Shown here one piece after another: positions 1-64,000 of a DNA stretch of 64,000 nt. Source of the stretch: Massalongia carnosa (Eukaryota); contig OZ287072.1 of assembly GCA_965645245.1 (NCBI GenBank), positions 2,604,001 through 2,668,000 on the forward strand. Direction: 5' to 3'. Made by a program: the position numbers and the translations under genes. Under the pieces are notes generated by a model. It had not been told where the DNA came from. It ran no database searches and saw nothing but the letters and a program-made list of their open reading frames with translations. Positions within the stretch are counted from its first letter, which is position 1, and each line of letters starts with the position of its first letter.

Positions 1-1772
1 TGGCGACTCTGTTCTCGACCTGTCTATGCATGCGTGTGCTAACTCAGATAAGGTTTGTCGAAGAGCGCGGATGTTCGGACATAATCTTGACATCATGACT
101 TCCACATCAAAAACAAAAAAACCTTGGTGGCCATGACACCCGTGACTGCTGGATCTTGCATAGGTAATCTCAATTTTCACTTCACGTTGCAGGCGATTAT
201 AAAGAACGAGCATTACACCAAATTAATTTTATATAACATGCATCAAGCGGGAGCGGGAGCTACGAACATCATAACTGCAAGCGATCCACGCTTCGAGCAT
301 CATTCGTACGAACGCCGCCTTTGCAACGTGAGCGATTTTCGTTCCTGGCAATCCTTGTATACTCTTGCATTATGCATTCGCCGCGCATATCCATTTTTGG
401 AGGAGTAATCGATTTGTCATCTCGATCTTGACGTCAAGAGATTCGCTGATAATATCATGAATCATCACGCTCTGCCCGAGCAAAGTCAGTTGCGGACATT
501 TGATGTTTCTACGAAGACCCTGATCGGGGAACCTCGTTGATGGCTTGTACGCTCAACATGTTGCAGTCAGGAAGCCACGGTTCTTGCGATCTATCGATGC
601 AACAAACTGCGTACGCCGGGCATTGCTTTTTCCGGACTCGTGAATTTGTCAATATGGACGCGTTTTGTACCAAACTGCAATTGGCCTTCGGTGATCCTGA
701 TAAAAAGCAACTGCACAAAGGGAACTGCGACAGCTTAGACAAAAGATTAAAGAGTTCTATCTATACTTATCCGACTATCAGCGCCTCGTTCCGGACACAG
801 GCTTCGATGATGAAGCCAAACGTTCTATCCTTCTGAACGGTCTCAGCGATGAGTTAAAATCCGCCCTAATCACTGTGGACCTACCCGCCTCTCTGGACGA
901 CACCATACAAGTTCTTCAGAAGATTGATAATCGGTTCCGCTCCGTTCAAGCATCGCTCCGCAAACCATTTTCATATGGCTCATCTCGTTCTTCCTCCGCT
1001 CCGTCCACTCCGACTACCAAGACCTCTTCCAGTCCAACCACTCCCGTTCCTAGACCCGCTCCCACCCCATCCGCGGACTCGGATGTCATGGACCTGTCGA
1101 CCTCCAGACGCCGTGGCCCCATCACACCGGCAGAAAGATCGCGCCGCACGAACGAGGGACTATGCATGTACTGTGGAGGATCCGGACATTTCGCTAATGC
1201 CTGCCCGGTCTCCAAAGGAAAATCTAGAATGAAGACATATGAACTGAGCTCGATAACTCCGGAGGAGGAAAAAGCTCAGTCTTCGGCCTAAGTGGCAGCC
1301 GAAGACATGTATCGGAAGGATCTATTTCGATTTCGGCATTTTCTCTGTCCAAAGAACCTCTATCCGAAGAAAAGTGGATGGAAGGCATTTGGTTGTGTCT
1401 CTCGTTGTTTCCATAGGAAAAATCAGACTCAAGACTTATGCATTGATTGATTGTGGAGCATCTGGATTTGCCTTTGTAGATTCTTCGTTCGCGCACTACC
1501 ACCGCATACTCCTCGCCCCCATGAAGAAACCCCGTATCCTTGAACTCGCAGACGGTCGTCCCGTGTCGTCTGGAAAACTTACCCACCTTGTCCATTTGAA
1601 CGTTGACATCGCCTCCCATTCTGAACCCGCCAACCTTCTCGTCACCAGTCTCGGTCACTATCCCATAGTTCTCGGCATTAAATGGCTGCAAAGTCACGAT
1701 GTCAGCATACGATGGGCCATGAACTCCCTCAATTTCATCTCGCCTCATTGCCGTCAGCACTGTCTTAACGTC

Positions 1773-3087
1773 CACGCCCTTGAAAAAAAAACTGGCAACG
1801 TGTAAGCGAGCTTGCCCCACTAAATTTTACCCCTTTTTATCAACATTTCACCTTTACATTGCGATAACCAGTCAATTGAAAGCTATTTACATCAAATTAA
1901 TGACCAGTCATGGCCCCCTCAGCTGAGATGACGTCCTTTAGCCGTTGAGGCATTGATCGTACTCTCTCATTAATAAACTCCTGACTGACTGTCGCCCAGC
2001 CCTCACAAATCAATGCTTTTAAGCTCGCTTCGTCCCAATGAGGATACTTTTTAATATGCTGCTTTGTGGGCTGCCAGCAGGTTTCAATAGGAGCCAAATC
2101 AGGTGAAGAAGAGCAGTTGAAATAATGCTCTAAACGATGATCCTCCTTCCATTTCTTGACTGCGTTTCTCGTCCTGCCTGTGCCATGCCCGGAATAACCA
2201 TCTTCTTCGAGCACAAAATCATCCCCTCGCTCTAGCCACGGCTTGACAACGGGCTCAAGTATTGAGTTAATGTATACTTGATGCGTCATCTTGCCATTGC
2301 TGTTGCCCGGCACTTCGTAGAATATAATATCCGACTTGAAGTTGTAGCCTACAGCCGCCCAACAATGCAGTCTCTTTCGATCTTTCTCCGCTGGCGCATC
2401 ACGATGTTGTATACAATCCCATCTATAGCGTGTGCCTGGCTGACGTATGATGCGTAATTTGCCCTCGGGCCCGTAGGAGAAATGAACTTCGTCACTAAAT
2501 CGTACTCGATACTAATCTTCTGGTTTAGGATATTTGGCCAGCATTATATGAGCGTATTCCACCCGTTTTTGCATAGGAGAGTCGGCCAGCCATCCTTTGA
2601 CGCAGGCTAGACATTTCTCGTAATTCAATGCAGGACGTAGCACGTTATGCATTGTACGACCCACAACATCTGCTCCAACTTCCATCGCAACTTGTTCCCA
2701 TGTCAAGCGTTTTCCTTCGAGTTGTAGCTCATCTTCCTGAAGCAGCCGATCAGCCTCTCGTACTTGCTCGCCTGTGATTTTTGATCGTCTTCCTCGCGTT
2801 TCTATAAGCTCTGTATGATGACGAGTACGTGTCGAAGCTCCTTTGCGAATAATTCTGTAGCCAGCTCGTTCCGAAACGCCATACTTCTTGAAAAGATTTC
2901 GTGGATCATGTACGATGCCTTCATCAAGAAGATATTCATGAATTCCTTGAAGTTTAGCTCGAATGGGAGTATCGTAGTGAGTTGCACGTTGCTTACGAGG
3001 CATGTTGGTGTGGATGGTTGATGAAAAGGGGGAATTTTAATGGGGTAAAGTCGCCTACACGTTGCCAGTTTTTTTTTCAGGGGCGTG
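1773..3087 (-). mobile_element. Tc1/IS630-type DNA transposon (1315 bp) inserted in the Gypsy pol
   Basis: Imperfect TIRs CACGCCCTTGAAAAAAAAACTGGCAACGTGTAAGCG / revcomp CACGCCCCTGAAAAAAAAACTGGCAACGTGTAGGCG; ACGTC on both sides (1768-1772, 3088-3092). Confidence 0.9.
1897..3003 (-). pseudogene. DDE transposase (DD38E spacing) with one in-frame stop at 2512-2514
   Basis: ORFs 2512-3003 and 1897-2313 are in one frame. Motifs RVRFSDE (read between the two ORFs), EEDGYSGH and SPDLAPIE; the stop looks like TGG>TAG. Confidence 0.88.
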
Positions 3088-3172
3088 ACGTCCCAGAACT
3101 TCGCGCAGAAAAACCCCTCGTCGTTGAAAGCAGCGCTAGTCCGGATACGACTTCGCCAATCATCGTTGAAAA

Positions 3173-3473
3173 TGTTAAATGGTGAGGCTACCATCGGTTA
3201 GATGGTTAGGCTACCATCAATATAGGCATCCATCGTGAGTCCCACGGGTGCCTGCCAGGCATCTATAAGAGGTGCCTAACAGGCAGCTATGGAGGTGCCT
3301 AACAGGCAGCTATGGGAGGCCTACAGCATTACTGTTATGTGACTGCTATAAAAGCAGGTAGATAGCCCACATAGATAATTACCTTCAATGACAATCATGC
3401 TACTATACCTCCAAAGTGAATTTTACTATTCATAGAAAACACTAGAGTAGCCCCGAAGCGGTTAGATTTAACA
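3173..3473. mobile_element. 301-bp solo-LTR-like insertion (TG...CA) without visible TSD
   Basis: 8-bp terminal inverted repeat TGTTAAAT...ATTTAACA, internal repeated AGGTGCCTAACAGGCAGCTAT and a TATAAAA box. Removing it rejoins the pol frame (..IVEK|ARPGK..LSICMIG). Confidence 0.7.
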
Positions 3474-4879
3474 GGCCCGGCCTGGTAAATCGCGCGTAAA
3501 TTCGAAAGCAGTCGCGTCCGCCGCTTCTTCGCCTATTTTACCTTCAACCTTACCCGTTCCGTCCCTGCTCGTTCCGTCCCCGCTCGTTCCGTCCCCGCTC
3601 GTTTCGTCGCCGACCAATAAGAGTCTACCATTGAGCATATGTATGATAGGGGCAGCTCCCTTTACGCGTCTAGCGAAGAAGAAGGATTGTGAACTCTTCA
3701 CCGTGAACATGCGAGAAATTGAGCATGGCTTGAATCCTAAGCCGGAAATTAATCCCGCTACAGTGTTACCATCGGAATATCACGAATTTCTTAATGTATT
3801 TTCCAAGAAAGAAGCCGATAAACTTCCCGAGCGACGTAGCTATGATCATAAAATCCCGTTGATGGAGGGAAAGGAACCGACGTATAGCCCGTTATATGGC
3901 ATGAGTCGAGATGAGCTGTTAGTTCTACAGAAGTATCTCACGGAAAACCTGAAGAAATGTTTTCTTCGATCCAGTTCTTCCCTGCTGCGTCCCCGGTGTT
4001 GTTCGTTAGAAAACCAGGCGGAGGCCCACGTATTTGTGTTGATTATAGAGCATTAAATGCGATAACGATCAGGAACAGATACCCCTACCGTTGATCAGAG
4101 AAACCTTGGACCGCTTGAGTAAGGCAGTTGTCTTTACTAAGCTAGATATTATCGCGGCTTTCAACCGTCTCCGTGTAGCACATGGAGTGGAAAACTGCAT
4201 TTCGAACACGCTATGGATTATTTGAGTATATCGTCATGCCATTTGGGCTCTAGGGCTCCATCTTCGTTTCAGGAGTACATCAATGATGTGCTTCGTGAAT
4301 ATTTAGACATCTTCTGCACCGCGTACATCGATGATATATTGATTTATAGCAATTCTATGAAGGAACACAGGAATCATGTGAAAAAAGTTCTAAAAAGACC
4401 ATAAAGAAAGCCGGACTACAACTTGACATCATGAGGATATCACATAATAACCACTGCGTGCACCACCACCGCGCACCTGTCTCCGCACAATGGACTCTCC
4501 AACCGATTCTTCCATAGATGATATGGCTGCACGCGCTACGGTCAAAACTACTGGCGATATCAGGTACGTGATGGCTCGTGATGGCTCCCCAACCAAGACG
4601 CAACTGGCCGCGCTAACGCCTCGCCTTCGGTGGACAGTATCATAACTATCCCAGACGTCGAGGCTGTCTCCGACTCCGAGAAAATCGCAATTCTCAAGAA
4701 AGCAGAGTACGGGCTTGGACAGATTCAGGCAATTCCAAGGAGTCAGGCTAACGCTGCAATATATTCAGACAGCGGCTGATATCAGGTCCTCTCGACGCTT
4801 ATGCTCTACGGTCGAGACTACAGTTCGTTCAGTACCTCATATATCTCCTCCTAATACTGATGCTGTGATAACCTAGGTC

Positions 4880-6017
4880 CATAACACCGCCTTCGGACGA
4901 GGAGGAAGATAATGAAGAGTCTCGCTTGCTCGAAGCCCAGGCGCGTAAAGACCTAGAAAGCGATGACTGTTCTGCCAGCTACTCACCCCACCTCGACATC
5001 CCCGTGCGAAACTCGCCCGAGGAACATCGAACAATAATAGGGTACTGGCAATCATTCTCGTCGACAGGTGATGTGGTACTTTGCGCCGAGAGATCAGACT
5101 GGCGGAATTTCCGCGCGTCCCAGGTGCGAGTCCGGGGCCGCTATCGAAACGAACTATTCAGTACATATGTGGACGAGGTTCGCGAGCGTCGGCGAAGGCA
5201 TGGACTGGGTGGCGACGTTCATCTACTGTTGTACTCGCAGCAGCAGAGTCAGCAAGAGAACTGGGTAGAGTTTCAGAACTATCATCTCAAACGTCATGAG
5301 CGGTTGGAGAAGAAGCGAGATGAGCTGAAGAAAGAATTAGATGACGCTCAGAAGAAAGCTGGTGATACGGACATGATAGGTTCTGAACACACAGCACAGA
5401 ACGAAAAAGTCATTCAGCGACGCCTGGAGTATGTTGAACGAACCCTGCGATGGCACGAGATTATCTTGAGGTGGATTTAACAGCAGCGACTTGCGATGGA
5501 TCTACGGCCTCCGACACCCGTCGAAGAAGACAGTGATGATCAGAATGCCGTACTAAAAGCCGTACGGAGAGTCTCCACTCGTCACCGCCAGTCGAGGCGA
5601 CAAGACATTTCTGCGGTCCTCGGTAAGGTCAGGGTCTTAAAACCTACGCCGAAGAGTCGGAAAATGCGGATTCAGACGTTCAAGGCTTCAAAATCCAAGC
5701 CTATCATCGTGGACTCGAACATCACGACGTCGAGCAGCATTCAACAAGTGCCAAAGCGTCGAGAGACAAAGCCTCGACGTGCCCCAGAGACGTCACTTGG
5801 CCAACTTCGTCCACAGAGAGTGTCCAAGGCAAAACGATTCGCTGATGCCGACACGAAATCACGGCCAGAGACACAACGCCGCAGCGTCAGGCAGACTCCA
5901 GGCCAACTACGGCCTCAGCGCCGGCCGGCCACACAGCGACTGCATCCTGCACCTGGGCCTGTTGAGACCCGAAGTGGACAGATATCAAAGCCGCCAGTAA
6001 GGTGGACCCCCGAATAA
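4880..6017 (+). pseudogene. Hypothetical fungal protein, coiled-coil then basic/low-complexity tail, broken by an in-frame TAA at 5478-5480
   Basis: ORFs 4926-5480 and 5496-6017 share a frame and are separated by a single stop (WI*QQRLAMD). Function unknown; 5' end unresolved. Confidence 0.5.
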
Positions 6018-7431
6018 AAGACAGCATCTACCTCTAACGTCTACGACACTTACGAATGATGACTGGGTGAATGAATGACTCACGCAAAAGAGGCAAGGAG
6101 ACCGGGCCGGGCTACATCCATGGAATGATATCACTGGTGGAACGAAAAGTGGCGGTGGCAAAGACGATCAACCCGTCAATGTCTGCATATTATTGCATAT
6201 TTCGGGCTTGGCGTTTGGTACATCTCAAAAATGCATGAATAAAGCAATTCTTATCTATTGTTTGACTGTGTATCTCTATGCCTATCCATATACGAGCTGA
6301 CAGTGACGATAGCTACCATCAACAAACACTTAGTTACCGGACTCCCTGCTTCAGTCACTTCCGCTAGCATGCCGGCTGTTTGACCCGGGTAGGTGTTACA
6401 ATTAATGCGTGCGCCTCATGAACATGGAGCATAGATTTACCATCGCGTTGTGATTGACACACCGAGGTATATGGATAAGGACTTGCGGGGGGCGGGGAGG
6501 AGAGGTGGTGTGATGTGAGGGAAATTGGACACTTTGTGAAACGATGGCTACTTGAGTATCTGCGTAAGGGAGTACTCCCTATGAACCTCCAAAAACTGAG
6601 GGAAGCTGAAGGAGTACTCGCCGAGGGAGCACTCGCCCAGGGAGGTACTCCCCACAGGTTATCCAAAATTCGAGGAGTACTCCCTGTAGGTAGACCTACA
6701 AATAAGTGAGGGAAGTATCAGCCAGAGGCATCCTGCCTTGAGGAGCGAGATAGAGAAGACTCGCCTCGTGCGGATAAACAATGACTGCCGCTACTAGCTT
6801 CGAGGCGCCGGCAGTGCCAAATTTTCAACCCAGTATGTAGAAGGGTCTATAATTAAGATCCGTCTCTGGTACGCGATGTAGTTTGAACTAGTCACGGCAA
6901 GGAGGAAGCTTAGGGTAGGTGAGAGGTAGGTGGGAAAAGGGATGAGGGCCCGTTTAGACCCAATGATTCAGGTCTCATTTCATGAATTTACTTACTGAAT
7001 TGTTGCTGCCATTGGCTCGATACTTTTCTGTAATTCTGACAGCATCAGTAGAAGGCATGATTGAAAATAAGAGAGGTATCTAGGTAAAAATTGATAGATA
7101 TGTAAGCTTCTAAGATATAAGAGTAGGCTGGAATGAATGAAGATGAGAATATGTGGTCTAACAATCCCTCTCTGCGAATATAAGGACTTTGATGTGGATA
7201 TGATTTCTATGACAGTTCGTCCTTGTTAAATGAACAGTTGACGGCATAATGTTGAAATTACTACGGAGGTGACTGCAGGGCTGAGCTAGAACTAATGGGG
7301 CTAAGCGAGTATTCCAACACTTCAAAAGTCGCTTCGTTGAAGGTTGCACGATGATTCCACCGCGAGATCATAGCCTACAGAGAAAGCAGAGTAGACAATA
7401 TCCTCCAACGGCTATCTCACTCTTCGACAAC

Positions 7432-7494
7432 TCAATCTCAGAGCAAGCAGAATTCATCCGTCAATCTCAGAGCAAGCAGAATTCATCCGTCAAT
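7432..7494. repeat. 29-bp tandem duplication
   Basis: TCAATCTCAGAGCAAGCAGAATTCATCCG occurs twice in tandem. Confidence 0.85.
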
Positions 7495-8879
7495 CAGATA
7501 GATCAATTTCTGACATCGAAGGACATCCTTCGATGCTGTTAGTAGGTTTAGGGTATACAAAGTCTTCCGGATTGATGATCTTGTTTCAAACTGAGGACTT
7601 TATAGATTCTCAAGCGGATATGTGCGTCACTGCTGCTCTATCACTTGAGGCCAGTTTCACCCGAAATTCTGCTCCAATCTGCCTAAGACCGTATGGTTCC
7701 CCGGTTTTCATGTACGTCCTCAACGGAGACATCTGTGGCGTACATGATACTTTGATTCGCTGTGAAGGCAGCTTATGGGATTATGATCCCTATGGGCTCG
7801 GTCTTCTTTACGTCAGCCAATGATTTTAGTCATGAAACATCTACTGACTAGTATAAAGTATGCAGCTCACTATTGCTGGAGTGGTTCTGGACAAGAATGT
7901 ACGCTGACTATGTATTCTGCTCTGTTGAGATTAGGGGCGCAGGATGATGACTTTGTCTGGAGAACGAGATCGGAAGCATATAGAAAGAGGCTTTCTTCGC
8001 CGTATATGCAAAGTCTATTTAAACCTCTCTCTCCTTCAGAAGCACTTCCATCTCTCGCCAGGTTGTTAGATTCTTTAATCTCGTTTCTGCTCCCTTTCAT
8101 CTTAACATGCGTGATTATACCGAGGTCATATATCAATGTAAACACCCTCGTTATTTAATTACAGCCTGGTGTGTTATTTATTAGCAAACATAGAAGAGAT
8201 GTCCTCTAAGAGTGATTGAGAAGTGAGTTAATGTGTGCCTATATTTTCGAGATCAAAACATTACTGACCTTTTTGTGGGCATAGAAAACAAGCCTGAAAT
8301 GAAATGCAGTGGTCCATCTCTCATCTACATCACTGTGAGGAATACTTATAAGATTTAATAATCAAAGACTGTCTGCCATCTAAAAGCCACATATTAAAAT
8401 TCTCTTCTCAAACGCATATCGAGTCTAAGTTAGCTAGTTCGCACGTCTAGAACGCACTTGCGCGAAAGTAGACCTCAAGGCGCTCAGTCCTCCACTTTCA
8501 AATCATAAATTGCAACTTCTCTCTTCATATTATTTGTTTCAGCTTCTATATTGCTGGATTTTTCCCGCCGCCCCACCCGTCCCCGGTCGCTCTTGCGCAC
8601 CACCTCACCACGTCGAGCGTTTCATGCCTCAAGCATCATCACTCAGCTGGTTCTCATGGTCCTTGTCCGACACCAGGTATTTATTTCATCGTGCCCCCCG
8701 ACCTCCAGAATCGGCTGTTCTGCTCAGCTTCCCCTCTGTTCCCGTCGTCTCTGACGACCCTTCTCTTCGTGTCCCTCTACCCTTCATCTTCGCCTTTCCA
8801 ACCCTCTTATTCTCCCACTTTCATTTTCGCCGTCCCTCCTTCACGTCGATCACCTATCGTCCACGCTCATCGACTCTAA

Positions 8880-10962
8880 TTTTCCCTGAACGAGTTTACA
8901 AGGACAGCAGCGAGGATCTGCAGAGCTGGATTAAGAACCTTTGGTATCGGTAAGGAGATGCTACTACTACTATCAATAAGTGGACTGGCGAAATCTGATC
9001 GAGGCTGACAGAAATTGCGAATTCACTGGGAAGAACCCCGTCATGACTCTCAAGGAGATCTCTATCAACATCCTCTACGTCTTCTTCGACTGGCTACTCT
9101 CCATTCGAAAAGATCGGCTGAGTGTGGCTAGTACCCTGCAAACATACTGGAATGTTTTTTACCTAGTGCGAAAGAAAGAGACTGGCTGTCTAGAGATCGA
9201 CTCGCTTATCAAAAGCCAGATGCACGGGGTACGAGAGCCCCATTCTACGCCTCTATTGATTAACCAGTACTAGGTGAGACAACGGCTCGCTCTAAAGCAC
9301 GGGTTAAGGACTGAGAAGAAGAAGAAGAAGCTCATCATGCGGGCCGAGGACGAGTTCGTCGAGATCGTCTTTGATCACGAGCGGCACCGTGTACAACTAG
9401 CCTTGATCATGCAGCTAGCCGGAATCACAGATAACCGTCCTGCTGCCCTCTTGGGTGTGTGCTACAAAGATGTTAAGATCACCTTGCTTCCGGATCTCAA
9501 AGGAGGGGAGCTTCCTCGACGGTTGATTGAAATCGCATTCAAGAATACGAAGGGCTATCTAGACGATAAAGAAACGTCCGTGTTGTCCTTTTGTGCTTTC
9601 TTCGTCGGGATGGACAGTTTCGCTGAACGACTGACAAGTATCATAGAAACGAGTTCAGGATTCCTGACGAGCCTGACGAACTATGCCTGCTGCTTTTTCC
9701 TCATCTGAACCTACTCACTTTGATCTTTATCGATCAGGCTTTCGCCGCTCCCGAATTGACTTCTGCCGAACAGTTATTCCGTCTCCGGATCCCCCCGGGA
9801 CAGAAACAGCTGCCGTTTCCCCTTAAGGAAACGATGCTACACGCTCTCCTCTTCCGCCGCTCCGAATTCACCGTGAACGGGGTTCGAATTTCGGATGACA
9901 AAGCTCTGCCTGACAGTACTCTTCGCTCACGGATGATAACCCTTGGAAGCGTCAATGGCATGAAGCTTCGAGCTTTTCGCTGACCCTTGCACAGGCTTCA
10001 TCAGCGAATCGCAACGGAATCAGATTTTGCAATATCATAACTCCACCGTGTTCTTAAAAAGCTATCTCTCGAGGTATATCACAACTGATACTGGGGCCGC
10101 CTCTTGTGATATGAAGCCGCAAACTGCGTTGATGCGACTCGCCAGTGGAAAGAGTCGTACGATTGATCGACGACGGCCTCGGAATCTCAATGACGCCCAA
10201 AAAGCCTAGGTCGATCGTCACCCAGAGGTGAGACTCCTTCGCCGGAGGCAAAAGAAAATGTTCTAGTTCATCAAAGACAATCATGGACCCATCGCGAGCA
10301 TGAAGGGGACATCAATGTAGAATAAGTACCAAAAGGCGTATCCAGCTCATCGCAACATAAAACGGCGGCAGAGGAGGCTCTTTTAGAAGAGGTCAAACCG
10401 AGGTAAAAGAGGGAGCAGCCGGTGATCGACATTCAACGAAAGCTGAAAGGACTGCCGTCGGTAGAACTAGAGACGGCGAAGGCAGAGGATTACGTCTTCA
10501 AGGGGCGTATTCGGGTCATCGACACCCTCCTCACCTTCGCGACGTCATCCCCAGAGGAAGAGTGCAAACGGCGTGTGGAAGCGATCAATGCTTTGACAGC
10601 CCTTTGTCGCTTGCAGGAAGGCAAGCGTCCACGTCGTTCAAAACTTTCCGCGTCGGTCATCAAGGAACGGCATCTGACACCACCATCTGTCCTCGATCCG
10701 GCCTCTCTTTCAGACTCCATCCCGATTGAACGCAAACCCACTCAATATCTTTTGCCTCGGCTGTGTAGCGCTACCCACTGAGACACGTCTGAAGTCTTTC
10801 CACGGCCGCTACGATCTGAAAAAGCACTTCCATTGTAAACACCTTCGTCATCACCAAGACGGTCATCCGATCGCATGCCCTCATCCAAGGTGTCAAGATG
10901 TTTTGACAAGCACAATGCACTTGCAGAACCATGCGGAGTTGGTTCACAAGACGCCCACTTGA
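8880..10962 (+). pseudogene. Degenerate DUF3435-type tyrosine recombinase (Starship captain-like) with C-terminal Cys/His fingers
   Basis: Fragments RHRVQLALIMQLAGITDNRPAALL (catalytic R box), LLFRRSEF..ISDDKALPDSTL, ..AFR, QYHNSTVFLKSYLSRYITTDT (H/Y region) and CLGC..DLKKHF..H..CPHPRC..HLQNHAELVH. Plausible introns near 8950-9011, 9229-9273 and 9576-9646; several stops and frameshifts. Confidence 0.8.
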
Positions 10963-11271
10963 CTGTCATTCGGCTTTTGCGTGCAGATTGGTTATATAAA
11001 TTCCTTTTGGGGTCACCACCTTACGAGCGGCCATAATAGGTTGCCTCCCCATAGAAAAGCTTCGGTTCGGCATCGAGCTTGCCTAATTCCATACCCTTCT
11101 GCTGTATTCGATGCGTCGAATGGTAAGTCTCATGACCATCTCGGGTTCTTATGGGTTCTTCGCTCCTTGTAGCCTATGACTGCTGCGTCACCATCAGCAT
11201 CAACTCTCGTATCGCTCTAGCTCCCAATTTCGGCTCCTCTACTCCCTCGCAAACATCCCATCTTCAAAATC

Positions 11272-11430
11272 ATGGCTACCGTACCATTTGCAACAGCAAC
11301 CAAATGGGATAGCCTAGGAGTATACGTAAAATGTCCCTTCTATCTAAAGACTCATCATCACGGACCAGATCATCAGCCATGGACAGGTCAGACTTGGGTT
11401 GCTCACTTCGGGGGCAATCGTGGGTATGCT
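11272..11430 (+). pseudogene. Short gene fragment with a decayed CPF(C)xxxHxHG-like metal-binding motif
   Basis: Reads MATVPFATATKWDSLGVYVKCPFYLKTHHHG..VAHFGG; resembles N-termini of some fungal ankyrin-repeat proteins (from memory, unverified). Confidence 0.3.
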
Positions 11431-11666
11431 GACCTTACCTAACAATCACTGTATTCTTACGAAGGATAGCTGCCTCCATCTAACATTCATCTAACATGGC
11501 TGCCTAAATCATACATGTACCGCGTTATAGATGGAGAGCATCTCGGCGCAACACACATGAAGTCAGAGATAATTGTTTTACCCTTGGGGCCACTATCTAG
11601 ACCATTATGTAAAATAGTAGCAATATTAAAAAACGATATTAAACTACTGGAAAACATGATATCTTC

Positions 11667-11769
11667 AGCCAGAAAAAATGCCCAAGGCTTTAAAATGACA
11701 GCGGCTTTTTAGTCCCTATCCCTTTTCAATCATTACTCCCTTTTAATCCCTACTCTCTTTCAATTCCTA
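11667..11769 (+). repeat. About 105-bp direct repeat, copy 1 (partner at 20323-20426)
   Basis: GCCCAAGGCTTT(A/G)AAATGACAG..GCTTTTTAGTCC..TTTTCAATCA.TACTCCCTTT..TCCCTACTCTC aligns colinearly with scattered substitutions. Confidence 0.85.
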
Positions 11770-11914
11770 TATAATCCGATTTGGCACAGCGAGACAAGAT
11801 GCCAAGAAATGTGAAACTTCCCCCGTACGTCTTGCGCCCTTGCGCCCCTTACCTTCAAGTTCCCTCTCAACGGAACGATAGAATTCCAATTCCACCATTG
11901 CCAGCAAGATCCAA

Positions 11915-14900
11915 CTAGCTTTCAGACGGTATGGATTTGATTTCATTTTGACGTTTGAATATGTCATCAGGCCTTGTCCTGCCTAGAATTGTCATACCTG
12001 GCACAGGTAAGCCGCTTGAGCCCCGCAGATACATCTCTTCGGCCTCGTTCATCTTGCCTTGATCTTTATACAAATTTCCTAGATTGTTGACCGTGTGGAG
12101 CGTTGATGTGTGATCAGGACCCCAGGCCTTTTCCTTTCCTGTCAATGCCCGCAGATACATCTCTTCGGCCTCGTTCATCTTGCCTTGATCTTTATACAGA
12201 CTTCCTAGATTGTTGACTGTGTCAAGCGTTGATGTGTGATCAGGACCCCAGGCCTTTTCCTTTCCTGTCAATGCCCGCAGATACATCTCTTCGGCCTCGT
12301 TCATCTTGCCTTGATCTGCATACAAAAGCCCTAGATTGTTGACTGTGTTGAGCGTTGATGTGTGATCAGGACCCCAGGCCTTTTCCTTTCCTGTCAATGC
12401 CCGCAGATACATCTCTTCGGCCTCGTTCATCTTGCCTTGATCTGCATACAGACTTCCTAGATTGTTGACTGTGTCAAGCGTTGATGTGTGATCAGGACCC
12501 CAGGCCTTTTCCTTTCCTGTCAATGCCCGCAGATACATCTCTTCGGCCTCGTTCATCTTGCCTTGATCTGCATACAAAAGCCCTAGATTGTTGACTGTGT
12601 TGAGCGTTGATGTGTGATCAGGACCCCAGGCCTTTTCGTATCCTGTCAATGCCCGCAGATACATCTCTTCGGCCTCGTTCATCTTGCCTTGATCTTTATA
12701 CAGACTTCCTAGATTGTTGACTGTGTCAAGCGTTGATGTGTGATCAGGACCCCAGGCCTTTTCGTATCCTGCCAATGCCCGCAGATACATCTCTTCGGCC
12801 TCGTTCATCTTGCCTTGATCTTTATACAAAAGCCCTAGATTGTTGACTGTGTGGAGCGTTGATGTGTGATCAGGACCCCAGGCCTTTTCGTATCCTGTCA
12901 ATGCCCGCAGATACATCTCTTCGGCCTCGTTCATCTTGCCTTGATTTTTATACAAATTTCCTAGATTGCCGACCGCGGCGAGCGTTGATGTGTGATCAGG
13001 ACCCCAGGCCTTTTCGTATCCTGTCAATGCCCGCAGATACATCTCTTCGGCCTCGTTCATCTTGCCTTGATCTGCATACAAAAGCCCTAGATTGTTGACT
13101 GTGTTGAGCGTTGATGTGTGATCAGGACCCCAGGCCTTTTCCTTTCCTGTCAATGCCCGCAGATACATCTCTTCGGCCTCGTTCATCTTGCCTTGATCTT
13201 TATACAGACTTCCTAGATTGTTGACTGTGTCAAGCGTTGATGTGTGATCAGGACCCCAGGCCTTTTCCTTTCCTGTCAATGCCCGCAGATACATCTCTTC
13301 GGCCTCGTTCATCTTGCCTTGATCTTTATACAAAAGCCCTAGATTGTTGACTGTGTCAAGCGTTGATGTGTGATCAGGACCCCAGGCCTTTTCCTTTCCT
13401 GTCAATGCCCGCAGATACATCTCTTCGGCCTCGTTCATCTTGCCTTGATCTGCATACAGACTTCCTAGATTGTTGACTGTGTTGAGCGTTGATGTGTGAT
13501 CAGGACCCCAGGCCTTTTCGTATCCTGTCAATGCCCGCAGATACATCTCTTCGGCCTCGTTCATCTTGCCTTGATCTGCATACAGACTTCCTAGATTGTT
13601 GACTGTGTCGAGCGTTGATGTGTGATCAGGACCCCAGGCCTTTTCCTTTCCTGTCAATGCCCGCTGATACATCTCTTCGGCCTCGTTCATCTTGCCTTGA
13701 TCTTTATACAAATTTCCTAGATTGTTGACTGTGTGGAGCGTTGATGTGTGATCAGGACCCCAGGCCTTTTCGTATCCTGTCAATGCCCGCAGATACATCT
13801 CTTCGGCCTCGTTCATCTTGCCTTGATCTTTATACAGACTTCCTAGATTGTTGACTGTGTCAAGCGTTGATGTGTGATCAGGACCCCAGGCCTTTTCGTA
13901 TCCTGTCAATGCCCGCAGATACATCTCTTCGGCCTCGTTCATCTTGCCTTGATCTTTATACAAAAGCCCTAGATTGTTGACTGTGTGGAGCGTTGATGTG
14001 TGATCAGGACCCCAGGCCTTTTCGTACCCTGTCAATGCCCGCAGATACATCTCTTCGGCCTCGTTCATCTTGCCTTGATTTTTATACAAATTTCCTAGAT
14101 TGCCGACCGCGGCGAGCGTTGATGTGTGATCAGGACCCCAGGCCTTTTCGTATCCTGTCAATGCCCGCAGATACATCTCTTCGGCCTCGTTCATCTTGCC
14201 TTGATCTGCATACAAAAGCCCTAGATTGTTGACTGTGTTGAGCGTTGATGTGTGATCAGGACCCCAGGCCTTTTCGTATCCTGTCAATGCCCGCAGATAC
14301 ATCTCTTCGGCCTCGTTCATCTTGCCTTGATCTTTATACAGACTTCCTAGATTGTTGACTGTGTCAAGCGTTGATGTGTGATCAGGACCCCAGGCCTTTT
14401 CGTATCCTGTCAATGCCCGCAGATACATCTCTTCGGCCTCGTTCATCTTGCCTTGATCTTTATACAAAAGCCCTAGATTGTTGACTGTGTTGAGCGTTGA
14501 TGTGTGATCAGGACCCCAGGCCTTTTCCTTTCCTGTCAATGCCCGCAGATACATCTCTTCGGCCTCGTTCATCTTGCCTTGATTTTTATACAAATTTCCT
14601 AGATTGCCGACCGCGGCGAGCGTTGATGTGTGATCAGGACCCCAGGCCTTTTCGTATCCTGTCAATGCCCGCAGATACATCTCTTCGGCCTCGTTCATCT
14701 TGCCTTGATCTGCATACAGACTTCCTAGATTGTTGACTGTGTTGAGCGTTGATGTGTGATCAGGACCCCAGGCCTTTTCGTATCCTGTCAATGCCCGCAG
14801 ATACATCTCTTCGGCCTCGTTCATCTTGCCTTGATCTGCATACAGACTTCCTAGATTGTTGACTGTGTTGAGCGTTGATGTGTGATCAGGACCCCAGGCC

Positions 14901-17900
14901 TTTTCGTATCCTGTCAATGCCCGCAGATACATCTCTTCGGCCTCGTTCATCTTGCCTTGATCTGCATACAGACTTCCTAGATTGTTGACTGTGTGGAGCG
15001 TTGATGTGTGATCAGGACCCCAGGCCTTTTCCTTTCCTGTCAATGCCCGCAGATACATCTCTTCGGCCTCGTTCATCTTGCCTTGATCTTTATACAGACT
15101 TCCTAGATTGTTGACTGTGTCAAGCGTTGATGTGTGATCAGGACCCCAGGCCTTTTCGTATCCTGCCAATGCCCGCAGATACATCTCTTCGGCCTCGTTC
15201 ATCTTGCCTTGATCTTTATACAAAAGCCCTAGATTGTTGACTGTGTGGAGCGTTGATGTGTGATCAGGACCCCAGGCCTTTTCGTATCCTGTCAATGCCC
15301 GCAGATACATCTCTTCGGCCTCGTTCATCTTGCCTTGATCTGCATACAGACTTCCTAGATTGTTGACTGTGTTGAGCGTTGATGTGTGATCAGGACCCCA
15401 GGCCTTTTCGTATCCTGTCAATGCCCGCAGATACATCTCTTCGGCCTCGTTCATCTTGCCTTGATCTTTATACAAATTTCCTAGATTGTTGACTGTGTGG
15501 AGCGTTGATGTGTGATCAGGACCCCAGGCCTTTTCCTTTCCTGTCAATGCCCGCAGATACATCTCTTCGGCCTCGTTCATCTTGCCTTGATCTTTATACA
15601 GACTTCCTAGATTGTTGACTGTGTCAAGCGTTGATGTGTGATCAGGACCCCAGGCCTTTTCGTATCCTGTCAATGCCCGCAGATACATCTCTTCGGCCTC
15701 GTTCATCTTGCCTTGATCTTTATACAGACTTCCTAGATTGTTGACTGTGTCAAGCGTTGATGTGTGATCAGGACCCCAGGCCTTTTCCTTTCCTGTCAAT
15801 GCCCGCAGATACATCTCTTCGGCCTCGTTCATCTTGCCTTGATCTTTATACAGACTTCCTAGATTGTTGACTGTGTCAAGCGTTGATGTGTGATCAGGAC
15901 CCCAGGCCTTTTCGTATCCTGCCAATGCCCGCAGATACATCTCTTCGGCCTCGTTCATCTTGCCTTGATCTTTATACAAAAGCCCTAGATTGTTGACTGT
16001 GTGGAGCGTTGATGTGTGATCAGGACCCCAGGCCTTTTCGTATCCTGTCAATGCCCGCAGATACATCTCTTCGGCCTCGTTCATCTTGCCTTGATCTGCA
16101 TACAGACTTCCTAGATTGTTGACTGTGTTGAGCGTTGATGTGTGATCAGGACCCCAGGCCTTTTCGTATCCTGTCAATGCCCGCAGATACATCTCTTCGG
16201 CCTCGTTCATCTTGCCTTGATCTTTATACAAATTTCCTAGATTGTTGACTGTGTGGAGCGTTGATGTGTGATCAGGACCCCAGGCCTTTTCCTTTCCTGT
16301 CAATGCCCGCAGATACATCTCTTCGGCCTCGTTCATCTTGCCTTGATCTTTATACAGACTTCCTAGATTGTTGACTGTGTCAAGCGTTGATGTGTGATCA
16401 GGACCCCAGGCCTTTTCGTATCCTGTCAATGCCCGCAGATACATCTCTTCGGCCTCGTTCATCTTGCCTTGATCTTTATACAGACTTCCTAGATTGTTGA
16501 CTGTGTCAAGCGTTGATGTGTGATCAGGACCCCAGGCCTTTTCCTTTCCTGTCAATGCCCGCAGATACATCTCTTCGGCCTCGTTCATCTTGCCTTGATC
16601 TGCATACAAAAGCCCTAGATTGTTGACTGTGTTGAGCGTTGATGTGTGATCAGGACCCCAGGCCTTTTCCTTTCCTGTCAATGCCCGCAGATACATCTCT
16701 TCGGCCTCGTTCATCTTGCCTTGATTTTTATACAAATTTCCTAGATTGCCGACCGCGGCGAGCGTTGATGTGTGATCAGGACCCCAGGCCTTTTCGTATC
16801 CTGTCAATGCCCGCAGATACATCTCTTCGGCCTCGTTCATCTTGCCTTGATCTGCATACAAAAGCCCTAGATTGTTGACTGTGTTGAGCGTTGATGTGTG
16901 ATCAGGACCCCAGGCCTTTTCCTTTCCTGTCAATGCCCGCAGATACATCTCTTCGGCCTCTTTCAGCTTGCCTTGTTCGTTTGAAAAATAGCCAATAGCA
17001 TGATACGAAGAATATAATACCTGTTCCCCTCTCATATTTCTTTCGAGGTTTTGAGGTTTTTTTCCAATCCAGAAGTGAACATAACTACAATGACCAGCCA
17101 GTCGTTTTCGATGCAGCCAGTTTGCTGAACTGCCAGTGGATTGACATGCGGAACCGATTACAGAAACTGCTAAAGAAGCTATCTCGTCGTTAGAGGTTAG
17201 ATTCATGTGAAAACACCAGTCATGTATAATTGGATGAATCGCATAAGATGAGATCTCATATCGTGTTTCTATCAAGGAGTAATCCAGCAGTATTTGAATC
17301 TTCTGTGTAAAATCAAATTCCGTCTTCATGCTACATAAAAACCAGATAGGTAATGTCTCTTTTGGGATAATGCTCTCGTCATCGTCAAGTACAGGTGCGA
17401 ATAAAGAATACCATAAATCTGAATGATCGAGATATGCAAACAGATTAAGCAATTTTGCAGCGCTCGCGTCATTGCGTTGCACATATTCATAGGAAATGGT
17501 GTACGTAGATAAAATGCTACGAGGATAATCTTTTAATCGGGTCGTTTTGTTGTTGTGAAGCTTCTCCCAAGTCTCTTCATAGTATCGAATATAGTCGTTC
17601 ACACTTGTAGTCGTTCCGTGGATATAGGAGCCTGCATGAGCAAGTGCTAGTGGGAGACCACCCACTTTCTCGACAATCCTATCAAGGCCTATAAAATGCT
17701 TAGTAAATTGGATTAAGACTGTGGCTTGAATTTCATTACCTTCAACTGATCGTCCTATCCTGCATCGTAATACTTCTGCTCCTTGTAGATCGCTCATCCT
17801 TCCAAGTTGCCGGTCCTGCCCGTGTTGTCGAAGCTGTCGTAATCGGCTTGTGATTAAAATAGAGCCATGATCGGCTTCCGGGAAAAAATCTTCCATATCA

Positions 17901-19463
17901 TATGATTGAGGATCATCTACCTCAGGGGAATTATCACGATCGACATTATCGAAAATGAGAAGCCATTGATTGTTTTCATGTTGACTGAACCAAATAAGAA
18001 TATTACGAATGATTTCATCTAGCTCTTCAGGGGATGTTTTAGAGAATTTTCTACATGAATCCGGAATCTGATCTGGGGGTAATTGCCGAGCAATCTGTGC
18101 AAGACTTTGACGTACACTTTCCTTACTATCGCCGTTTAGCCAAAAAATTGAACTGAAAATCTTCTGTGATCTTTGAGCGAACTCGATTGCTAGCTGAGTC
18201 TTGCCGGAGCCGCCCAGTCCGTGCAAAACGAACACCTTCCGGCGAGTCTCACGAGTTGGCTTGGGAAAAAGGGTATTCTTAAGGTCATTCATTTCCTGAT
18301 CACGAGCTATAAATTTTGGTACACGGGGTAAGCCTTTCAAACTAAACGGCACTTTATATGAACCACTGTCTATTCAAGGATTTAGTAACTCAAGAATTAT
18401 CAAGCAAACATTGACGCACATTCTCGTGTTGAAAGATTATTTCCACAAAGCTTCATTTGTTTCATCACGCTTTCCAAAGCCACATAGCGGGTTGTGGCGG
18501 CCATGATCTTGTTCTTCTGTGCTGCATCTTCGAGTCCAATACTCTCAAGCCCATGAGAAACATTGAAACGAAAGTAGCGATTTCCATCGTCGAGATCGGA
18601 ATGCGCTCGATGAAAAGACTCCGCTGTTTTTTCTGTCTCTGTTGCAATGTCTTTCAACGTTTTTGCAATCTCGAAGAGGCTTGAGCCATAAGTATCCAAG
18701 GATGGAACGCCGGTACCGATAGATATCAGGCATTTGATGTTTCCCTCAAGCGCTTCATCTGACCACACACTTTTGGCCTCGTTCCAAAGATGTGCGACAG
18801 GATTGTTAGCCCCCACAGCCCCATCGACAAACTCTTCTTCAAACTGACCAATTTTAACTGGATCAAAGAAGGATGATGCGGCAGATGTGGCTCGAGCTGC
18901 CTCCCAAATTCGTGTCTTATGGTACATATCTGATGATCCTCGAGAAGGATAGGATGTGAAAAGGACTGTGTCGGCAGTCTCTTTGCTCAGAGCGCATACA
19001 AATCTAGCTTTCATTAGTATCACTAGAATTATACGTGTAAATGCAACTTCCGAAGCACTAACACCTTGCATTGCTGATTCTCTGATCCTTTGAGGAGAGC
19101 ATTTTCCCCTGCCTTCTCCTTCCGCTTTACGATTTCTCGAATCGACCGTTCCAGCTCTTCTGTGTCGAATCTCCCCTGCACGTGTCCGTTTATTGTGACA
19201 CGATGCCGCTTTTTTTTAAACACTTGATCGAACAATGCGACATAGGCATCAATACATTCATCGATATTCATCTCAAGACGACCTAGCATGATAGCAATCA
19301 ATCCACCGGTACTTGTCCCTCCGATCAAGTCGAAATACTCGCATGGCTTCGGCGGCGCATTCGGATTGATGATCTCCATCAGTCGCTTGAGGATTGCGAG
19401 TGACGATAGCCCTCGCACTCCACCGCCATCAAGAGATAATAGGCATAAATCTTTATCTGGCAT
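11915..19463 (-). CDS. Fungal NLR: patatin-like phospholipase + NB-ARC + TPR array (PLP-1-like architecture), about 2462 aa, 4 exons
   Basis: Exons 19463-19063, 19003-18420, 18369-17740, 17688-11915 (7389 nt, in frame). Introns GTTAGT..CTAG (59 nt), GTGCGT..TAG (50 nt), GTAATG..TAG (51 nt), each with an ACTAA branch site. Patatin motifs DGGGVRG, GTSTG, DGA; P-loop GLGGSGKT, Walker B LLIFDNVD, GGLPLAL; 42-aa TPR repeats. Confidence 0.95.
12023..16936 (-). repeat. 39 tandem 126-bp (42-aa) TPR-coding units with very high internal identity
   Basis: Span 4914 bp = 39 x 126; consensus ALTG[K/Y]EKAWGPDHTSTL[N/D/H]TVNNLG[L/S/N]LY[A/K]DQGKMNEAEEMYLR. Confidence 0.97.
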
Positions 19464-19624
19464 GATAGAAGGTCCTAGTTTTCTTCGAATTATACAACTA
19501 GCCTGGTAGGAATGTGCAGAGGCTGGCTTTGGAAATGAGTGGTATAGAAAGCATCAGTCAAGCTGTTATTGTTGCGCGGCTGAATGATATCCATATAAGG
19601 CTGAAAACGTCAAGCCCAGGCTTT

Positions 19625-19737
19625 ATCCAGGGTGCGTACAAGCTACTCGTAGTAATGCAACTGCCGACAGCAAATTAAACTCATTTCGGTTTAAGTCGTA
19701 TGACGTGTTTATTGCTACTAATAATTACCCTAATCGT
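19625..19737 (+). repeat. Fragment of the TIR/subterminal region of the Mutator-like family at 21573
   Basis: ATCCAGGGTGCGTACAAGCTA..ATTAAACTC.TTTCGGTTTAA.TCGTAT.ACGTGTTTATTGCTACTAATAATTACCCTA matches 21650-21755. Confidence 0.8.
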
Positions 19738-20174
19738 GCTAAACCACTTTCGGAATGGAAGAGCATCCCTTATCGACGATGATGGAAAGAAGTATGAGGT
19801 GCGTCCACGACTTCAGCGAGATACATCTTTTCGTCTCCTTTCGCACGCGCTGTTGTCTCGCGGTATCGATGTTTGGCCAGGCTGGTGATGTAAGCGGATT
19901 CAGTCTTGTCGGCGTAGATTCGGATTGCGACACAAGTCCCCCGGAATACTTCATAGATGGGATTTGACGCCTTAGCTGCTTCAAGAGCACTGTTGACTTT
20001 TCTGATCAAGACATCCGTAGGCTGGTTGGCGAAGAAAAGAACCGACTTGGAAAAAGCGAGTGAAAAGAGGCGTGGAGTACAATTAGATTAATCTAGATTT
20101 TTGTTTTAATTTTGGTGTGTATTTTAAGAATTTCATTCTACGAGTTTGGTCCCACGAGTTATGTCTCCTTACGA

Positions 20175-20600
20175 CTTTTATTCCCCCAAGGCTTTTGTCC
20201 CCTCAGGGACTTTATTTCCCCAGGGCTTTTATTCTCCCAGGGCTTTCATTCCCTCGGGGAACGAAAAGAGTAGGGAAACGAAAGCCCTGGGAGAATAAAA
20301 GCTCTGGGGAAATAAAATCCCTAGCCAAGAAAAACGCCCAAGGCTTTGAAATGACAGGGGCTTTTTAGTCCATATTCCTTTTCAATCACTACTCCCTTTC
20401 AGTCCCTACTCTCGTCTAATTCCTACCCACTTCCAGTCCCTACTCCCTTTCAGTCACTACTCTCTTCCAGTTCCTATGCTTTTTGAATTCCTACTCCCTT
20501 CCAGTCTCTACTCTCTTTCAGTCTTCACTCTCTTTCAACGTCTATAATCTTTCAGTCCCTATGCTTTTTAAAGCCCTTCTAGTCCTCACCCCCTTTAGCG
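20175..20600. repeat. Fold-back array of about 19-bp units, then direct-repeat copy 2 (20323-20426) and a degenerate about 18-bp tandem array
   Basis: CTTTTATTCCCCCAAGGGC-like units (20175-20255) are mirrored by GCCCTGGGAGAATAAAAG units (20260-20320); TTTCAGTCCCTACTC(T/C)C-like units recur to about 20600. Confidence 0.75.
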
Positions 20601-21088
20601 ATAATATTTAACTTTAACTTTTATGAAAAGCTTCATTCGCGAGACGCTTGTCTCCGTTATATTGAGTGTATAATTTTTCGTAAAACACGGATGAGTCTAT
20701 GAAATGTTTCATTTACGACGCTCAGGATTTTAAAGAAGGGGGGGGGTTTCGGAAAAGGATCTCATGAAGGAGGGTTGGAAAAGAACTTTTGGTCACCATT
20801 AAATGATGAAGTCTATTAATAACAAGTGCTGATGCTAGATGAAGAAGAAAGATGAATCAAATCCTTGAATACTCCGCTGGATTCGAGCTAAACCGTATTT
20901 GGTCAAAAAGATAAGAATTCTCTGTTGACAGCACATACTGAAATGCAAAGACACTAACTAACCCCGTAAGAGCCTTGCACTATTAGAAGAGAGCTTTACC
21001 ATAGCATTGCCTCTAGTGATAATCTTTCGTGCTTTCTATAGCTTTGTCTTACTTTAAATGATAGTAGTACAAGTTCTCGCACGAAGCT

Positions 21089-21493
21089 GTGATGAGTAAG
21101 AACAGCGTTAATACAAAACCATCACAGTCTACCGCTAGATCACGACCGCAGACCGAACTCGAAACTGGCTTCCGAGAGTGGATGTTCCTTATATCAAGAC
21201 AGAATACGCGGTTTCAAGTTGTGGAGATAGAGAAGTTCTTCAAGGTGGCCTGGGAATTCATCAGCAAGGAGCATACAGAAACTGGGCAACAGATTATCAT
21301 GAAACTAGCGACGGAGGAAGAGCTAACTATGATCAAGGCTCTTACAGATGAAAAGGTCGATGGCGTTGAGCTAGAAATGAGGCTGCGTATCTTTAAGAAT
21401 AGGACACTTCTCTTTTTTCGAATCATTTCTCCCCCGGACATCCTGTCATTCTTAATTTTGGAGACACCGCTCGATCGCGTGTTCAGTAATTAG
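21089..21493 (+). pseudogene. Fragment resembling the N-terminus of fungal ZNFX1-like/AAA helicase proteins
   Basis: Pattern FF..AW.......QQII.KLATEE.L..IK.L ... F..IS.PDIL..LILE recalled from that family; truncated and unverified. Confidence 0.35.
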
Positions 21494-23635
21494 CCTCAAC
21501 GTGGAAATGAGGTTTGGATATTCCATTAGCAGAATAAAATAGAAAGGATTCAGAATACATGCATTGGAAGGACGAGATGCTTATGGACAGTCCCCCCCGA
21601 CCGTCCCCCCTGTGTAAATCTTTGCTAGTAAACAGCCATTTTACTACTCATCCAGGGTGCTTACAAGCTAGTAATGCAGCTGTCAACAGCACATTAAACT
21701 CTTTTCGGTTTAAATCGTATCACGTGTTTATTGCTACTAATAATTACCCTACTCGGTCTGATAAAGCATACCCTCACCCTCACCTTTGCCCTCCCCTAAA
21801 TCTTCCCTTCCACTTATGCTATACCTCATATTATATATTTTATTACTCCTCATCGCGATGGAGTCCGATCCCACTTCTTTGGATGCACGGAAGCAACATG
21901 CCATTGCCCTTCTACCCCCATCTCGCCTCCTCCCTCCGCAAGAGAATGAGTTAGTTTCGTCTTGAAAGAAGCCGAAGACTCGTCTTCAAGACTATGCCTT
22001 CATCCAAGGCTTCGCGTTGATCACAGAACTCACTATTGCGGCTAATAATGGGTACAAGGTACAATAGGTTTAGGAGAAAACTTAGTCATGAAGAGAATCG
22101 AAAACGCGCCTATCATCTCCGACGACGACGAGGTTCAGTATATAAACACTCAGCCCATTCTCGGTCGTTCTATGAGTCCTATGCTTCCTTCGGATGACGA
22201 TAATGATGTTATGCTTTCATCAGAAGCCTCGTCGGATTCGCTCGAAGATATTGACGATGTGCTTGCCAAGCATAACTAGTCAAAAAGCACTATTTCAGGC
22301 AGCGCCGCCTTCATCTCTTTATAGTCTTAGTCAAAACGTGCGCGTCAGTCAAATTCTTCCTACTTCCTCCGCAACAACGCGAAGGTCTCGAGATGTGATG
22401 AAGAAATCAAAGGCTCAGTTGGAGTTGGAATCTCAGGAAAGAGTCGAGAAATCAGTCAAACAGATTAGGACTCAAGCGAGAAAGGAAACGACGATGAGAA
22501 AGGTGGCTAAAACCATGAAGCCTAGAAAAGATGATGTATCGCAATTGATTGACGAGTTTTTGGGATTGAAGTCATCGCAATAGGTAGATTTGTAGATGTT
22601 GAATACATTTAGTTAGTAACAGTAACGTTATTAATACGTAGTCACGTACTATAACTGCTAGCTTGTACAAATCGGGTCTAGGAAGTCAGCAAACACTTCG
22701 CTTAATTTCCCCTCATCTAAATTCCCCCCTTACTTCACCCCCCCCTTTCTACATCAATTTTCATCTGATCAACGAAATGCCTTCTAAACCCAAGACGGCC
22801 AGACGTGAACACTCGTCTGAAACCATTGCTATCGTTGTAGCCCTTCCTGAAGTCCACTTATCCTATGCTGAAATAGCCCGTCAAGTTCGGCTGGCCCGTT
22901 CCACCGTAGTCACCATAGTTCATAGAGCTAAGAGACAAGCCGACGCCTCTTCCGTTCCCAAAAAACGTACTGGTCGGCCAACCAAGCTAAATGTCCGTGC
23001 CAGACGGGCATTGATTCGCCATGTTGAGAAAAATCCACACGATAATTTGCTGGCCCTGACTACCCCTTCCAAATCGGGTCAAAAGCTCTCTCGCGTCACC
23101 GTACGAAAATATCTGAAGCTCGGTGGCTATTTCCGTTTCAGGGCTAGAAAAAAGCCGTTTCTATCAGCACGTCACAAAGCAATCAGGCTAAAATGGGGCA
23201 AGGAGCATAAGCATTGGACGGTAGAAGATTGGGGCCGAGTTATATGGACAGATGAAGCTACGTTTGAAACTGGTTTAGACACTCGCTCGTGCTACGTCAC
23301 GAGACGAAAAGGCACGGCCATGGAGTCTAGATATCTGAAGCCTACATTCAAAAGCGGACGAAGCACTGTGGGCATCTGGGCTAGCATACGATTGGGTGAA
23401 AAAGGCCCTATGCTCGTTTTGAATAAGGGGAGACGAATGAATTCAGATATCTACATTGACGAGGTGCTACGGCCTTTAGGGCTCTCGTTTTATGAAGCAT
23501 GCTTGACTAGGCGAGGTTTGACGATCTGGATGGATGACGGAGCCAGCTATCATACTTCGAAAAAGGTGATTGATTGGGGAAGACGAAACGGGCTTTTACG
23601 CATGGCTTGGCCACCTCAGTCACCCGATTTGAATC

Positions 23636-24083
23636 TGTTGCGAATTTCCTAAGTTGCCGCATTTTCTTGAATTCCCGCATAACTATTTTTAGCTAAGCTC
23701 AATTGGGTAATCGCAAAATATTTAACGAGTTCGATTTCTAATGTGGCGGGATGAGATTTCAAATCACTCTTTTACGGCATGATAAACCGCGAGAAGATGA
23801 ATAAGCTATTATAGCTATTTTGACATACATGGCGACAATGGCCTCATCAGATTATCAATCCTTTCGGCTTCGTACATTCAAAAGTTGCGAAGTTCGGTCA
23901 GCAAAGCCGAATAGGGGTAATATTCTTTAGGTATAATAAGGCGTTGATTTCTCATGTATTTTATCTATTCAGTCGTTATCAGGTAGCTATTCGGTATAAT
24001 AAATATTCAGCTATTCAGCACTTATTCTTGTACCTTTATCGTCCCAGACAACCTGCCTCCCATTATCCAGGCGCGTTTCAACA
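23636..24083. mobile_element. 448-bp solo-LTR-like insert in the DLNPIE motif of Tc1 copy A
   Basis: TGTTG...CAACA ends, 5-bp TSD GAATC (23631-35, 24084-88); same insert in copy B. Confidence 0.85.
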
Positions 24084-24276
24084 GAATCCCATTGAGAATC
24101 TCTGGCGTATTATCAAAATACGGGTCAGTGCCCGTCGTCACCAAATCCATACAATTGAGGCCATGGAGCAGGCTATTCGGGAGGAATGGGAGCTGTTGAC
24201 TGAGGAGGACTTCAGACGGTGCATTGAGAGCATGCCTGAGCGTATTTGCTTTCTTATTAAGGCTAAAGGGGGTTCT

Positions 24277-27200
24277 TGTGGGTTTACCCCAACTCGTGGC
24301 ACCAGACGTATGACTACGTCAGTGCTTGAGTTGGATGGTAAAGTTGTTCTATTAGCTAGTAGCGAGCGTGGGCTATATAGGCGTGTGCCCCTTTTCGGGG
24401 TCACGTGGCTGACTAGGCGTCCCGTGCCTAACAGTGACGAAGGCCTTAATAGCCTCTAGTCGTGCCCACAGCCCGTTCTATCTACTAGTGCTACTAACAC
24501 TGGAACCACTTAGAAAAACGAAATAAACCCCCTCTATGCCTCGATGCCGGGTTGCATCTATGCCTGCTGTCCCCCTACGCCCGGCTTTGCTTGCCTGTGT
24601 GAGGCCTCATATAGCGTCTCACTCAACCCAACTCGCAACTGACATAGCGCGGCCTCAGGTTCATTGAACATCATCACCCTGCCATTTTATCGCCGCCCTA
24701 CAGCCTGATGCTCGTTCTACCCACTCGGTCGTATCTAGGTTGATGCGATTAGTATCAATCACCGTTTTGAGGGCCGAGGATGCCTTTGTCTTGGTCATGG
24801 AGTCGGCGGGGTTGTTGTGGCCATGAATCCATTTCACCTCGGTCACCTCACGTCTCTCGTATGACTGACGGAGACTCATGACATCAATCATTAAGCGTTT
24901 CTCTTGGGTCGTCCCGAGTTTTACTAAGCAGTCATATAGCGATTTTGAATCCGTGCAGAGAATCAGTGGAATGTCGGTTCCGAGAAGTTTGCTAAGGGTT
25001 GCCTTTATGACGGCCCCGATATCGAACCCATGTGCCATGCCATATAGCTCGGCGGCCAAGACACTCCGCGTCACCCTTTTACACTTAATTGATGACCAAT
25101 GAATGACGTTGGCTTTGTCAGTCGAGTCAGCAAGGCATATGACATAACCGATTTGTGATGAGAGGTCTCGGTTGTTGGCAAAGGATGAATCGGTGAAAAC
25201 GACCAACTGAAGGCTGTTTCGATCGAGTTTGACGTATTTCAGCCCTCGGGATTGATTGTCTATTTGCCACTTAAGTCGCTTGTTTAGGGCATTGATATCA
25301 TCTGAGGAGAACTTTGTTGACTGAGCGGCATAAGATAGATCGAAAGAGGCCTCGGGCTGACAGATGGAAGCTGTGTATGCACCTCTAGCTCGTTGGGCCA
25401 CATATTGCTCTATCGAAGACAACTTTTCTCGAACGATGCCTCGCGAGCTAGTTGTCGAGGCGTCATGATTCTTAACCAGCGAGATGCCTCCAACACGAGT
25501 TTCCTGGCTCAACATGATGTCTCTGCTCGGGGCGAGTCGGATCATGGTGCCATTGAACTTGATTGGGGTTTCGAGGATGAGATGAGTGCGCTCTTTAGTC
25601 ATGATCTTAGCCTTCTTGATAGCATCTTCTTCTTCGGCCGAAAAGGTGTCGCTTGCTAGCATAAGGGTGTCGTCAGTTTGTAGGCCAACGATGCCAAAAG
25701 GCTCGGATTTGTAGAGTAGGCATGGATCGTAGGTTGACTCGGTCATGCCGAGTTTTCTAGTATGATGGGCATGATACGTGGCGAACCAATGATTGCCTGC
25801 TTCCGGGACGCCATAGAGAGGTTTTATGACTTTTAGGATGCAGTTGGATGGAGCTCCCATCATCGCGGTGAGTTCATGAGGCGGGCGGATGTAAAAGTCA
25901 CGATTCAACTCGGAATTTGATTGAACGTATGCCCGAGTGACGTCGCGAAGGTATAGCTTTGTTGACTCATTTTGAAATGTTGCTGTGAGGCAGATGATAA
26001 GACGTTGACTGACTCGTTGAATTGTCGGTGACTGTGTCAGAACGAGGTCTTTATTGAGGTCATTGTAGGCCTGTACGACCAGACGTGATTTCTCGAAAGC
26101 CTTATCGGTGCCAGGATTCTTTATTTCGTCAACAAACCTCGAGTTGAAAACGCGTGCGTCATCTGGAACGTCTTCAAAATTTACGAGTTTGAATACACCT
26201 TTTTCTAGAAGTCCGGCGACTTCCTTTTGCCTCGATGAGGTGAATTGGGGTAATTTCGAGATGTCGTCATCATTATCTTCAGGAGTATCGATGACGAAGC
26301 AGATGTTGGAAGGCGTAGTGAAATTGACATGTTCGGGATGCTTTCTGGGTCTTCCACGGCCACGTTTGACTGGTGCTGATGGTGCTGATGAAGGTGAGGC
26401 AGTCGGGGCAATGATTCCCGAGACGAGGGGATTCGTAGGAGGGGTGTCTCTTGCATCGATCGAGGGAACATGTCCCGAGGTGCGAGGGTTAATAGATGAG
26501 GCATCTCCTGTACCATCATCTATACGTCCTGCACCAACGTCGGCGTCTCCTGCGCTTTCGTCATCTTTTTCATCTTTATTTGTATCCTTCATGCCATCAG
26601 CAGCAAGGTCGTAGTACGGTTTCAACGAGGTGGAACGGAATTTGGTGGGTCTGCTCGACAGCTCGATGATAGCCGACTCGCCTTGTAGGCTGAGAAGTTT
26701 GTATGGTCCCTTCCACGTCCCTGATCGACCTGCATTGCCTTCTCGGAATACTAGCACCGGCGAATTGATGGGCAAGTCGTGAATCAAGGTGGTGGACGGG
26801 CCGTTTCGAGTGTTCAATGCATCATTAACCTGACGAGATGCATGCAGCTTGCGTACCTCCTCCATAGCCTTTCTCATGGCTATCGTGCGTTGGGTGATTG
26901 TAGGCGAGGGAGCATCCATTTCAGTCATTCTCGGGTAGGCACCGAACACAAGCAACGTCGGAACTAGACCATTCGGTCCTACCGAGTCGTTGAGTGCCTT
27001 GAATGCCATTTGTAGGGCCAACTCGGGCTCGATTCCGGGAATTTCGGCAGTTATGATGCTATATGCTCGACGAAGTGGTCCATGATAGCGTTCAACTAGA
27101 CCGATGGAGTGATGCGCTTCGACGGGGACGTTTTTGACAATGATTCCCATGTTTGCAGCATATTGTCGGAATTCCCTGGCCATGAACTGTTTGCCTGCAT

Positions 27201-30152
27201 CGGCCGAGATGAGGTCGGGGGGGCCGAGATAGGTATCGATCCAACATGCCCGTAGCTGATCCCATACATGTCTGGCCGAAATGTCCTTCAGCCACCGTCC
27301 TGCTTGAAATCGAGTTGCCTCGTCGACTAACTGCAGCACCGCCTTGCCTTCTATGTAAAGAATATCGACGACAATGTGGTAATTAAACTCGACGTCATCT
27401 TTTATGGTAAAACCGAACCTGCCTGGCGACTTTCCGTGCTTCTGACAATGGTGGCAATATTTAACGAGGTATTCTAGGGCTCGAAGGTCGACATCATGAC
27501 CTGATCGCTCGAGAATCCGATGTAGGCGCGAGACTGATGGGTGCCCGAAGCGACGATGTAGTCGGCGGAGCTCGGTGGTAGTTAAGAAGCATGGATTTTC
27601 CGAGAATGATTCAATCGCGAGGGCATATGCGGATGTGCACCATAAAAGAAACGCATGACCATACCGGCGAATCACAGGATGAGTATGTTGGGCCTGAACA
27701 ACTTGATTGGTTAGGTTATTGAAGAAGGCACCTAGCTTGTCCATGTCGGCGAGGCAGAGGAGAAACGGCGTATTGACTCGTACGATATGAAAGACGATTC
27801 TTCCTATGGGGGTATTCAGGTTGACCGTGCCGATTGAAGACGTACTACCGATGCCAAAGACGAAATTTGCTGACCCAGCCGTTGTCTCGTCGAGTTTTAT
27901 CGAGATGATCTTCTGCAAGGCCTTTAGCTGCCCAATGCCACCGGTTGACCGAGTTGCAGCACCGGAATCGATCAGTAGCCCTTTAAACTCGGACTCGTCG
28001 TAGCGAGTGTCGGTTGACGTGATAAAACTGTAGGGCACTGAGACGGGGGCGATGGTATTGTCTGACCAAGTTATGCGATGTTCGAAGGCCTTATTGGTCA
28101 GCATGTTGATCGCATTAATAGACTCAACTGCATGAAGGGTGCCAATCGAGGTATGAAACATCTCGGTAGCGACCTCTGCATCAAGAGAAGGGTCTTTTGC
28201 CTCGATGGACAGGTCTCCGAAAAAGTGAGCTATTTCGTCTTCATCTTCATCATCGCCCTCATAATTAGCGATGTATTGACGAAGATTGCGTTCATAGCCT
28301 GAGCGATTTTTGTACTTGGGATGCCTATCTCCCCAGCGCTTCTTGGAGTCCTCCTGTTCTTTCGATGAGTGGTTCGTTGACCAGCATCCTTCTTCATCGC
28401 ATACGAAGCAGCGTTTTTGACGCATTGGGCCACGAGACGGGTTTCGAGACTGGTTTCGAGATGAATAACTTGATCGGTTGAAACGTTGTCCGCCGCGAGA
28501 GCGAGGGTTGAAACCGCCTCGGCGATACTGCCGATCGGTGAAGAAAGACTCCACATCGTCCTCATTCTCGCCTAGATAGCTCCCCTGCGCGGACTTATGC
28601 ACCGCTTCATAATTGACGATTGAGGCATAGAGGTTATTGACCAATCCTGGTGTGTCCTGTGGTGGATTTGTTAAACCGGCCGCGAGTGCTGGGTGACCCC
28701 TACAGGCCCGAATGATGTTTTCTCGCAGATGAATTGACCCGTGATATGCCGTGTTGATGCCTCGTTGTATCGTGTCCAGCTCGGTGCATAGCTTTCTGAG
28801 ACACTCGGTTGTCGACAGCGAGGGGTTGGCCGAGATAACATCGTTCAGGGAGATGGTTTGCCACTTTGCCAGATTGTAGCGTTCCCACTCGGGCCCTTCA
28901 AAGAATGTCCTCATGTTTTGACAGAAATCATCAAACGACGCGGCGGAACCTCGATTTGCATAGTAATGAGTCAATGCCTGACCAGAAAGCATAATCGAGG
29001 CTCCATGAATGAACGCGATATGAGGTAGTCCGACTCGCCTGCATTTGTCGAGGAATATGGTGAGTTTGAAACCGAAGTTGTCGCCCGTGCCACTAAACTT
29101 GTCGTTATCCTTGTAGATTTTCTCTAGCAGAGTCAATTCCTTGGCGTATTGATTGGTCGAGTTCTCCTGAAATTGATGATGAGGCGTTTGATGCGATGAT
29201 TGACTCGGAGGTAGTTGTTGCGAGATCTGCTGAGTAAATTGTGGGGACTGCGACGCGAGGGGTGCCTGAGGTATGTACGGATTTGGTGATGCAGACTGAT
29301 GCAATGGGGTCTGGAGTCTGGTATCCTGGTACGATTGTGTTCTCGGATCCGCAGATAGACCTCGCGAGTTTGCAGCGATGAGATTTAGGTTATCTAACTC
29401 GATGATGCTCATGAGTTCTCGCTTTCGGTCGAGGGTTTTCTCGGATAGATGTTTATATCGTCCTTGAACCCATTTAATTTGTTCGAGAGTCCAGTCCAGT
29501 TCCCATTCCGTGTTGATAGCCTTTCTCATGAAGGATGCGCGAGTCCTGCCGGGCCCGTAGTTGTGATCGATCCAAATGCCGTGTTGATAGCAGTAGGCCT
29601 TTACGAGTTCCCAGGTGTCTCGATCGAATTTGTTGAAATGCTCCTCTTTGAAGTGCTCGAAGTTTCCCTGGACGATATTCCATAGATAGTAGTCCTCGTA
29701 GTCATTGTCTGCGTATCTTTGGAAGTGATATTTAACATATTTCTTGATTGTCTCGGCATCGGCCGTCTCCGGATCGATGCCGTTGGGAAAGGGATTTGTT
29801 GACTCGGTTGACTCGATCGCGTTTTCGGCGCTCGGAGCAACGCTCGGAGAACCTGCCATCATCAGCGATAGCGAGGTTTTCAGGTTTTAATGATTGGGGT
29901 ATTCTGATCTGAATAGCTAAACTGATCAGTGTGGGTTTACCCCAACTCGTGGCACCAGACGTATGACTACGTCAGTGCTTGAGCTGGATGGTAAAGTTGT
30001 TCTATTAGCTAGTAGCGAGCGTGGGCTATATAGGCGTGTGCCCCTTTTCGGGGTCACGTGGCTGACTAGGCGTCCCGTGCCTAACAGTGACGAAGGCCTT
30101 AATAGCCTCTAGTCGTGCCCACAGCCCGTTCTATCTACTAGTGCTACTAACA
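24277..30152 (-). mobile_element. Full-length Ty1/Copia LTR retrotransposon, probably GalEa clade
   Basis: 223-bp LTRs 24277-24499 and 29930-30152 (TG..CA; one mismatch seen), TSD GTTCT; no tRNA PBS but a hairpin next to the 5' LTR. Confidence 0.93.
24661..29862 (-). CDS. Copia gag-pol polyprotein, 1733 aa, intact (Gag-PR-INT-RT-RNase H)
   Basis: CFVC knuckle, LIDSGAA protease, HRRFGH..CHHC integrase zinc finger, [42 protein letters not shown] RNase H. Confidence 0.95.
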
Positions 30153-30859
30153 GTTCTATTAAATACTGATAACTTAATCTTCTTCAGCATACAGTATTTG
30201 ACGAAATATGTAGGTTTCAAAGCATCAAGTTGGAAATTGATTGATTGGGGTGATTTTCATCATTAGGGGTGAGGGGTAAAATGGGGGTGGAACGTGCGCT
30301 GTTCGGTCACTTCCTAGACCCGACTGTACGCACCCTGGATGAGTAGTAAAATGGCTGTTTACTAGTAAAGATTTACACAGGGGGGACGGTCGGGGGGGGA
30401 CTGTCCCTAAGCATCTCGTTGGAAGGAGGGGTAGGACTTGATTGTTGGCGCGTACAAGTCATGCATCGTCGACTAATCCCTATCTTCGACAACAAGTGAT
30501 GATCATAAACTGTGCTCTGCCAAGAAGATGCCGTGGGGCGCGTAACTGGTCGCTAATTTAGCATCACACATCTTGCCAACACTTTCTCGCCTCGGCCACA
30601 CCATCTTCTGTTGACAACCATCTGTCTTATTTCAAGCTAGCGGCTCCATAAACCTATCTCTTATTCTCTTCTTCCAAATCCACATGACTCGCGGTCAAGC
30701 AAAGTCAGACGTCAGGAAAAGCGGGCATACCCGTGGTTCATGTTCAGTGTGCTTGAGTTGACCATCATTAGGAAAGCGGCTTCAAGATATCAAGACGCAC
30801 GCTTACGAGCAATCCGTGTTCAAGGACAAGCACATTCAGTAAACACATCCACTTCCTCT

Positions 30860-31168
30860 CTTTTAGCGAACTATGCCTTCTGTGAAGAGGCATGTCCTGT
30901 GGTCATCCCCCCATACTGTGCCACGAAGGCTGACTCGAATCAAAGTTCCCACAAGATTCATCGACCTTGCAGCAATTCAGGCATTTAGGGTTAGCGATAG
31001 GGATGAGGATCGTTACATTACCTTGGGCCTAGGAGGTGGCCGAAAGGTTGTTGTCTTCCGTCAGAGACTCCGTATTAAACTGCTATGGGAGCAGCCGCAT
31101 AATCACCATCCAACATCATCCCATCTGCAAGCGCCGACCTTTTTTGGCGTCGATAAAGTTGCCGTGAG
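30860..31168 (+). pseudogene. Possible HET-domain gene relic interrupted by Copia
   Basis: VPTRFIDL...RYITL resembles the PTRLID..Y.ALS lead-in of HET domains; very decayed. Confidence 0.3.
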
Positions 31169-34100
31169 TGTCAAACCTGAATGTGGTCGATTCTCATCGC
31201 CGATCCTCGACCCCCTGTCGCGGCAGATGCCGCTAAGCTACGCCATTTCTTCCACACCTTTACCCCTCAATTTGCCGGGGTTGATATCGTTGCTGCCATG
31301 ACCCCTTTTCCTTTCTATATAGGTAGCTAGATGTGGGCATTTCCCACATACAGAAGACAGCCTTTTTCATCCTTCCTGAATTCATGTGAAAGGTTGACAG
31401 TTATGAGCCCGGGTTAGCTGAATTTTTCGCTGCCTCCGTCTTAACTTTAGTTATTGGTAAGCTGATTTATCGCTGCCTTTATCGACCCCGAAATATCCTA
31501 GGCAGGCTGAGTATCGCCGCCGGAATTATCGTATCTCTCATGGAGCATCGCAGAGTTGATTTATTCCTCGTGCTTCTGTTTTCCTTTGCCTTTTTGGTCG
31601 TTTCCCTGTTTTTCCCATCTGTCTCCATCTTTGGTCGGTTATCCCAAATGGAAGACTACTCGTCGGGATCGTCTCGGAAACTCATCGTCTCGGCTCTGAC
31701 GCCTAGGACCTACAATTCCTGGTTGTCGGAAATCAAGGGTATCGCAGTACGATCTCAGGTATGGGAGTACGTCGATCCGGAAGGATCAGAATCGGAACCT
31801 ACCATTCCCAAATTTCCCAAATTCAGTGATTACGTCAAAGTCGTCCCGGTTAATACGCCTGGCACTGACTCTACCAATATCCCTACGCCTGCTATTGTCG
31901 CTTCTCAAGGTTCTTCTCAAGGGACAGTTCTCGGCGATTTAAATGGCCCGCCGGTCCTGATTCCCGAACCATGTTCTCGGTATGCCGATCTCTCGGAATC
32001 ACAGAAGGAGTCGTACAATGCAGATGAACGGTCACATCGAGGGCTTCAGGCAGATGCCAGGGCCGCAGCCATGGGAATTGAGAAGGTTCATACGGTCATC
32101 CTAGAGTCGGCTAAAGATTATGTCGCCAGGAATGTCAGATCATCCTCGGTTCGAGAAATTCTTCAGTCCCTGGCCCATAAATTCAAAAAGAGTCCGGACG
32201 AAGTTCAAAGGCAGATCGATCGCCAATACGACGAGTTGAGAAATTCTCACCCGGTGAAAGGGAAGATCGAATCTTGGATCTGCCAATGGGAAACGCTGAG
32301 GGAAGAAATCGTTGCTTTGAAAGTTGAACCCATCTATAGTGAGTATATCTACACTCAGCACTTTCTGAAAGCCGCTCGGATATGGGCACCATTCTTTTGC
32401 GACACCTGGATCAAGATACGAAATGTATCAGGTCGTCCCCTTAAATTCTTCGAGGCCGCCAATGAGTATCGGACCGAGATAGAAGAAAATGCAATCAGCA
32501 CTGGTCGTCGTCAGCAGCTCTCGGCGAATTCCGCTTCTCTACAAGGACAGTCTTCCGATCGGGGAAATTCCACTTCTGACGATAGCAAGTACAGCAATAA
32601 CGAATGCCTTTGCGGCGAAACTCACTCCTGGAAAAGATGCCCTTATTTGACAGTCGAGTCTAGAAGCTCGGGATGGAAATTCAATAAGGAGATACGCGAC
32701 CACATCCGACAAAAAATCGGGTCCAATTCCAAGCTTTATTGGTATGTCAAACGCGCCGCTACATCCGACATTCTCAACGGCATCTCCGAGCCTGATGAAC
32801 CTTTGAAACCTCGAGGAAGAGGAAGAGGTGGAGGTCGAGGGGGTCGCGGAGATGGAGGTCGTGGCCGAGGCAATGGCAATGCTCCCGCCGAGCTCCCTGT
32901 TGTCGAGAATGCTCCAGTCTCTTTTGGAAATACTATCTCGGATCGCGACAATCTGCTTCATCTCAGCGTCTCCTACGACTCGGGATGCTCCAATCATCTG
33001 ACCTGGGACAAATCCCGTTTTATTGACGAAATCATCCCGGCATACGAGTGGGTCTCGACTCCCGACGGAGATCTCCTTATTGAAGGTTTTGGGACAATGT
33101 TGGTGAATGGGACACTAAAAGGGAAGAATCAGCCTCTGCATTTTCGACACACAGCATACGTTCCCGACTCATCGGTGACTTTGATTTCGGTCAGCAAGCT
33201 GAAAAAGGATGGATTTCTGTGGAACATGCATACGGACACGGTCGAGAAGAAGGGTATTTCAATCTTCGAATTGGAAGAGCATTTCGGTCTCTACACTGCC
33301 GAGTATCGTCCCGTTGGCCACGCTGGTGCTTTCGCAAATTTCGTCGGTTCCCGAGTCTCGGCAGATGCCATCCCAAAAGGCACGCCATGGAAATTTCATC
33401 TCCGCCTAGGACATTGCCAACCGGAAGTCATTAACCAGTTGTCGAATCAGAAGATGATTGAGATTTCAAGAGGTAACAGTGGTCAAGATGCTCCAAAGAC
33501 AGTGAAATGTGAGACGTGCGCATTGTCAAAAATGCATACACTAGTATCAAGGGTCTCGGCTACTAAAGCCACTAAACCATTCCAGCGTCTTCATTTTGAC
33601 CTCATTATTTTGAAAAGGACTGCTTTCGATGGGACCACCTGCGTCGCTCATTTTCAGGATGATTTCACCTCGTTTCATTGGGTCTTCCCCCTGCAAGATC
33701 ATAAGCAGGAGACACTACTTAGGATTGTCAAGCATGTCATAAATCGGTGCGATCGACTCGGAGCCGAATTCGGTCTTTTCGTTCAGACCTTTCGAATGGA
33801 TCAGGAAACGTCGGTTGGAGACGTCATTCAGGACTTCGTCAAGGAACAGGGAATCGCGTTTGAATGGTCCGCAAAGCATACTAAGGAGCAGAATGGGTCG
33901 GCTGAGAGGGCAGGAAGCCTTTTGACTCAGAAGGCTAGATGCATTCGCATCGGCGCCGATTTGCCAGAAGATCTGTATCCCGAGTGCTATCTCGCTGCTG
34001 GACACTTGCTAAATAGGACGCCGACAAAAGGACTAGATTGGAAATCGCCTCACATCTCCCTGCACCGAGCCCTGAAGAAGCCATACAATTCCGAAATTGG

Positions 34101-36995
34101 TCATCTCAAGGTCTTTGGGTGCAAGGCATATCCCCTTTTGAAAGGTAAAGATGCCCCGCCAAAAAGTGAGAAACTAGCCCCTCGAGCATTTGTTGGCTAT
34201 CTGGTCGGATACGATTCTACAAACATTTATCGAGTCTGGAATCCCGAGACCTGGTCGGTCAGCGGATATAGAGATGTTATCTTTGATGAGGATCAAACCT
34301 TCTCCACATACGTCAAAAAGGATCTGATTCCCGAAGAGAAGGTGGCCGAGTTTGTAGAGCTGGAAGTTTTCGATGCTGCTCCCTACATTGTTGATTTGGC
34401 AGAAAATGAGGAGCAATGGCTGGCGACATCTGTGCGCAATCGGTCATTTGCTGATCCTTCTTCGTCGGTTGAAAATTCGTCCGCACTGGATGTGCCCGCG
34501 TCGTTGACTGCGAAAGACGTCCCTATCATGCCGAGACATTCACCGAGTCAGCAGCATCTTCCGACTCCCGAGAGCACTCCGCCTCCATCGACTTCAGCAC
34601 CTGCACCTACATCTTCTTCGTCAACATCTCGCGACAAACGGGTGGTAAAAGACAGTCTTCCGAGTAGCATAGATCTACCGACTGATCTGCCAGAAACCGG
34701 CCGGACGCCTCTCGGCATTGCCGAATCTTTTGGCACCGGTCCCAGTAGGAATATCGGATCTGCCAAATTGGATGTCAGCAATATCGTCGAAGGAAAACGA
34801 GTCAGAAAACCGAAGCAGAAATTCGCAAATCTCGCAGCACCTCTCGGCATCAGACCACTCGGCATCGCTTCGGAACCACTAGGGAATACAAACTCGGGAT
34901 TGGATGACGGGATGAAGGAAGTTTATTTGGCATTTGCAGTGACCACTAGGTCGACCAGATTGCATAGGGACAGCCTGCCGCCGCCGCCGAAGCAGTGGCG
35001 AGGTATGCTTCGACATCCCCATGCAGAAGGATTTCGCAAAGCAGCCGAATTTGAATATCAGACTCTTCTCAGAATGGACACCTTCGTCGTCATTCCCAAA
35101 ACTTCCAATCAGAAGCCGCTTCCACTAATGTGGGTATTTACATACAAGTTCGACCCGGATGGCTTTCTAGTAAAATACAAGGCACGCCTGGTAGTCCGAG
35201 GGGATTTGGAAGAAGTCTCGGCGGAAGATGTATACGCCTCTACGCTGGCAATTAAGATCTTCAGGTGCCTCATGGCCCTGACGTCTGCTTTCGGACTCAG
35301 GACAAGGCAGTTTGACGCGATCAATGCCTTCCTAAATGCCAAAGCCGATAGGGTCATCCACGTGTACATGCCAGATGGTTTCGTCATCGAGGGGAAATGC
35401 TTGCTCCTGGTCCGGGCTTTGTACGGGCTTCGAAAATCGCCTCTACTATGGCTACGAGAATTTTCCAAAGCACTCACCTCATTGGACATGCAGCAGATCC
35501 CTGGCGAGCCCTGCCTTTTTACCGACTACTCTGGCATCATCCTCTTTTTCTATGTGGATGACATAGTCATCATCTTTCCGGAAAGTAGAGCTGCAGACGT
35601 AGATCTGCTGATTCAGAAGTTGAATGCTCGATTTGAATTACGCGACATGGGCCAATTGAGCTTCTTTCTCGGTGTACGGATTGTTCGAAATGCTGGCGAC
35701 ATTTATCTTTGTCAAGACTCCTACATGGACAAGTTGGCAATTGAATACGAGATAGACACGTCTAAATCTCCGTCATCCCCGCTACCGTCAGACTTCATCG
35801 CATTCACCTCTGCCTCGGCAGCTAGCCCAGACTCGGACTCGCCTCGGTCAGTCGACCAATCCCTGAGGCAGGAATATCGTAAAAGGTAGGATCGATCTGC
35901 TATCCCGCGAATATCACTCGGCCGGACGTTGCCAAAGCTGCCTCCAAATTGGCAGAGCATCTCACCTGTCCCGGTCTGGAGCATCTAGACGCGGCAAATC
36001 ACTGCCTGCAATATCTACACGCGACTAAGTATCTGGCGATAAAATACTCACCCTCGGGAGGTGGCGAGCTTACCGTGCAGTCTCCGGATGATGATCAGCT
36101 CTCGGCAAAGCATGTCTTCGAAAACACTGCCGATGCCAGCTTTGCAAATAGTCCGAGCGACGCAGCTACGAGGGTTTCACATTCAAGCTGTATGGCGGCA
36201 TGATCGACTGGGCTGCCAGGAAGCAGGCGACCGTCTCAACTTCGACGACAGAGGCAGAATTGCTTGCCCTTCTCCATGCCGGCAAGGCATGCATCTGGTG
36301 GATTAATTTCTTTGGCAAGCTGGGATTCGACTACGACCATTCGGTCAAAATCTACAATGATAACATGCAGACCATCCGCATTCTGACGTCGGAACAGCCC
36401 AAAGTTACCACCAAACTTCTGCATGTAGACATCGCTCAGTTGTGGTTGAGACAGAGCGTTCAATTTGGTCATCTCAATGTGGGTTATCTACAGACCAACC
36501 GGATGACGGCAGATGGTCTCACCAAGCCCTTGCCTCCGCAAAAGCATCGTTCCTTTCTGGAAATGCTAGGCCTTATTGATATCAAGTGTCTGATTTAGGA
36601 ATGGGGCAGGCGGGAGTGAACCGGGCGGAATTCCTCTCGGCGGGCAGAAATTTCTTTTCACTGGCATCTCATTTTGATTTTGCAAGAATTGCACCTTTTT
36701 CTCGAATCGGAATTGCTTCATGTTTTCTTCTTTTGGTCAGGATGCTTCGCATCCTGGGGGGGTGTGTCAAACCTGAATGTGGTCGATTCTCATCGCCGAT
36801 CCTCGACCCCCTGTCGCGGCAGATGCCGCTAAGCTACGCCATTTCTTCCACACCTTTACCCCTCAATTTGCCGGGGTTGATATCGTTGCTGCCATGACCC
36901 CTTTTCCTTTCTATATAGGTAGCTAGATGTGGGCATTTCCCACATACAGAAGACAGCCTTTTTCATCCTTCCTGAATTCATGTGAAAGGTTGACA
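31169..36995 (+). mobile_element. Full-length Ty1/Copia LTR retrotransposon
   Basis: 231-bp LTRs 31169-31399 and 36765-36995 (no difference seen), TSD GTGAG, PBS GTTATGAGCCC (copia-type internal tRNAiMet site), G-run PPT at about 36756-36762. Confidence 0.95.
31648..36598 (+). CDS. Copia gag-pol with two apparent 1-bp deletions near 35884 and 36154
   Basis: CLCGETHSWKRC, YDSGCSNH, HLRLGH..CETC, YKARLVVRG, FYVDD. The RNase H (ADASF, STTEAE, ADGLTK) continues in shifted frames (ORFs 35949-36203, 36200-36598). Likely start MEDYSS at 31648. Confidence 0.85.
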
Positions 36996-37766
36996 GTGAG
37001 TGAGTGGCTCAGGGTTTCCGAACAGCAAATTCTTTGTGGAAGGGATGTGGGCATTACCCAGAGCTGACCAAATTCCCTAGGGACACAGGATCCTCAAATG
37101 CTTCGGCCTTCTTGATCCTTTGAGCATTGGGGTATCGTATGATGCACTATTGTGGATGAATAGATCACTAGAGACGTGTCATTTCCATTCAGAGGAGAAT
37201 GGTCAATGGCGAGATCAAGTTCTGCGGAGTAGTGAGAGACCTCTCGTAGATGCTACGCTATACTGTTACACAAATCGATGCAACCTCTTACTGCGAAGTA
37301 AGAGCGGAGAAAATATCTTGATTTTGATTATTTATCTCATATATCAATTTTTCGTTTCTTTGACAGCCTACACAGTAGCACACGTAATTCTCGATCTCGA
37401 GATCTCTATATTTATAATGTAACGGGTGGGCAATAGAAGGCCTACTCAAGTGGTGGTGATGATGGTCTTGATGGCTAGCTAATAGCTATGCTAAATAAAC
37501 AAGACGAACACAAAGAAGAAAGCAGCAATTGCTGCAGAGATTTTCTTACAACTCCTTGATCCCTTTACTAACCTTGATGAGGTTAGCTTCCCGCTAAACC
37601 CAATGCGCTACCTCCCGCGACGCTAAATGTCGGGGGTATCGCTTAGCAATCTTAGCAACCTTCTTGTGATTACCTTTCCTAGATTATCCTTATTCGCACC
37701 ATGACAGTAGCTCCCTCCTTCAGGCCTGATTCCACGCAGGCATAATTGCTTCATGGTTGGTGTGAG

Positions 37767-40700
37767 TTATCGGGGCTTTTCTGGATATCGTCGGTGAAAG
37801 TCTGCTACTCTTTCGTTGGCATTGATGACGTACTCTGCGTACTCCCAGGTGGGGTCGTTCCAACCGATCCACTGCACCAGATACTTCAAGCGATTCCGGA
37901 ACTTCTTAGAATCGAGGATATCCTCCACTTCATACTCCTCTTCGCTGTCAACTTCGACTGGTGGAGGAGGAGGTGGAACGTGATCAGGGTGAGGATCTTG
38001 AGGCACGGGCGAGAGAAGAGATACATGAAACACGGGATGAATCTTCATGCCGATGGGGAGATCGAGTCGATACGCATACTTGCTTACCACATTAGATATC
38101 TTGAATGGGCCTAGATTCTTCCAATCGAGCTTTCGAGCGGGTCGTTGTGTACGTATGTTTTTTGTGCTTAGCCATACTGCGTCTCCTACTTGATAAACCG
38201 GTGCTGGCACGCGATTTTCGTTGGCCCCTGCTTCGTATCGTGCTTGCGCGAATCTCATTTCCTCTTGCAGCACGATCGTGATATCTTGCATTTTCTTGGC
38301 GAATTCCCCTGCGTTCAAACTGGCCGGGGACCTAGAGGGTTCCATTGATTCAAATCCCATACGCGGGTGGTATCCCATCTCCGCAAGAAAAGGGCTGCAC
38401 CCAGTCGTTTCGGACACGACATTGTTTCCTGTAAATTCCGCCATGGGCAACCAATTTGCCCAGTCACCCTGAAGATAATCCGTGTAACTGCGAAGGTATT
38501 GTTCCATGGAGGCATTTACTCGCTCCGTCTGCCCATCTGTTTCTGGATGGAAGGCTGTCGACAGAAGACTCTTGATTCCCAACCCTTGACACAGCTTTTT
38601 CCAAAACTCCGCCACGAAAAGCACTCCTCGATCTGATACAATGGTGCTTGGTAGTCCATGGAGTTTCCAGATATCCCGAAGAAAGAGCTCAGCCAATTCT
38701 TGAGCGTTGATTGTAGTGAGACATGAAGAGAAGTGACCTCTTTTCGACAGACGATCGATCACGACCAGTATAGCGTCGAATCCATTGCTTTCCGGCAGTC
38801 CAGTGACAAAGTCCATTGAAATATCTTGCCAGCGACGCTCGGGAATGGGCAGTGGTCTGAGAACTCCCATTTTCCCTTGACGAGATGATTTGCTTCGTGC
38901 GCATACTTGACAGTGCTGTACATACTTCGCTACGAACTGATAAAATCGAGGCCAGTAATAGTGGCGCTGTAAAAGATCAAAGGTCTTAGCTCGGCCGGGG
39001 TGACCTGCCACTGGACTATCATGAACAGACTCGCAGAGCCTCATTTTCAAAGCATGAGAGTCGGGAACGAACATTTTCTCTCGATAGTGTAATCGACCGT
39101 CGATTTCGGTGCATTCCGCTAACGAGATATCCTTGGAGTGCCTTGCTCCTGACCGCAACAGGTTCAGTATCTTGACAGGGAAAGGATCATTTTTCAGAGC
39201 CTCCTGCAATAGTTCTTCCAATGTCTTGACTTCCTCTTGATCTGAACCTGATTCAATATCGTTCTCTTCCGAAGATTCCTTTGCTAACCCGTTCGCTAGA
39301 AGTTCAAGATTTCGAGGTTTCAAGACCGTTTGATGTTGGATCTTCACTCGTGGATCATCCCCCCCCTCAAGTAGGTCTTGAGACCTTCTGGTAAGGGCAT
39401 CGGGCTTTCCGCCACTCTTCCCTGGGCGGTACACAATCTGAAAATCAAAACGAGAAAGATATTTGGACCAGCGTGCTTGCCTTCTACTCAATTGCTTCGT
39501 TGTCATGAAATATTCCAGATTCTTATGATCGGAAATTACTTGTATTGGAAATGCGGCTCCTTCGAGTTCAGCTCTCCATTCCTCAAAGGCACGAACGATA
39601 GCCATAAGCTCTTTATCATAAATCTCATAATTTACTTCCGCTGGTGAGTGTTTCTTTGAGAAGAATGCCACAGGTCTTAGAATTCCTTCGTCGTCATGTT
39701 GCGAGAGCACTCCCCCCACTACCCAATCCGAGGCGTCAACTTCTACAACGATCTTTTTCTCAGGATCAAAATGCATCAGAACAAGGTCGCTCATGAACGC
39801 GTCCTTTAATCTTTGAAATGCGGTCTCGCATTCCTGATTCCAAGAAAAGATCACACTCTTTCGAGTCAGCTTTATCAGGGGTGCGGCAATGGCGGAGAAG
39901 TTTTTGACGAAACGGCGATAGAAGTTCGCGAATCCTACAAAGGCTTGAATATCTTTAACATTCTTGGGCGTGATCCAGTCCTTGATGGTTTGAACTTTGC
40001 GAGGATCCATTCTTATTCCTTTATTGGAGATAATCAATCCCAAATATGTTGTCTCGGTGACGAAGAACTCGCATTTCTCAATGTCCAGTTGCAACCCCGC
40101 TTCTCGTAGAGCTGTTAAAACTTTTCTTACGTGGATACTGTGTTCTTTTCTCGATTTACTGTAAATCAAGATGTCATCGATGTACGCGGTGCAAAAGGCG
40201 TCTAGATATTCGCGGAGTACATCGTTAATGTAATGCTGAAAGGATCCAGGACCTCCAGACAATCCGAAAGGAAGAACATCATACTCGAAAAGCCCATATC
40301 TTGTTTTGAAGGCCGTCATCCATTCCTGTCCCTTCTGCATGCGCAGCTTATTGAAAGCCGCTACAATATCAAATTTCGAGAATATAACGGCTTTTGCGAG
40401 CCTATCGAGGGTCTCCTGAATCAGGGGTATTGGGTAGCGATTCTTTACGGTGATCGCGTTCAGGGCTCTGTAATCGACACAGAATCGCAGTCCGCCTGAA
40501 GGCTTTCGTGCGAACAATACCGGCGAGGAACAAGGAGAGGAACTGGCTCGAATGAATCCCTTGGCTAAGTTTTCCTTGAGATATTTCTGCAAAACTAAAA
40601 GCTCGGGAGCTGACATCTTGTATAGAGGACCCGAAGAAGGAACTGCGCCCTCCATCAACACGATCTTGTGATCGTATGAACGATGCGGAGGCAGTTTATC

Positions 40701-41858
40701 GGCCTCTTGTTTGGAGAACACGTCCAGGAGATCATGAAATTCCTCGGGTACTACGGTAGCAGGATCGATGAATCTCTTAGGTTTCAAGGATTTGGCCACA
40801 TCATCCAGAGATGCGGCTGCAAGGCTGAGGTTGCTCGGGTTTTTCAAGGCTTGTATGGCTTTTTCGATCTCGTACAAGGACGCAATGAAGATTTCGTTCT
40901 TTCGATCCTTCATCAGGGTGGAAAATGGCGCGGCTCCTATCATACAGATTTTCATGGGCAAGGCGCTGGACTTCTTAAGTTCTGGGACGAGACTCGGAGG
41001 CTGAGAGTGTTCAGTGTACTTGGTGATTTTCGGGGGTTCAAGACGTGAACTCGGGACTCGGATCATGGGCTCGGGATGTTCAATAAACTCGATATGTTCA
41101 ATAAACTCGGTGGGTTTCAAGAATTCAGGATTCGCGTGAGAGACCATGTTCTCACGGATTTCAAGAGGGTCAAGACGCACTGAGGAAGCAGACTCCGGGG
41201 GAGGAGACTCTTCGGAAAGATCAGAAAGGCCAGGAATAACAAGAGGGACGTGTTTATTCTCTAAACACTCCAGACGACAATACGAGGACGAGAAGGTCAA
41301 AGTATTTCGAGACCAGCTGACGAAAGGGTCGTGAATTTGAAGCCATTTGACTCCCAGGACTACCGGATAGTGACCCAACTGGGTCACAAGGAATGAGCCG
41401 TGCTCGTGATGCCCGTTGACGTTCATCTTCAACTTGGCCAGGTGTGTGAGCATACCAGCCGCGGCTGGTCGGCCGTCCACAACTTCGAGAACGCGAGGGC
41501 GGACAAGGGGGGTGAGAGGCAGGGAATTTCTTTGCGCGAAGGACGAATCAATGAATGCATAGCCAGAAGCGCCGCAATCTATTAATGCATGTGTGTGTAA
41601 AACGCGATTTTCTACAGAGAGTTCTATGGATACGACGAAATGTCTACCATCTAACGAGTCTTCTGATATGGAAAAAGCCGAAATTGACACAGGAAATCCT
41701 TCCGTCGGTCTTCGAGAGCGACTTAGCTCGAAGACACAGCGTTTTCCGTCGACTCCGCAAGGGTAGACTCGTTGAGTCGTGACGGCTTGGGTTTCTTCCC
41801 TCGTGCCAGTTTGGGACAGTTGGCCGCAAAGTGCCCGGACTCCCCGCAGTAACGGCAC
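37767..41858 (-). CDS. pol: Gypsy Pol (protease, RT, RNase H, integrase, chromodomain), overlapping the end of gag and probably expressed by frameshift
   Basis: [47 protein letters not shown], and C-terminal EYEVEDILD..YLVQWIGW..PTWE chromodomain. Confidence 0.95.
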   Translation of the reverse strand: MPLLRGVRALCGQLSQTGTREETQAVTTQRVYPCGVDGKRCVFELSRSRRPTEGFPVSISAFSISEDSLDGRHFVVSIELSVENRVLHTHALIDCGASGYAFIDSSFAQRNSLPLTPLVRPRVLEVVDGRPAAAGMLTHLAKLKMNVNGHHEHGSFLVTQLGHYPVVLGVKWLQIHDPFVSWSRNTLTFSSSYCRLECLENKHVPLVIPGLSDLSEESPPPESASSVRLDPLEIRENMVSHANPEFLKPTEFIEHIEFIEHPEPMIRVPSSRLEPPKITKYTEHSQPPSLVPELKKSSALPMKICMIGAAPFSTLMKDRKNEIFIASLYEIEKAIQALKNPSNLSLAAASLDDVAKSLKPKRFIDPATVVPEEFHDLLDVFSKQEADKLPPHRSYDHKIVLMEGAVPSSGPLYKMSAPELLVLQKYLKENLAKGFIRASSSPCSSPVLFARKPSGGLRFCVDYRALNAITVKNRYPIPLIQETLDRLAKAVIFSKFDIVAAFNKLRMQKGQEWMTAFKTRYGLFEYDVLPFGLSGGPGSFQHYINDVLREYLDAFCTAYIDDILIYSKSRKEHSIHVRKVLTALREAGLQLDIEKCEFFVTETTYLGLIISNKGIRMDPRKVQTIKDWITPKNVKDIQAFVGFANFYRRFVKNFSAIAAPLIKLTRKSVIFSWNQECETAFQRLKDAFMSDLVLMHFDPEKKIVVEVDASDWVVGGVLSQHDDEGILRPVAFFSKKHSPAEVNYEIYDKELMAIVRAFEEWRAELEGAAFPIQVISDHKNLEYFMTTKQLSRRQARWSKYLSRFDFQIVYRPGKSGGKPDALTRRSQDLLEGGDDPRVKIQHQTVLKPRNLELLANGLAKESSEENDIESGSDQEEVKTLEELLQEALKNDPFPVKILNLLRSGARHSKDISLAECTEIDGRLHYREKMFVPDSHALKMRLCESVHDSPVAGHPGRAKTFDLLQRHYYWPRFYQFVAKYVQHCQVCARSKSSRQGKMGVLRPLPIPERRWQDISMDFVTGLPESNGFDAILVVIDRLSKRGHFSSCLTTINAQELAELFLRDIWKLHGLPSTIVSDRGVLFVAEFWKKLCQGLGIKSLLSTAFHPETDGQTERVNASMEQYLRSYTDYLQGDWANWLPMAEFTGNNVVSETTGCSPFLAEMGYHPRMGFESMEPSRSPASLNAGEFAKKMQDITIVLQEEMRFAQARYEAGANENRVPAPVYQVGDAVWLSTKNIRTQRPARKLDWKNLGPFKISNVVSKYAYRLDLPIGMKIHPVFHVSLLSPVPQDPHPDHVPPPPPPVEVDSEEEYEVEDILDSKKFRNRLKYLVQWIGWNDPTWEYAEYVINANERVADFHRRYPEKPR

Positions 41859-42952
41859 AGCCCCTCGTTCATACGACGAGTTACTTCCGCCGAGGATAAC
41901 TTGCCTCGAGAGAAGGCGGAGAGGTCCATGGCGTCTGGAGGCGAGGCGGGAGCGGCAGCGGCGGGGGAGAAGGTTCGGGGTAGGGCAACCCCCCCAGACG
42001 GAGGGTTACGAAGTGTGGTCCCCGCATCAGAAGAAGATGGGGCGGACCGGGGCGAGTAGGCCTTCCGGAGCAGGGCATTGACATTGCGCTGGCGAGTATC
42101 TAGCCGTTGCAGTAACGAGATCAGCTCGTTGAGGTCCTCCGGGATCAGCTGCGTTACCATTAGCTGTTGAAATTCTTCGCTGATACCTTGTTGCAGGGCA
42201 GCGCGTTGAGCTTCCTCATCAAAATTGGTGTCCGGGGCGATGCGTTGGAAATCTGCTAAGTACACATGGAACTCTCGATTTGCCTGACGAAGGGCACGCA
42301 GCTCACGCTGCGCGGTGGCCTTTCGGTCAGGGTCCCCGAATGCACGTTCCAACAGCACCAGGAGGGACGGTACATCCGGCAGAGAGATTTCGTGCTGTGA
42401 CTTGACATACGGTTGTACCTGGGAGAGCGCACGCCCCTCCAATCGGCTGATAGCATAGATGAGTCCTGATTTTTCTCCGGTGAAGCGGTCTTTATTGACG
42501 AAAAGTTTCAAGTGCAGTTGGGTTGTCCAGGAACGTAAATCCTCCTTCTTTCCCGAGAACTTGGGAATATCCGGGAGTCTCTCCGATCGGGAGTCTGCGT
42601 GGCTGATGGGGGATGGGTGTCCGCGAAGGCTGATGATCAAGGCTCGAGCCGCGATCAGCTCGTCATTGGAGTCACGCAGCTGACGGCGGATTTGATCACG
42701 CTCCGATTCTAAAGACTCGCACTGACTCGTTTTTATGTCCAGGGAGCTCGAGAGGGACGTGATCTGATTGGCAGCTTGAATAGAAAAATTGTACCACTCG
42801 TGGGGAAATTTCTGGATCGAGTGGCTCCAAGCATCAGGCGTGATGACGTGAGGAGCAAGAGAGGCTTCGTTTTTGAAGTCCGGGGGGGGAAGATCGAAGG
42901 TCTAGCCTTCGGAGAGAGAGGTAGATGCCTCGGCGGAGAAGCTGGAGGCCAT
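41723..42952 (-). CDS. gag: Gypsy Gag (410 codons) with an in-frame TAG at codon 17 (42902-42904)
   Basis: Frame is open from ATG 42952 (MASSFSAE..) except for that TAG; knuckle CRYCGESGHFAANC. The ORF track shows only 41723-42640. Confidence 0.85.
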
Positions 42953-44470
42953 CCTTTTCGGGAGAAGGACCTGGGGACGAAGGACCACTTGAGGTATGGG
43001 GGAGGTGTTCGTAATGTAACGGGTGGGCAATAGAAGGCCTACACAAGTGGTGGTGATGATGGTCTTGATGGCTAGCTAATAGCTATGCTAAATAAACAAG
43101 ACGAACACAAAGAAGAAAGCAGCAATTGCTGCAGAGATTTTCTTACAACTCCTTGATCCCTTTACTAACCTTGATGAGGTTAGCTTCCCGCTAAACCCAA
43201 TGCGCTACCTCCCGCGACGCTAAATGTCGGGGGTATCGCTTAGCAATCTTAGCAACCTTCTTGTGATTACCTTTCCTAGATTATCCTTATTCGCACCATG
43301 ACATATAATATCATTCGGCCTATTGCTCATGTGTTATGCTCATTATGCTTAAATACAAATCATAATAGCGACCTGTCCTGTGGTCCCATGTTTGACATTG
43401 TTCTAGATGTCACTGAATATTTTAGCTAATTGCGCAGAAATAAATGGGCATATCGGCATATGGTCTACATTGGACTGCGGTTAATTTGTGTTACATCGAC
43501 GCCCGGAGTTATTGCTTTCCTGTTTATTCTTGTTGACGTCTTGCTTCCCCCTTCGTTGCTAGCATCTAGATATATTGGGAAACCATTTACAAGGTTTTCT
43601 TTCTTGCGCCGTCATATTTTCACCATAGTCTCAACACTCAAGATCTCTCGCGATAATAAAGCGAATCCTGGCGATTTACGGCAGAAAGTTTGTTGATTTC
43701 AAGAATACGTTTTTCTGATATCAACCAGAAAGGTCTAAAATATAATCTTTGTAGCACGTCGACCTAGATAGAAATCTAATAGGGACTATGTACGAAAACT
43801 AGTAAGATGAAGAAAGAAAGCTATGTACAGATCGCCGGTCAATAAACTCTCATACCCGTGCTAAGCCTGATGCAGGTTTTCATCACCGTCGTTAAACTGC
43901 TCATACCACGCGTGTTAATAATGTCGCTACAAGCAGTGCTAAATCCGTTTTCGGTTAGATAAGGTGAATAGCACTACGTCATGTGTTGCCTGAGGTTAGA
44001 GCATTGTAATCCGTGACAATCTTCTGAATCAATCCTCATCATCATCAATCATGGATTCTTTTTATTTAATTGATTATTCGTCTCCAACTAATATCAATGA
44101 CATGCTACGATTATGGGAGGAACTGGGACAGTATTTGATCATACAAGAAGAATAAGCTCCGTCTTTGGTCAATAATTCAAGCAGGTCTTTGCTTTTTTTT
44201 TGACAACCCTTCCTGACTGAGGTAACACTAACATGATACAGTCGACTGCAAAAGGTTGGTCGCGACCCTGAATTTGGGACCACACATCAAATATTTACGC
44301 GAAAATGGCAAAATACCGGCAAAAATCTGAAAACTACCCTTACCGCCTACATGCCAATGAAGTCGTACTACTGGTCAGTTTTGAAGCGATTTGTAGATTA
44401 GTATATGTAGATGCCATTCCCCATATTTTTTCCCTCCCCCCTCTGCCATTCCCCATTTTTTATCTCAGAT

Positions 44471-46636
44471 ATGAAACTTCGTGAACCGAGAGCAAAAAGA
44501 TCAAATTCCGGCCCCCCCCCCGGCTGGAAAAGAGCCTTTCAAAGGTAAGAGAATCAAACTGACTTTGGGAGGGCCGAGAGCCAGAGCCATTTTCGCCGCC
44601 GGCATCGATGAAGCCTCGCCGGAATCAACGTCGGCCCCTCCCAAGCCAAAGCCTCCCCTCAAGTCAAAGCCCCCCTTCAAGCCAAAGGCCCCCCTCAAGC
44701 CAAAGGCCCCTCCCAAGCCAAAGGTCCCTCCCAAGCCAAAGGCCCCTCCCAAGTCAAAGGTCCAGCCTCAGCAGTCAAAGACTTTCGAATCGAATTATTA
44801 TAGTCCCCTTGTCATTACGGAGGATTCCTCCGACGACTGGACGGATGAAGACGAGAAGCAGAGGTGGCAGGGTCAGTGGAGAAAGGAGAACGCGATGAAA
44901 GCTGTAGATGCCGAAGATGATGCCGAAGATGATTCCGAAGATGATGCCGAAGATGATGTCGAAGATCTCAATGTGCCTAGTAACTCGATTGTCAGTAAGA
45001 AGTCTAGAAAACCAAGAAGAAAGGAACCCTCCCGTTTATCCCCTTCGCCACTGCCTCCGACGGTAATCAAATATCTACTAAATGTGAAGATGTCGTATGA
45101 GAAGCACGTCGTTTTCGAGACGGTGATTTCATACGAAGTCAATTCAACTACGTCGAAAAGATTCTTTTTGAGAAGCTACACCGGGGACATGAGTTTGAAA
45201 GCCGAGACGTATGCGAATTCCAAAATGTATGCTTGTTATTTGGTCGATATCAAAGCGACCGTGTTATGGAATGGAATCAAACCGCATGAAAAATCAGCTC
45301 TCATGTTAATCGAATCCTGGCAGCCCATTGAGGAGGTTCTAATTCATTTAGAAGACAGCAGCATTCGAAAGAAAAGCTTCCGGTTGATCTTATTTTCAAC
45401 TTCAGTCGTACCAAAGATGGCGTCATTCCTCCCGATGATCCTATTGCTGCTGCCACAGCTGTCGCCACCAAGAAATTGGGAACCGCGACCATGAAGCTGC
45501 AAAAAGAGATGGAGGAACGAGCCATGTTGCAAGGCATGACGGCCGAAAGAATGTCCGAATTGCAAAGTCTGCATCTCTGTGAAAAACGCCCATGTAGGAA
45601 TTTCGGACAGTACTGTTGGAATGATGAGACGAAGAATCAGCATTATCCTCTCAACAGTGCTCATTTCGTGACCTGGAATAAAGCACTAGATGATGGAATT
45701 TCAGGCGTTGATTCTCGAACATCTCTACCGAAGATCAGAGAGAATTTATTCTCCCTGAATAAAGGTAAGAAAAAGACTGAATCATCATCTCCAAAACAGG
45801 AAATCTCGTCTCAGGAAATGCCCTTTGGAGGTGGGCATTCCATTTTTCAACATCCCATGTATCAACACCACTCGTACCAAATCCCCCACTCGACATTTCC
45901 CCCCTCGTCATTGGCATTTCCCTCGACATTTCCCTCGGCATTCCCCTCGGCATTTCCTCACTCGGCATTTTCCCCCTCGGCATTTTATCCTTCTCAGTAT
46001 GCTCCTTCTACATTACCTGACTCGAGACGAGCCCGTGAGGAAACGCCGTTGGATTGGAGAGATTCGAGATCATCCAGAAGCAGTCGAAGCGTGAGTCGAT
46101 TTCTCCCTCTCCCCTCCGTCGCCCGCAGCAGTCCAGTGGAAGAAGATCTGGAAGACTATGTCAGTTGGCTCGTTCAAATGAAGCCTCATTTGAAAGGAGT
46201 GCTCACCAACACCTGCGATCGATTGATGGAAGGTGGGTACGATCTGATGACCGTTCAATCCTTGAAAGGCATCGAGCATCAGACGTTCTGGCAGGAGCTA
46301 GGAATTCGTCCGGGAATCGGGATTCAACTGGCGCGAGACGTCAGTAAATTTGGAAGAGAAATGTCTCGGCAAATGCCTTTGCAAATGTCTCGACAAATGT
46401 CTCGACAGATATCTCAGCAAATGCCCCCGCCTCCCCCTCGGCGTCAACGCCATTTACCGACATCGCAAATGGCCACTCAGGCGGTCACTCAGGCGGTCAC
46501 TCGGGTGGATAAGGGGATGGAGGATGGGGAGGTGGACGGGGGCGGGGAGGTAGGATCTGGAGTGAGAGATACAATTGAGGAAGATGAGACGCATAGTCTA
46601 GAATATGATTATGCCGAAGATGAAGATGAGGATTAG
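44471..46636 (+). CDS. Transposon-borne accessory protein: PK repeats, acidic tract, Cx4Cx6Cx8H motif, C-terminal SAM-like helical domain; one frameshift near 45370
   Basis: ATG 44471; a 40-nt GTAAGA..CTGAC..CAG intron (44545-44584) puts it in frame with ORF 44481-45494. A shift in the A-run near 45370 joins ORF 45476-46636 (CEKRPCRNFGQYCWNDETKNQHY; WQELGIRPGIGIQL). Confidence 0.7.
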
Positions 46637-46651
46637 ATACTATGTATCTAA

Positions 46652-47207
46652 TCAGATTGAAATGGTTGGATACTGAATGCCAGCCAATCTAAATAAATTT
46701 CCCGGGTCTCCCATTCTCAGATCTTTGACTGCATCCCGAAGAAATTGTCCGAATCCCCCATACTCCTCCGTGTACGAAAGACTCATTTCTCCATTCCGTC
46801 GAATCCATGCCTTTAGCAATGCAAACGACGTTTCAATTGGATTGAAATCTGGAGAATAAGGAGGTAGTCGTGCCAAGGTGACGTTGGCTGTCTCGCACAT
46901 CTGAATAAGCTCCTGATTCCAATGAATGCTGGCATTATCTAGTACTAAAACAGATCTAGGACCTCCATTGGCAGTCGTCTGAGGGAGAACATGATTTCGA
47001 ACGAAGTAATTGACTGATTTTACGAGGGCGATGTCCAATTGATAATTGAGGTAGAACCACATCTGCAAAATGAGTCCAATTACGTCTCATTCGTTGAATC
47101 TGTCTGATGCCAACAGCAGTGACAGATGCAATTGTCTTAGTGTTGTCACCTCGTACAAAACGAAGCGTGATTGTCTCACGAAGGGTCTCACTGAGAGGGG
47201 GAGGCAT
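46652..47207 (-). pseudogene. Internally deleted DD34E transposase
   Basis: N-terminal HTH-like part (MPPPLSETLRE..GHRPRKIS) is fused out of frame to VLVLDNASIH..LPPYSPDFNPIE; first catalytic D region missing. Confidence 0.85.
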
Positions 47208-48749
47208 TTTAGGAAAATGGCAGAGGAGAGAGGGAAAAAAGACGGGGAATGGCATCTACATATACTAATCTACAAGTCGCTTCAATACTGACCAGTAGTA
47301 CGACTTCATTGGCATGTAGGCGGTGAGGGTAGTTTTTCGGATTTTTGCCGGCATTTTGCCATTTTCGCGTAAATATTTGATGTGTGGTCCCAAATTCAGG
47401 GTCGCGACCAACCTTTTGCAGTCGACTGTAGGGCGATCAAAAACGAAATCGTTATTATTGAGAATAGAATGGCCCTGCGAATCATGGGTAATCCCATATT
47501 TGCGTAGGAGGCACGTTTTGCAAAGCGCTTGAATCTTGTAACGAATGAGATTGCGCTTTTCGTGATCGAGGCTCGATGTAGTGGCAATTTATATCATCAA
47601 AAAATGATTCGTTATGCTTACCCATAATAGGGCAGGAAATAATGGGGAGGCCAATTCCGCAAATGCCAATTTTGCCTAGTGTCCATCAACAAAAAGCCGG
47701 CATGTTGAAACAGTTCTCCCTTGTATGGGAAGTGGCAGTAGGACAATAGGCCCATGCAGACACAAAATGGGCCAATTTAATCGCTCCTGAACAAGGCCGC
47801 GTTTTCGAGCCAGATTATTCGAATGGCGTGAAGCGACCTTTCCACCGCATCGACGCGCGGTACTGGATCAGCTATGCACGCCTCGACAATTGGAAGAGAT
47901 TTGGGTGCGTCAGAATCCATGGGATGATCAGATATAGATGTGGGAGGAGGATATAGATCATGAGGCGAACGGATCGGACGAATAGGAAAAGGTGGGGAAT
48001 GGAGAGGTTAGAGAGAAAGGAGGCGAGCAGTATGTGAGGGAGGGGTGGAGGGTTTGGTGAGGTTATTGAGGCTAGCGGGGATGGATCGATCTAATGCTTG
48101 AGAACTAGTTATGAAGCTTTTGAAGATTCTGTGCCACTCTGCAGTGCCATTTTTTATCGGCTTGCATTGATCTCATCCGCTCACAGCACTACGTCTAAGA
48201 TGTCTTTCCCGTTCAGGAGTCTCGTGACCCATAATCGGAGCCTATAAAAGCAGCAGAAAAGCATTAGAAAAAGTGGGGGCGAGAATGATAATGAGTAGCG
48301 TCAGCGTGCCCACTCCTGGTGACAGGTCAGGGGAGGTGTCTATCACTAGGTAATTGCCAAGCTTCGATTATTATCTAGGAATAATGAAACCTTTAGGTTA
48401 AAAGGAAAAGACGGTATAAATCTAGAGGATGTGATACATAATAATAACCTAGAAATTCCATCAAGAGGCGCATGTTTCAATTCATTTTTTTCCCACGACA
48501 TAGCTTCTTGTCGGCTTTTTGCTTCAGCGTTCTGTCGAAGGATACAGCTAACCAGTGCTTGCTTGAGTAGTTCCTGATTATGCCGCTTCTTAGCACGATC
48601 TGGTTGTGCTTGTCGCTTCGCTCGCTCGACTTTGCATGTCATCATTTCATTTGAGTTACGGACCTAAGCACAGCTCGGAAGGTTAACATGTTTAACTCGG
48701 ATAAAATTTCAACCGAAAATCGATTTGAGAAAACCATTGATAATGCTTG

Positions 48750-48990
48750 CAGTCGGCCTCCTTCCACCGTCCTTGATTCGTGTATGCCAATGCCAGGTTG
48801 ACTATACTGATTAGTGTGTCTAGATGCTCCTCTTCCAGTATCCCCGAGCCCGTCTTCATCACTTGTATCTCTAGCTCCTCGGCCTCCTTTCACCGTCCCT
48901 GATTTCAGTAGGTCAATGCCAGTTTGGCCATGCTGCTCAGCGCGGAAGGATGCTCGGGCCTCAATATCCTCTTTCTTGTCTCTGCCGCTT
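48750..48990 (-). pseudogene. Relic of NLR-type TPR repeats
   Basis: Translates as ETRKRILRPEHPSALSSMAKLALTY*NQGR*KEAEELEIQVMK..EEHLDTLISIVNLALAYTNQGRWKEA (not in ORF track). Confidence 0.75.
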
Positions 48991-49639
48991 TAGCAACAGT
49001 CTCTGCAGTGGAAGAATCCTCATAAGAATCTTTCTAGGAGAGATAAAGATGATCAGGTAGTAGTAGAGTGAGTATTTGAGAAAGAGAGGAGGATCAACGG
49101 TGTTAGGGTGTTAAAACGTGTCACAAGATGTCGAGGAATTATCTAAGTCGTCGCGACGAGAGGCCCAAAACCGCTACTCTTTCTCAAGGCTCGCTATTGG
49201 TTTCTTAGGTGTCTCTCGAGTTCATTCTCCCAGGAGGCCTAATACAGACTTATGTATCTAGGGATAAATCTGATTGTCGATGAGGTTGAGATTTCTGTTT
49301 TACGACAGCTTTAGATATATTGGGGATAAATGTACTGGCCCAAGAATGCGGATAAAATGGCAGAGGAGCATGGTAGTAGACATTGATTTCTACGAGAAAA
49401 GGCGAATTTATTACAAAAAGATAGAAAAAACCAACTAACGCTCCATCTATTGTAGATGACTTTCCTATCGCACCTCATTATAGACATCTTCTTGCTTATT
49501 TGCGTGCCTATTTGCAACATTATTCCGCAGTGAATCTACTCGATTTTGCTTGGCGTACCTTCAGAAAACCGAGAGGGAATGGCAGCGTCGTCATAGTATT
49601 TGTAATGAAATATTTTAAAAAAGGTACAAAATTTCGCAT

Positions 49640-49990
49640 AAAAGGTTGCTCTCTGGTAACATATTGAAATATCTGAGAAATTGTTCACTGGACACTCTTG
49701 ATCCTCCTGTCAAAGAAAATGAACTCACTTTCATCAAACACTGTCGATTCGTCAAAGTTACGCTTTCCCCAAATGGCATTATAACCACTGGTTGGCTCTG
49801 GAGATGTGATGTAGAGATCGACACGACTGCACTCACCTTTCGAGTTCCATTCACGCCAGATCAGAAATCTTCGTCGTGACTTGCGCTTTTGTCAGAGATC
49901 ACGGCTACGGCAACTCGCTTTGAAACTGAAATCACAGGGCTATGAGGTCCTTGTCAACAAGATATATGGGTATCTGCATGAGGATGCGCA
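49640..49990 (+). pseudogene. Gene fragment, possibly from a HET-domain protein C-terminal region
   Basis: NELTFIKHCRFVKVTLSPNGIITTGWLW; assignment from memory only. Confidence 0.3.
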
Positions 49991-50262
49991 GAACAAGGAA
50001 GCTATTGAGCCATAATCCGCTTGTAGCGTACTCATATGAGGCTTTGCATGTGTCGTGGAATAGTCAAGGAGCATTCTCGCCTCAAAGTCCACATAATTTG
50101 ATAGAGCACAGTCCGTAGCAATCTCGGAAGAAGGCGGTGGAAGGGAAGAGGGTTCAGAATATTCCTCCTGGTTCGCAGTGTTTGTCTAATGAGGCAGCAC
50201 ATTCGTTTCAATACTTGCCTCCCATGTACAGAAGAGGGAGTTTATCGAAGCTCCAGGATGAG

Positions 50263-51060
50263 TTATACTCGAAAAGCCATTGAGCTATAAAGTGGCTGTT
50301 GATCAGAGAACGAATGATTCAGTTGCGACTGATCATCGCGTATGATTGGCTCCAAAGTAACTGTTTGTTCAAACAATCGGGATGACTTCCCATCGTTCAA
50401 GTTGGCCCCTACCTGGGGTACCGCGTTGTAATCGATAGCTGCATCCCATCTGCAGAATAAAGAATCGGTCATGTCACGCCTCGTCTGACCCCCACCTGTA
50501 AGAAACACAGAAGAGTCGTCAGGTTGTTGAAGGGATTGCTTCCCAACTAGTGTCATACTACTGCTCGAGTTTAATAAATCACTTAAACCCCACGATCCGA
50601 AGACGTGTCTGAGGTTATTCTAGGGCACAGTATCGTACGGCTCGCTGGGCTGAAGCCACATATCGGGCATAAAGCTTTCGTGACATCTTGTATACGCTGT
50701 AGACTCTTCTTCATATGATGGGGTTGGACAGGTTGTAGGCTCTAATGGTGGGATAATATCATCCTGGGGCTCGCAAAGAGTTTGTTTTGAGTGGATTGAG
50801 ACTATGTTGGCCTTTCTCCTATGAGCTCTGCGGACATGCTGGTCTAAAAGACGCCTTTGGTTAACAGTCTTTGGACATAGTAGGCAACGGAAGACTTTCT
50901 CGGAATCTTAAAAACCCCCATGAGCATGGCTAATAATGATTAGATTTCTTTCGATGTACGTACGCGAATCTTCATGCCTTTTCCACGTTGACTTTCGAAG
51001 GAATCGTTTCCCACAGACTCTACAATAAGATGCTCCTAACGCTGCCGAAGAGAAGTTGAT
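50263..51060 (-). pseudogene. C2H2 zinc-finger transcription factor relic
   Basis: YCRVCGKRFLRKSTWKRHEDS|H joined across a GTACGT..AAG intron (about 50963-50907) to SEKVFRCLLCPKTVNQRRLLDQHVRRAH; in-frame TAG at 50620-22, then continues into ORF 50263-50556. Confidence 0.7.
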
Positions 51061-51329
51061 GGTCAGATAAGCTCTATGGATATCGCTCTTAGCACAAAAT
51101 CGCGAAGATGTTCTCTCAGAGAGTCTTGCATTGACTACCAGAATATGTTCGAGAACATGAAGATACTGGACAATTCTCTCGATCGGATTTCGACATGCTG
51201 AAGGGAGTATGTAAAACTGTGGATGTAACAAACACGGAGGATGCTCTTGGTTGGAGCGGTGCGATGATTAGTCAGCGGCCCAACTCAGCCATGATTCTCT
51301 AGTATCCAATTATCATCACCCAATTTGGA

Positions 51330-52002
51330 ACAAGCCACTGGTTATCCAGCGTGCCGTGTTGTCATCGCTTATCAGACTACCCCGAGAGAACATCAGATTT
51401 CTTGACATCACAATGCTGGCCAGCGAATACGGTTGCAAGTTCCTTTTAATCATCCAGAGTACACAAAGTTCTCTAAGGAGCGACCATTTCTTGGGCAAAG
51501 CTTTGATCTCGTATTTTGCGACGGGCAAGTACTTCGGACTCATAGGAGACCTGAGTACCGTGAAAAGTACGAGGCGCTTCGTCTCACTGTTGCACAACTG
51601 GTCTTTGCACTACAGCGTCTTCGTCAAGGTGGAACCTTGATCATGCTCCTTCACAGATTGGAGGCTTGGGATACGACAAAGCTATTATATGATTTTAGCT
51701 TCTCTTCAATTCAACTCTTCAAGCCAGAGAAGAAGCATGCTATAAGATCCTCCTTCTACCTGGTGGCGAAAAATGTCCAGCCGGATTGTGATGCTGCTAA
51801 GAACGCCGTCGATGAGTGGAAGCAAGCTTGGTGTCGTGCGACACAGGCGGGGCCCAATGGTACTGGTGAGCCGAAGGTCTTGCCAGAGAAAGCTCTCGTT
51901 CAAGAGGTGCTCGACAAGTTCGGCCATGATCTGCTTGATCTGGGACGCCCAGTGTGGAATATTCAGGCAAATGCATTAAGCACAAAAGATTTCACCAAGT
52001 GA
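51330..52002 (+). pseudogene. FtsJ-like methyltransferase, C-terminal half only
   Basis: RFLDITML (frameshifted), FDLVFCDGQVLRTH, GGTLIMLLH, LFKP..HAIRSSFYLVA; no N-terminal SAM-binding motif seen. Confidence 0.65.
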
Positions 52003-52189
52003 TCAGGGATATGCACTTATTGATCAATTATCCTATTTTCTCCGCCACTAGTTTGTACTGCAAAGTGCCTTCAAGCCTGAGCTAGCTGGATTTCATAACT
52101 ACCTCTTTCAGTGAATATCTTAAACTTATCCCAATGCCTGGGGGGAAGGGGCTTCCCCCACAGAGATATGCCCAACTCACCGGTCATAG

Positions 52190-52303
52190 GCGTGCGACAC
52201 ATGCAGGAATCGGAAGGCAAAGTGTGACGAGGGCAAGCCCACATGCAACTACTGTAAGGAGAACAACCAGCCGTGCGTGTACAAGGAGGTGCAGCCTGCG
52301 GAA
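52190..52303 (+). pseudogene. Isolated Zn2Cys6 binuclear-cluster exon
   Basis: After a CATAG acceptor: ACDTCRNRKAKCDEGKPTCNYCKENNQPCVY (Cx2Cx6Cx6Cx2Cx6C); rest of gene not evident; not in ORF track. Confidence 0.75.
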
Positions 52304-53715
52304 GCCGTCATTGCCAAGAGGAAGTAGATTGGAATATAGATAGCGAAGCTCGGGAACTAGAAACTTTTTTTTGGTTCCCTTACTTGCCTTTTCAAATCGC
52401 GGAGAGTGGAAAATGTGAAGGAGCGCGAGCGATGGGGAATGAGGGGGAAACGCCAGAGACCCCGATACCAGATGCGCTAAAGATAGAAACGAGAGGGTGG
52501 GCAGCAGAAAGTGGACGCACAAAGAGCAAAACTGATTGTTTGTTTTAGATACGGCAGGGTTCCTACTTTATTTCTGCCTTTCTGCTTCACGTGGTTCCTT
52601 TGGAAGAGAAGCTGGAAGAACGGTTGTGGTAATATCATGCTCAACTCTTTAGTCCTCTCTTTAGCTTCGTTCTTATAGTCGTAGTGTGGCCGAGCTTCGA
52701 AGACACGTCATCACTGCTTGGTCGAATTGGAGGAGCACTCCGCGTTCAAGTTGGCAAGTTGTGTTTAATAGAATACTCCAGAAATTGACACTATTCTTAA
52801 CGGCAAATTACTGAGATGACCCCCAAATAACCCCCCCATCTTGCCTGGGGGTTATTTGGGGGTCAATTACCGTATTATACTCGGCTACCCGATAAAAGCC
52901 TTGCTACTCCAAGAAAGAAGACATGATTACGGCGATAAAAACGAGCGACTAGATATCTGTAGCCCGATGATCGTGCGATATCGGGGGGTCAATCATAGGT
53001 GAAGTGACTTAACCTACCAATTACAGCTCTATAACTTTCTACTTTAAGTGCTATAGGTCAATGAAAATCCATAGAATGCTTAAACAAGGCATTTGGACTA
53101 CGTGGCACTCGGGCTATCTAGCATTAACTCGAGACTTATTTGTGCATATCTTCGTCCATCATTTCTGCATACTTATGTCTCGTTCAATCTCACTATGGTC
53201 GAATCATCAACAATGTCGCTTTATGTCGGTCAAGAGTGGGACGATAAATATGAGACAAGACAGGCGATCACTATTTGGCTTGCAAGCAAGGGCGAGTCAT
53301 GACGTGTTGAGAAGGCCGAGAAGAATAGATATCTAGTTAAGTGCGATCATTGTGACTTTCGAATCAGAGCCAGCTTGTCCAACAAAACTGAGAGATGTAA
53401 TACTTAAATGTATAAGAGCTAAGACAAAGAAATACTGACATTAGATCAGGGAAACTCACTAAAATGATCCCTCATACATGTGCCATATCAAACCACTCCG
53501 GCCATTCAGGTAGCAATGCTGTTCAATATTTAGCCACCAACGAGACAAATCAAGCGCTTGTGCAATCTGATCATCGGGTTAAATCAAGGCATTAAATGAC
53601 CGTCGAGACCTCCAGTCGAGGAAACAACACAAACTATATGACGATGTGACGCACAAAAGAGTTTCTCAAGATTAAGCGGTTTGGCAATAAGCTTTCAATA
53701 TAGGGTACTGATATA

Positions 53716-55053
53716 CAGTCCCGTGTCAAAAGTTTCCGACTCTACCCGCGATTTTCGTGATTTCGCGTTTTAACCTACCAACCCATCAACTTTGACCTCA
53801 TCATTTCACCATGCCACGCACTCCGTTGACTTCAATTTCTGGTAATAAGCCTCGTAATACCGAATTGAATCAATGTCAAAGAGGTATGATTATTGGAGCC
53901 CAGGCGTTGGGGCATGCACGGGCCGAAATTGCAAAGACATTAAATGTGCCTCGAACCACCGTCATTTACACTCTTCAAAAGCACCCAGAACGCAACAACG
54001 AAAAGTCCAAATCGCGATCGGGTCGGCCTGGAATACTTTCGAACCGCGATCGAAGACGTATTATCAAACTTGCGCGAATCAATCCACGCATCACCTACGC
54101 GCAGCTGCGTACGGAGGTTGAGGTGCAATGTAGTCGATCCACTCTCTATCGGACGCTCAAAGACTATGGTCTAACAAACTGGCTGGCTAAAAAGCGACCT
54201 TTATTGACGCCCGAGGTGGCAAAGAAGAGACTGGACTGGTGCTTGCTTCGGCGTGAGTGGAATTTTGAGCAGTGGTCAAAAATAATATGGTCAGACGAGT
54301 GCTCGGTGGAAAAGGGGTCGGGAAAACAGCGTCAATGGGTGTTCAGGTTTCCGGACGAAAAATGGAAAAAACCTATGATACAACCGTACGGCAAAGGAAA
54401 AGAGGTTAAGGTCATGGTATGGGGGGCTTTTTGGGGGGGGGGGAGGTCGGATCTTTACAAATTGGCCCGCGATTTCGAGGCAAAGAAGATGGGGTACTCC
54501 GCGAATTCATATTTGGAATTATTGAACGATAATCTGCTTGGAATTTGGGAACCAGGTCTCATTTTCATGCAGGATAATGCCCCCATTCACACTGCCAAAA
54601 AGGTGAAGAAATGGTTCGATGAAAACGGTATAACAGTCATCGATTGGCCCCCTTATTCTCCTGATTTGAATCCCATCGAGCACGTTTGGTACGTGCTCAA
54701 AAAGCTCGTCTACCAGGTCAATCCGGACATCGACTCGGTGACTGGTGGTGATGATAGGGTCCGCGAGGTACTTTGGAAAGCTTTGGAAGAAGCATGGGCC
54801 TTGATAGATGAGGAAATGCTGAAGAGTTTAGTAGACAGCATGGAAAGGAGGATTGAAGCTTGCATCCAGTCAAAAGGATGGTATACGAAATATTAAAAAT
54901 ATATTTCTCAGCCCAATGTACTTGCTATAATGTATGTAATCATCGTACGAAGTTTCAAGACATCAAAATAACAACTTGATAGTTGATAATTCAAAGCAGT
55001 GGGGGGGTAAAAAGTTGATGGTGGGGCTGTCGGAAACTTTTGACCTAGTACTG
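53716..55053 (+). mobile_element. Tc1 element (1338 bp), apparently intact, inserted 13 bp inside the MULE left TIR
   Basis: TA flanks (53714-15, 55054-55); TIRs CAGTCCCGTGTCAAAAGTTTCCGAC / revcomp CAGTACTAGGTCAAAAGTTTCCGAC. Confidence 0.93.
53811..54896 (+). CDS. Tc1 DD34E transposase, 361 aa
   Basis: HTH region with RSGRP, IWSDE, MQDNAPIH, WPPYSPDLNPIE, C-terminal GWYTKY. Confidence 0.95.
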   Translation: MPRTPLTSISGNKPRNTELNQCQRGMIIGAQALGHARAEIAKTLNVPRTTVIYTLQKHPERNNEKSKSRSGRPGILSNRDRRRIIKLARINPRITYAQLRTEVEVQCSRSTLYRTLKDYGLTNWLAKKRPLLTPEVAKKRLDWCLLRREWNFEQWSKIIWSDECSVEKGSGKQRQWVFRFPDEKWKKPMIQPYGKGKEVKVMVWGAFWGGGRSDLYKLARDFEAKKMGYSANSYLELLNDNLLGIWEPGLIFMQDNAPIHTAKKVKKWFDENGITVIDWPPYSPDLNPIEHVWYVLKKLVYQVNPDIDSVTGGDDRVREVLWKALEEAWALIDEEMLKSLVDSMERRIEACIQSKGWYTKY

Positions 55054-58000
55054 TATGGACACCCCATCCGCTACCTAGCCACACCCTCTCCGGCTACCTA
55101 GACACACCCCTTCCGGCTATCTAGACACCCCACACAAAAAAATACTAGGGGTAGGGCTGGACCCCTCCCTAAACCTCATTAGGAAGCCATCTTCCTCGAT
55201 CAGGATAAGTGACGTAAATTCTTCATTTTCTCATCTCAATTTTCAGTTTCCTGATCCTACATTCTGGATCAATCATGCCTCTATTACCTCCCGCCGACGG
55301 GCAGTCTTTCGAAACTCTAGAAGACTGTCTATTCTGCCTGAATCGACATGCCGCCCCTGAGGGATACACCGTTGTCCTGCATCGTACCAAGAAATCAAAG
55401 CTGGGAATTCGTCGAAAAGCGTGGATCATCTGCGATCGAGGTCGCAAGGCCAGACCGCAAGGCGAAGAACGACGTCACAGTAGCAGTAGACGAATTGAGT
55501 GTCCCTTTTCCTGCATCGCTACCTTCGTGAACGACGTCGCCTGGCATTTGGAAGTAGTCAAACCGGAACATAATCATGAAGCTAGCTTGAGTGGAGCACA
55601 TCCCGCGCATCGAAGAATCGCCTTGATCGAGCATAAGGAGGAGATTTCTCGTCAATTGACTGTACATACAAACCAAACCGGCCAACGTGCTGTCGAGTCT
55701 TCGTATTGGAGCTCCGACTCCGAATTCGGTCAGATGGGATGAGAATGGCAATCCTGAAGTCGTCAATCCGATGTTTAGCAGTCGAGACATCTACAACTTA
55801 CGAGCTCAATTGCGACGAAATGCTTTGGGCTCATTGACTCCGATACAGAGTCTGATTCAGGAGTTTGACAAGGGCGACTGGGTATACGAGTTGCAGATAA
55901 ATGATGAGAATCAGGTGAGTTTGACAAGGACAGGATAACTGAAGTTGCAGACTAATGATGAGAACCAATCAGATCGTCAATCTTTTTTTCAGTAAATGCA
56001 GTACTCAGACTCTTTTGAAGGCAAATCCGGAAGTTTGAGTAATGGATTGCATCTACAAAACTAACAGATTCAAAATGCCTTTGTTGATCATCGGCGGACA
56101 GACCGCATTCCATACTACGTTCTATGTCGCCTTCTGCTTCATGCATGAGGAGACAAATAAGCCTTACATCTGGGCCATGACTCGTTTGAAAGTCTTGTAC
56201 TCGCAGCTAGAACTTCCTTCTCCAACGACGACAGTCACCGACATGGATAGAGGTTTGATGTCGGCAATTGAGCTGATTTTTCCATCTACCAGTCATTTAT
56301 TGTGTATCTGGCACATCAATAAGAATGTCCTAGCTCATTGCAAGAAATCATTCAGTACTGAGGCATGGGAAGTCTTTTACGGACGATGGAAATCACTTAT
56401 TAAGGCTGATTCCGAGCCGAATTTTGAAGAGATGTGGGGATAGTTTCGAATCACATACAATCGTACATATGCTGATTTGGTAAAGTATCTTAATGCCACC
56501 TACATTTCTTTTCGTCAGAGATTTGTAAAGTGCTGGACTGACCGAGTGAGGCATTTCGAGACAACGACTACTTCACGAGGTGAGGGCGGACATGCTGTAC
56601 TGAAAAGGCAGCTGGGAACCCCCAATGGTGACTTAAAAGCAGTCGTAGATGGCGTCGCCTTGCTACTAACCAATGAGCTTCATAATCACCTCATCGCCAT
56701 CAATTCGGCTAAGGATCGCTATCCTACCGACTTGCGCAAACCGATTTTCCAACGTTTGGCGAGTCCAGCCCTACCCCTAGAATTTTTTTGTGTGGGGTGT
56801 CTAGATAGCCGGAAGGGGTGTGTCTAGGTAGCTGGAGAGGGTGTGTCTAGGTAGCGGATGGGGTGTCCATATATCAGTACCCTCAATATATACCTGCATT
56901 CTTGTCAGCATGCGAAGAACAAAACAATACACGAACAGCATGAACAAATCTGGAGCTAGATGAGAACGGTTGTTTCAAACGATGTTCTTTTCGTCATTGT
57001 CGTTCGGTGCTTCAGTGTGATGGTACCGCTTGCAAGACATCGGACGGGCTTGTGATCTTGTCTCTTGTTACTCAAGACGGTAACAACCAGGTATTGGAAC
57101 TGGCGTGGGCATTGGTCCCAATCGAGAACAAAGATAACTGGATCTATTTTTTACGGGCAATGGCATTATATATTCGATTTCGCTCGGGACGACAAGCGGT
57201 GATTATTAGTGATCGCAACAAAGGTATCAAACATGCAGTATCTGATCATTTCCCTGTCGCTTTAAGTGCTCATTGTTGCAAACATCTCGGAGATAATGTC
57301 GATAAAAAATGGAAGAAGACATATCGGAATCTTTTCTGGGATGCGGCCAAAGCTAAAACACAGGCAAAATTCAACACTATACTCAACAGAATTAGAGCGA
57401 CGAGACCTAATTGCGCGGGCTATATTGAAGACATACCTTCAGAGCAGTGGGCTGTATATGCTTTTCCTCGTCCTCGATATGGTCAATTATGTTCTAATGC
57501 TCAAGAGTCGCAAAATAATATTTGGCTGGAGGCACGTCATATGCCAGCATTGCTTTGTCTCCATCAGATTTGGAAATAATGCATGGACAAACTTTATGAA
57601 CTGCACAAGCTTGAACACAAGACAGATAGAGTCACTGATTATGCCTGGAGATGGATTCAAGATGGACGGAAACAATCGGCCGAGTATACTGTTCAAAATT
57701 CTCGTCCTTTCTGCGGTATCATCACTACTAGTACTAGAAGTCATCACATCGTGGATCTAGAAGTCAAGACGTGTACTTGTCATGATTTTCAGGATTATGA
57801 TCATGCCGTTGCGTTGTGTATGAAGCAAGAAAGAGAATCAGAGGATTTTGTCAGTCCCATCTTTACAATCGCTGAGTACAAGGCAACATAACAGTCATTT
57901 TTACAATCTATTGATCTCAATGTTCTCGCAGCGGCCGATGTGAAACCACCAGAATTTGTAGTCCAGGCTGGTCGCCCAAAATCAGACGTGAGAGAAGAAA

Positions 58001-58243
58001 ACGATTTATCAAGGCAGAGGATGAGATGCTCAATCTGCAAGAGTTTCAAGCATAACAGGAATCACTCGGGACCTTCCGCGAGTGACGTTTCTGCTAGTAC
58101 TGCAAGTAGTAGATCCAAAACTGCTTCTGTCTCTCAATCTAGTCACAACGAAGATGAAGTTGATAAAGAGAATGACAATGACTCTAATGACAATAATAGC
58201 GACAGCAATCATGACGGCGAGATTGTGATTTTCGGATGGTAAA

Positions 58244-59731
58244 ATGACTACACTCGAACAATCAAACGCGCTCTCGAGAGCGCACAGCGAAAGGAGGAAA
58301 GGTTTGCACGTAAAGATCAAGGAGTATCTTGATCGAGTGGGCACCGTTGGTGACCCGGAGGCGTTGCAGTTGCTGAGAAACTCAGCGGAAATTTTGCAAG
58401 TGCAAAATCTAGTCGATGACAAAGTTGCAGAAACTTCCAACAACATAGGTGACACATTACAGGCAATCCAACAATCATTGACACGCATAGAGTGCAATGA
58501 GACCACTCCTCGCAGCTATGCCGCTGCTGCCACAGGGCAAGGCCGAGATGAGCCCGCACCCCCAAAGAACCAAAACATCAAGCCTCAACAGGCCCGCAAA
58601 GACAAAGCACCCACACCAAGAGAAGCGCGACGTGCCCGGGAAATCACCGTTCACATCATGGAGGATGCGGACAAGGAAAAAATGAAGCTAATGCCAACCA
58701 AGGAGTTGGTAGAAACACTACAAAATGGAGCTGAAGGAATAAGGGGAGTGTCGCGTTTGTTAAACGGCGACATTAGGATTCACGCAGAGTCATTGGAAGC
58801 AAAGAAGATCCTGCAGGAGAAGACCGATTGGACCCGCATGGTGGCCGCCTCAGCTGCGGTGCACACCCGCACCTTCACCGTAAGAGCGAATGGAATCAGG
58901 GTGGAAAACATTAAAGTGGCCAATCAATCAAAAGCCATCACCTACCTTCAGGCCGCTAACGCACGCCTGCACCCTAACCTGAAGATTGTCAAAATAGCCT
59001 GGTCAATCAAGGCCATCAGAGAGAAAAAATCGTACTCGACGCTTCATATAGAGGTCGCCACCGCCGAGATGGCTAACCGGCTCATCACCGAGGGCCTAAT
59101 GGAAAGCTACGAAATAAAGGACTCCAAGCGCTTTACACGTGGTTGCACCATGACTCAATGCTTCAACTGCCAAAAATACGGACACATCGGTAGATCATGC
59201 CGCAATCCCGCCGCCTGTGGTCACTGCGCTGGTGGACATCAAAGCAAAGAATGCAATCTGGAGACAACGGGGCAATACCGCCGTTGCTTCGTATGCGGAG
59301 AGAAGGGACACAAAGCATGGTCCACAGCATGCAAAGTCTAAAAAGCTGAAAAGCGAAAAACTGAAATAGCAATGCAAAACCGCGCCCCCTTCTATGCAAT
59401 CGAATCACAACCGCCCTCATTTCAATTTCAACTTCAACGAGAATCGACACGCACAATCACACAAACGGACGAAATTCCGTCAACGTGGAAGATAGTAAAC
59501 GTCAAGAGAAGAAAAATACACAACGCTACGCCCTCATCCGGCACACCCCCGGGCCCTCATCGGGGAGACGACGCACCCACCTGGGCTAATATAGGCATCA
59601 TGAATCCTGAAAATATGGTAAAGGCCTTAGCAAAACCAGTGCTGGGTAGGCCTCGTGCAGATTCCGTAGCATTAACGGCAGGAACTCAGGTCACATCGAA
59701 CACAGCGGCCGAAACGATGGAAATCCTATGA
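58244..59731 (+). pseudogene. LINE ORF1 (Gag-like), premature stop at 59339-41
   Basis: SYAAAA motif; CFNCQKYGHIGRSC, CGHCAGGHQSKEC, CFVCGEKGHKAWSTAC; continues in ORF 59372-59731. Confidence 0.85.
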
Positions 59732-59931
59732 GGGACACAAAATCCCTCTCTATATTGCAGTTTAATGTCAGAAATGACAGAGCGAGTACTATGATACCCT
59801 TCTTAGCAGACACAAACACCCAGGACTATGATATTATTGCAATACAGGAAGCGTGGCGCAATCCATCCGCCCCCACATTGCTTAGTTCTCATCAAAGCGG
59901 CTTTCACCTCCTATACCGCCCAGGAGGTGAC

Positions 59932-60195
59932 TGTCATGGATCGATCCGGAAGGGACTAAGCCTAATCCGATTCAGTTAGGGCAACCGTAAGGGCCAATAG
60001 TGCCATGGTAGGGACTTGAAGGTAGAATTTGGATCAACATCCGAAATGGGACTAGTTCCACTCGTCTGTCTTATACTCGCCCACATTTGATTTTCTGTTT
60101 CTTTTCTCCTTGTCGAACGTCTTGTCGACTTAGCTAGACAATCAAGTAATACGTTTGCACCACCTGAATTACCAACTTGACCTCGCACCGTGACA
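59932..60195. mobile_element. 264-bp solo LTR
   Basis: TGTCATGG...CCGTGACA, 5-bp TSD GTGAC; removal restores RPGGD|TRVCFYV; end CGCACCGTGACA resembles the Gypsy LTR end CGCACCATGACA. Confidence 0.88.
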
Positions 60196-61472
60196 GTGAC
60201 ACCAGAGTGTGCTTTTATGTCAACGACCTAATAGACACTGACAGCTGGGAGGTGGAATTCACCTCGGCCGACATGTGCACTTTGAAAATAAAGACCTACA
60301 CCGAAGGCTTTATGGAAACAATTCACGTCCATAATGTGTATAACCCCTCTCCCGCCTCCTATTCATCCACTGACAGTCCCACGACCTTACCGGCGGCTCG
60401 GAGCATGCTTACCGCCAATGCGCATCACAAACTACTTGGAGATTTCAACCTGCATCATCCCTTTTGGAATGGTCCCTCAAGACCCACACAACACGCTGCT
60501 GCTGATTAATTACCAGAAATAATCGATGATCATAATCTTTCGTTGACACTGCCGAAAGGCACCGTAACATGGGAAGCAAGAAACACGTCTAGCACGATAG
60601 ATTTGGTTTTCATGTCAGAATATCTAGTCGAAAGTCTCGAACACTGCATGTCCAGACCAGAATTGAATCAATCGTCCGATCACGTGCCGATATCAACCTG
60701 CATCCTACTCGGAAGCGAGCCGCAACCGAAAATCAAACGTAGAGCATGGAAACTTCTAAACCTGGAAAAATTAAGGGAGGCCGAACAACACGCCCCTATA
60801 CCAGAGACTCCCCGTACCACTGCCGAGATTGATGCGTACATGGAATTGATTCAAAAATTTCTACAAAATGTCATCAACGAAGCAGTTCCATGGGCAAAAT
60901 CTAGCGAATATGCTAAGCCATTCTGGACAGAAGAATACAGCATTGCCACCAAAGCCACACGGAAACTACGCCGCATATGGTCCAGCACGTTAGAACTAAC
61001 GGACTGGTCTAACTATATGAAATCCAATGATAAAAAACAGAAAATCATTCAAAAGGCAAAGAGAACAAACTTTCGTCAAGAAATCAGTAAGACCACCGAA
61101 ACGCCTCAGGGACTATGGCGGCTAGCGAAATGGGCCAAAGGAAAAAGTCATCAATCTAGAGAAGTATCCAAAATGCCGATGCTAAAATTCAAGTAGCAGA
61201 CACGTTTGACCAAAAAGCCGAAATGCTGAAAGGTGTCTTCTTTCCCGCACCACCACCGGCCGACCTAAGCGACATAGAAGGATCCTTCTATCCTATATCG
61301 CCGCACTGCCCAATAATCATCACCAAGTCAGAAGTATCGACGGCCCTGAGTCGGCTCAAGTCCGATAAGGCACCGGGCCCAGACGGCATATCTAACAGAA
61401 TACTCAAAGCATGCAGCGAAAACTTGTCGAATTACTAACACCTCTGTTTCAGGCGTGCGTCACACACTCGTA

Positions 61473-63250
61473 CAGTCGGGTCTAGGAAGTGACCGAACAG
61501 CGCACGTTCCACCCCCATTTTACCCCTCACCCCTAATGATGAAAATCACCCCAATCAATCAATTTCCAACTTGATGCTTTGAAACCTACATATTTCGTCA
61601 AATACTGTATGCTGAAGAAGATTAAGTTATCAGTATTTAATAGAACCCCCTTTAGCCTTAATAAGAAAGCAAATACGCTCAGGCATGCTCTCAATGCACC
61701 GTCTGAAGTCCTCCTCAGTCAACAGCTCCCATTCCTCCCGAATAGCCTGCTCCATGGCCTCAATTGTATGGATTTGGTGACGACGGGCACTGACCCGTAT
61801 TTTGATAATACGCCAGAGATTCTCAATGGGATTCTGTTGAAACGCGCCTGGATAATGGGAGGCAGGTTGTCTGGGACGATAAAGGTACAAGAATAAGTGC
61901 TGAATAGCTGAATATTTATTATACCGAATAGCTACCTGATAACGACTGAATAGATAAAATACATGAGAAATCAACGCCTTATTATACCTAAAGAATATTA
62001 CCCCTATTCGGCTTTGCTGACCGAACTTCGCAACTTTCGAATGTACGAAGCCGAAAGGATTGATAATCTGATGAGGCCATTGTCGCCATGTATGTCAAAA
62101 TAGCTATAATAGCTTATTCATCTTCTCGCGGTTTATCATGCCGTAAAAGAGTGATTTGAAATCTCATCCCGCCACATTAGAAATCGAACTCGTTAAATAT
62201 TTTGCGATTACCCAATTGAGCTTAGCTAAAAATAGTTATGCGGGAATTCAAGAAAATGCGGCAACTTAGGAAATTCGCAACAGATTCAAATCGGGTGACT
62301 GAGGTGGCCAAGCCATGCGTAAAAGCCCGTTTCGTCTTCCCCAATCAATCACCTTTTTCGAAGTATGATAGCTGGCTCCGTCATCCATCCAGATCGTCAA
62401 ACCTCGCCTAGTCAAGCATGCTTCATAAAACGAGAGCCCTAAAGGCCGTAGCACCTCGTCAATGTAGATATCTGAATTCATTCGTCTCCCCTTATTCAAA
62501 ACGAGCATAGGGCCTTTTTCACCCAATCGTATGCTAGCCCAGATGCCCACAGTGCTTCGTCCGCTTTTGAATGTAGGCTTCAGATATCTAGACTCCATGG
62601 CCGTGCCTTTTCGTCTCGTGACGTAGCACGAGCGAGTGTCTAAACCAGTTTCAAACGTAGCTTCATCTGTCCATATAACTCGGCCCCAATCTTCTACCGT
62701 CCAATGCTTATGCTCCTTGCCCCATTTTAGCCTGATTGCTTTGTGACGTGCTGATAGAAACGGCTTTTTTCTAGCCCTGAAACGGAAATAGCCACCGAGC
62801 TTCAGATATTTTCGTACGGTGACGCGAGAGAGCTTTTGACCCGATTTGGAAGGGGTAGTCAGGGCCAGCAAATTATCGTGTGGATTTTTCTCAACATGGC
62901 GAATCAATGCCCGTCTGGCACGGACATTTAGCTTGGTTGGCCGACCAGTACGTTTTTTGGGAACGGAAGAGGCGTCGGCTTGTCTCTTAGCTCTATGAAC
63001 TATGGTGACTACGGTGGAACGGGCCAGCCGAACTTGACGGGCTATTTCAGCATAGGATAAGTGGACTTCATGAAGGGCTACAACGATAGCAATGGTTTCA
63101 GACGAGTGTTCACGTCTGGCCGTCTTGGGTTTAGAAGGCATTTCGTTGATCAGATGAAAATTGATGTAGAAAGGGGGGGGTGAAGTAAGGGGGGAATTTA
63201 GATGAGGGGAAATTAAGCGAAGTGTTTGCTGACTTCCTAGACCCGATTTG
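61473..63250 (-). mobile_element. Tc1 element copy B (1778 bp), near-identical to copy A but lacking the Copia
   Basis: TA flanks (61471-72, 63251-52) within LINE ORF2 (HSY|HPRAFK); transposase 63141-61630 split by the same 448-bp insert. Confidence 0.95.
61835..62282. mobile_element. 448-bp solo-LTR-like insert in Tc1 copy B
   Basis: Reverse complement of 23636-24083 with the same TSD (GATTC on + strand). Confidence 0.88.
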
Positions 63251-64000
63251 TACCACCCGCGGGCCTTCAAAATGGCAAACACAATAGCGCTGAAAAAAAT
63301 AGGCAAAGGAGACTATACCACGCCGAAAGTCTACCGACCAATTGCACTGCTCAACACGCTCAGTAAAGTTATGGAATCTATCAGTGGATCGAAAATAACC
63401 TATCTAGCGGAAACACACCGGCTCCTACCCGACACACAAATGGGAGCAAGGAAGGGCAGATCCACAGAGGCAGCACTGGAACTGCTCACTGAATAGGTTC
63501 ACACGATTTGGGGACAGGGAAAAGACAAAAGTAGCCACACTGCTAAGCATGGACGTCGCCGGCGCGTTCGATACGGTATCACATCAACGACTAACGCACA
63601 ACCTACGGAAAAGAAAAATTCCAAAATGGATCACCGACTGGTTAAACAGCTTTCTGAGCGATCGAAGCACCACTTTAGCAATAAATCGAAAAGCCACCGG
63701 GCGGTTTGCGGTAAGAAAGGGTATCCCGCAGGGCTCTCCCCTGTCATCCATTCTTTACCTATTTTACAATGCAGATCTATTGGAAATATTTGATCGACCA
63801 GGCAAAATCACAAGTGCCATAGGATTCGTAGACGACGCAAACATTTTGGCATATGCAAAAAGCACCGAGGAAAACTGCAAAACTCTATAGGCAATACACA
63901 GACAATGTGAGACGTGGGCTTCCCGGCACGGGTCCGTATTCGCTCCGACGAAGTACAAACTCATACACTTGTCCAGAAATCCCAAAAGATTCAACATGAC

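Follow-up and report, generated by a model that had tools for sequence, protein, structure and literature searches.

A decayed captain-type recombinase beside an intact NLR gene in a lichen-forming ascomycete: candidate remains of a Starship-type element

In the lichen-forming ascomycete Massalongia carnosa, a stretch of 64 kb of DNA, called the window in this article, carries the remains of a tyrosine recombinase gene followed by an intact gene for a patatin-type NLR. The question raised by this arrangement is whether the receptor gene came to its present site as cargo of a giant transposon of the Starship type, whose own recombinase, the captain, has since died, or whether the two genes are neighbors for another reason. 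Starships in lichen fungi were first described only in 2026. A Starship-like region, as defined by Gluck-Thaler et al. 2022 (PMC9156397), is a DUF3435 gene colocalized with genes for DUF3723, ferric reductase (FRE), patatin-like proteins (PLP), and/or NLRs, with no target-site duplications, and the same paper reports that cargo can persist after degradation of a Starship.

On balance, and with slightly better than even confidence, we regard the locus as the captain-end wreck of a Starship-type element, with the NLR as the first gene behind the captain and convergent to it. This reading is the most likely one because the pairing of captain and NLR recurs in related lichen fungi. We infer that the element was formerly mobile at this site and brought the NLR with it as cargo. 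If the NLR did come on such an element, the locus shows how an immune-type receptor that still works can outlast the giant transposon that delivered it, and cargo of this kind would be one route for the growth of fungal NLR repertoires. The features on which the discussion is based are collected in Table 1.

Table 1. Features of the window, with positions counted from its first letter
Feature	Position	Strand	Basis or remark
gag, Tc1, and gypsy fragment, upstream of the captain relic	0.7-4.4 kb		
Non-coding DNA upstream of the captain relic	7620..8874	.	Repeated together with the relic in related genomes; depth, contigs
Captain upstream (promoter/5' UTR) remnant	8703..8785	+	Homologous to -172..-90 of relatives
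Captain pseudogene, DUF3435 tyrosine recombinase (Starship captain-type)	8875..10962	+	PF11917, tblastn, exons 1-4 open
Ordinary introns of the captain relic	8950-9011, 9229-9273, 9576-9646	+	Account for three frame changes
Deletion joint in the captain relic	9969..9970	+	About 20 codons (PTGPYTFRRGNGQALDNS equivalent, box II) and the 5' part of an intron gone
Lesion cluster of the captain relic	10207..10406	+	tblastn: stops at ~10207, ~10264, ~10318, ~10404; frameshift at ~10375
Spacer between the convergent captain and NLR	10963..11914	.	Belongs to a multi-copy repeat
NLR gene, patatin-NB-ARC-TPR, 2479 aa	11915..19463	-	Pfam Patatin, NB-ARC, DUF7779; spliced model
NLR exons	19463-19063, 19003-18420, 18369-11915	-	Spliced gene model
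TPR array of the NLR	12044..16957	-	39 units of 126 nt (42 aa); repeat search and unit table
Tc1 and Copia	21.6-30.4 kb		
Copia	31.2-37.0 kb		
Gypsy	37.4-43.3 kb		
TIR element	44.2-47.4 kb		
Tc1, MULE, LINE	from 53.8 kb onward		

The captain relic and its NLR neighbor

Between 9274 and 10781 on the plus strand, four pieces of reading frame match the Pfam profile PF11917 (DUF3435), with E values of 1.2e-17, 6e-27, 2.7e-21, and 8.8e-11, and together cover positions 16-418 of its 418. The decayed tyrosine recombinase that the original prediction had placed on this strand is confirmed by this profile search, which it had itself proposed, and, the match being real, the objection that there might be no DUF3435 hit falls away. 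In addition, a lichen-fungus homologue of 658 aa (P0003) aligns by tblastn over residues 29-658 in six pieces (window 8870-10959), and the end of the relic encodes a C-terminal C2H2 zinc finger (10747-10959, plus strand). With the introns spliced out, 8876-9969 reads as about 305 open codons.

The lesions begin at the start of the gene, where the ATG and the first 30 codons are missing and a gap of about 90 nt lies between 8785 and 8875; the upstream remnant before this gap has 71% identity over 83 nt to the 5' region of two related loci, L047 and L046 (blastn, E 1.6e-7; alignment A2). At the deletion joint, residues 323-342 of P0003 have no counterpart and the reading frame shifts, and contigs of runs X2 and X4 have 87 extra letters at this point. 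The lost box-II segment includes 9 of the 30 invariant columns of alignment A1 (P326..S340). The Y-x-x-R box is absent, its segment being deleted, and the catalytic pentad R-K-H/Y-R-Y is not intact, with the catalytic residues assigned presumptively from their spacing to Y381 and Y416 of HhpA (PMC10104507). At the four stops of the lesion cluster, relatives have GAG/GAA, AAA/AAT, TAC/TAT, and TAT/TAC/TTT, respectively, and a second frameshift lies outside the cluster, at about 10750. Judged from its sequence, the gene is truly decayed and can no longer make a recombinase.

Regarding the mode of decay, RIP was considered and rejected, the indices being 0.63 for TpA/ApT and 1.14 for (CpA+TpG)/(ApC+GpT). 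Among 170 changes private to the relic, 35 are C>T and 36 are G>A, with no preference for CpA/TpG. Moreover, the stops are unlike the C>T/G>A type, as three of the sites differ by a transversion from every relative codon seen and the fourth by a transversion from three of the four relatives shown. By this pattern of changes, the decay is ordinary mutation rather than RIP.

The NLR gene, in its predicted form, has an ATG at 19463, a stop codon at 11917-11915, zero internal stops, and two canonical introns (19062-19004 and 18419-18370). It encodes the patatin motifs GGGVRG, GTSTG, and DGA and the Walker A motif GLGGSGKT. The TPR units are 93-98% identical in DNA, with 16 distinct units among the 39, and amino acid differences fall mainly at unit positions 12, 25, 32, and 35. 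The gene thus combines an effector domain, a NOD (NB-ARC), and near-identical repeats with a few hypervariable positions, which is how fungal NLRs with highly conserved internal repeats are defined, and in its 39-unit array one sees the pattern of repeat shuffling that is typical of fungal NLRs under active diversification. The PLP-1-type fungal NLRs reportedly treated by Heller et al. in 2018 are said to have the same three-domain architecture, patatin-NB-ARC-TPR, and the window NLR keeps its lipase and P-loop motifs intact. PLP-1 is said to work with a linked sec-9 allele, whereas no SNARE gene was found beside the predicted NLR of the window.

The claim that an intact NLR lies within 1 kb of the recombinase also stands, with a stop-to-stop gap of 952 bp and a full frame of 2479 aa; the captain (+) and the NLR (-) are convergent, tail-to-tail. 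Equally well founded was the contrast drawn between a dead captain, deleted and stopped, and an intact cargo-type gene free of internal stops. Under the Starship reading, an element with cargo would have had a DUF3435 captain with a C-terminal C2H2 finger close to its 5' end and directed inward, and the NLR would have been the first cargo gene behind this captain, in the opposite orientation. The captain would then have died through deletions (its start, first 30 codons, and box II), four stops, and two frameshifts, while the NLR stayed intact.

Copy number, ends, and surroundings in the window

The captain is oriented toward the NLR, which lies 3' of it, and the repeat around the relic takes in no less than 1.3 kb of upstream and 0.9 kb of downstream DNA, with contigs that diverge by 1-5% from the window. 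In the related runs X1, X2, X4, and X5, the relic region exceeds a neighboring single-copy stretch about 2.5- to 20-fold in summed contig depth, which is only a rough measure of copy number. The non-coding DNA upstream of the relic has about 3-13 times the single-copy depth and is crossed by contigs over 7570-8564 and 8426-8918, the latter, which represents copies of the relic repeat, with small gaps only. The start-codon deletion appears to be common to the other copies, which would therefore have spread when the start of the captain was already gone, so that its own activity cannot explain their number. Rather than a unique dead captain, the relic is a diverged member of a repeat to which its non-coding flanks also belong. 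The variant present in the window (letters 9013, 9760, 9860, 10022, 10033, 11106, and others) is absent from the contigs of these four runs, and, as contigs drop rare variants, this absence does not amount to a presence/absence polymorphism.

Low copy number is expected of Starships (PMC11162782), and its lack in the relic region speaks against the Starship reading. The same depth, together with the 1-5% divergence of the contigs, favors a rival that we consider less likely, namely that a multi-copy DUF3435 element, either solo or compact, came to lie beside a resident host NLR that was not cargo, or that a dead derivative of such an element did so after spreading by segmental duplication. The adjacency would then be due either to an oriented insertion preference 3' of NLRs or to duplication of a block made of NLR plus relic. 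"Solo" captains are, in fact, an acknowledged open category (PMC11162782).

The 64-kb window yielded no element boundaries, direct repeats, TIRs, or empty site, the 5' terminal motif of related loci (see below) has zero matches in it (three forms, with up to three mismatches each), and motif searches gave no recognizable element terminus in the non-coding DNA upstream of the relic. Among the contigs of four runs over window 1-12020, which cannot show absence, there is no joint that removes the relic. Two candidates for ends were rejected. The place near 6985-6994 where single-copy contigs end is read as the point where repeated DNA begins rather than as an element boundary. The second candidate was a pair of 103-bp direct repeats found by self-blast, which bracket the NLR with one copy in the spacer (11667-11769) and another at 20323-20425; they are attributed to a short repeat of dispersed type, since extra contigs pile up there and a palindrome adjoins the second copy.

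Behind the NLR, according to the original prediction, housekeeping genes are missing over more than 40 kb. This is correct as a description but not as a measure of a giant element, because young nested transposons, such as LTR, Tc1, MULE, and LINE insertions, explain the gene poverty; the LTRs of the nested elements are 99.6-100% identical. An FtsJ-like ORF at 51406-52002, closest in the Atlas to clusters of cap 2'-O-methyltransferase-like proteins (score 0.91), was considered as a housekeeping marker of the far edge and rejected, since it is no clear core gene and thus sets no boundary. Regarding the auxiliary genes of Starships, PLP and NLR are present as a single fused gene, and neither DUF3723 nor FRE was found among the stop-to-stop ORFs of the window (at least 150 aa, or at least 70 aa in the non-transposon parts).

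The transposon nest on either side of the pair raises a further explanation, which is that transposon relics and NLRs both gather in repeat-rich, fast-evolving compartments and that their pairing is structurally meaningless. The window itself gives no direct link between captain and NLR and so agrees with chance neighborhood; we nevertheless hold this to be improbable in view of the related loci described next.

Related captain loci of lichen fungi

For comparison, 79 captain loci of lichen fungi were fetched from metagenomes, with 60 of them as representatives. In a DNA tree of 50 rows, the relic is sister to L072 (SH-aLRT 100) and belongs to a clade of 10 rows (SH-aLRT 100) that includes L007, L022, L032, L043, L045-47, and L060. 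For L007, L043, L046, and L047 of this clade, homology stops abruptly at one common left edge, -452/-458 relative to the ATG, beyond which the DNA is AT-rich and unrelated, and L046 and L047 are 98.7-99.6% identical from -452 to the locus ends, over at least 10 kb. A sister clade offers a second case: from -300 onward, over 9-12.5 kb, its loci L037, L038, and L052 are 99.9-100% identical, their three upstream flanks all differ, and the mobile block that they share has an ankyrin-repeat gene inside it. The comparison shows the clade of the relic to behave, at the level of DNA sequence, as Starships would, with a sharp 5' terminus, long common downstream DNA, and differing upstream DNA. Both the long downstream DNA joined to unrelated upstream DNA in close relatives and the gene enclosed in the mobile block count against a solo or compact element beside a resident NLR.

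The terminal motif points the same way. It occurs once per locus in 28 of the 79 loci, always on the plus strand and upstream of the captain, and no second copy was found in the flanks examined of these 28 loci, which argues against a compact element with two ends. On the other side, many paralogue pairs among the metagenome loci share just the DNA from about -470 to +3..+367 around the captain gene, about 3.1 kb, as the resident-NLR explanation would have it, but the right limit of this core has neither a terminal motif nor an AT-rich flank.

The linkage to NLRs was tallied by hand for 407 ORFs of at least 140 aa in 49 of the 60 representative loci, an NLR-type gene being one with a NOD or repeat domain (NB-ARC, NACHT, TPR_10, Ank, or WD40). 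Downstream of the captain, 15 of 40 loci have such a gene within 10 kb, against 3 of 34 upstream (Fisher p 0.006). The strand opposite to the captain encodes 14 of these 15 downstream genes (p 0.001). The two nearest informative relatives of the relic, L072 and L007, both have a convergent NLR. These biases of side and strand weigh against chance neighborhood, as do L034 and L049, two loci of the same assembly with captains 92% identical, NLRs 89-91% identical, and colinear gene order; given this parallel divergence and colinearity, captain and NLR were duplicated together.

A different picture emerges from L034 and L007, in which the captains are just 69% identical and the NLRs 87-92%. Insertion beside NLRs or exchange of cargo would fit this mismatch as well as co-inheritance does, and the occurrence of one NLR lineage beside such distant captains favors a resident NLR, as does the presence of NB-ARC paralogues, 78-96% identical, on separate megabase-size contigs. 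Furthermore, the NLRs beside related captains differ in type (DUF676-NB-ARC-TPR, NACHT-Ank, and HET-NACHT-WD40), and no patatin relatives of the window NLR were found in the 79 loci at E 1e-5 with its second patatin piece as the query. These differing, non-patatin types speak against the Starship reading of the window pair.

The proposal of a derelict Starship, as originally made, is therefore sustained in part. It is supported by the DUF3435 gene, by the geometry of the relatives, and by the definition of a Starship-like region, and it is weakened by the lack of ends, empty site, and 5' motif and by the absence of DUF3723 and FRE. More tentatively, the relatives suggest that a broad lichen captain lineage, marked by DUF3435, by a C2H2 finger at the C terminus, and by a 5' terminal hairpin motif under deep conservation, might habitually carry an NLR as its first convergent cargo gene, with NLR modules swapped between distant captains (69% identity against 92% for the NLRs); in a variant of this idea, the captains would target DNA 3' of NLR genes. 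If such a lineage exists, its elements would be a principal means by which the NLR repertoire of lichen mycobionts is spread and reshuffled, with the window holding a stranded product. The pattern across loci, which combines a conserved 5' terminus, convergent NLRs downstream, and near-identical NLRs beside different captains, provides a hypothesis testable genome-wide.

Comparison with known elements

With its DUF3435 relic and PLP/NLR gene, the window pair falls under the 2022 definition of a Starship-like region, and it resembles the regions described in that paper, which have a captain with patatin-like/NLR genes and no target-site duplications (PMC9156397). Starship-like regions with captain and PLP/NLR, those of lichen fungi included, were published between 2022 and 2026, and the locus is an ordinary example of this category. 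The "derelict" regions of the same paper have lost the DUF3435 gene and kept DUF3723, FRE, and OCH1, whereas the window has a captain relic and lacks DUF3723 and FRE.

Among lichen fungi, the Starship-like elements of Peltigera (bioRxiv 10.64898/2026.06.16.732702) are similar to the window in their mycobiont host, their nested transposons, their pairing of a captain-like gene with a single further protein-coding gene, and a captain that is not at a clean 5' end. They are 29-45 kb long and bounded by insertion/deletion polymorphism between isolates, whereas neither such a polymorphism nor a boundary was found for the window copy, and the available text of the preprint never mentions NLRs. Tangerine, a Starship of Xanthoria parietina (PMC13486527), likewise combines captain, PLP, and NLR in a lichen fungus. 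It also carries a methyltransferase, and nested transposons make up more than half of it; the same paper reports further captains within 100 kb of PLP/NLR genes, with ends undefined. Captains of the Tangerine family have lost the core-binding domain of the N terminus and form a clade, confined to Lecanoromycetes, at the base of clade 1; the window relic keeps its N-terminal half, about 300 codons, which tells against its belonging to that family. In Tangerine the NLR is tail-to-tail with a type-11 methyltransferase, 350 bp away, but in the window PLP and NLR are fused in one gene, and the sole methyltransferase, the FtsJ-like one at 51.4-52.0 kb, is 32 kb from the NLR. Gene content and arrangement rule out identity with Tangerine.

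Searching the literature for captains that carry a C2H2 finger brought up nothing that was relevant by title or abstract. Finally, a likeness to Cryptons (PMC10104507) should be mentioned, given a tyrosine recombinase as the sole mobility gene, a multi-copy repeat, and a paralogue core of about 3.1 kb. The compact Crypton form, with both ends within a few kb, is not seen in the relatives of the relic, which differ in having one conserved terminus and at least 10 kb of common downstream DNA, and the Pfam match is to the captain family DUF3435.

The captain pseudogene and its copies

The window is transposon-rich fungal DNA with a GC content of 42-54%, and the tyrosine recombinase gene beside its NLR is captain-like, as first proposed: four frame pieces match PF11917 (E 1.2e-17, 6e-27, 2.7e-21, and 8.8e-11), i.e., DUF3435, the family of Starship "captain" tyrosine recombinases. 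A word-based protein search returned six proteins at E <=0.001 among 189 candidates, and the best named database relative, P0003, comes from the lichen fungus Heterodermia speciosa; this protein of 658 aa has a C2H2 domain and aligns to the window in six pieces over its residues 29-658. Once the three introns are removed, about 305 open codons remain at 8876-9969, and the C2H2 finger at the C-terminus (10747-10959) is still legible.

The gene is indeed dead, having lost its start codon and active-site segment and acquired four in-frame stops and two frameshifts. The ATG and the first 30 codons are absent; because positions 8703-8785, homologous to -172..-90 of the relatives, and 8875-8950, homologous to codons 31-55, both persist, about 90 nt were lost between 8785 and 8875. 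A further loss at 9969/9970 removed the beginning of an intron together with ~20 codons, and covers 9 of the 30 invariant columns of the six-protein alignment (P326..S340). Judged by its spacing to HhpA residues Y381 and Y416, which were tested by Urquhart et al. (PMC10104507), this segment probably contained the Y/H and the second Arg of the catalytic pentad. No RIP signature was found in the decay of the relic: at three of the four stop sites, none of the codons that relatives carry becomes the stop without a transversion, and at the remaining site this is true of three of the four relatives shown. The private branch of the relic in the DNA tree amounts to 0.13 changes per site.

The stops and frameshifts are unevenly spread, with none in the first four exons (8876-9969, ~305 codons) and all six in 9970-10962, which is odd for a neutrally decaying gene.

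Features of the window and contig depths over two of its intervals (X1, X2, X4, X5, public runs of related genomes)
Feature	Position	Strand	Remarks
DUF3435 captain-type pseudogene	8875-10962	+	Pfam PF11917
Its ordinary short introns	8950-9011, 9229-9273, 9576-9646	+	account for three frame changes
Its in-frame stops	~10207, ~10264, ~10318, ~10404	+	alignment to P0003
Its frameshifts	~10375, ~10750	+	alignment to P0003
Patatin-NB-ARC-TPR gene (NLR)	ATG 19463, stop 11917-11915	-	2479 aa, no internal stop
NLR intron 1	19062-19004	-	GTTAGT..TAG; canonical splice and branch sites
NLR intron 2	18419-18370	-	GTGCGT..TAG; canonical splice and branch sites
NLR TPR array	16957-12044	-	39 units of 126 nt (42 aa), C-terminal
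Tc1 element, split by Copia	22665-24276 + 30153-30330
Copia inside Tc1	24277-30152		LTRs 99.6% identical
Second Copia	31168-36997		LTRs 100% identical
Gypsy	37415-43303		LTRs 99.7% identical
TIR element	44237-47430
Tc1, MULE, LINE copies	from 53.8 kb onward
Depth, even and low, taken as single-copy	4412-7218		X1 ~3000; X2 ~450; X4 ~43; X5 ~10 down to 1
Depth, relic and both non-coding flanks	7620-12020		X1 13,600-59,000; X2 1135-2750; X4 189-591; X5 27-67

Some of 6100-11900 is present in seven public runs; in the best of them, 0.56 of the sampled words occur. Contigs of X1, X2, X4, and X5 were aligned to window 1-12020, i.e., up to the TPR array, and copy number was taken from summed contig depth, which is a rough measure only. 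Contigs diverge from the window by 1-5% at 7620-12020 versus 0.4-1.8% at 4412-7218. Precisely at the 9969/9970 joint, those of X2 and X4 have 87 additional letters, which means that other copies retain the active-site segment lost here, and contigs run unbroken across 7570-8564 and 8426-8918, so that other copies seem to have the upstream structure of the window, start-codon deletion included. On our reading, the relic belongs to a family of several copies, and the window copy is a further-decayed member. Separately, 7219-7619 and 3209-3609 are short, highly repeated elements, with depths tens-fold over single-copy in all four runs and some up to ~100-fold or more; loose contig ends accumulate at 7273/7276.

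Captain relatives and their NLR neighbors

Metagenome contigs scanned with the six-homologue alignment gave 205 pattern matches, of which 91 were confirmed and 80 kept, for 79 captain loci, or 60 after merging those at least 98.5% identical. Most of them come from lichen metagenome assemblies, many with a full-length open captain gene, and their homology to the window is limited to 8886-10991 at no more than 77%, so that they derive from other species. The relic is sister to locus L072 (SH-aLRT 100) in a 50-row DNA tree, inside a 10-row clade (SH-aLRT 100). The L072 gene (10001-11542; the locus equals L073, L075, and L076) is also 5'-truncated, with only residues 180-658 matched, and after it come a convergent NACHT-Ank gene and an NB-ARC gene; since the locus with its 10-kb flanks is 99.7-100% identical in four assemblies, it looks like a fixed relic.

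Upstream of the captains, a terminal sequence, TTATAAATTTTAACGRGGGGACGGC, followed by a short GCTGCC...GGCAGG hairpin, is conserved. Where located, it lies ~430-490 nt 5' of the ATG (L001, L005, L007, L018, L023, L024, L029, L034, L039, L040, L042-L044, L046, L047, L050, L054, and L057), or ~300 nt in one clade (L037, L038, L052), and the DNA to its left is unrelated and mostly AT-rich in every clade. In 28 of the 79 loci a single copy of its 14-nt core is present, on the + strand, and never a second one within the flanks covered. The sequence is kept across captain clades only ~69% identical and, with the hairpin, is a candidate for the site at which captains of this lineage recombine. L046 and L047 have common DNA from -452 to the locus ends (at least 10 kb, 98.7-99.6% identity), and L037, L038, and L052 are 99.9-100% identical from -300 over 9-12.5 kb, with three different upstream flanks. 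No terminal feature was found at the right limit of the DNA common to more distant paralogues (+3 to +467). In these three respects (a conserved 5' terminus, long downstream but not upstream DNA in common between very similar captains, and a right limit lacking a terminal feature), the relatives behave like Starships.

Just past the conserved captain module (+360), a ~30-bp segment flanked by short inverted repeats is inverted between two elements otherwise 98.7% identical (L046:12651-12700 and L047:12651-12700). A second, inverted DUF3435 copy lies directly 5' of the captain at L045:8866-9873 (-) and L052:4293-6499 (-), where the captains are thus adjacent or nested.

For the survey of neighbors, the 49 representative loci with a length of 5 kb or more yielded 407 ORFs (at least 140 aa each), which were scanned against Pfam; tblastn with the window NB-ARC was added. 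In a hand tally that merged loci with the same flank and used flanks of at least 3 kb only, the captain has a NOD/repeat-domain gene (NB-ARC, NACHT/NPHP3_N, TPR_10, Ank, or WD40) within 10 kb on its downstream side in 15 of 40 loci, as against 3 of 34 on the upstream side (Fisher p 0.006), and 14 of the 15 downstream genes are on the opposite strand to the captain (binomial p 0.001). Positive loci are found in every clade; L072 and L007, neighbors of the relic in the tree, are among them. Further immune-type domains downstream of captains are SIR2, HeLo, HET, PNP_UDP_1, and DUF676, and DUF3723 occurs downstream in L058 and upstream in L024.

The window NLR and the origin of the pairing

The window NLR, which ends 952 bp from the relic stop codon on the opposite strand, was correctly described as intact, with canonical introns, patatin motifs (GGGVRG, GTSTG, DGA), and NB-ARC motifs (GLGGSGKT, LLIFDN). 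Its TPR units are 93-98% identical at the DNA level, 16 of them distinct, and amino-acid changes fall mostly at unit positions 12, 25, 32, and 35, with some at 10, 26, 28, and 36. Highly conserved, shuffling repeats are the known look of one type of fungal NLR, and this array is a very long, actively shuffling one. NB-ARC relatives 78-96% identical sit on different megabase-size contigs of public assemblies, and a named Pseudocyphellaria aurata patatin-NB-ARC protein has 80% identity over 46% of the query. A 103-bp direct repeat, probably MITE-like and dispersed, stands on both sides of the gene (11667-11769 and 20323-20425, 87% identical), the second copy adjoined by a 118-bp palindrome (20205-20322).

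We favor, as somewhat more likely than not, a derelict element of Starship type, in which the captain would have died and the adjoining NLR survived, since the pairing fits the captain-then-NLR layout of a lichen captain lineage with Starship hallmarks elsewhere. The original prediction of a derelict Starship with an immune receptor is partly supported, by the dead captain, the intact NLR, and the lichen layout, but DUF3723 and ferric reductase are absent among window stop-to-stop ORFs of at least 150 aa, and of at least 70 aa in the non-transposon parts. Pure chance is a very unlikely origin of the pairing. The main rival, possible but clearly the less probable account, places captains, or dead multi-copy derivatives, beside resident NLRs, by an oriented insertion preference or by duplicating NLR-plus-relic blocks. 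The multi-copy flanks of the relic and the start-codon deletion apparently common to other copies speak for it, as does one NLR found next to unlike captains: between L034 and L007, identity is just 69% for the captains but 87-92% for the NB-ARC-TPR regions. This mismatch also weakens a simple cargo story, together with NLR N-terminal domains that vary from locus to locus and the lack of any patatin relative of the window NLR in the 79 loci (tblastn, one patatin piece and an NB-ARC piece as queries). As for linkage, in L034 and L049, two loci of a single assembly, captains (92%) and NLRs (89-91%) are colinear and have diverged to the same degree, and an ankyrin gene lies within the common mobile block of L037, L038, and L052.

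The definition of Starship-like regions, in which DUF3435 is found with PLP/NLR but without target-site duplications, dates from 2022, as does that of degraded "Derelict" Starships (PMC9156397), and the window locus belongs to the former category; "solo" captains are an acknowledged open class (PMC11162782). Tangerine, a Starship of Xanthoria, was published in 2026 by authors who also mention further captains, ends undefined, with PLP/NLR genes no more than 100 kb away (PMC13486527), and a 2026 preprint describes elements of Peltigera, 29-45 kb long and made up largely of transposons, that hold a captain and one gene (bioRxiv 10.64898/2026.06.16.732702). The window is not Tangerine, from which it differs in the order of its genes, in the type of methyltransferase, and at the N-terminus of the captain. 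In the parts of the Starship literature compared, we found neither a 5' terminal motif conserved between clades of lichen captains, nor a downstream-convergent NLR bias of captains, nor near-identical NLRs beside distant captains.

The surrounding transposon nest

The stretch of more than 40 kb without a housekeeping gene holds as a description, and consists of nested transposons. Most of it was inserted long after the relic decayed, because its LTRs are young compared with the private branch of the relic; being much younger than that decay, the tract is uninformative on the size of an old element. On its upstream side, the relic is preceded by a piece of gag, a Tc1, and part of an old gypsy.

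Two copies of a 1.79-kb Tc1/mariner (22665-24276 + 30153-30330, and 61469-63253, the latter nested in a LINE) are 99.9-100% identical, and transposition in the window is very recent. The NLR aside, the sole non-transposon Pfam-positive ORFs found 3' of the relic are an FtsJ-like methyltransferase (51406-52002, +), whose nearest Atlas clusters are cap 2'-O-methyltransferase-like and partly giant-virus (score 0.91), and an adjoining C2H2 zinc-finger ORF (50623-51267, -). In X2, X4, and X5, contigs pass directly from 1766 to 3088 and so skip a Tc1 copy of 1321 nt; either this insertion is polymorphic, or the contigs come from a different copy of the surrounding element that lacks the Tc1.

Follow-up and report, generated by a model that had tools for sequence, protein, structure and literature searches.

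The window analyzed here, a 64,000-nucleotide stretch of the Massalongia carnosa genome (GCA_965645245.1 OZ287072.1:2604001-2668000), contains an array of 39 TPR units that are nearly identical except at a few codons, which raises the question of what such an array is for and how its variation arises. The initial annotation had proposed a reshufflable, TALE-like recognition code generated by recombination within the array.

The array belongs to a patatin-NB-ARC-TPR gene

The array lies in a gene that spans positions 11915-19463 on the minus strand, as do all the features below, and that encodes 2479 aa in three exons: a patatin-like phospholipase domain, an NB-ARC domain and 39 TPRs of 42 residues. 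Pfam matched Patatin (PF01734), NB-ARC (PF00931), TPR_10 and TPR_12 in the spliced gene, in that order. The spliced frame has no internal stop, and the 7.4-kb coding sequence has two clean introns and no frameshift. Exon 1 (19063..19463), which begins with the ATG at 19463, encodes the first half of the patatin domain (PF01734, E 1.2e-15), with the motif DGGGVRG at residue 12 and the catalytic serine motif GTSTG (GxSxG) at residue 49. It is followed by a 59-nt intron (19004..19062; GTTAGT...CTAATGAAAGCTAG), read from the sequence, whose donor was the sole one that restored the frame and gave an unbroken alignment to relatives. Exon 2 (18420..19003) carries the second half of the domain (PF01734, E 1.9e-8), including the DGA catalytic aspartate motif at residue 194, and is followed by a 50-nt intron (18370..18419; GTGCGT...TACTAAATCCTTGAATAG), likewise read from the sequence. 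The stop-to-stop open frame that holds the array runs over 11915..18352. The N-terminal 420 aa of the gene aligned end to end with the patatin-NLR proteins P0011, P0007 and P0015 (55-60% identity, 3-6 gaps), and the nearest proteins come from a Vezdaea aestivalis MAG (59% and 55% identity).

The NB-ARC nucleotide-binding domain (17489..18301; PF00931 match at residues 18-288 of P0001, E 2.9e-9) has intact nucleotide-binding motifs, namely GLGGSGKT at residue 379, LLIFDNVD at 465 and GLPL at 566, with IIHD farther along at 709, which, following the names used in the NB-ARC literature, we take to be the Walker A, Walker B, GLPL and MHD-like motifs. A divergent N-terminal capping repeat (16925..17059), recognized in the translation and modeled by AlphaFold2 as helical over residues 3-50, precedes the array; its helix A is degenerate, and its helix B already reads EAEEMYLRALTG, as in the array. 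The translation and the unit alignment place the 39 units of 126 bp (42 aa) at 12011..16924, followed in the translation by a short non-repeat C-terminal tail (11915..12010). The array stops inside helix B of unit 39, at codon 39, without a degenerate C-terminal capping repeat. With an effector domain, a central NOD and C-terminal superstructure-forming repeats in tripartite order, the gene is a fungal NLR.

The units vary at four positions

Tandem Repeats Finder detected a single array (12022-16975, period 126, 39.3 copies, 94% matches, zero indels), which extends over about 4.9 kb in one frame throughout. Units were cut at K/Y-EKAWGPDHTSTL...ALTG, with unit 1 at 16924..16799 and unit 39 at 12136..12011, in a register that begins 4 codons later than that of the initial annotation. 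Each of the 39 units is exactly 42 aa long, every inter-unit distance is 42 aa, and the mean pairwise protein identity between units is 92%. We recovered the same four variable columns that had been described as K/Y, N/D/H, L/S/N and A/K: position 1 is K in 16 units and Y in 23, position 14 is N, D, H or A (12, 14, 9 and 4 units), position 21 is L, S or N (12, 19 and 8 units), and position 24 is A in 14 units and K in 25. The linked variant A14-A15-G17-N21-K24-N25 (AAVG..N..KN) was found by unit alignment in units 2, 19, 23 and 32, exactly those named before, and the opening order KNLA, Y(A)NK, KNLA, KDSK, YDSK, KHNK, YNSA, YHLK also matched exactly. The replacement of ALT by ALA previously placed in units 9, 15 and 34 corresponds to T41A in units 8, 14 and 33 of the present register, and the reported multi-base codon changes (AAG/TAC, CTT/AGT/AAT, GCA/AAA) were confirmed. 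A single L37Q in unit 26 was absent from the earlier list, and the remaining variation is the broken end of unit 39.

The variants had also been said to occur in many combinations. They do combine, but of 48 conceivable four-letter words at positions 1, 14, 21 and 24 the array uses just 13, and at the nucleotide level there are 17 different units. Strong association links positions 14, 21 and 24 (permutation p 0.0002 for both 14-21 and 14-24), position 1 alone assorting freely with the other variable positions. The 39 units thus hold 13 words, compared with mostly 0.6-1 word per unit in other arrays, and this low word diversity for so long an array is more in keeping with a recent expansion of blocks than with strong diversification.

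Exchange within the array and change at the variable codons

The longest exact self-match at a six-unit offset reveals a six-unit tandem duplication (14997..16601), in which 16601..15753 matches 15845..14997 perfectly for 849 nt and units 4-9 equal units 10-15. The multi-nucleotide patches at codons 20-22 and 24-25 are only 5 invariant nt apart and occur in all four combinations, and K and Y at position 1 are each combined with N, D and H at position 14. The duplication and the four-combination patterns indicate exchange within the array, in agreement with the recombination that had been proposed.

A per-site comparison of replacement and silent differences among units, as the initial annotation had suggested, found replacement change concentrated at four codons. 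The hypervariable codons 1, 14, 21 and 24 gave pN 0.38 and pS 0, and the other 38 codons gave pN 0.011 and pS 0.065, values that are simple pairwise counts between recombining sequences and can mislead. Whole-unit pN/pS was 0.81, below 1, and the argument for selection is therefore site-specific. All five silent polymorphic sites lie 1-3 nt from a variable codon (P ~ 5e-5 for random placement among 40 silent-capable sites), as expected from the earlier remark that silent differences sit mostly beside these codons, and 35 codons show no variation, silent sites included, except where a site touches a variable codon.

The variable positions align with concave-face contacts of KLC1

An AlphaFold2 model of the cap and eight units (mean pLDDT 86.9) showed a regular helix-turn-helix pattern, with helix A at unit positions 10-25 and helix B at positions 29-42 and 1-5 of the next unit. 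The top Foldseek matches for this model were OGT, KLC1/2 and consensus-TPR superhelices, and phmmer against the PDB returned the KLC1 TPR (E 1e-43, 36-40% identity) and the Podospora anserina 42-residue TPR structures 4y6c/4y6w (E 1e-15 to 1e-16). We mapped contacts through a gapless stretch of the KLC1 alignment, with the residue numbering checked by hand at 11 named residues. Position 1 aligned with R327, position 14 with K340, position 21 with V305/L347, position 24 with R266, position 25 with K309/N351, and positions 17/18 with N259, N301/N302, N343/N344 and N386; these KLC1 residues are described as cargo-peptide contacts on the concave TPR surface (PMC6214655). The mapped contacts amount to 9 of the 42 unit positions and include all four hypervariable ones (hypergeometric ~0.001), which flank a conserved Asn17-Asn18 ladder. 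Judging from this alignment, the four variable positions probably lie on the concave, ligand-contact face of the TPR groove, the location that the initial annotation had proposed to check. In KLC1, binding pockets are reported to be built by residues of neighboring repeats and not of one repeat, with a tyrosine pocket between TPR3 and TPR4 and asparagine pairs contributed by different repeats (PMC6214655). Because the pocket and the Asn pairs span repeats, KLC1 recognition is composite and does not pair one repeat with one residue.

Family-wide variation at the same positions

Across a further 27 TPR arrays of high conservation, positions 21, 14, 1, 24 and 25 were variable in 27, 26, 26, 25 and 25 arrays, respectively, and the mean entropy of these five positions was 1.0-1.4 bits, compared with at most 0.5 at every other position. 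The same five were the top-ranked variable positions in 16 further arrays obtained by an independent search. The alphabets recurred as well: among the 27 arrays, position 1 included Y in 25 and K in 22, position 14 included D in 26 and N in 20, and position 21 included L in 24, N in 23 and I in 17. Associations between variable positions were also present in other arrays. The conserved arrays compared (27 and 16, from many ascomycete genera) have at most 15 units each.

Relation to known repeat proteins

Dyrka et al. (2014) define HIC repeats as more than 85% identical over at least 100 aa, and report that most TPR motifs are 42 aa long and preferentially associated with NB-ARC (PMC4986451). 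The present array, with 0.92 identity, 42-aa TPRs and an NB-ARC domain upstream, matches this class; its Pfam domains and unit identity agree with the initial assignment to fungal NLR repeats with high internal conservation. HIC repeats vary at concave-face positions, and the KLC1 alignment, together with pN 0.38 versus pS 0.065, would place the variation of the present array likewise. Concerted evolution combined with diversifying selection on concave-face positions was described for the 42-residue TPRs of fungal NLRs by Dyrka et al. (2014; PMC4986451), and the idea is not new here. Polymorphism in repeat number and positive selection are also documented for fungal HIC TPRs (PMC4986451; Ament-Velasquez et al. 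2026, PMC13449251), and a PCR survey of P. anserina recorded 2 to more than 14 TPR motifs (PMC4986451). The P. anserina HIC TPR NLRs Pa_2_10340, PaPnt1 and Pa_7_3550 resemble the present gene in an NB-ARC domain followed by 42-aa TPRs of more than 85% identity, in having few polymorphic concave positions and in evidence of repeat exchange, whereas the present gene has 39 units, a patatin effector and a host from a lichen-associated ascomycete lineage.

The patatin-NB-ARC-TPR order is common to PLP-1 (Neurospora crassa), HET-Z PaPlp1 (P. anserina) and vic2 (Cryphonectria parasitica), NLRs that are described as guards of the SNARE SEC-9 (PMC13449251; PMC12881547). According to a review, PLP-1 binds SEC-9 and requires patatin activity and the P-loop (PMC12881547); the catalytic patatin motifs and the P-loop needed for PLP-1 killing are present in this gene. 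It thus has the PLP-1/HET-Z architecture, a likeness of domain order and motifs. Unlike PLP-1/HET-Z, which are linked to a polymorphic sec-9, it had no SNARE domain by Pfam in 38 flanking stop-to-stop ORFs (picked from 71 of at least 70 aa; spans 1-11900 and 19500-24600) or in larger ORFs elsewhere in the window, a scan that a many-intron gene or one outside the window would escape.

The best solved sequence relatives are the TPR domains of KLC1/KLC2 (PDB 6FUZ, 6FV0 and 3NF1, among others), which are of the same 42-residue subtype and have the conserved helix A Asn pair. KLC differs in its six divergent repeats with a non-TPR helix and in binding short acidic motifs and, unlike the present receptor, is without a NOD domain, internal conservation or hypervariability. 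A natural fungal 42-residue TPR-like repeat of very high internal identity, the P. anserina '42PR' (4Y6C/4Y6W), was reportedly described by Marold et al. in 2015; it is said to be a five-repeat construct with a unit sequence different from that of the present array. WD40 NLRs are described as having near-identical repeats with four hypervariable ligand-facing positions, gain, loss and shuffling of repeats, and specificity set by the repeats (PMC13449251; PMC4986451). They appear to work like the present array and differ in having a beta-propeller instead of a TPR solenoid, NACHT instead of NB-ARC, and a HET/TIR-like effector. TAL effectors of Xanthomonas have long, recombination-prone arrays of near-identical repeats of 33-35 aa that bind DNA, with few specificity residues (two, the repeat-variable diresidue) and a one-repeat-one-base rule. 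The design principle alone is in common, as fold, ligand (DNA) and kingdom differ. Membership among the TAL effectors was rejected, since Pfam, a PDB sequence search and a fold search all identify the units as 42-aa TPRs, and no one-to-one rule is derivable.

Alternative explanations

The surroundings of the gene contain transposons and a DUF3435 gene that is broken across at least four frames and ends about 1.1 kb from the stop codon.

We consider it unlikely that the number or order of units is an assembly artefact, produced by over-expansion or scrambled collapse of a shorter array. Units of 94% identity and a perfect 849-nt duplicate are both hard to assemble, and the other samples are short-read contigs (four runs from three studies), none of which, among the listed pieces, spans the whole stretch; a metagenome scan returned nothing. 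Yet the 4.9-kb array keeps one frame without indels, and both of its borders are ordinary: the 3' junction from unit to flank (29 of 30 letters) recurred in contigs from each of the four runs, there as a loose end at the corresponding point of the unit. K/Y and N/D unit variants were likewise seen in each run, and the summed depth over the unit was 15 to 80 times the depth over the gene's unique portion, a ratio that is not a copy number and to which paralogous arrays may add. It is similarly improbable that the gene is a decaying or idle copy, enlarged by replication slippage and out of use, in a region that is rich in transposons or Starship-like. The abrupt end of the array without a C-terminal cap, the transposon neighbors and the broken DUF3435 gene make a recently expanded idle copy conceivable, and the 5' flank diverges from three of the four runs starting 13 nt upstream of the ATG; such a copy sits poorly, however, with a 7.4-kb coding sequence free of stops and frameshifts, with catalytic and nucleotide-binding motifs that are all intact, and with a gene that recurs at high identity in each of the four runs (three studies).

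Neutral concerted evolution, in which the variable sites would be old differences awaiting homogenization, not under selection and without a role in recognition, is very hard to credit. Whole-unit pN/pS suits it, and duplication history alone yields associations between positions, which other arrays also have, but the same five positions are variable in 27 and 16 independent arrays from many genera, the variable positions coincide with KLC1 ligand contacts, and each site carries several alleles at intermediate frequency as against 35 invariant codons. Taken as a true modular code, the TALE-like reading of the initial annotation would have an extended peptide lie on the Asn ladder and each unit read a residue or two of it, with the four variable residues as the specificity word and the order of units spelling the target. 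Asn17/Asn18 align with the asparagine pairs through which KLC1 hydrogen-bonds the backbone of its cargo (PMC6214655) and the variable positions with side-chain contacts, and small alphabets are common to distant ascomycetes among the 27 arrays. Recombination within the array is borne out by the exchange marks; the code itself we regard as quite improbable, given composite recognition in KLC1 by pockets that span neighboring repeats, 13 of 48 words with tightly associated helix-A positions, identical words recurring in blocks, and 39 units, far more than any known linear-motif site would occupy. We are just as doubtful that the hypervariable positions (Y/K; D/N; L/N/I/S; K/S/A/R; D/N) and the double-Asn ladder form a general, readable peptide code in 42-residue TPR arrays. 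If they did, such arrays would parallel, in nature, the designed modular binders of armadillo-repeat or TALE type, and the present 39 modules, whose order would spell a long linear target, would make up a natural 'word' far longer than any other in the proteins examined.

A probable ligand-sensing array of a fungal NOD-like receptor

Very probably, then, the array serves a fungal NOD-like receptor with a patatin cell-death executor and an NB-ARC switch as its ligand-sensing domain, and has been shaped by exchange between units and by selection on the contact codons. The 39 units would stack as one continuous alpha-solenoid, each offering to the concave face Asn17-Asn18 and four variable side chains, the first of them (position 1) where helix B ends and the other three (14, 21 and 24) along one face of helix A; this concave face is where peptides and proteins would be bound, as in other TPR proteins of the 42-residue subtype. 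By analogy with PLP-1/HET-Z, ligand binding may release the NB-ARC domain, and the released receptor may oligomerize, so that its phospholipase kills the cell. Misaligned units would undergo unequal crossing-over and gene conversion over short tracts, processes that would keep the units near-identical and would also duplicate, delete and re-assort the variable patches, while selection would maintain several alleles at the four contact codons. Such a receptor may recognize foreign strains of its own species or other organisms, and within its family the present copy is distinctive mainly for its length of 39 units.

Gene structure and receptor class

Tandem Repeats Finder detected a single indel-free array at 12022-16975, made up of 39.3 copies of a 126-bp period with 94% matches. 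The array is contained in one open frame of 2145 codons on the minus strand (11915..18352). Pfam assigned NB-ARC and TPR_10/TPR_12 domains to this long frame, and one half each of a patatin-like phospholipase to two frames upstream of it. Splice sites were sought by reading the DNA directly, and the candidates were then tested by script. The resulting minus-strand NLR gene has three exons (19463..19063, 19003..18420 and 18369..11915) separated by introns of 59 and 50 nt, and comprises 2479 codons with no internal stop. Residues 1-420 align end to end with patatin-NLRs of other ascomycetes at 55-60% identity, and the patatin motifs DGGGVRG, GTSTG and DGA, as well as the NB-ARC motifs GLGGSGKT, LLIFDNVD, GLPL and IIHD, are all present.

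Among the matches listed, the proteins closest to the NB-ARC part were P0002 (59% identity) and P0003 (55%), both from a Vezdaea aestivalis metagenome-assembled genome. Their N-terminus differs from that of the window's protein, being an alpha/beta-hydrolase-like region and not patatin. For the window's patatin domain, the nearest counterparts (55-60%) belong to NLRs from different genera, P0011, P0007 and P0015 among them. Compared with 16925-18367 of the window, P0002 and P0003 exemplify effector-domain swapping between related NOD-TPR modules. P0002 also carries 11-12 units nearly identical to the window's unit, which vary at positions 1, 14, 21 and 24-25. A metagenome scan for further relatives of the NB-ARC part returned 604 pattern matches, none of which was confirmed.

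According to Dyrka et al. 2014 (PMC4986451), about one fifth of the TPR domains in fungal NLRs are more than 85% internally identical, the conserved TPR motifs are mostly 42 residues long and paired with NB-ARC, and patatin is among the N-terminal effector classes. The same study describes P. anserina TPRs whose repeat number varies from 2 to more than 14 and in which three positions are under positive selection; in a model based on KLC2, the polymorphic positions all lie on its concave side. Ament-Velasquez et al. 2026 (PMC13449251) report that TPR units are exchanged between paralogues and that internal conservation correlates perfectly with length polymorphism. Since the features of the gene match this described class of NLR repeats, we consider it a new, very long member of the class.

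Repeat units and their variable positions

Units were anchored on the invariant AWGPDHTSTL and cut in the register K/Y-EKAWGPDHTSTL...ALTG, so that unit 1 lies at 16924..16799 and unit 39, whose end is broken, at 12136..12011, both on the minus strand. The anchor recurred at a spacing of exactly 42 residues (n=39). Across the 39 units, position 1 was K in 16 and Y in 23; position 14 was N in 12, D in 14, H in 9 and A in 4; position 21 was L in 12, S in 19 and N in 8; and position 24 was A in 14 and K in 25. A linked variant (A14, A15, G17, N21, K24, N25) occupied units 2, 19, 23 and 32, and T41A units 8, 14 and 33; the latter are units 9, 15 and 34 of the initial annotation, because its register starts four codons earlier. 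L37Q was seen once, in unit 26. The unit columns thus bore out everything that the annotation had observed: the 39 units, their K/Y, N/D/H, L/S/N and A/K alternatives, the linked variant and the ALA-for-ALT units. The opening order of four-residue words (positions 1, 14, 21 and 24) that it had quoted proved exact.

The further statement that the variants occur in many combinations needs a qualification: only 13 of the 48 possible words are used. Position 1 assorts independently of positions 14, 21 and 24, and there is a strong association among the latter three (permutation p 0.0002 for the pairs 14-21 and 14-24). Comparison of the rest of the window with the array by blastn revealed no second array, and tblastn gave a single result, at 48752-49003, where the resemblance to TPRs is weak (32% identity) and the ORF has no Pfam domain.

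Variation and signs of exchange among the units

Replacement and silent differences were counted by the Nei-Gojobori method over the 38 complete units. At the four hypervariable codons pN was 0.38 and pS 0, at the other 38 codons pN was 0.011 and pS 0.065 (pN/pS 0.17), and for the whole unit pN/pS was 0.81. The excess of replacement changes is therefore strictly local to the hypervariable codons. The silent polymorphic sites, said in the annotation to sit mostly beside these codons, did so without exception: all five lay within 1-3 nt of a hypervariable codon (P ~5e-5) and were completely linked to it, as in GGG-CTT-TTG, GGA-AGT-CTG and GGA-AAT-TTG. Given this complete linkage, what varies in an otherwise constant unit is a set of short patches, each of several nucleotides.

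Only 5 invariant nt separate the patch at codons 20-22 from that at codons 24-25, yet all four combinations were seen, and K/Y was likewise found in all combinations with N, D and H. Because the patch alleles differ by at least 2 bases, we prefer exchange between units over recurrent mutation. Two stretches set six units apart (16601..15753 and 15845..14997) match perfectly over 849 nt, which reflects either a recent block duplication or an assembly error. Recombination within the array, as the annotation had proposed, has thus left marks visible in the sequence, namely the four-combination patches and the offset duplicate, and unequal crossing-over and conversion are its probable mechanism.

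Other sources of the variation and of the associations were considered. RIP-like mutation was rejected, as the allele pairs at segregating sites comprised 13 transitions and 10 transversions and several are multi-base, and DGR-like adenine-targeted mutagenesis was dropped, as the changes hit more than one base. Position 1 is unlinked to position 14 (35 invariant nt between the patches), and 14 and 24 are tightly linked (24 nt between). Distance-dependent linkage as the sole cause of the associations led to no firm conclusion, since other arrays show associations for all pairs and unit duplication alone would give these.

Position of the variable residues on the TPR fold

An AlphaFold2 model of the capping repeat and units 1-8 (mean pLDDT 86.9) had a regular helix-turn-helix pattern, in which helix A is predicted at unit positions 10-25 and helix B at 29-42, continuing into positions 1-5 of the next unit. 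Its top Foldseek matches were TPR superhelices, namely those of O-GlcNAc transferase, of kinesin light chains and of consensus TPR proteins. By sequence, the closest solved structures were the TPR domains of KLC1 and KLC2 (E 1e-43), and the 42-residue TPR structures from P. anserina (4y6c and 4y6w) likewise matched the array.

To locate the variable residues relative to the concave groove, the gapless stretch of the alignment with kinesin light chain 1 (KLC1) was mapped onto the peptide contacts listed for the KLC1-JIP1/TorsinA structures (PMC6214655), with the KLC1 numbering verified by hand at V305, K309, Y313, R327, K340, N343, N344, L347, L348, N351 and N386. Unit position 1 corresponds to R327, position 14 to K340, position 21 to V305 and L347, position 24 to R266, and position 25 to K309 and N351; positions 17/18 correspond to N259, N301/N302, N343/N344 and N386, and the KLC1 asparagine pairs at these equivalents bind the peptide backbone (PMC6214655). 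The listed contacts fall on 9 of the 42 unit positions and include all four hypervariable ones (hypergeometric chance ~0.001). By homology to these contacts, and not by coordinates, the check suggested in the annotation is therefore positive, and the variable residues can be placed on the concave groove.

The annotation had gone further and proposed a TALE-like recognition code. A strict rule of this kind is not supported, because the pockets of KLC1, as described in PMC6214655, are formed by neighbouring repeats, and because the words are few and correlated. The initial annotation was therefore accurate as an observation and only partly supported as an interpretation, the support not extending to the TALE-like rule.

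Comparison with other TPR arrays

With an HMM built from the window's units, we retained gapless full-length units, arrays of at least 5 units and a mean pairwise identity of at least 0.80. The first sample comprised 120 listed relatives and the window's protein (121 in all); 62 had at least 5 gapless units, and 27 arrays besides the window's passed the identity cut. In these 27, position 21 varied in 27, positions 14 and 1 in 26 each, and positions 24 and 25 in 25 each; mean entropy at these five positions was 1.0-1.4 bits, and at every other position at most 0.5 bit. An independent second sample was obtained by searching 1.84 billion representatives with a profile of 14 window units, which gave 64,784 matches at E ≤0.001. 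Among the best 150 of the 64,784, 148 proteins were new, 120 of them with at least 5 gapless units and 16 highly conserved, and in these 16 arrays positions 21, 14, 1, 24 and 25 again ranked first. The residues used were also similar: among the 27 arrays, position 1 included Y in 25 and K in 22, position 14 D in 26 and N in 20, and position 21 L in 24, N in 23 and I in 17. Variation at this set of positions, drawing at each on a small and largely shared choice of residues, is thus common to 43 other arrays spread over many genera, which suggests constraints on what such receptors can read.

With 39 units, the window's array is 2.6 times as long as the longest conserved array (15 units) among the 268 other proteins compared from the matches listed, a ratio to be read with the caveat that short-read assemblies collapse arrays of near-identical units. 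Apart from the window's, the compared protein with the most unit matches was P0043, which has 18 of them and a lower conservation of its repeats. The score of the window's protein was 3940 bits over 40 domains, and that of the runner-up 1186 bits; the former is a self-match by construction, since the profile is its own. Per unit, its array was the least diverse of those compared (13 words in 39 units), and this low diversity fits recent expansion by block duplication.

The gene in other samples

Five public sequencing runs from three studies, one labelled as a lichen metagenome, contained more than half of the sampled sequence words of the gene's unique part; runs X6-X22 contained just small shares. 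Four of the five were compared over 16799-19500 (one unit and the unique part) through short-read contigs, none of the listed pieces spanning the stretch. All four covered the gene at high identity and had many differences in common. Both the K/Y difference (at 16922 and 16924) and the N/D difference (at 16885) occurred among the unit contigs of all four, and all shared one junction (29/30 letters) where codon 39 of the unit gives way to the 3' flank. Summed depth of the unit relative to the unique part was 15- to 80-fold, which is not a copy number.

In three of the runs (X1, X3 and X4), the match of the contigs to the gene extended to 19476, 13 nt upstream of the ATG (19463), and gave way there to a different sequence; the diverging ends (91-242 letters) of the three runs agreed in one consensus. 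In its 5' flank the window's gene is therefore unlike the gene in these samples, whether by insertion, by rearrangement or because a paralogous copy is involved. At 17376, between the NB-ARC and the TPRs, one X1 contig and the sole covering X4 contig lacked 6 nt that the window has; this is an in-frame length polymorphism among samples.

Genomic surroundings

The DNA around the gene is transposon-rich, with Copia- and Gypsy-type elements that have long open frames and several Tc1/mariner-type transposases. Copia-type polyproteins lie at 24661-29862 (minus strand) and 31540-35889 (plus strand), a Gypsy-type element with gag, RT, RNase H and integrase at 37767-42640 (minus strand), Tc1/mariner-type transposases at 22663-23652, 53811-54896 and 62266-63306, and fragments of this type at 1900-2511 and 46655-47086. 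Transposon content is dense over 22663-42640 and 53811-63306, much of it with long open frames. The intactness of these frames suggests that RIP-type inactivation is slight or absent in the Massalongia carnosa genome. Between transposon fragments, two long overlapping ORFs (337 and 386 aa) occupy 44481-46636 on the plus strand; Pfam gave no significant match for them, the one sub-threshold hit having E 0.0064.

A DUF3435 (PF11917) gene, broken over at least 4 frames, lies at 9274-10778 on the plus strand and converges on the NLR gene, ending ~1.1 kb from its stop codon. DUF3435 proteins are tyrosine recombinases that act as the 'captains' of elements of the Starship/Crypton type, and NLR and patatin genes are frequent cargo of such elements. 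Pfam scans of 38 ORFs flanking the gene (1-11900 and 19500-24600) and of the larger ORFs elsewhere in the window found no SNARE or sec-9-like gene. In the gene's 3' flank, an imperfect 17-nt tandem repeat (~3 copies, 72-75% matches) was noted at 11705-11769.

Discussion

PLP-1 and HET-Z share the patatin-NB-ARC-TPR architecture and kill when they encounter an incompatible SEC-9; killing requires patatin activity and the P-loop (reviewed in PMC12881547). The array studied here probably folds as a long solenoid, on whose inner face each unit would place four variable side chains beside a ladder of asparagines. By analogy with PLP-1, a protein or peptide ligand on this face would switch on the NB-ARC and, through it, the phospholipase; ligand, switch and output are all inferred. 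Unequal crossing-over together with short-tract conversion between units would homogenise the scaffold and re-assort the patches.

Two other explanations were weighed against this model. The array could be misassembled, in which case the perfect 849-nt duplicate could be an error of the assembly; we regard this as improbable. The gene could also be an idle, recently expanded copy situated in transposon-rich DNA, and to this we give a similarly small chance. The receptor model is the most likely reading.

Conceptually, there is little new in the locus. Its array length, the clean residue-by-residue alignment of its variable positions with experimentally defined KLC peptide contacts, and the recurrence of those positions and their alphabets in other arrays may make it relevant to work on fungal NLRs and on repeat-protein design, and, given long reads from several isolates, it is well suited to measuring how fast such arrays are reshuffled. 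It provides a clean, extreme example of the design of fungal immune receptors that combines high internal conservation with hypervariable contact sites, and the host of this example is a lichen-associated ascomycete lineage.

Follow-up and report, generated by a model that had tools for sequence, protein, structure and literature searches.

Transposons of the IS630-Tc1-mariner group, from which widely used gene-delivery tools derive, are standard one-gene elements. A second gene does stand beside the IS630-type transposase in Fanzor-carrying IS630/mariner elements, and second proteins serve transposition in MuDR, CACTA and Harbinger elements; in MuDR of maize (mudrA/mudrB), which has a Mutator-type transposase and a 9-bp duplication, terminal inverted repeats (TIRs) of about 200 bp lead into both of two convergent genes. 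In the accessible part of the literature, known members of the Tc1 family (DD34E) are described with one gene (PMC8533490), extra coding sequences are reported for Dici elements (TIRs of 8–33 bp, a transposase of 473–477 aa, an orphan of 143–146 aa and a relic transposase; PMC13469147), and the ciliate Tec and TBE elements combine a DD34E transposase with extra ORFs, amounting to three ORFs with a recombinase in Tec (PMC7325037). From Pyrenophora tritici-repentis, the available portion of one article describes a 3.4-kb two-ORF Tc1/mariner 'Osmo-CC transduplication' element with 46 near-identical copies, 31 of them with both ORFs, with transcripts and a similar pair in Alternaria; its authors took the second ORF for a gene acquired from the host (Manning et al., 2013; PMC3538342).

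The window analyzed here, a stretch of 64,000 nucleotides from Massalongia carnosa (contig OZ287072.1), contains an element (Table 1) whose architecture is almost certainly that of a decayed, non-autonomous copy of a fungal cut-and-paste transposon from the IS630-like DD34E branch, ancestrally with two genes. The first-pass annotation had described TIRs of about 210 bp, each followed within about 20 bp by an ATG, and convergent genes with stops 15 bp apart, and all of this was borne out: the TIRs are 95% alike and flanked by TA on both sides, the start codons of gene 2 (ATG at 44471, plus strand) and of the transposase gene (ATG at 47207, minus strand) lie 20 and 8 bases behind them, and 15 bases separate the stops at 46634–46636 and 46652–46654. 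Judging from these ATG positions, each TIR may be the promoter of its gene; at the inner end of the left TIR, a TATAT stretch and a pyrimidine-rich run lie right ahead of the gene 2 start. The PK repeats and the acidic tract noted earlier in gene 2 were both recovered by repeat analysis. The convergent two-gene layout and the long TIRs are shared with MuDR; the transposase is IS630-like and the target is TA. TIRs, a TA target-site duplication and a DDE/D transposase with an N-terminal HTH are features of the IS630-Tc1-mariner group, and the family of this element has them all.

Table 1. Parts of the two-gene element, numbered from the first letter of the window.
Feature	Position	Strand	Remark
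TA target-site duplication, left	44237..44238	.	read from sequence
Left TIR, ~212 bp	44239..44450	+	
Gene 2 (accessory gene)	44471..46636	+	frameshifted here; 725 aa in unbroken sister copy L004
18-bp tandem repeats, giving a Pro/Lys-rich basic low-complexity tract	44633..44763	+	
Acidic tract with 12-bp repeats	44810..44970	+	
Domain 1, predicted PB1-like beta-grasp fold, residues ~202–319	45063..45415	+	crosses the -1 frameshift
Domain 2, long helix, C-x4-C-x6-C-x8-H putative zinc site and conserved Trp	45470..45778	+	
Domain 3, SSPV motif and predicted five-helix SAM/HhH-like fold	46115..46378	+	
Transposase 3' part, second Asp and Glu of DD34E	46652..47007	-	DDE_3 E 1.3e-15
Transposase 5' part, ~66 codons	47008..47207	-	
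Right TIR, ~212 bp, running into the transposase start	47216..47428	-	
TA target-site duplication, right	47429..47430	.	

As had been proposed, the transposase gene of the window copy is internally deleted: relative to the sister copies, it has lost 489 bp at the junction of 47007 and 47008. The lost segment contains the winged HTH, a 58-nt GT-AG intron and the codon of the first catalytic Asp; no joint across this intron was seen in four sequencing runs. Gene 2, which had been called near intact, is broken by two frameshifts, one in the C run at 44512–44521, with 10 C in the window copy (+1) and the in-frame length in 12 of 16 compared copies, and the other after 45380, where a G present in the other 15 compared copies is absent (-1). 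A search for full-length copies yielded L004, in which gene 2 is one uninterrupted frame of 725 aa. Because L004 carries the whole gene and reads through 44545–44584, the intron proposed there was rejected as a frameshift artefact; moreover, this stretch encodes residues conserved in a second family, B.

The family of the window element (family A, 3.67 kb) has at least 17 TIR-to-TIR copies, which differ by a median of 1.3% and occupy 16 different sites; 15 of the 17 are flanked by TA at either end. A joint skipping exactly the element and one TA was found in all four sequencing runs, the flank itself being repeated. Gene 2 is unbroken in only one of the 17 copies, and three stops within it are common to more than one of them. 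Among changes shared between copies, which are few, pN/pS was 0.82 for gene 2, whereas the exons of the transposase gave 0.19 and 0.45; on these small numbers, selection on gene 2 is not apparent during the latest spread of the family. The RIP signal was not heavy, with C>T and G>A accounting for 215 of 493 changes across all contexts. Gene 2 cannot be credited with this, since single-gene Tc1 copies of the same genome are equally unmutated.

The transposase of L004 is a DD34E enzyme, with 34 residues between the second Asp and the Glu, and matches DDE_3 and HTH_33; the first Asp is the one deleted in the window copy. True Tc1 families of the same genome match HTH_Tnp_Tc3_2 at the N-terminus instead of HTH_33, and in the transposase tree the two-gene elements form a clade apart from the genome's three Tc1 families (branches 95/95 and 90/97, with long-branch warnings), nearer an IS630 transposase than Tc1. 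By its sequence the transposase is thus DD34E and IS630-like rather than true Tc1. The earlier assignment to Tc1 was correct as to the DD34E triad, the TIRs and the TA target, a likeness to which DDE_3 can be added, whereas HTH_33, the position outside the Tc1 clade and the second conserved gene (in four families here and eight from metagenomes) set the lineage apart from the one-gene Tc1 family proper. The true Tc1 copies of this genome, 1.35 kb long with TIRs of 27–38 bp, fall outside the two-gene clade, and since their three single-gene families (14 of 20 control loci) thrive although they lack gene 2, DD34E transposition does not in general require it. The IS630-like eukaryotic DD34E groups Gambol, Hiker and Dici resemble the lineage in DD34E and TA target, a comparison made by description, the tree being built without their sequences; in contrast to Dici, the lineage has TIRs of 150–212 bp, a transposase of about 330 aa and a single partner of 600–800 aa.

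Four two-gene families (A–D) were found in the M. carnosa genome. The three besides that of the window are more divergent and share its layout, their TIRs being unrelated, with ATGs behind both TIRs in all four and tail-to-tail stops 15–51 bases apart; the similarity of gene 2 to that of family A is 48% in B, about 33% in C and remote in D. In metagenomes, 19 of 27 loci found via the transposase have gene 2 downstream of the transposase gene and in the opposite orientation. These loci represent eight families, seven with TIRs seen, and one of them (L078, 2.1 kb) shows the SAM-like part of gene 2 only. Between families A and B, gene 2 has a dN/dS of 0.25 as a whole, 0.07 in domain 2 and 0.08 in domain 3; it is under purifying selection between families. 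Each of the four starred groups in the gene 2 tree is also present in the tree of the transposases. No stand-alone host copy of gene 2, single-copy or otherwise, was found in this genome, where the distant matches followed all lie in DNA of families A–D. That a bipartite lineage of the IS630/Tc1 type exists, as the first-pass annotation had supposed, and has stably inherited its second gene is therefore well supported.

An HMMER search of cluster representatives recognized gene 2 homologues in 376 clusters without a Pfam model; word-based protein searches returned this genome's kind and one outside relative, nothing more. Scans starting from gene 2 gave 0 of 12 candidate stretches in viral contigs and 0 of 113 in metagenomes, so that its context beyond this genome comes from the metagenome loci found via the transposase. 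Transposase scans of viral and prokaryote collections gave 0 of 17 and 0 of 125. Atlas matches at 0.91–0.92 were to unnamed clusters, mostly from Basidiomycota and Oomycota, and serve as a lead only.

Within the gene 2 protein, domain 1 found its best fold match in the PB1 domain 4mjs_A (Z 7.2, rmsd 3.1, 85 residues aligned) with matching topology, and Pfam gave no PB1 match. For domain 3, the RAD51-paralogue N-domain 8faz_C (Z 6.4) and the tankyrase SAM domain 5jti_A (Z 6.2) were tied; SAM_1 was matched by one of 150 homologues (E 0.0044), with an Atlas lead at 0.81. The SAM-like C-terminus noted earlier thus reappears as a predicted SAM/HhH-like fold. All these matches to predicted models lie under Z 8, include ties with unrelated proteins (a streptokinase domain, the RAD51 N-domain) and show no function. 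Foldseek with the gene 2 core gave no match at E 0.001, its top rows being beta-grasp domains of bacterial superantigens, a likeness of fold only. For domain 2 there was no clear solved match (Foldseek none at E 0.001, VIA-align none at Z 5 or above), which does not show a new fold. Its cysteines and histidine (C374 at 45578, H395 at 45641) form a putative zinc-binding site. Classical CCCH fingers are spaced C-x7/8-C-x5-C-x3-H. Of the CCCH-type motif claimed earlier, the Cys/His motif therefore stands, whereas its class was ruled out by the different spacing and by zf-CCCH being absent (0 of 150 homologues) among the listed Pfam matches. The window family's gene 2 has no RuvC or other Pfam domain, in agreement with the first reading, and a Fanzor/TnpB carrier was rejected, since neither Pfam nor fold comparison revealed a RuvC or TnpB domain and there was no Rfam match. 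In contrast to the ciliate Tec elements with their recombinase, gene 2 has nothing recombinase-like.

As to function, the best reading, to which we give slightly less than an even chance, is that the gene 2 product helps the transposase, in the manner of the second proteins of MuDR, CACTA and Harbinger elements. With the TIRs as promoters, both genes would be expressed together; the gene 2 protein would bind its own transposase, probably at the catalytic half, and could self-assemble via the PB1-like and SAM-like domains into a scaffold that would steady, tune or target the transposition complex. Acting in trans, it would also have allowed copies with a dead gene 2, or with two dead genes, to be moved. 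A complex prediction for transposase and gene 2 protein (three chains, no alignments) scored 0.57, with contact agreement of at least 16% and partner pLDDT of at least 53, as compared to 0.01 for the best of three controls, and the score fell to 0.01 when the catalytic half was replaced. Of 78 solved pairs, 51 attained the mark, as did 2 of 108 mismatched pairs; with scores of 0.60 or less, however, it was attained by only 5 of the 78 solved pairs and by all 4 mismatches that passed, and a pass of this kind is more often wrong than right unless the complex is likely beforehand. The prediction thus weakly suggests a complex and, with it, the aid to transposition that the first-pass annotation had proposed, while its other proposal, the countering of silencing, gained no support. 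In a fuller picture, a widespread fungal clade of IS630-like DD34E transposons would move by a two-protein machine, in which a co-evolving partner with two self-assembling folds and a zinc domain lacking a solved relative would attach to the transposase's catalytic half and control or direct transposition; this is somewhat less likely than not.

Countering of silencing is nevertheless the most serious alternative, albeit an unlikely one: gene 2 would be a VANC-like, family-specific factor that binds its own element or transcripts and wards off RNAi, DNA methylation or RIP. The basic and acidic tails, putative zinc domain and polymer-type folds would suit a nuclear chromatin factor; fast divergence around kept domains and several families per genome would suit family-specific action, and overlapping transcripts from the closely spaced tail-to-tail genes would invite RNAi. 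In addition, the accessible part of one report presents fungal DNA transposons with presumed epigenetic helpers, TET/JBP (PMC12730594). On the other hand, chromatin, methylase or demethylase domains occur in 0 of 150 homologues, and the lack of heavy RIP extends to the single-gene Tc1 copies.

Fungal MAP-kinase adaptors employ PB1 and SAM folds, and as these are the best structural matches, gene 2 might encode a host-directed adaptor that alters fungal signalling, mating or cell death to the benefit of the element's spread or persistence; this is improbable, as the matches are low and tied as described, and the two genes co-diverge, neither having been exchanged between types of transposon in the sample covered. 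Rather improbable, too, is a brake that binds the transposase or the TIR promoters, limits transposition and in this way protects the host and prolongs the survival of the family: it is compatible with the weak complex prediction and fits the spread of copies carrying a broken gene 2, but a trans-acting brake would be hard to maintain under purifying selection as strong as that between families. That gene 2 is passive cargo, a host gene captured once by transduplication, is very improbable and largely refuted by the selection between families, the common layout of 12 families, the matching trees and the location of every distant match followed in this genome in element DNA, despite the Pyrenophora element having been so interpreted in the available portion of its description (PMC3538342) and despite genomic context being at hand for only a minority of the 376 homologue clusters.

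The Pyrenophora element resembles family A in size, in a second ORF between TIRs and in many near-identical copies, a comparison by description only, drawn from the accessible part of the article, and it may or may not belong to the same lineage; Osmo_CC is absent among the listed Pfam matches of 150 gene 2 homologues and four family-D proteins. With this caveat the family may be undescribed, as had been suggested; no description of the gene family was found in the accessible literature.

The retention of a second gene of 600–800 aa in no fewer than 12 divergent families suggests that the IS630-Tc1-mariner group includes a cofactor or a counter-defence not known from it before. If gene 2 indeed helps its transposase, it would be a dedicated cofactor in a superfamily thought to need one protein. 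The lineage also accounts for a family of fungal 'hypothetical proteins', those of the clusters lacking a Pfam model, as products of transposon genes. The M. carnosa genome is a good test bed for these possibilities: it has four two-gene families, its copies are young and not heavily affected by RIP, both reading frames are still open in one of them, and single-gene Tc1 families are present as controls.

The element is a damaged member of family A, one of four two-gene transposon families (A-D) in the genome. The coordinates of the window copy agree with the first-pass annotation in its long terminal inverted repeats (TIRs), each with an ATG close behind it, and in convergent genes whose stops lie 15 bp apart. 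The TIRs measure about 212 bp and are 95% alike, and a TA flanks the element on each side. The minus-strand piece matched DDE_3 (Pfam, E 1.3e-15); the plus-strand frames gave no Pfam match above the cut-off. Compared with its sisters, the copy is missing 489 bp of transposase between 47007 and 47008, namely the winged HTH, the first catalytic Asp and the intron, which confirms the internal deletion recognized earlier. The accessory gene facing the transposase gene (gene 2), formerly described as near intact, is in fact broken, with one extra C in the run 44512-44521 and without a G after 45380 that the sisters have. The 40-base intron proposed at 44545-44584 was rejected: it would only compensate for the extra C, the C run has its in-frame length in 12 of 16 compared family A copies, and the residues encoded there are conserved in family B. 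In family A, each TIR also contains an upstream ATG that shares the frame of its gene (44411 and 47255 region), which is probably not used because family B has no in-frame counterpart beside gene 2.

Features of the two-gene element and of its surroundings
Feature	Position	Strand	Size	Remarks
Fungal NLR-like gene	11918-19215	-		patatin-like frame, NB-ARC, then a 126-bp tandem array (93-96% alike) encoding ~39 TPR units
Another Tc1-type element, two inverted copies	22665-30330 and 61469-63253			99.9% over 1,612 bp; first copy interrupted at 24277-30152 by copia-type element with 223-bp LTRs
Young copia-type LTR retrotransposon	31168-36997			234-bp LTRs, identical
Young Ty3-type LTR retrotransposon	37415-43303			292-bp LTRs, 99.7% alike
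Two-gene element	44239-47428		3,190 bp	TIRs at both ends; 0.9 kb beyond Ty3-type retrotransposon, within transposon cluster
Gene 2 start ATG	44471	+		20 bases behind left TIR
Frame ends	46636 and 46652	+ and -		15 bases between
Transposase start ATG	47207	-		8 bases behind right TIR
Single-gene Tc1 copy	53717-55055	+	1.35 kb	open 366-aa frame, HTH_Tnp_Tc3_2 + DDE_3; belongs to one of the single-gene control families

Searching the genome (52 Mb, 25 contigs) with the element DNA gave at least 125 matches, a lower bound with 40 of 45 candidates scored. Both ends were present in 17 of 30 fetched loci, the 16 two-ended copies besides the window copy measuring 3,646-3,683 bp; TA was found on both sides of 15 of the 17, two copies had common flanks (hence 16 sites), and median divergence was 1.3%. 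The search for full-length copies yielded a whole gene 2 in one of the 17, the sister copy L004, as a single open frame of 725 aa. At the L004 site, a joint skipping 3,685 bases (the element plus one TA) occurred in all four sequencing runs, which shows the form of the empty site and, because the flank is a repeat, says nothing on strain polymorphism. A family A element was found in runs X1-X4, under two organism labels and in two studies. C>T or G>A accounted for 215 of 493 family A changes, over all contexts, with no heavy RIP.

The family A transposase is of the DD34E type, and a GT-AG intron, presumably spliced, occupies the same place in the transposases of families A, B and C (58, 50 and 52 nt). 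Transposases of two-gene elements combine HTH_33 with DDE_3, those of single-gene elements in the same genome HTH_Tnp_Tc3_2 with DDE_3. In the transposase tree, 12 gene-2 families and three rows of unknown state lay on one side of a 95/95 branch (90/97 after omitting one long row and a relic), with an IS630 row next to this side and three true Tc1 families outside; both trees gave long-branch warnings and lacked Gambol, Hiker and Dici reference rows. The element is a variant of the IS630-like DD34E branch with two genes, not a true Tc1, so that of the earlier Tc1/IS630 assignment the two genes and the IS630 kinship are retained and the Tc1 label is dropped.

Family B (eight loci fetched, 98-99% alike, 3.6 kb) has 210-bp TIRs of other sequence than those of family A, and its gene 2 is 48% identical to that of A. 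The gene 2 of family C (3.5 kb, TIRs ~155 bp) shows ~33% identity over the core, and that of family D (3.7 kb, TIRs ~150 bp, transposase without intron) is a remote homologue (profile probability 98.6%, E 5.9e-16). In all four families an ATG of each gene lies at most ~70 bases behind the TIR, and the stops are 15 (A), 51 (B) and 15 (C) bases apart. Among 20 other DDE_3 loci hand-picked from 150 listed as a control, six were family D (five with gene 2, one truncated) and 14 belonged to three single-gene 1.35-kb Tc1 families (TIRs 27-38 bp where seen), in which gene 2 gave no match under E 1. Searching the genome with each of three different gene 2 queries (85, 52 and 18 protein matches) revealed no stand-alone host copy: matches coincided with A, B or D copies, and the 25 distant ones fetched were family C DNA. 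A captured single-copy host gene found no candidate in this genome, the matches followed being element DNA.

Outside this genome, the gene 2 core profile detected 376 clusters (50% identity), 112 of them at E 1e-10, many homologues having 600-800 aa and the same three conserved blocks. Organism names were attached to three of 30 clusters looked up, all ascomycetes (Brigantiaea leucoxantha, Puttea exsequens, Trizodia sp.); together with the spliceosomal-type intron these names indicate that the genome is fungal. As a weak hint, 14 of the 30 lay on contigs of 2.8-4.3 kb, roughly as long as an element. Co-occurrence with DD34E transposases was borne out by a transposase-first metagenome scan with two short patterns, which by its starting point cannot place every gene 2 homologue in transposons: 19 of 27 loci had gene 2 domains, always downstream of the transposase on the opposite strand, representing eight families by DNA likeness (spans 2.1-3.2 kb, TIRs of 39-156 bp seen in seven). 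Of the other eight loci, five stop at most ~300 bases from the transposase, two are a prokaryote-type IS630, and the remaining one, lacking TIRs, is a degenerate relic. A split of gene 2 between domains 1 and 2 in the relatives suggests an intron. Gene-2-first scans of viral contigs and metagenomes confirmed nothing.

The four starred groups of the gene 2 tree (11 families) all recur in the transposase tree; this agreement covers the starred groups, short of the deeper forks. Lineage, co-descent and domain make-up of the two-gene element are well supported, and it is not a recent gene capture. Gene 2 is under purifying selection, with a dN/dS between A and B of 0.25 for the whole gene, falling to 0.07 (domain 2) and 0.08 (domain 3); for domain 1 the pN/pS was 0.38 with saturated silent sites, and the transposase exons gave dN/dS 0.03 and 0.18. 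The 3' transposase exon (46646-47013) has a dS of 0.47, compared with 4.8 for exon 1 and 1.4 for gene 2, and this far lower silent divergence suggests past exchange between families A and B. Private changes within family A were neutral in both genes (pN/pS 0.85, 1.23 and 1.28), as expected from decay after insertion. Changes shared within family A gave pN/pS 0.82 in gene 2 (23 against 8) and 0.19 and 0.45 in the transposase exons (5 against 5); the numbers are too small for certainty, but they would argue that gene 2 is not needed in cis. The 2.6-kb derivatives of family C lack the middle part of gene 2 and, in all seven shown, share a stop in the transposase, and therefore moved in trans. These derivatives (L048, L050-L058, L126, L129, L130) have a common extra middle stretch absent from 3.5-kb copies.

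The gene 2 protein has a basic Pro/Lys tract and an acidic tract, both as first described, and AlphaFold2 with 150 sequences modelled three confident domains downstream. Domain 1 has beta-grasp topology and comes closest to a PB1 domain (Z 7.2, rmsd 3.1, 85 aligned), level with a streptokinase domain (Z 6.7). Domain 3, a five-helix bundle, resembles the N-domain of a RAD51 paralogue (Z 6.4, rmsd 1.9, 56 aligned) as well as the tankyrase SAM (Z 6.2, rmsd 2.6, 61 aligned); no domain match reached Z 8. Domain 2 combines a long helix with near-invariant C, C, C, H and W residues; modelled alone it reached pLDDT 91, and it had no clear match among solved structures. No Pfam family covers the gene 2 group. 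Complex prediction of the gene 2 core with the two transposase exons scored 0.57 (best control 0.01), with contact agreement of at least 16% and partner pLDDT of at least 53. In calibration, 51 of 78 solved pairs passed the mark, as did 2 of 108 mismatched ones; for eukaryotes the counts were 39 of 65 (solved) and 2 of 126 (unrelated). Passes at 0.60 or below included only five of the 78 solved pairs, yet all four mismatches that passed, and the job was unlike its calibration pairs. The model points weakly to binding between gene 2 protein and transposase.

One ORF is usual in autonomous IS630-Tc1-mariner elements (PMC8533490); published exceptions are the ciliate Tec and TBE elements (PMC7325037), yeast Dici, which carries a relic transposase and an orphan (PMC13469147), and a 3.4-kb Tc1/mariner element of Pyrenophora tritici-repentis with a second ORF (PMC3538342). 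The latter, with 46 copies, transcribed and interpreted as Osmo-CC gene capture (PMC3538342, including the Figure S5 legend), may, by its description alone, belong to the same lineage. No description of the gene 2 family was found in the literature searched, Repbase lying outside it, and the available portions of PMC5751038, PMC12730594, PMC13004909 and PMC2836289 contain none.

MuDR, CACTA, Harbinger, VANC and Fanzor offer two-protein or helper comparisons; the element is not a Fanzor carrier, as the first-pass annotation had held. Evidence stands against a general need for gene 2 in DD34E transposition, because single-gene Tc1 families thrive equally in the genome and are equally little mutated. 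A family-specific anti-silencing factor is an unlikely though serious alternative for gene 2; an adaptor acting on host signalling is improbable, a brake on transposition slightly more so, and passive capture, set beside the purifying selection on gene 2, is very improbable. The elements form a TA-targeted cut-and-paste family in which two genes, each directed inward from a long TIR, are inherited together, and purifying selection acts on both. For gene 2 function there is a weak, model-based lead towards transposase binding, and we tentatively propose, at somewhat under an even chance, that it is a transposase helper: each TIR would drive its gene, the gene 2 protein would bind its own transposase, and its self-assembling folds would scaffold or tune the transposition complex, acting in trans.
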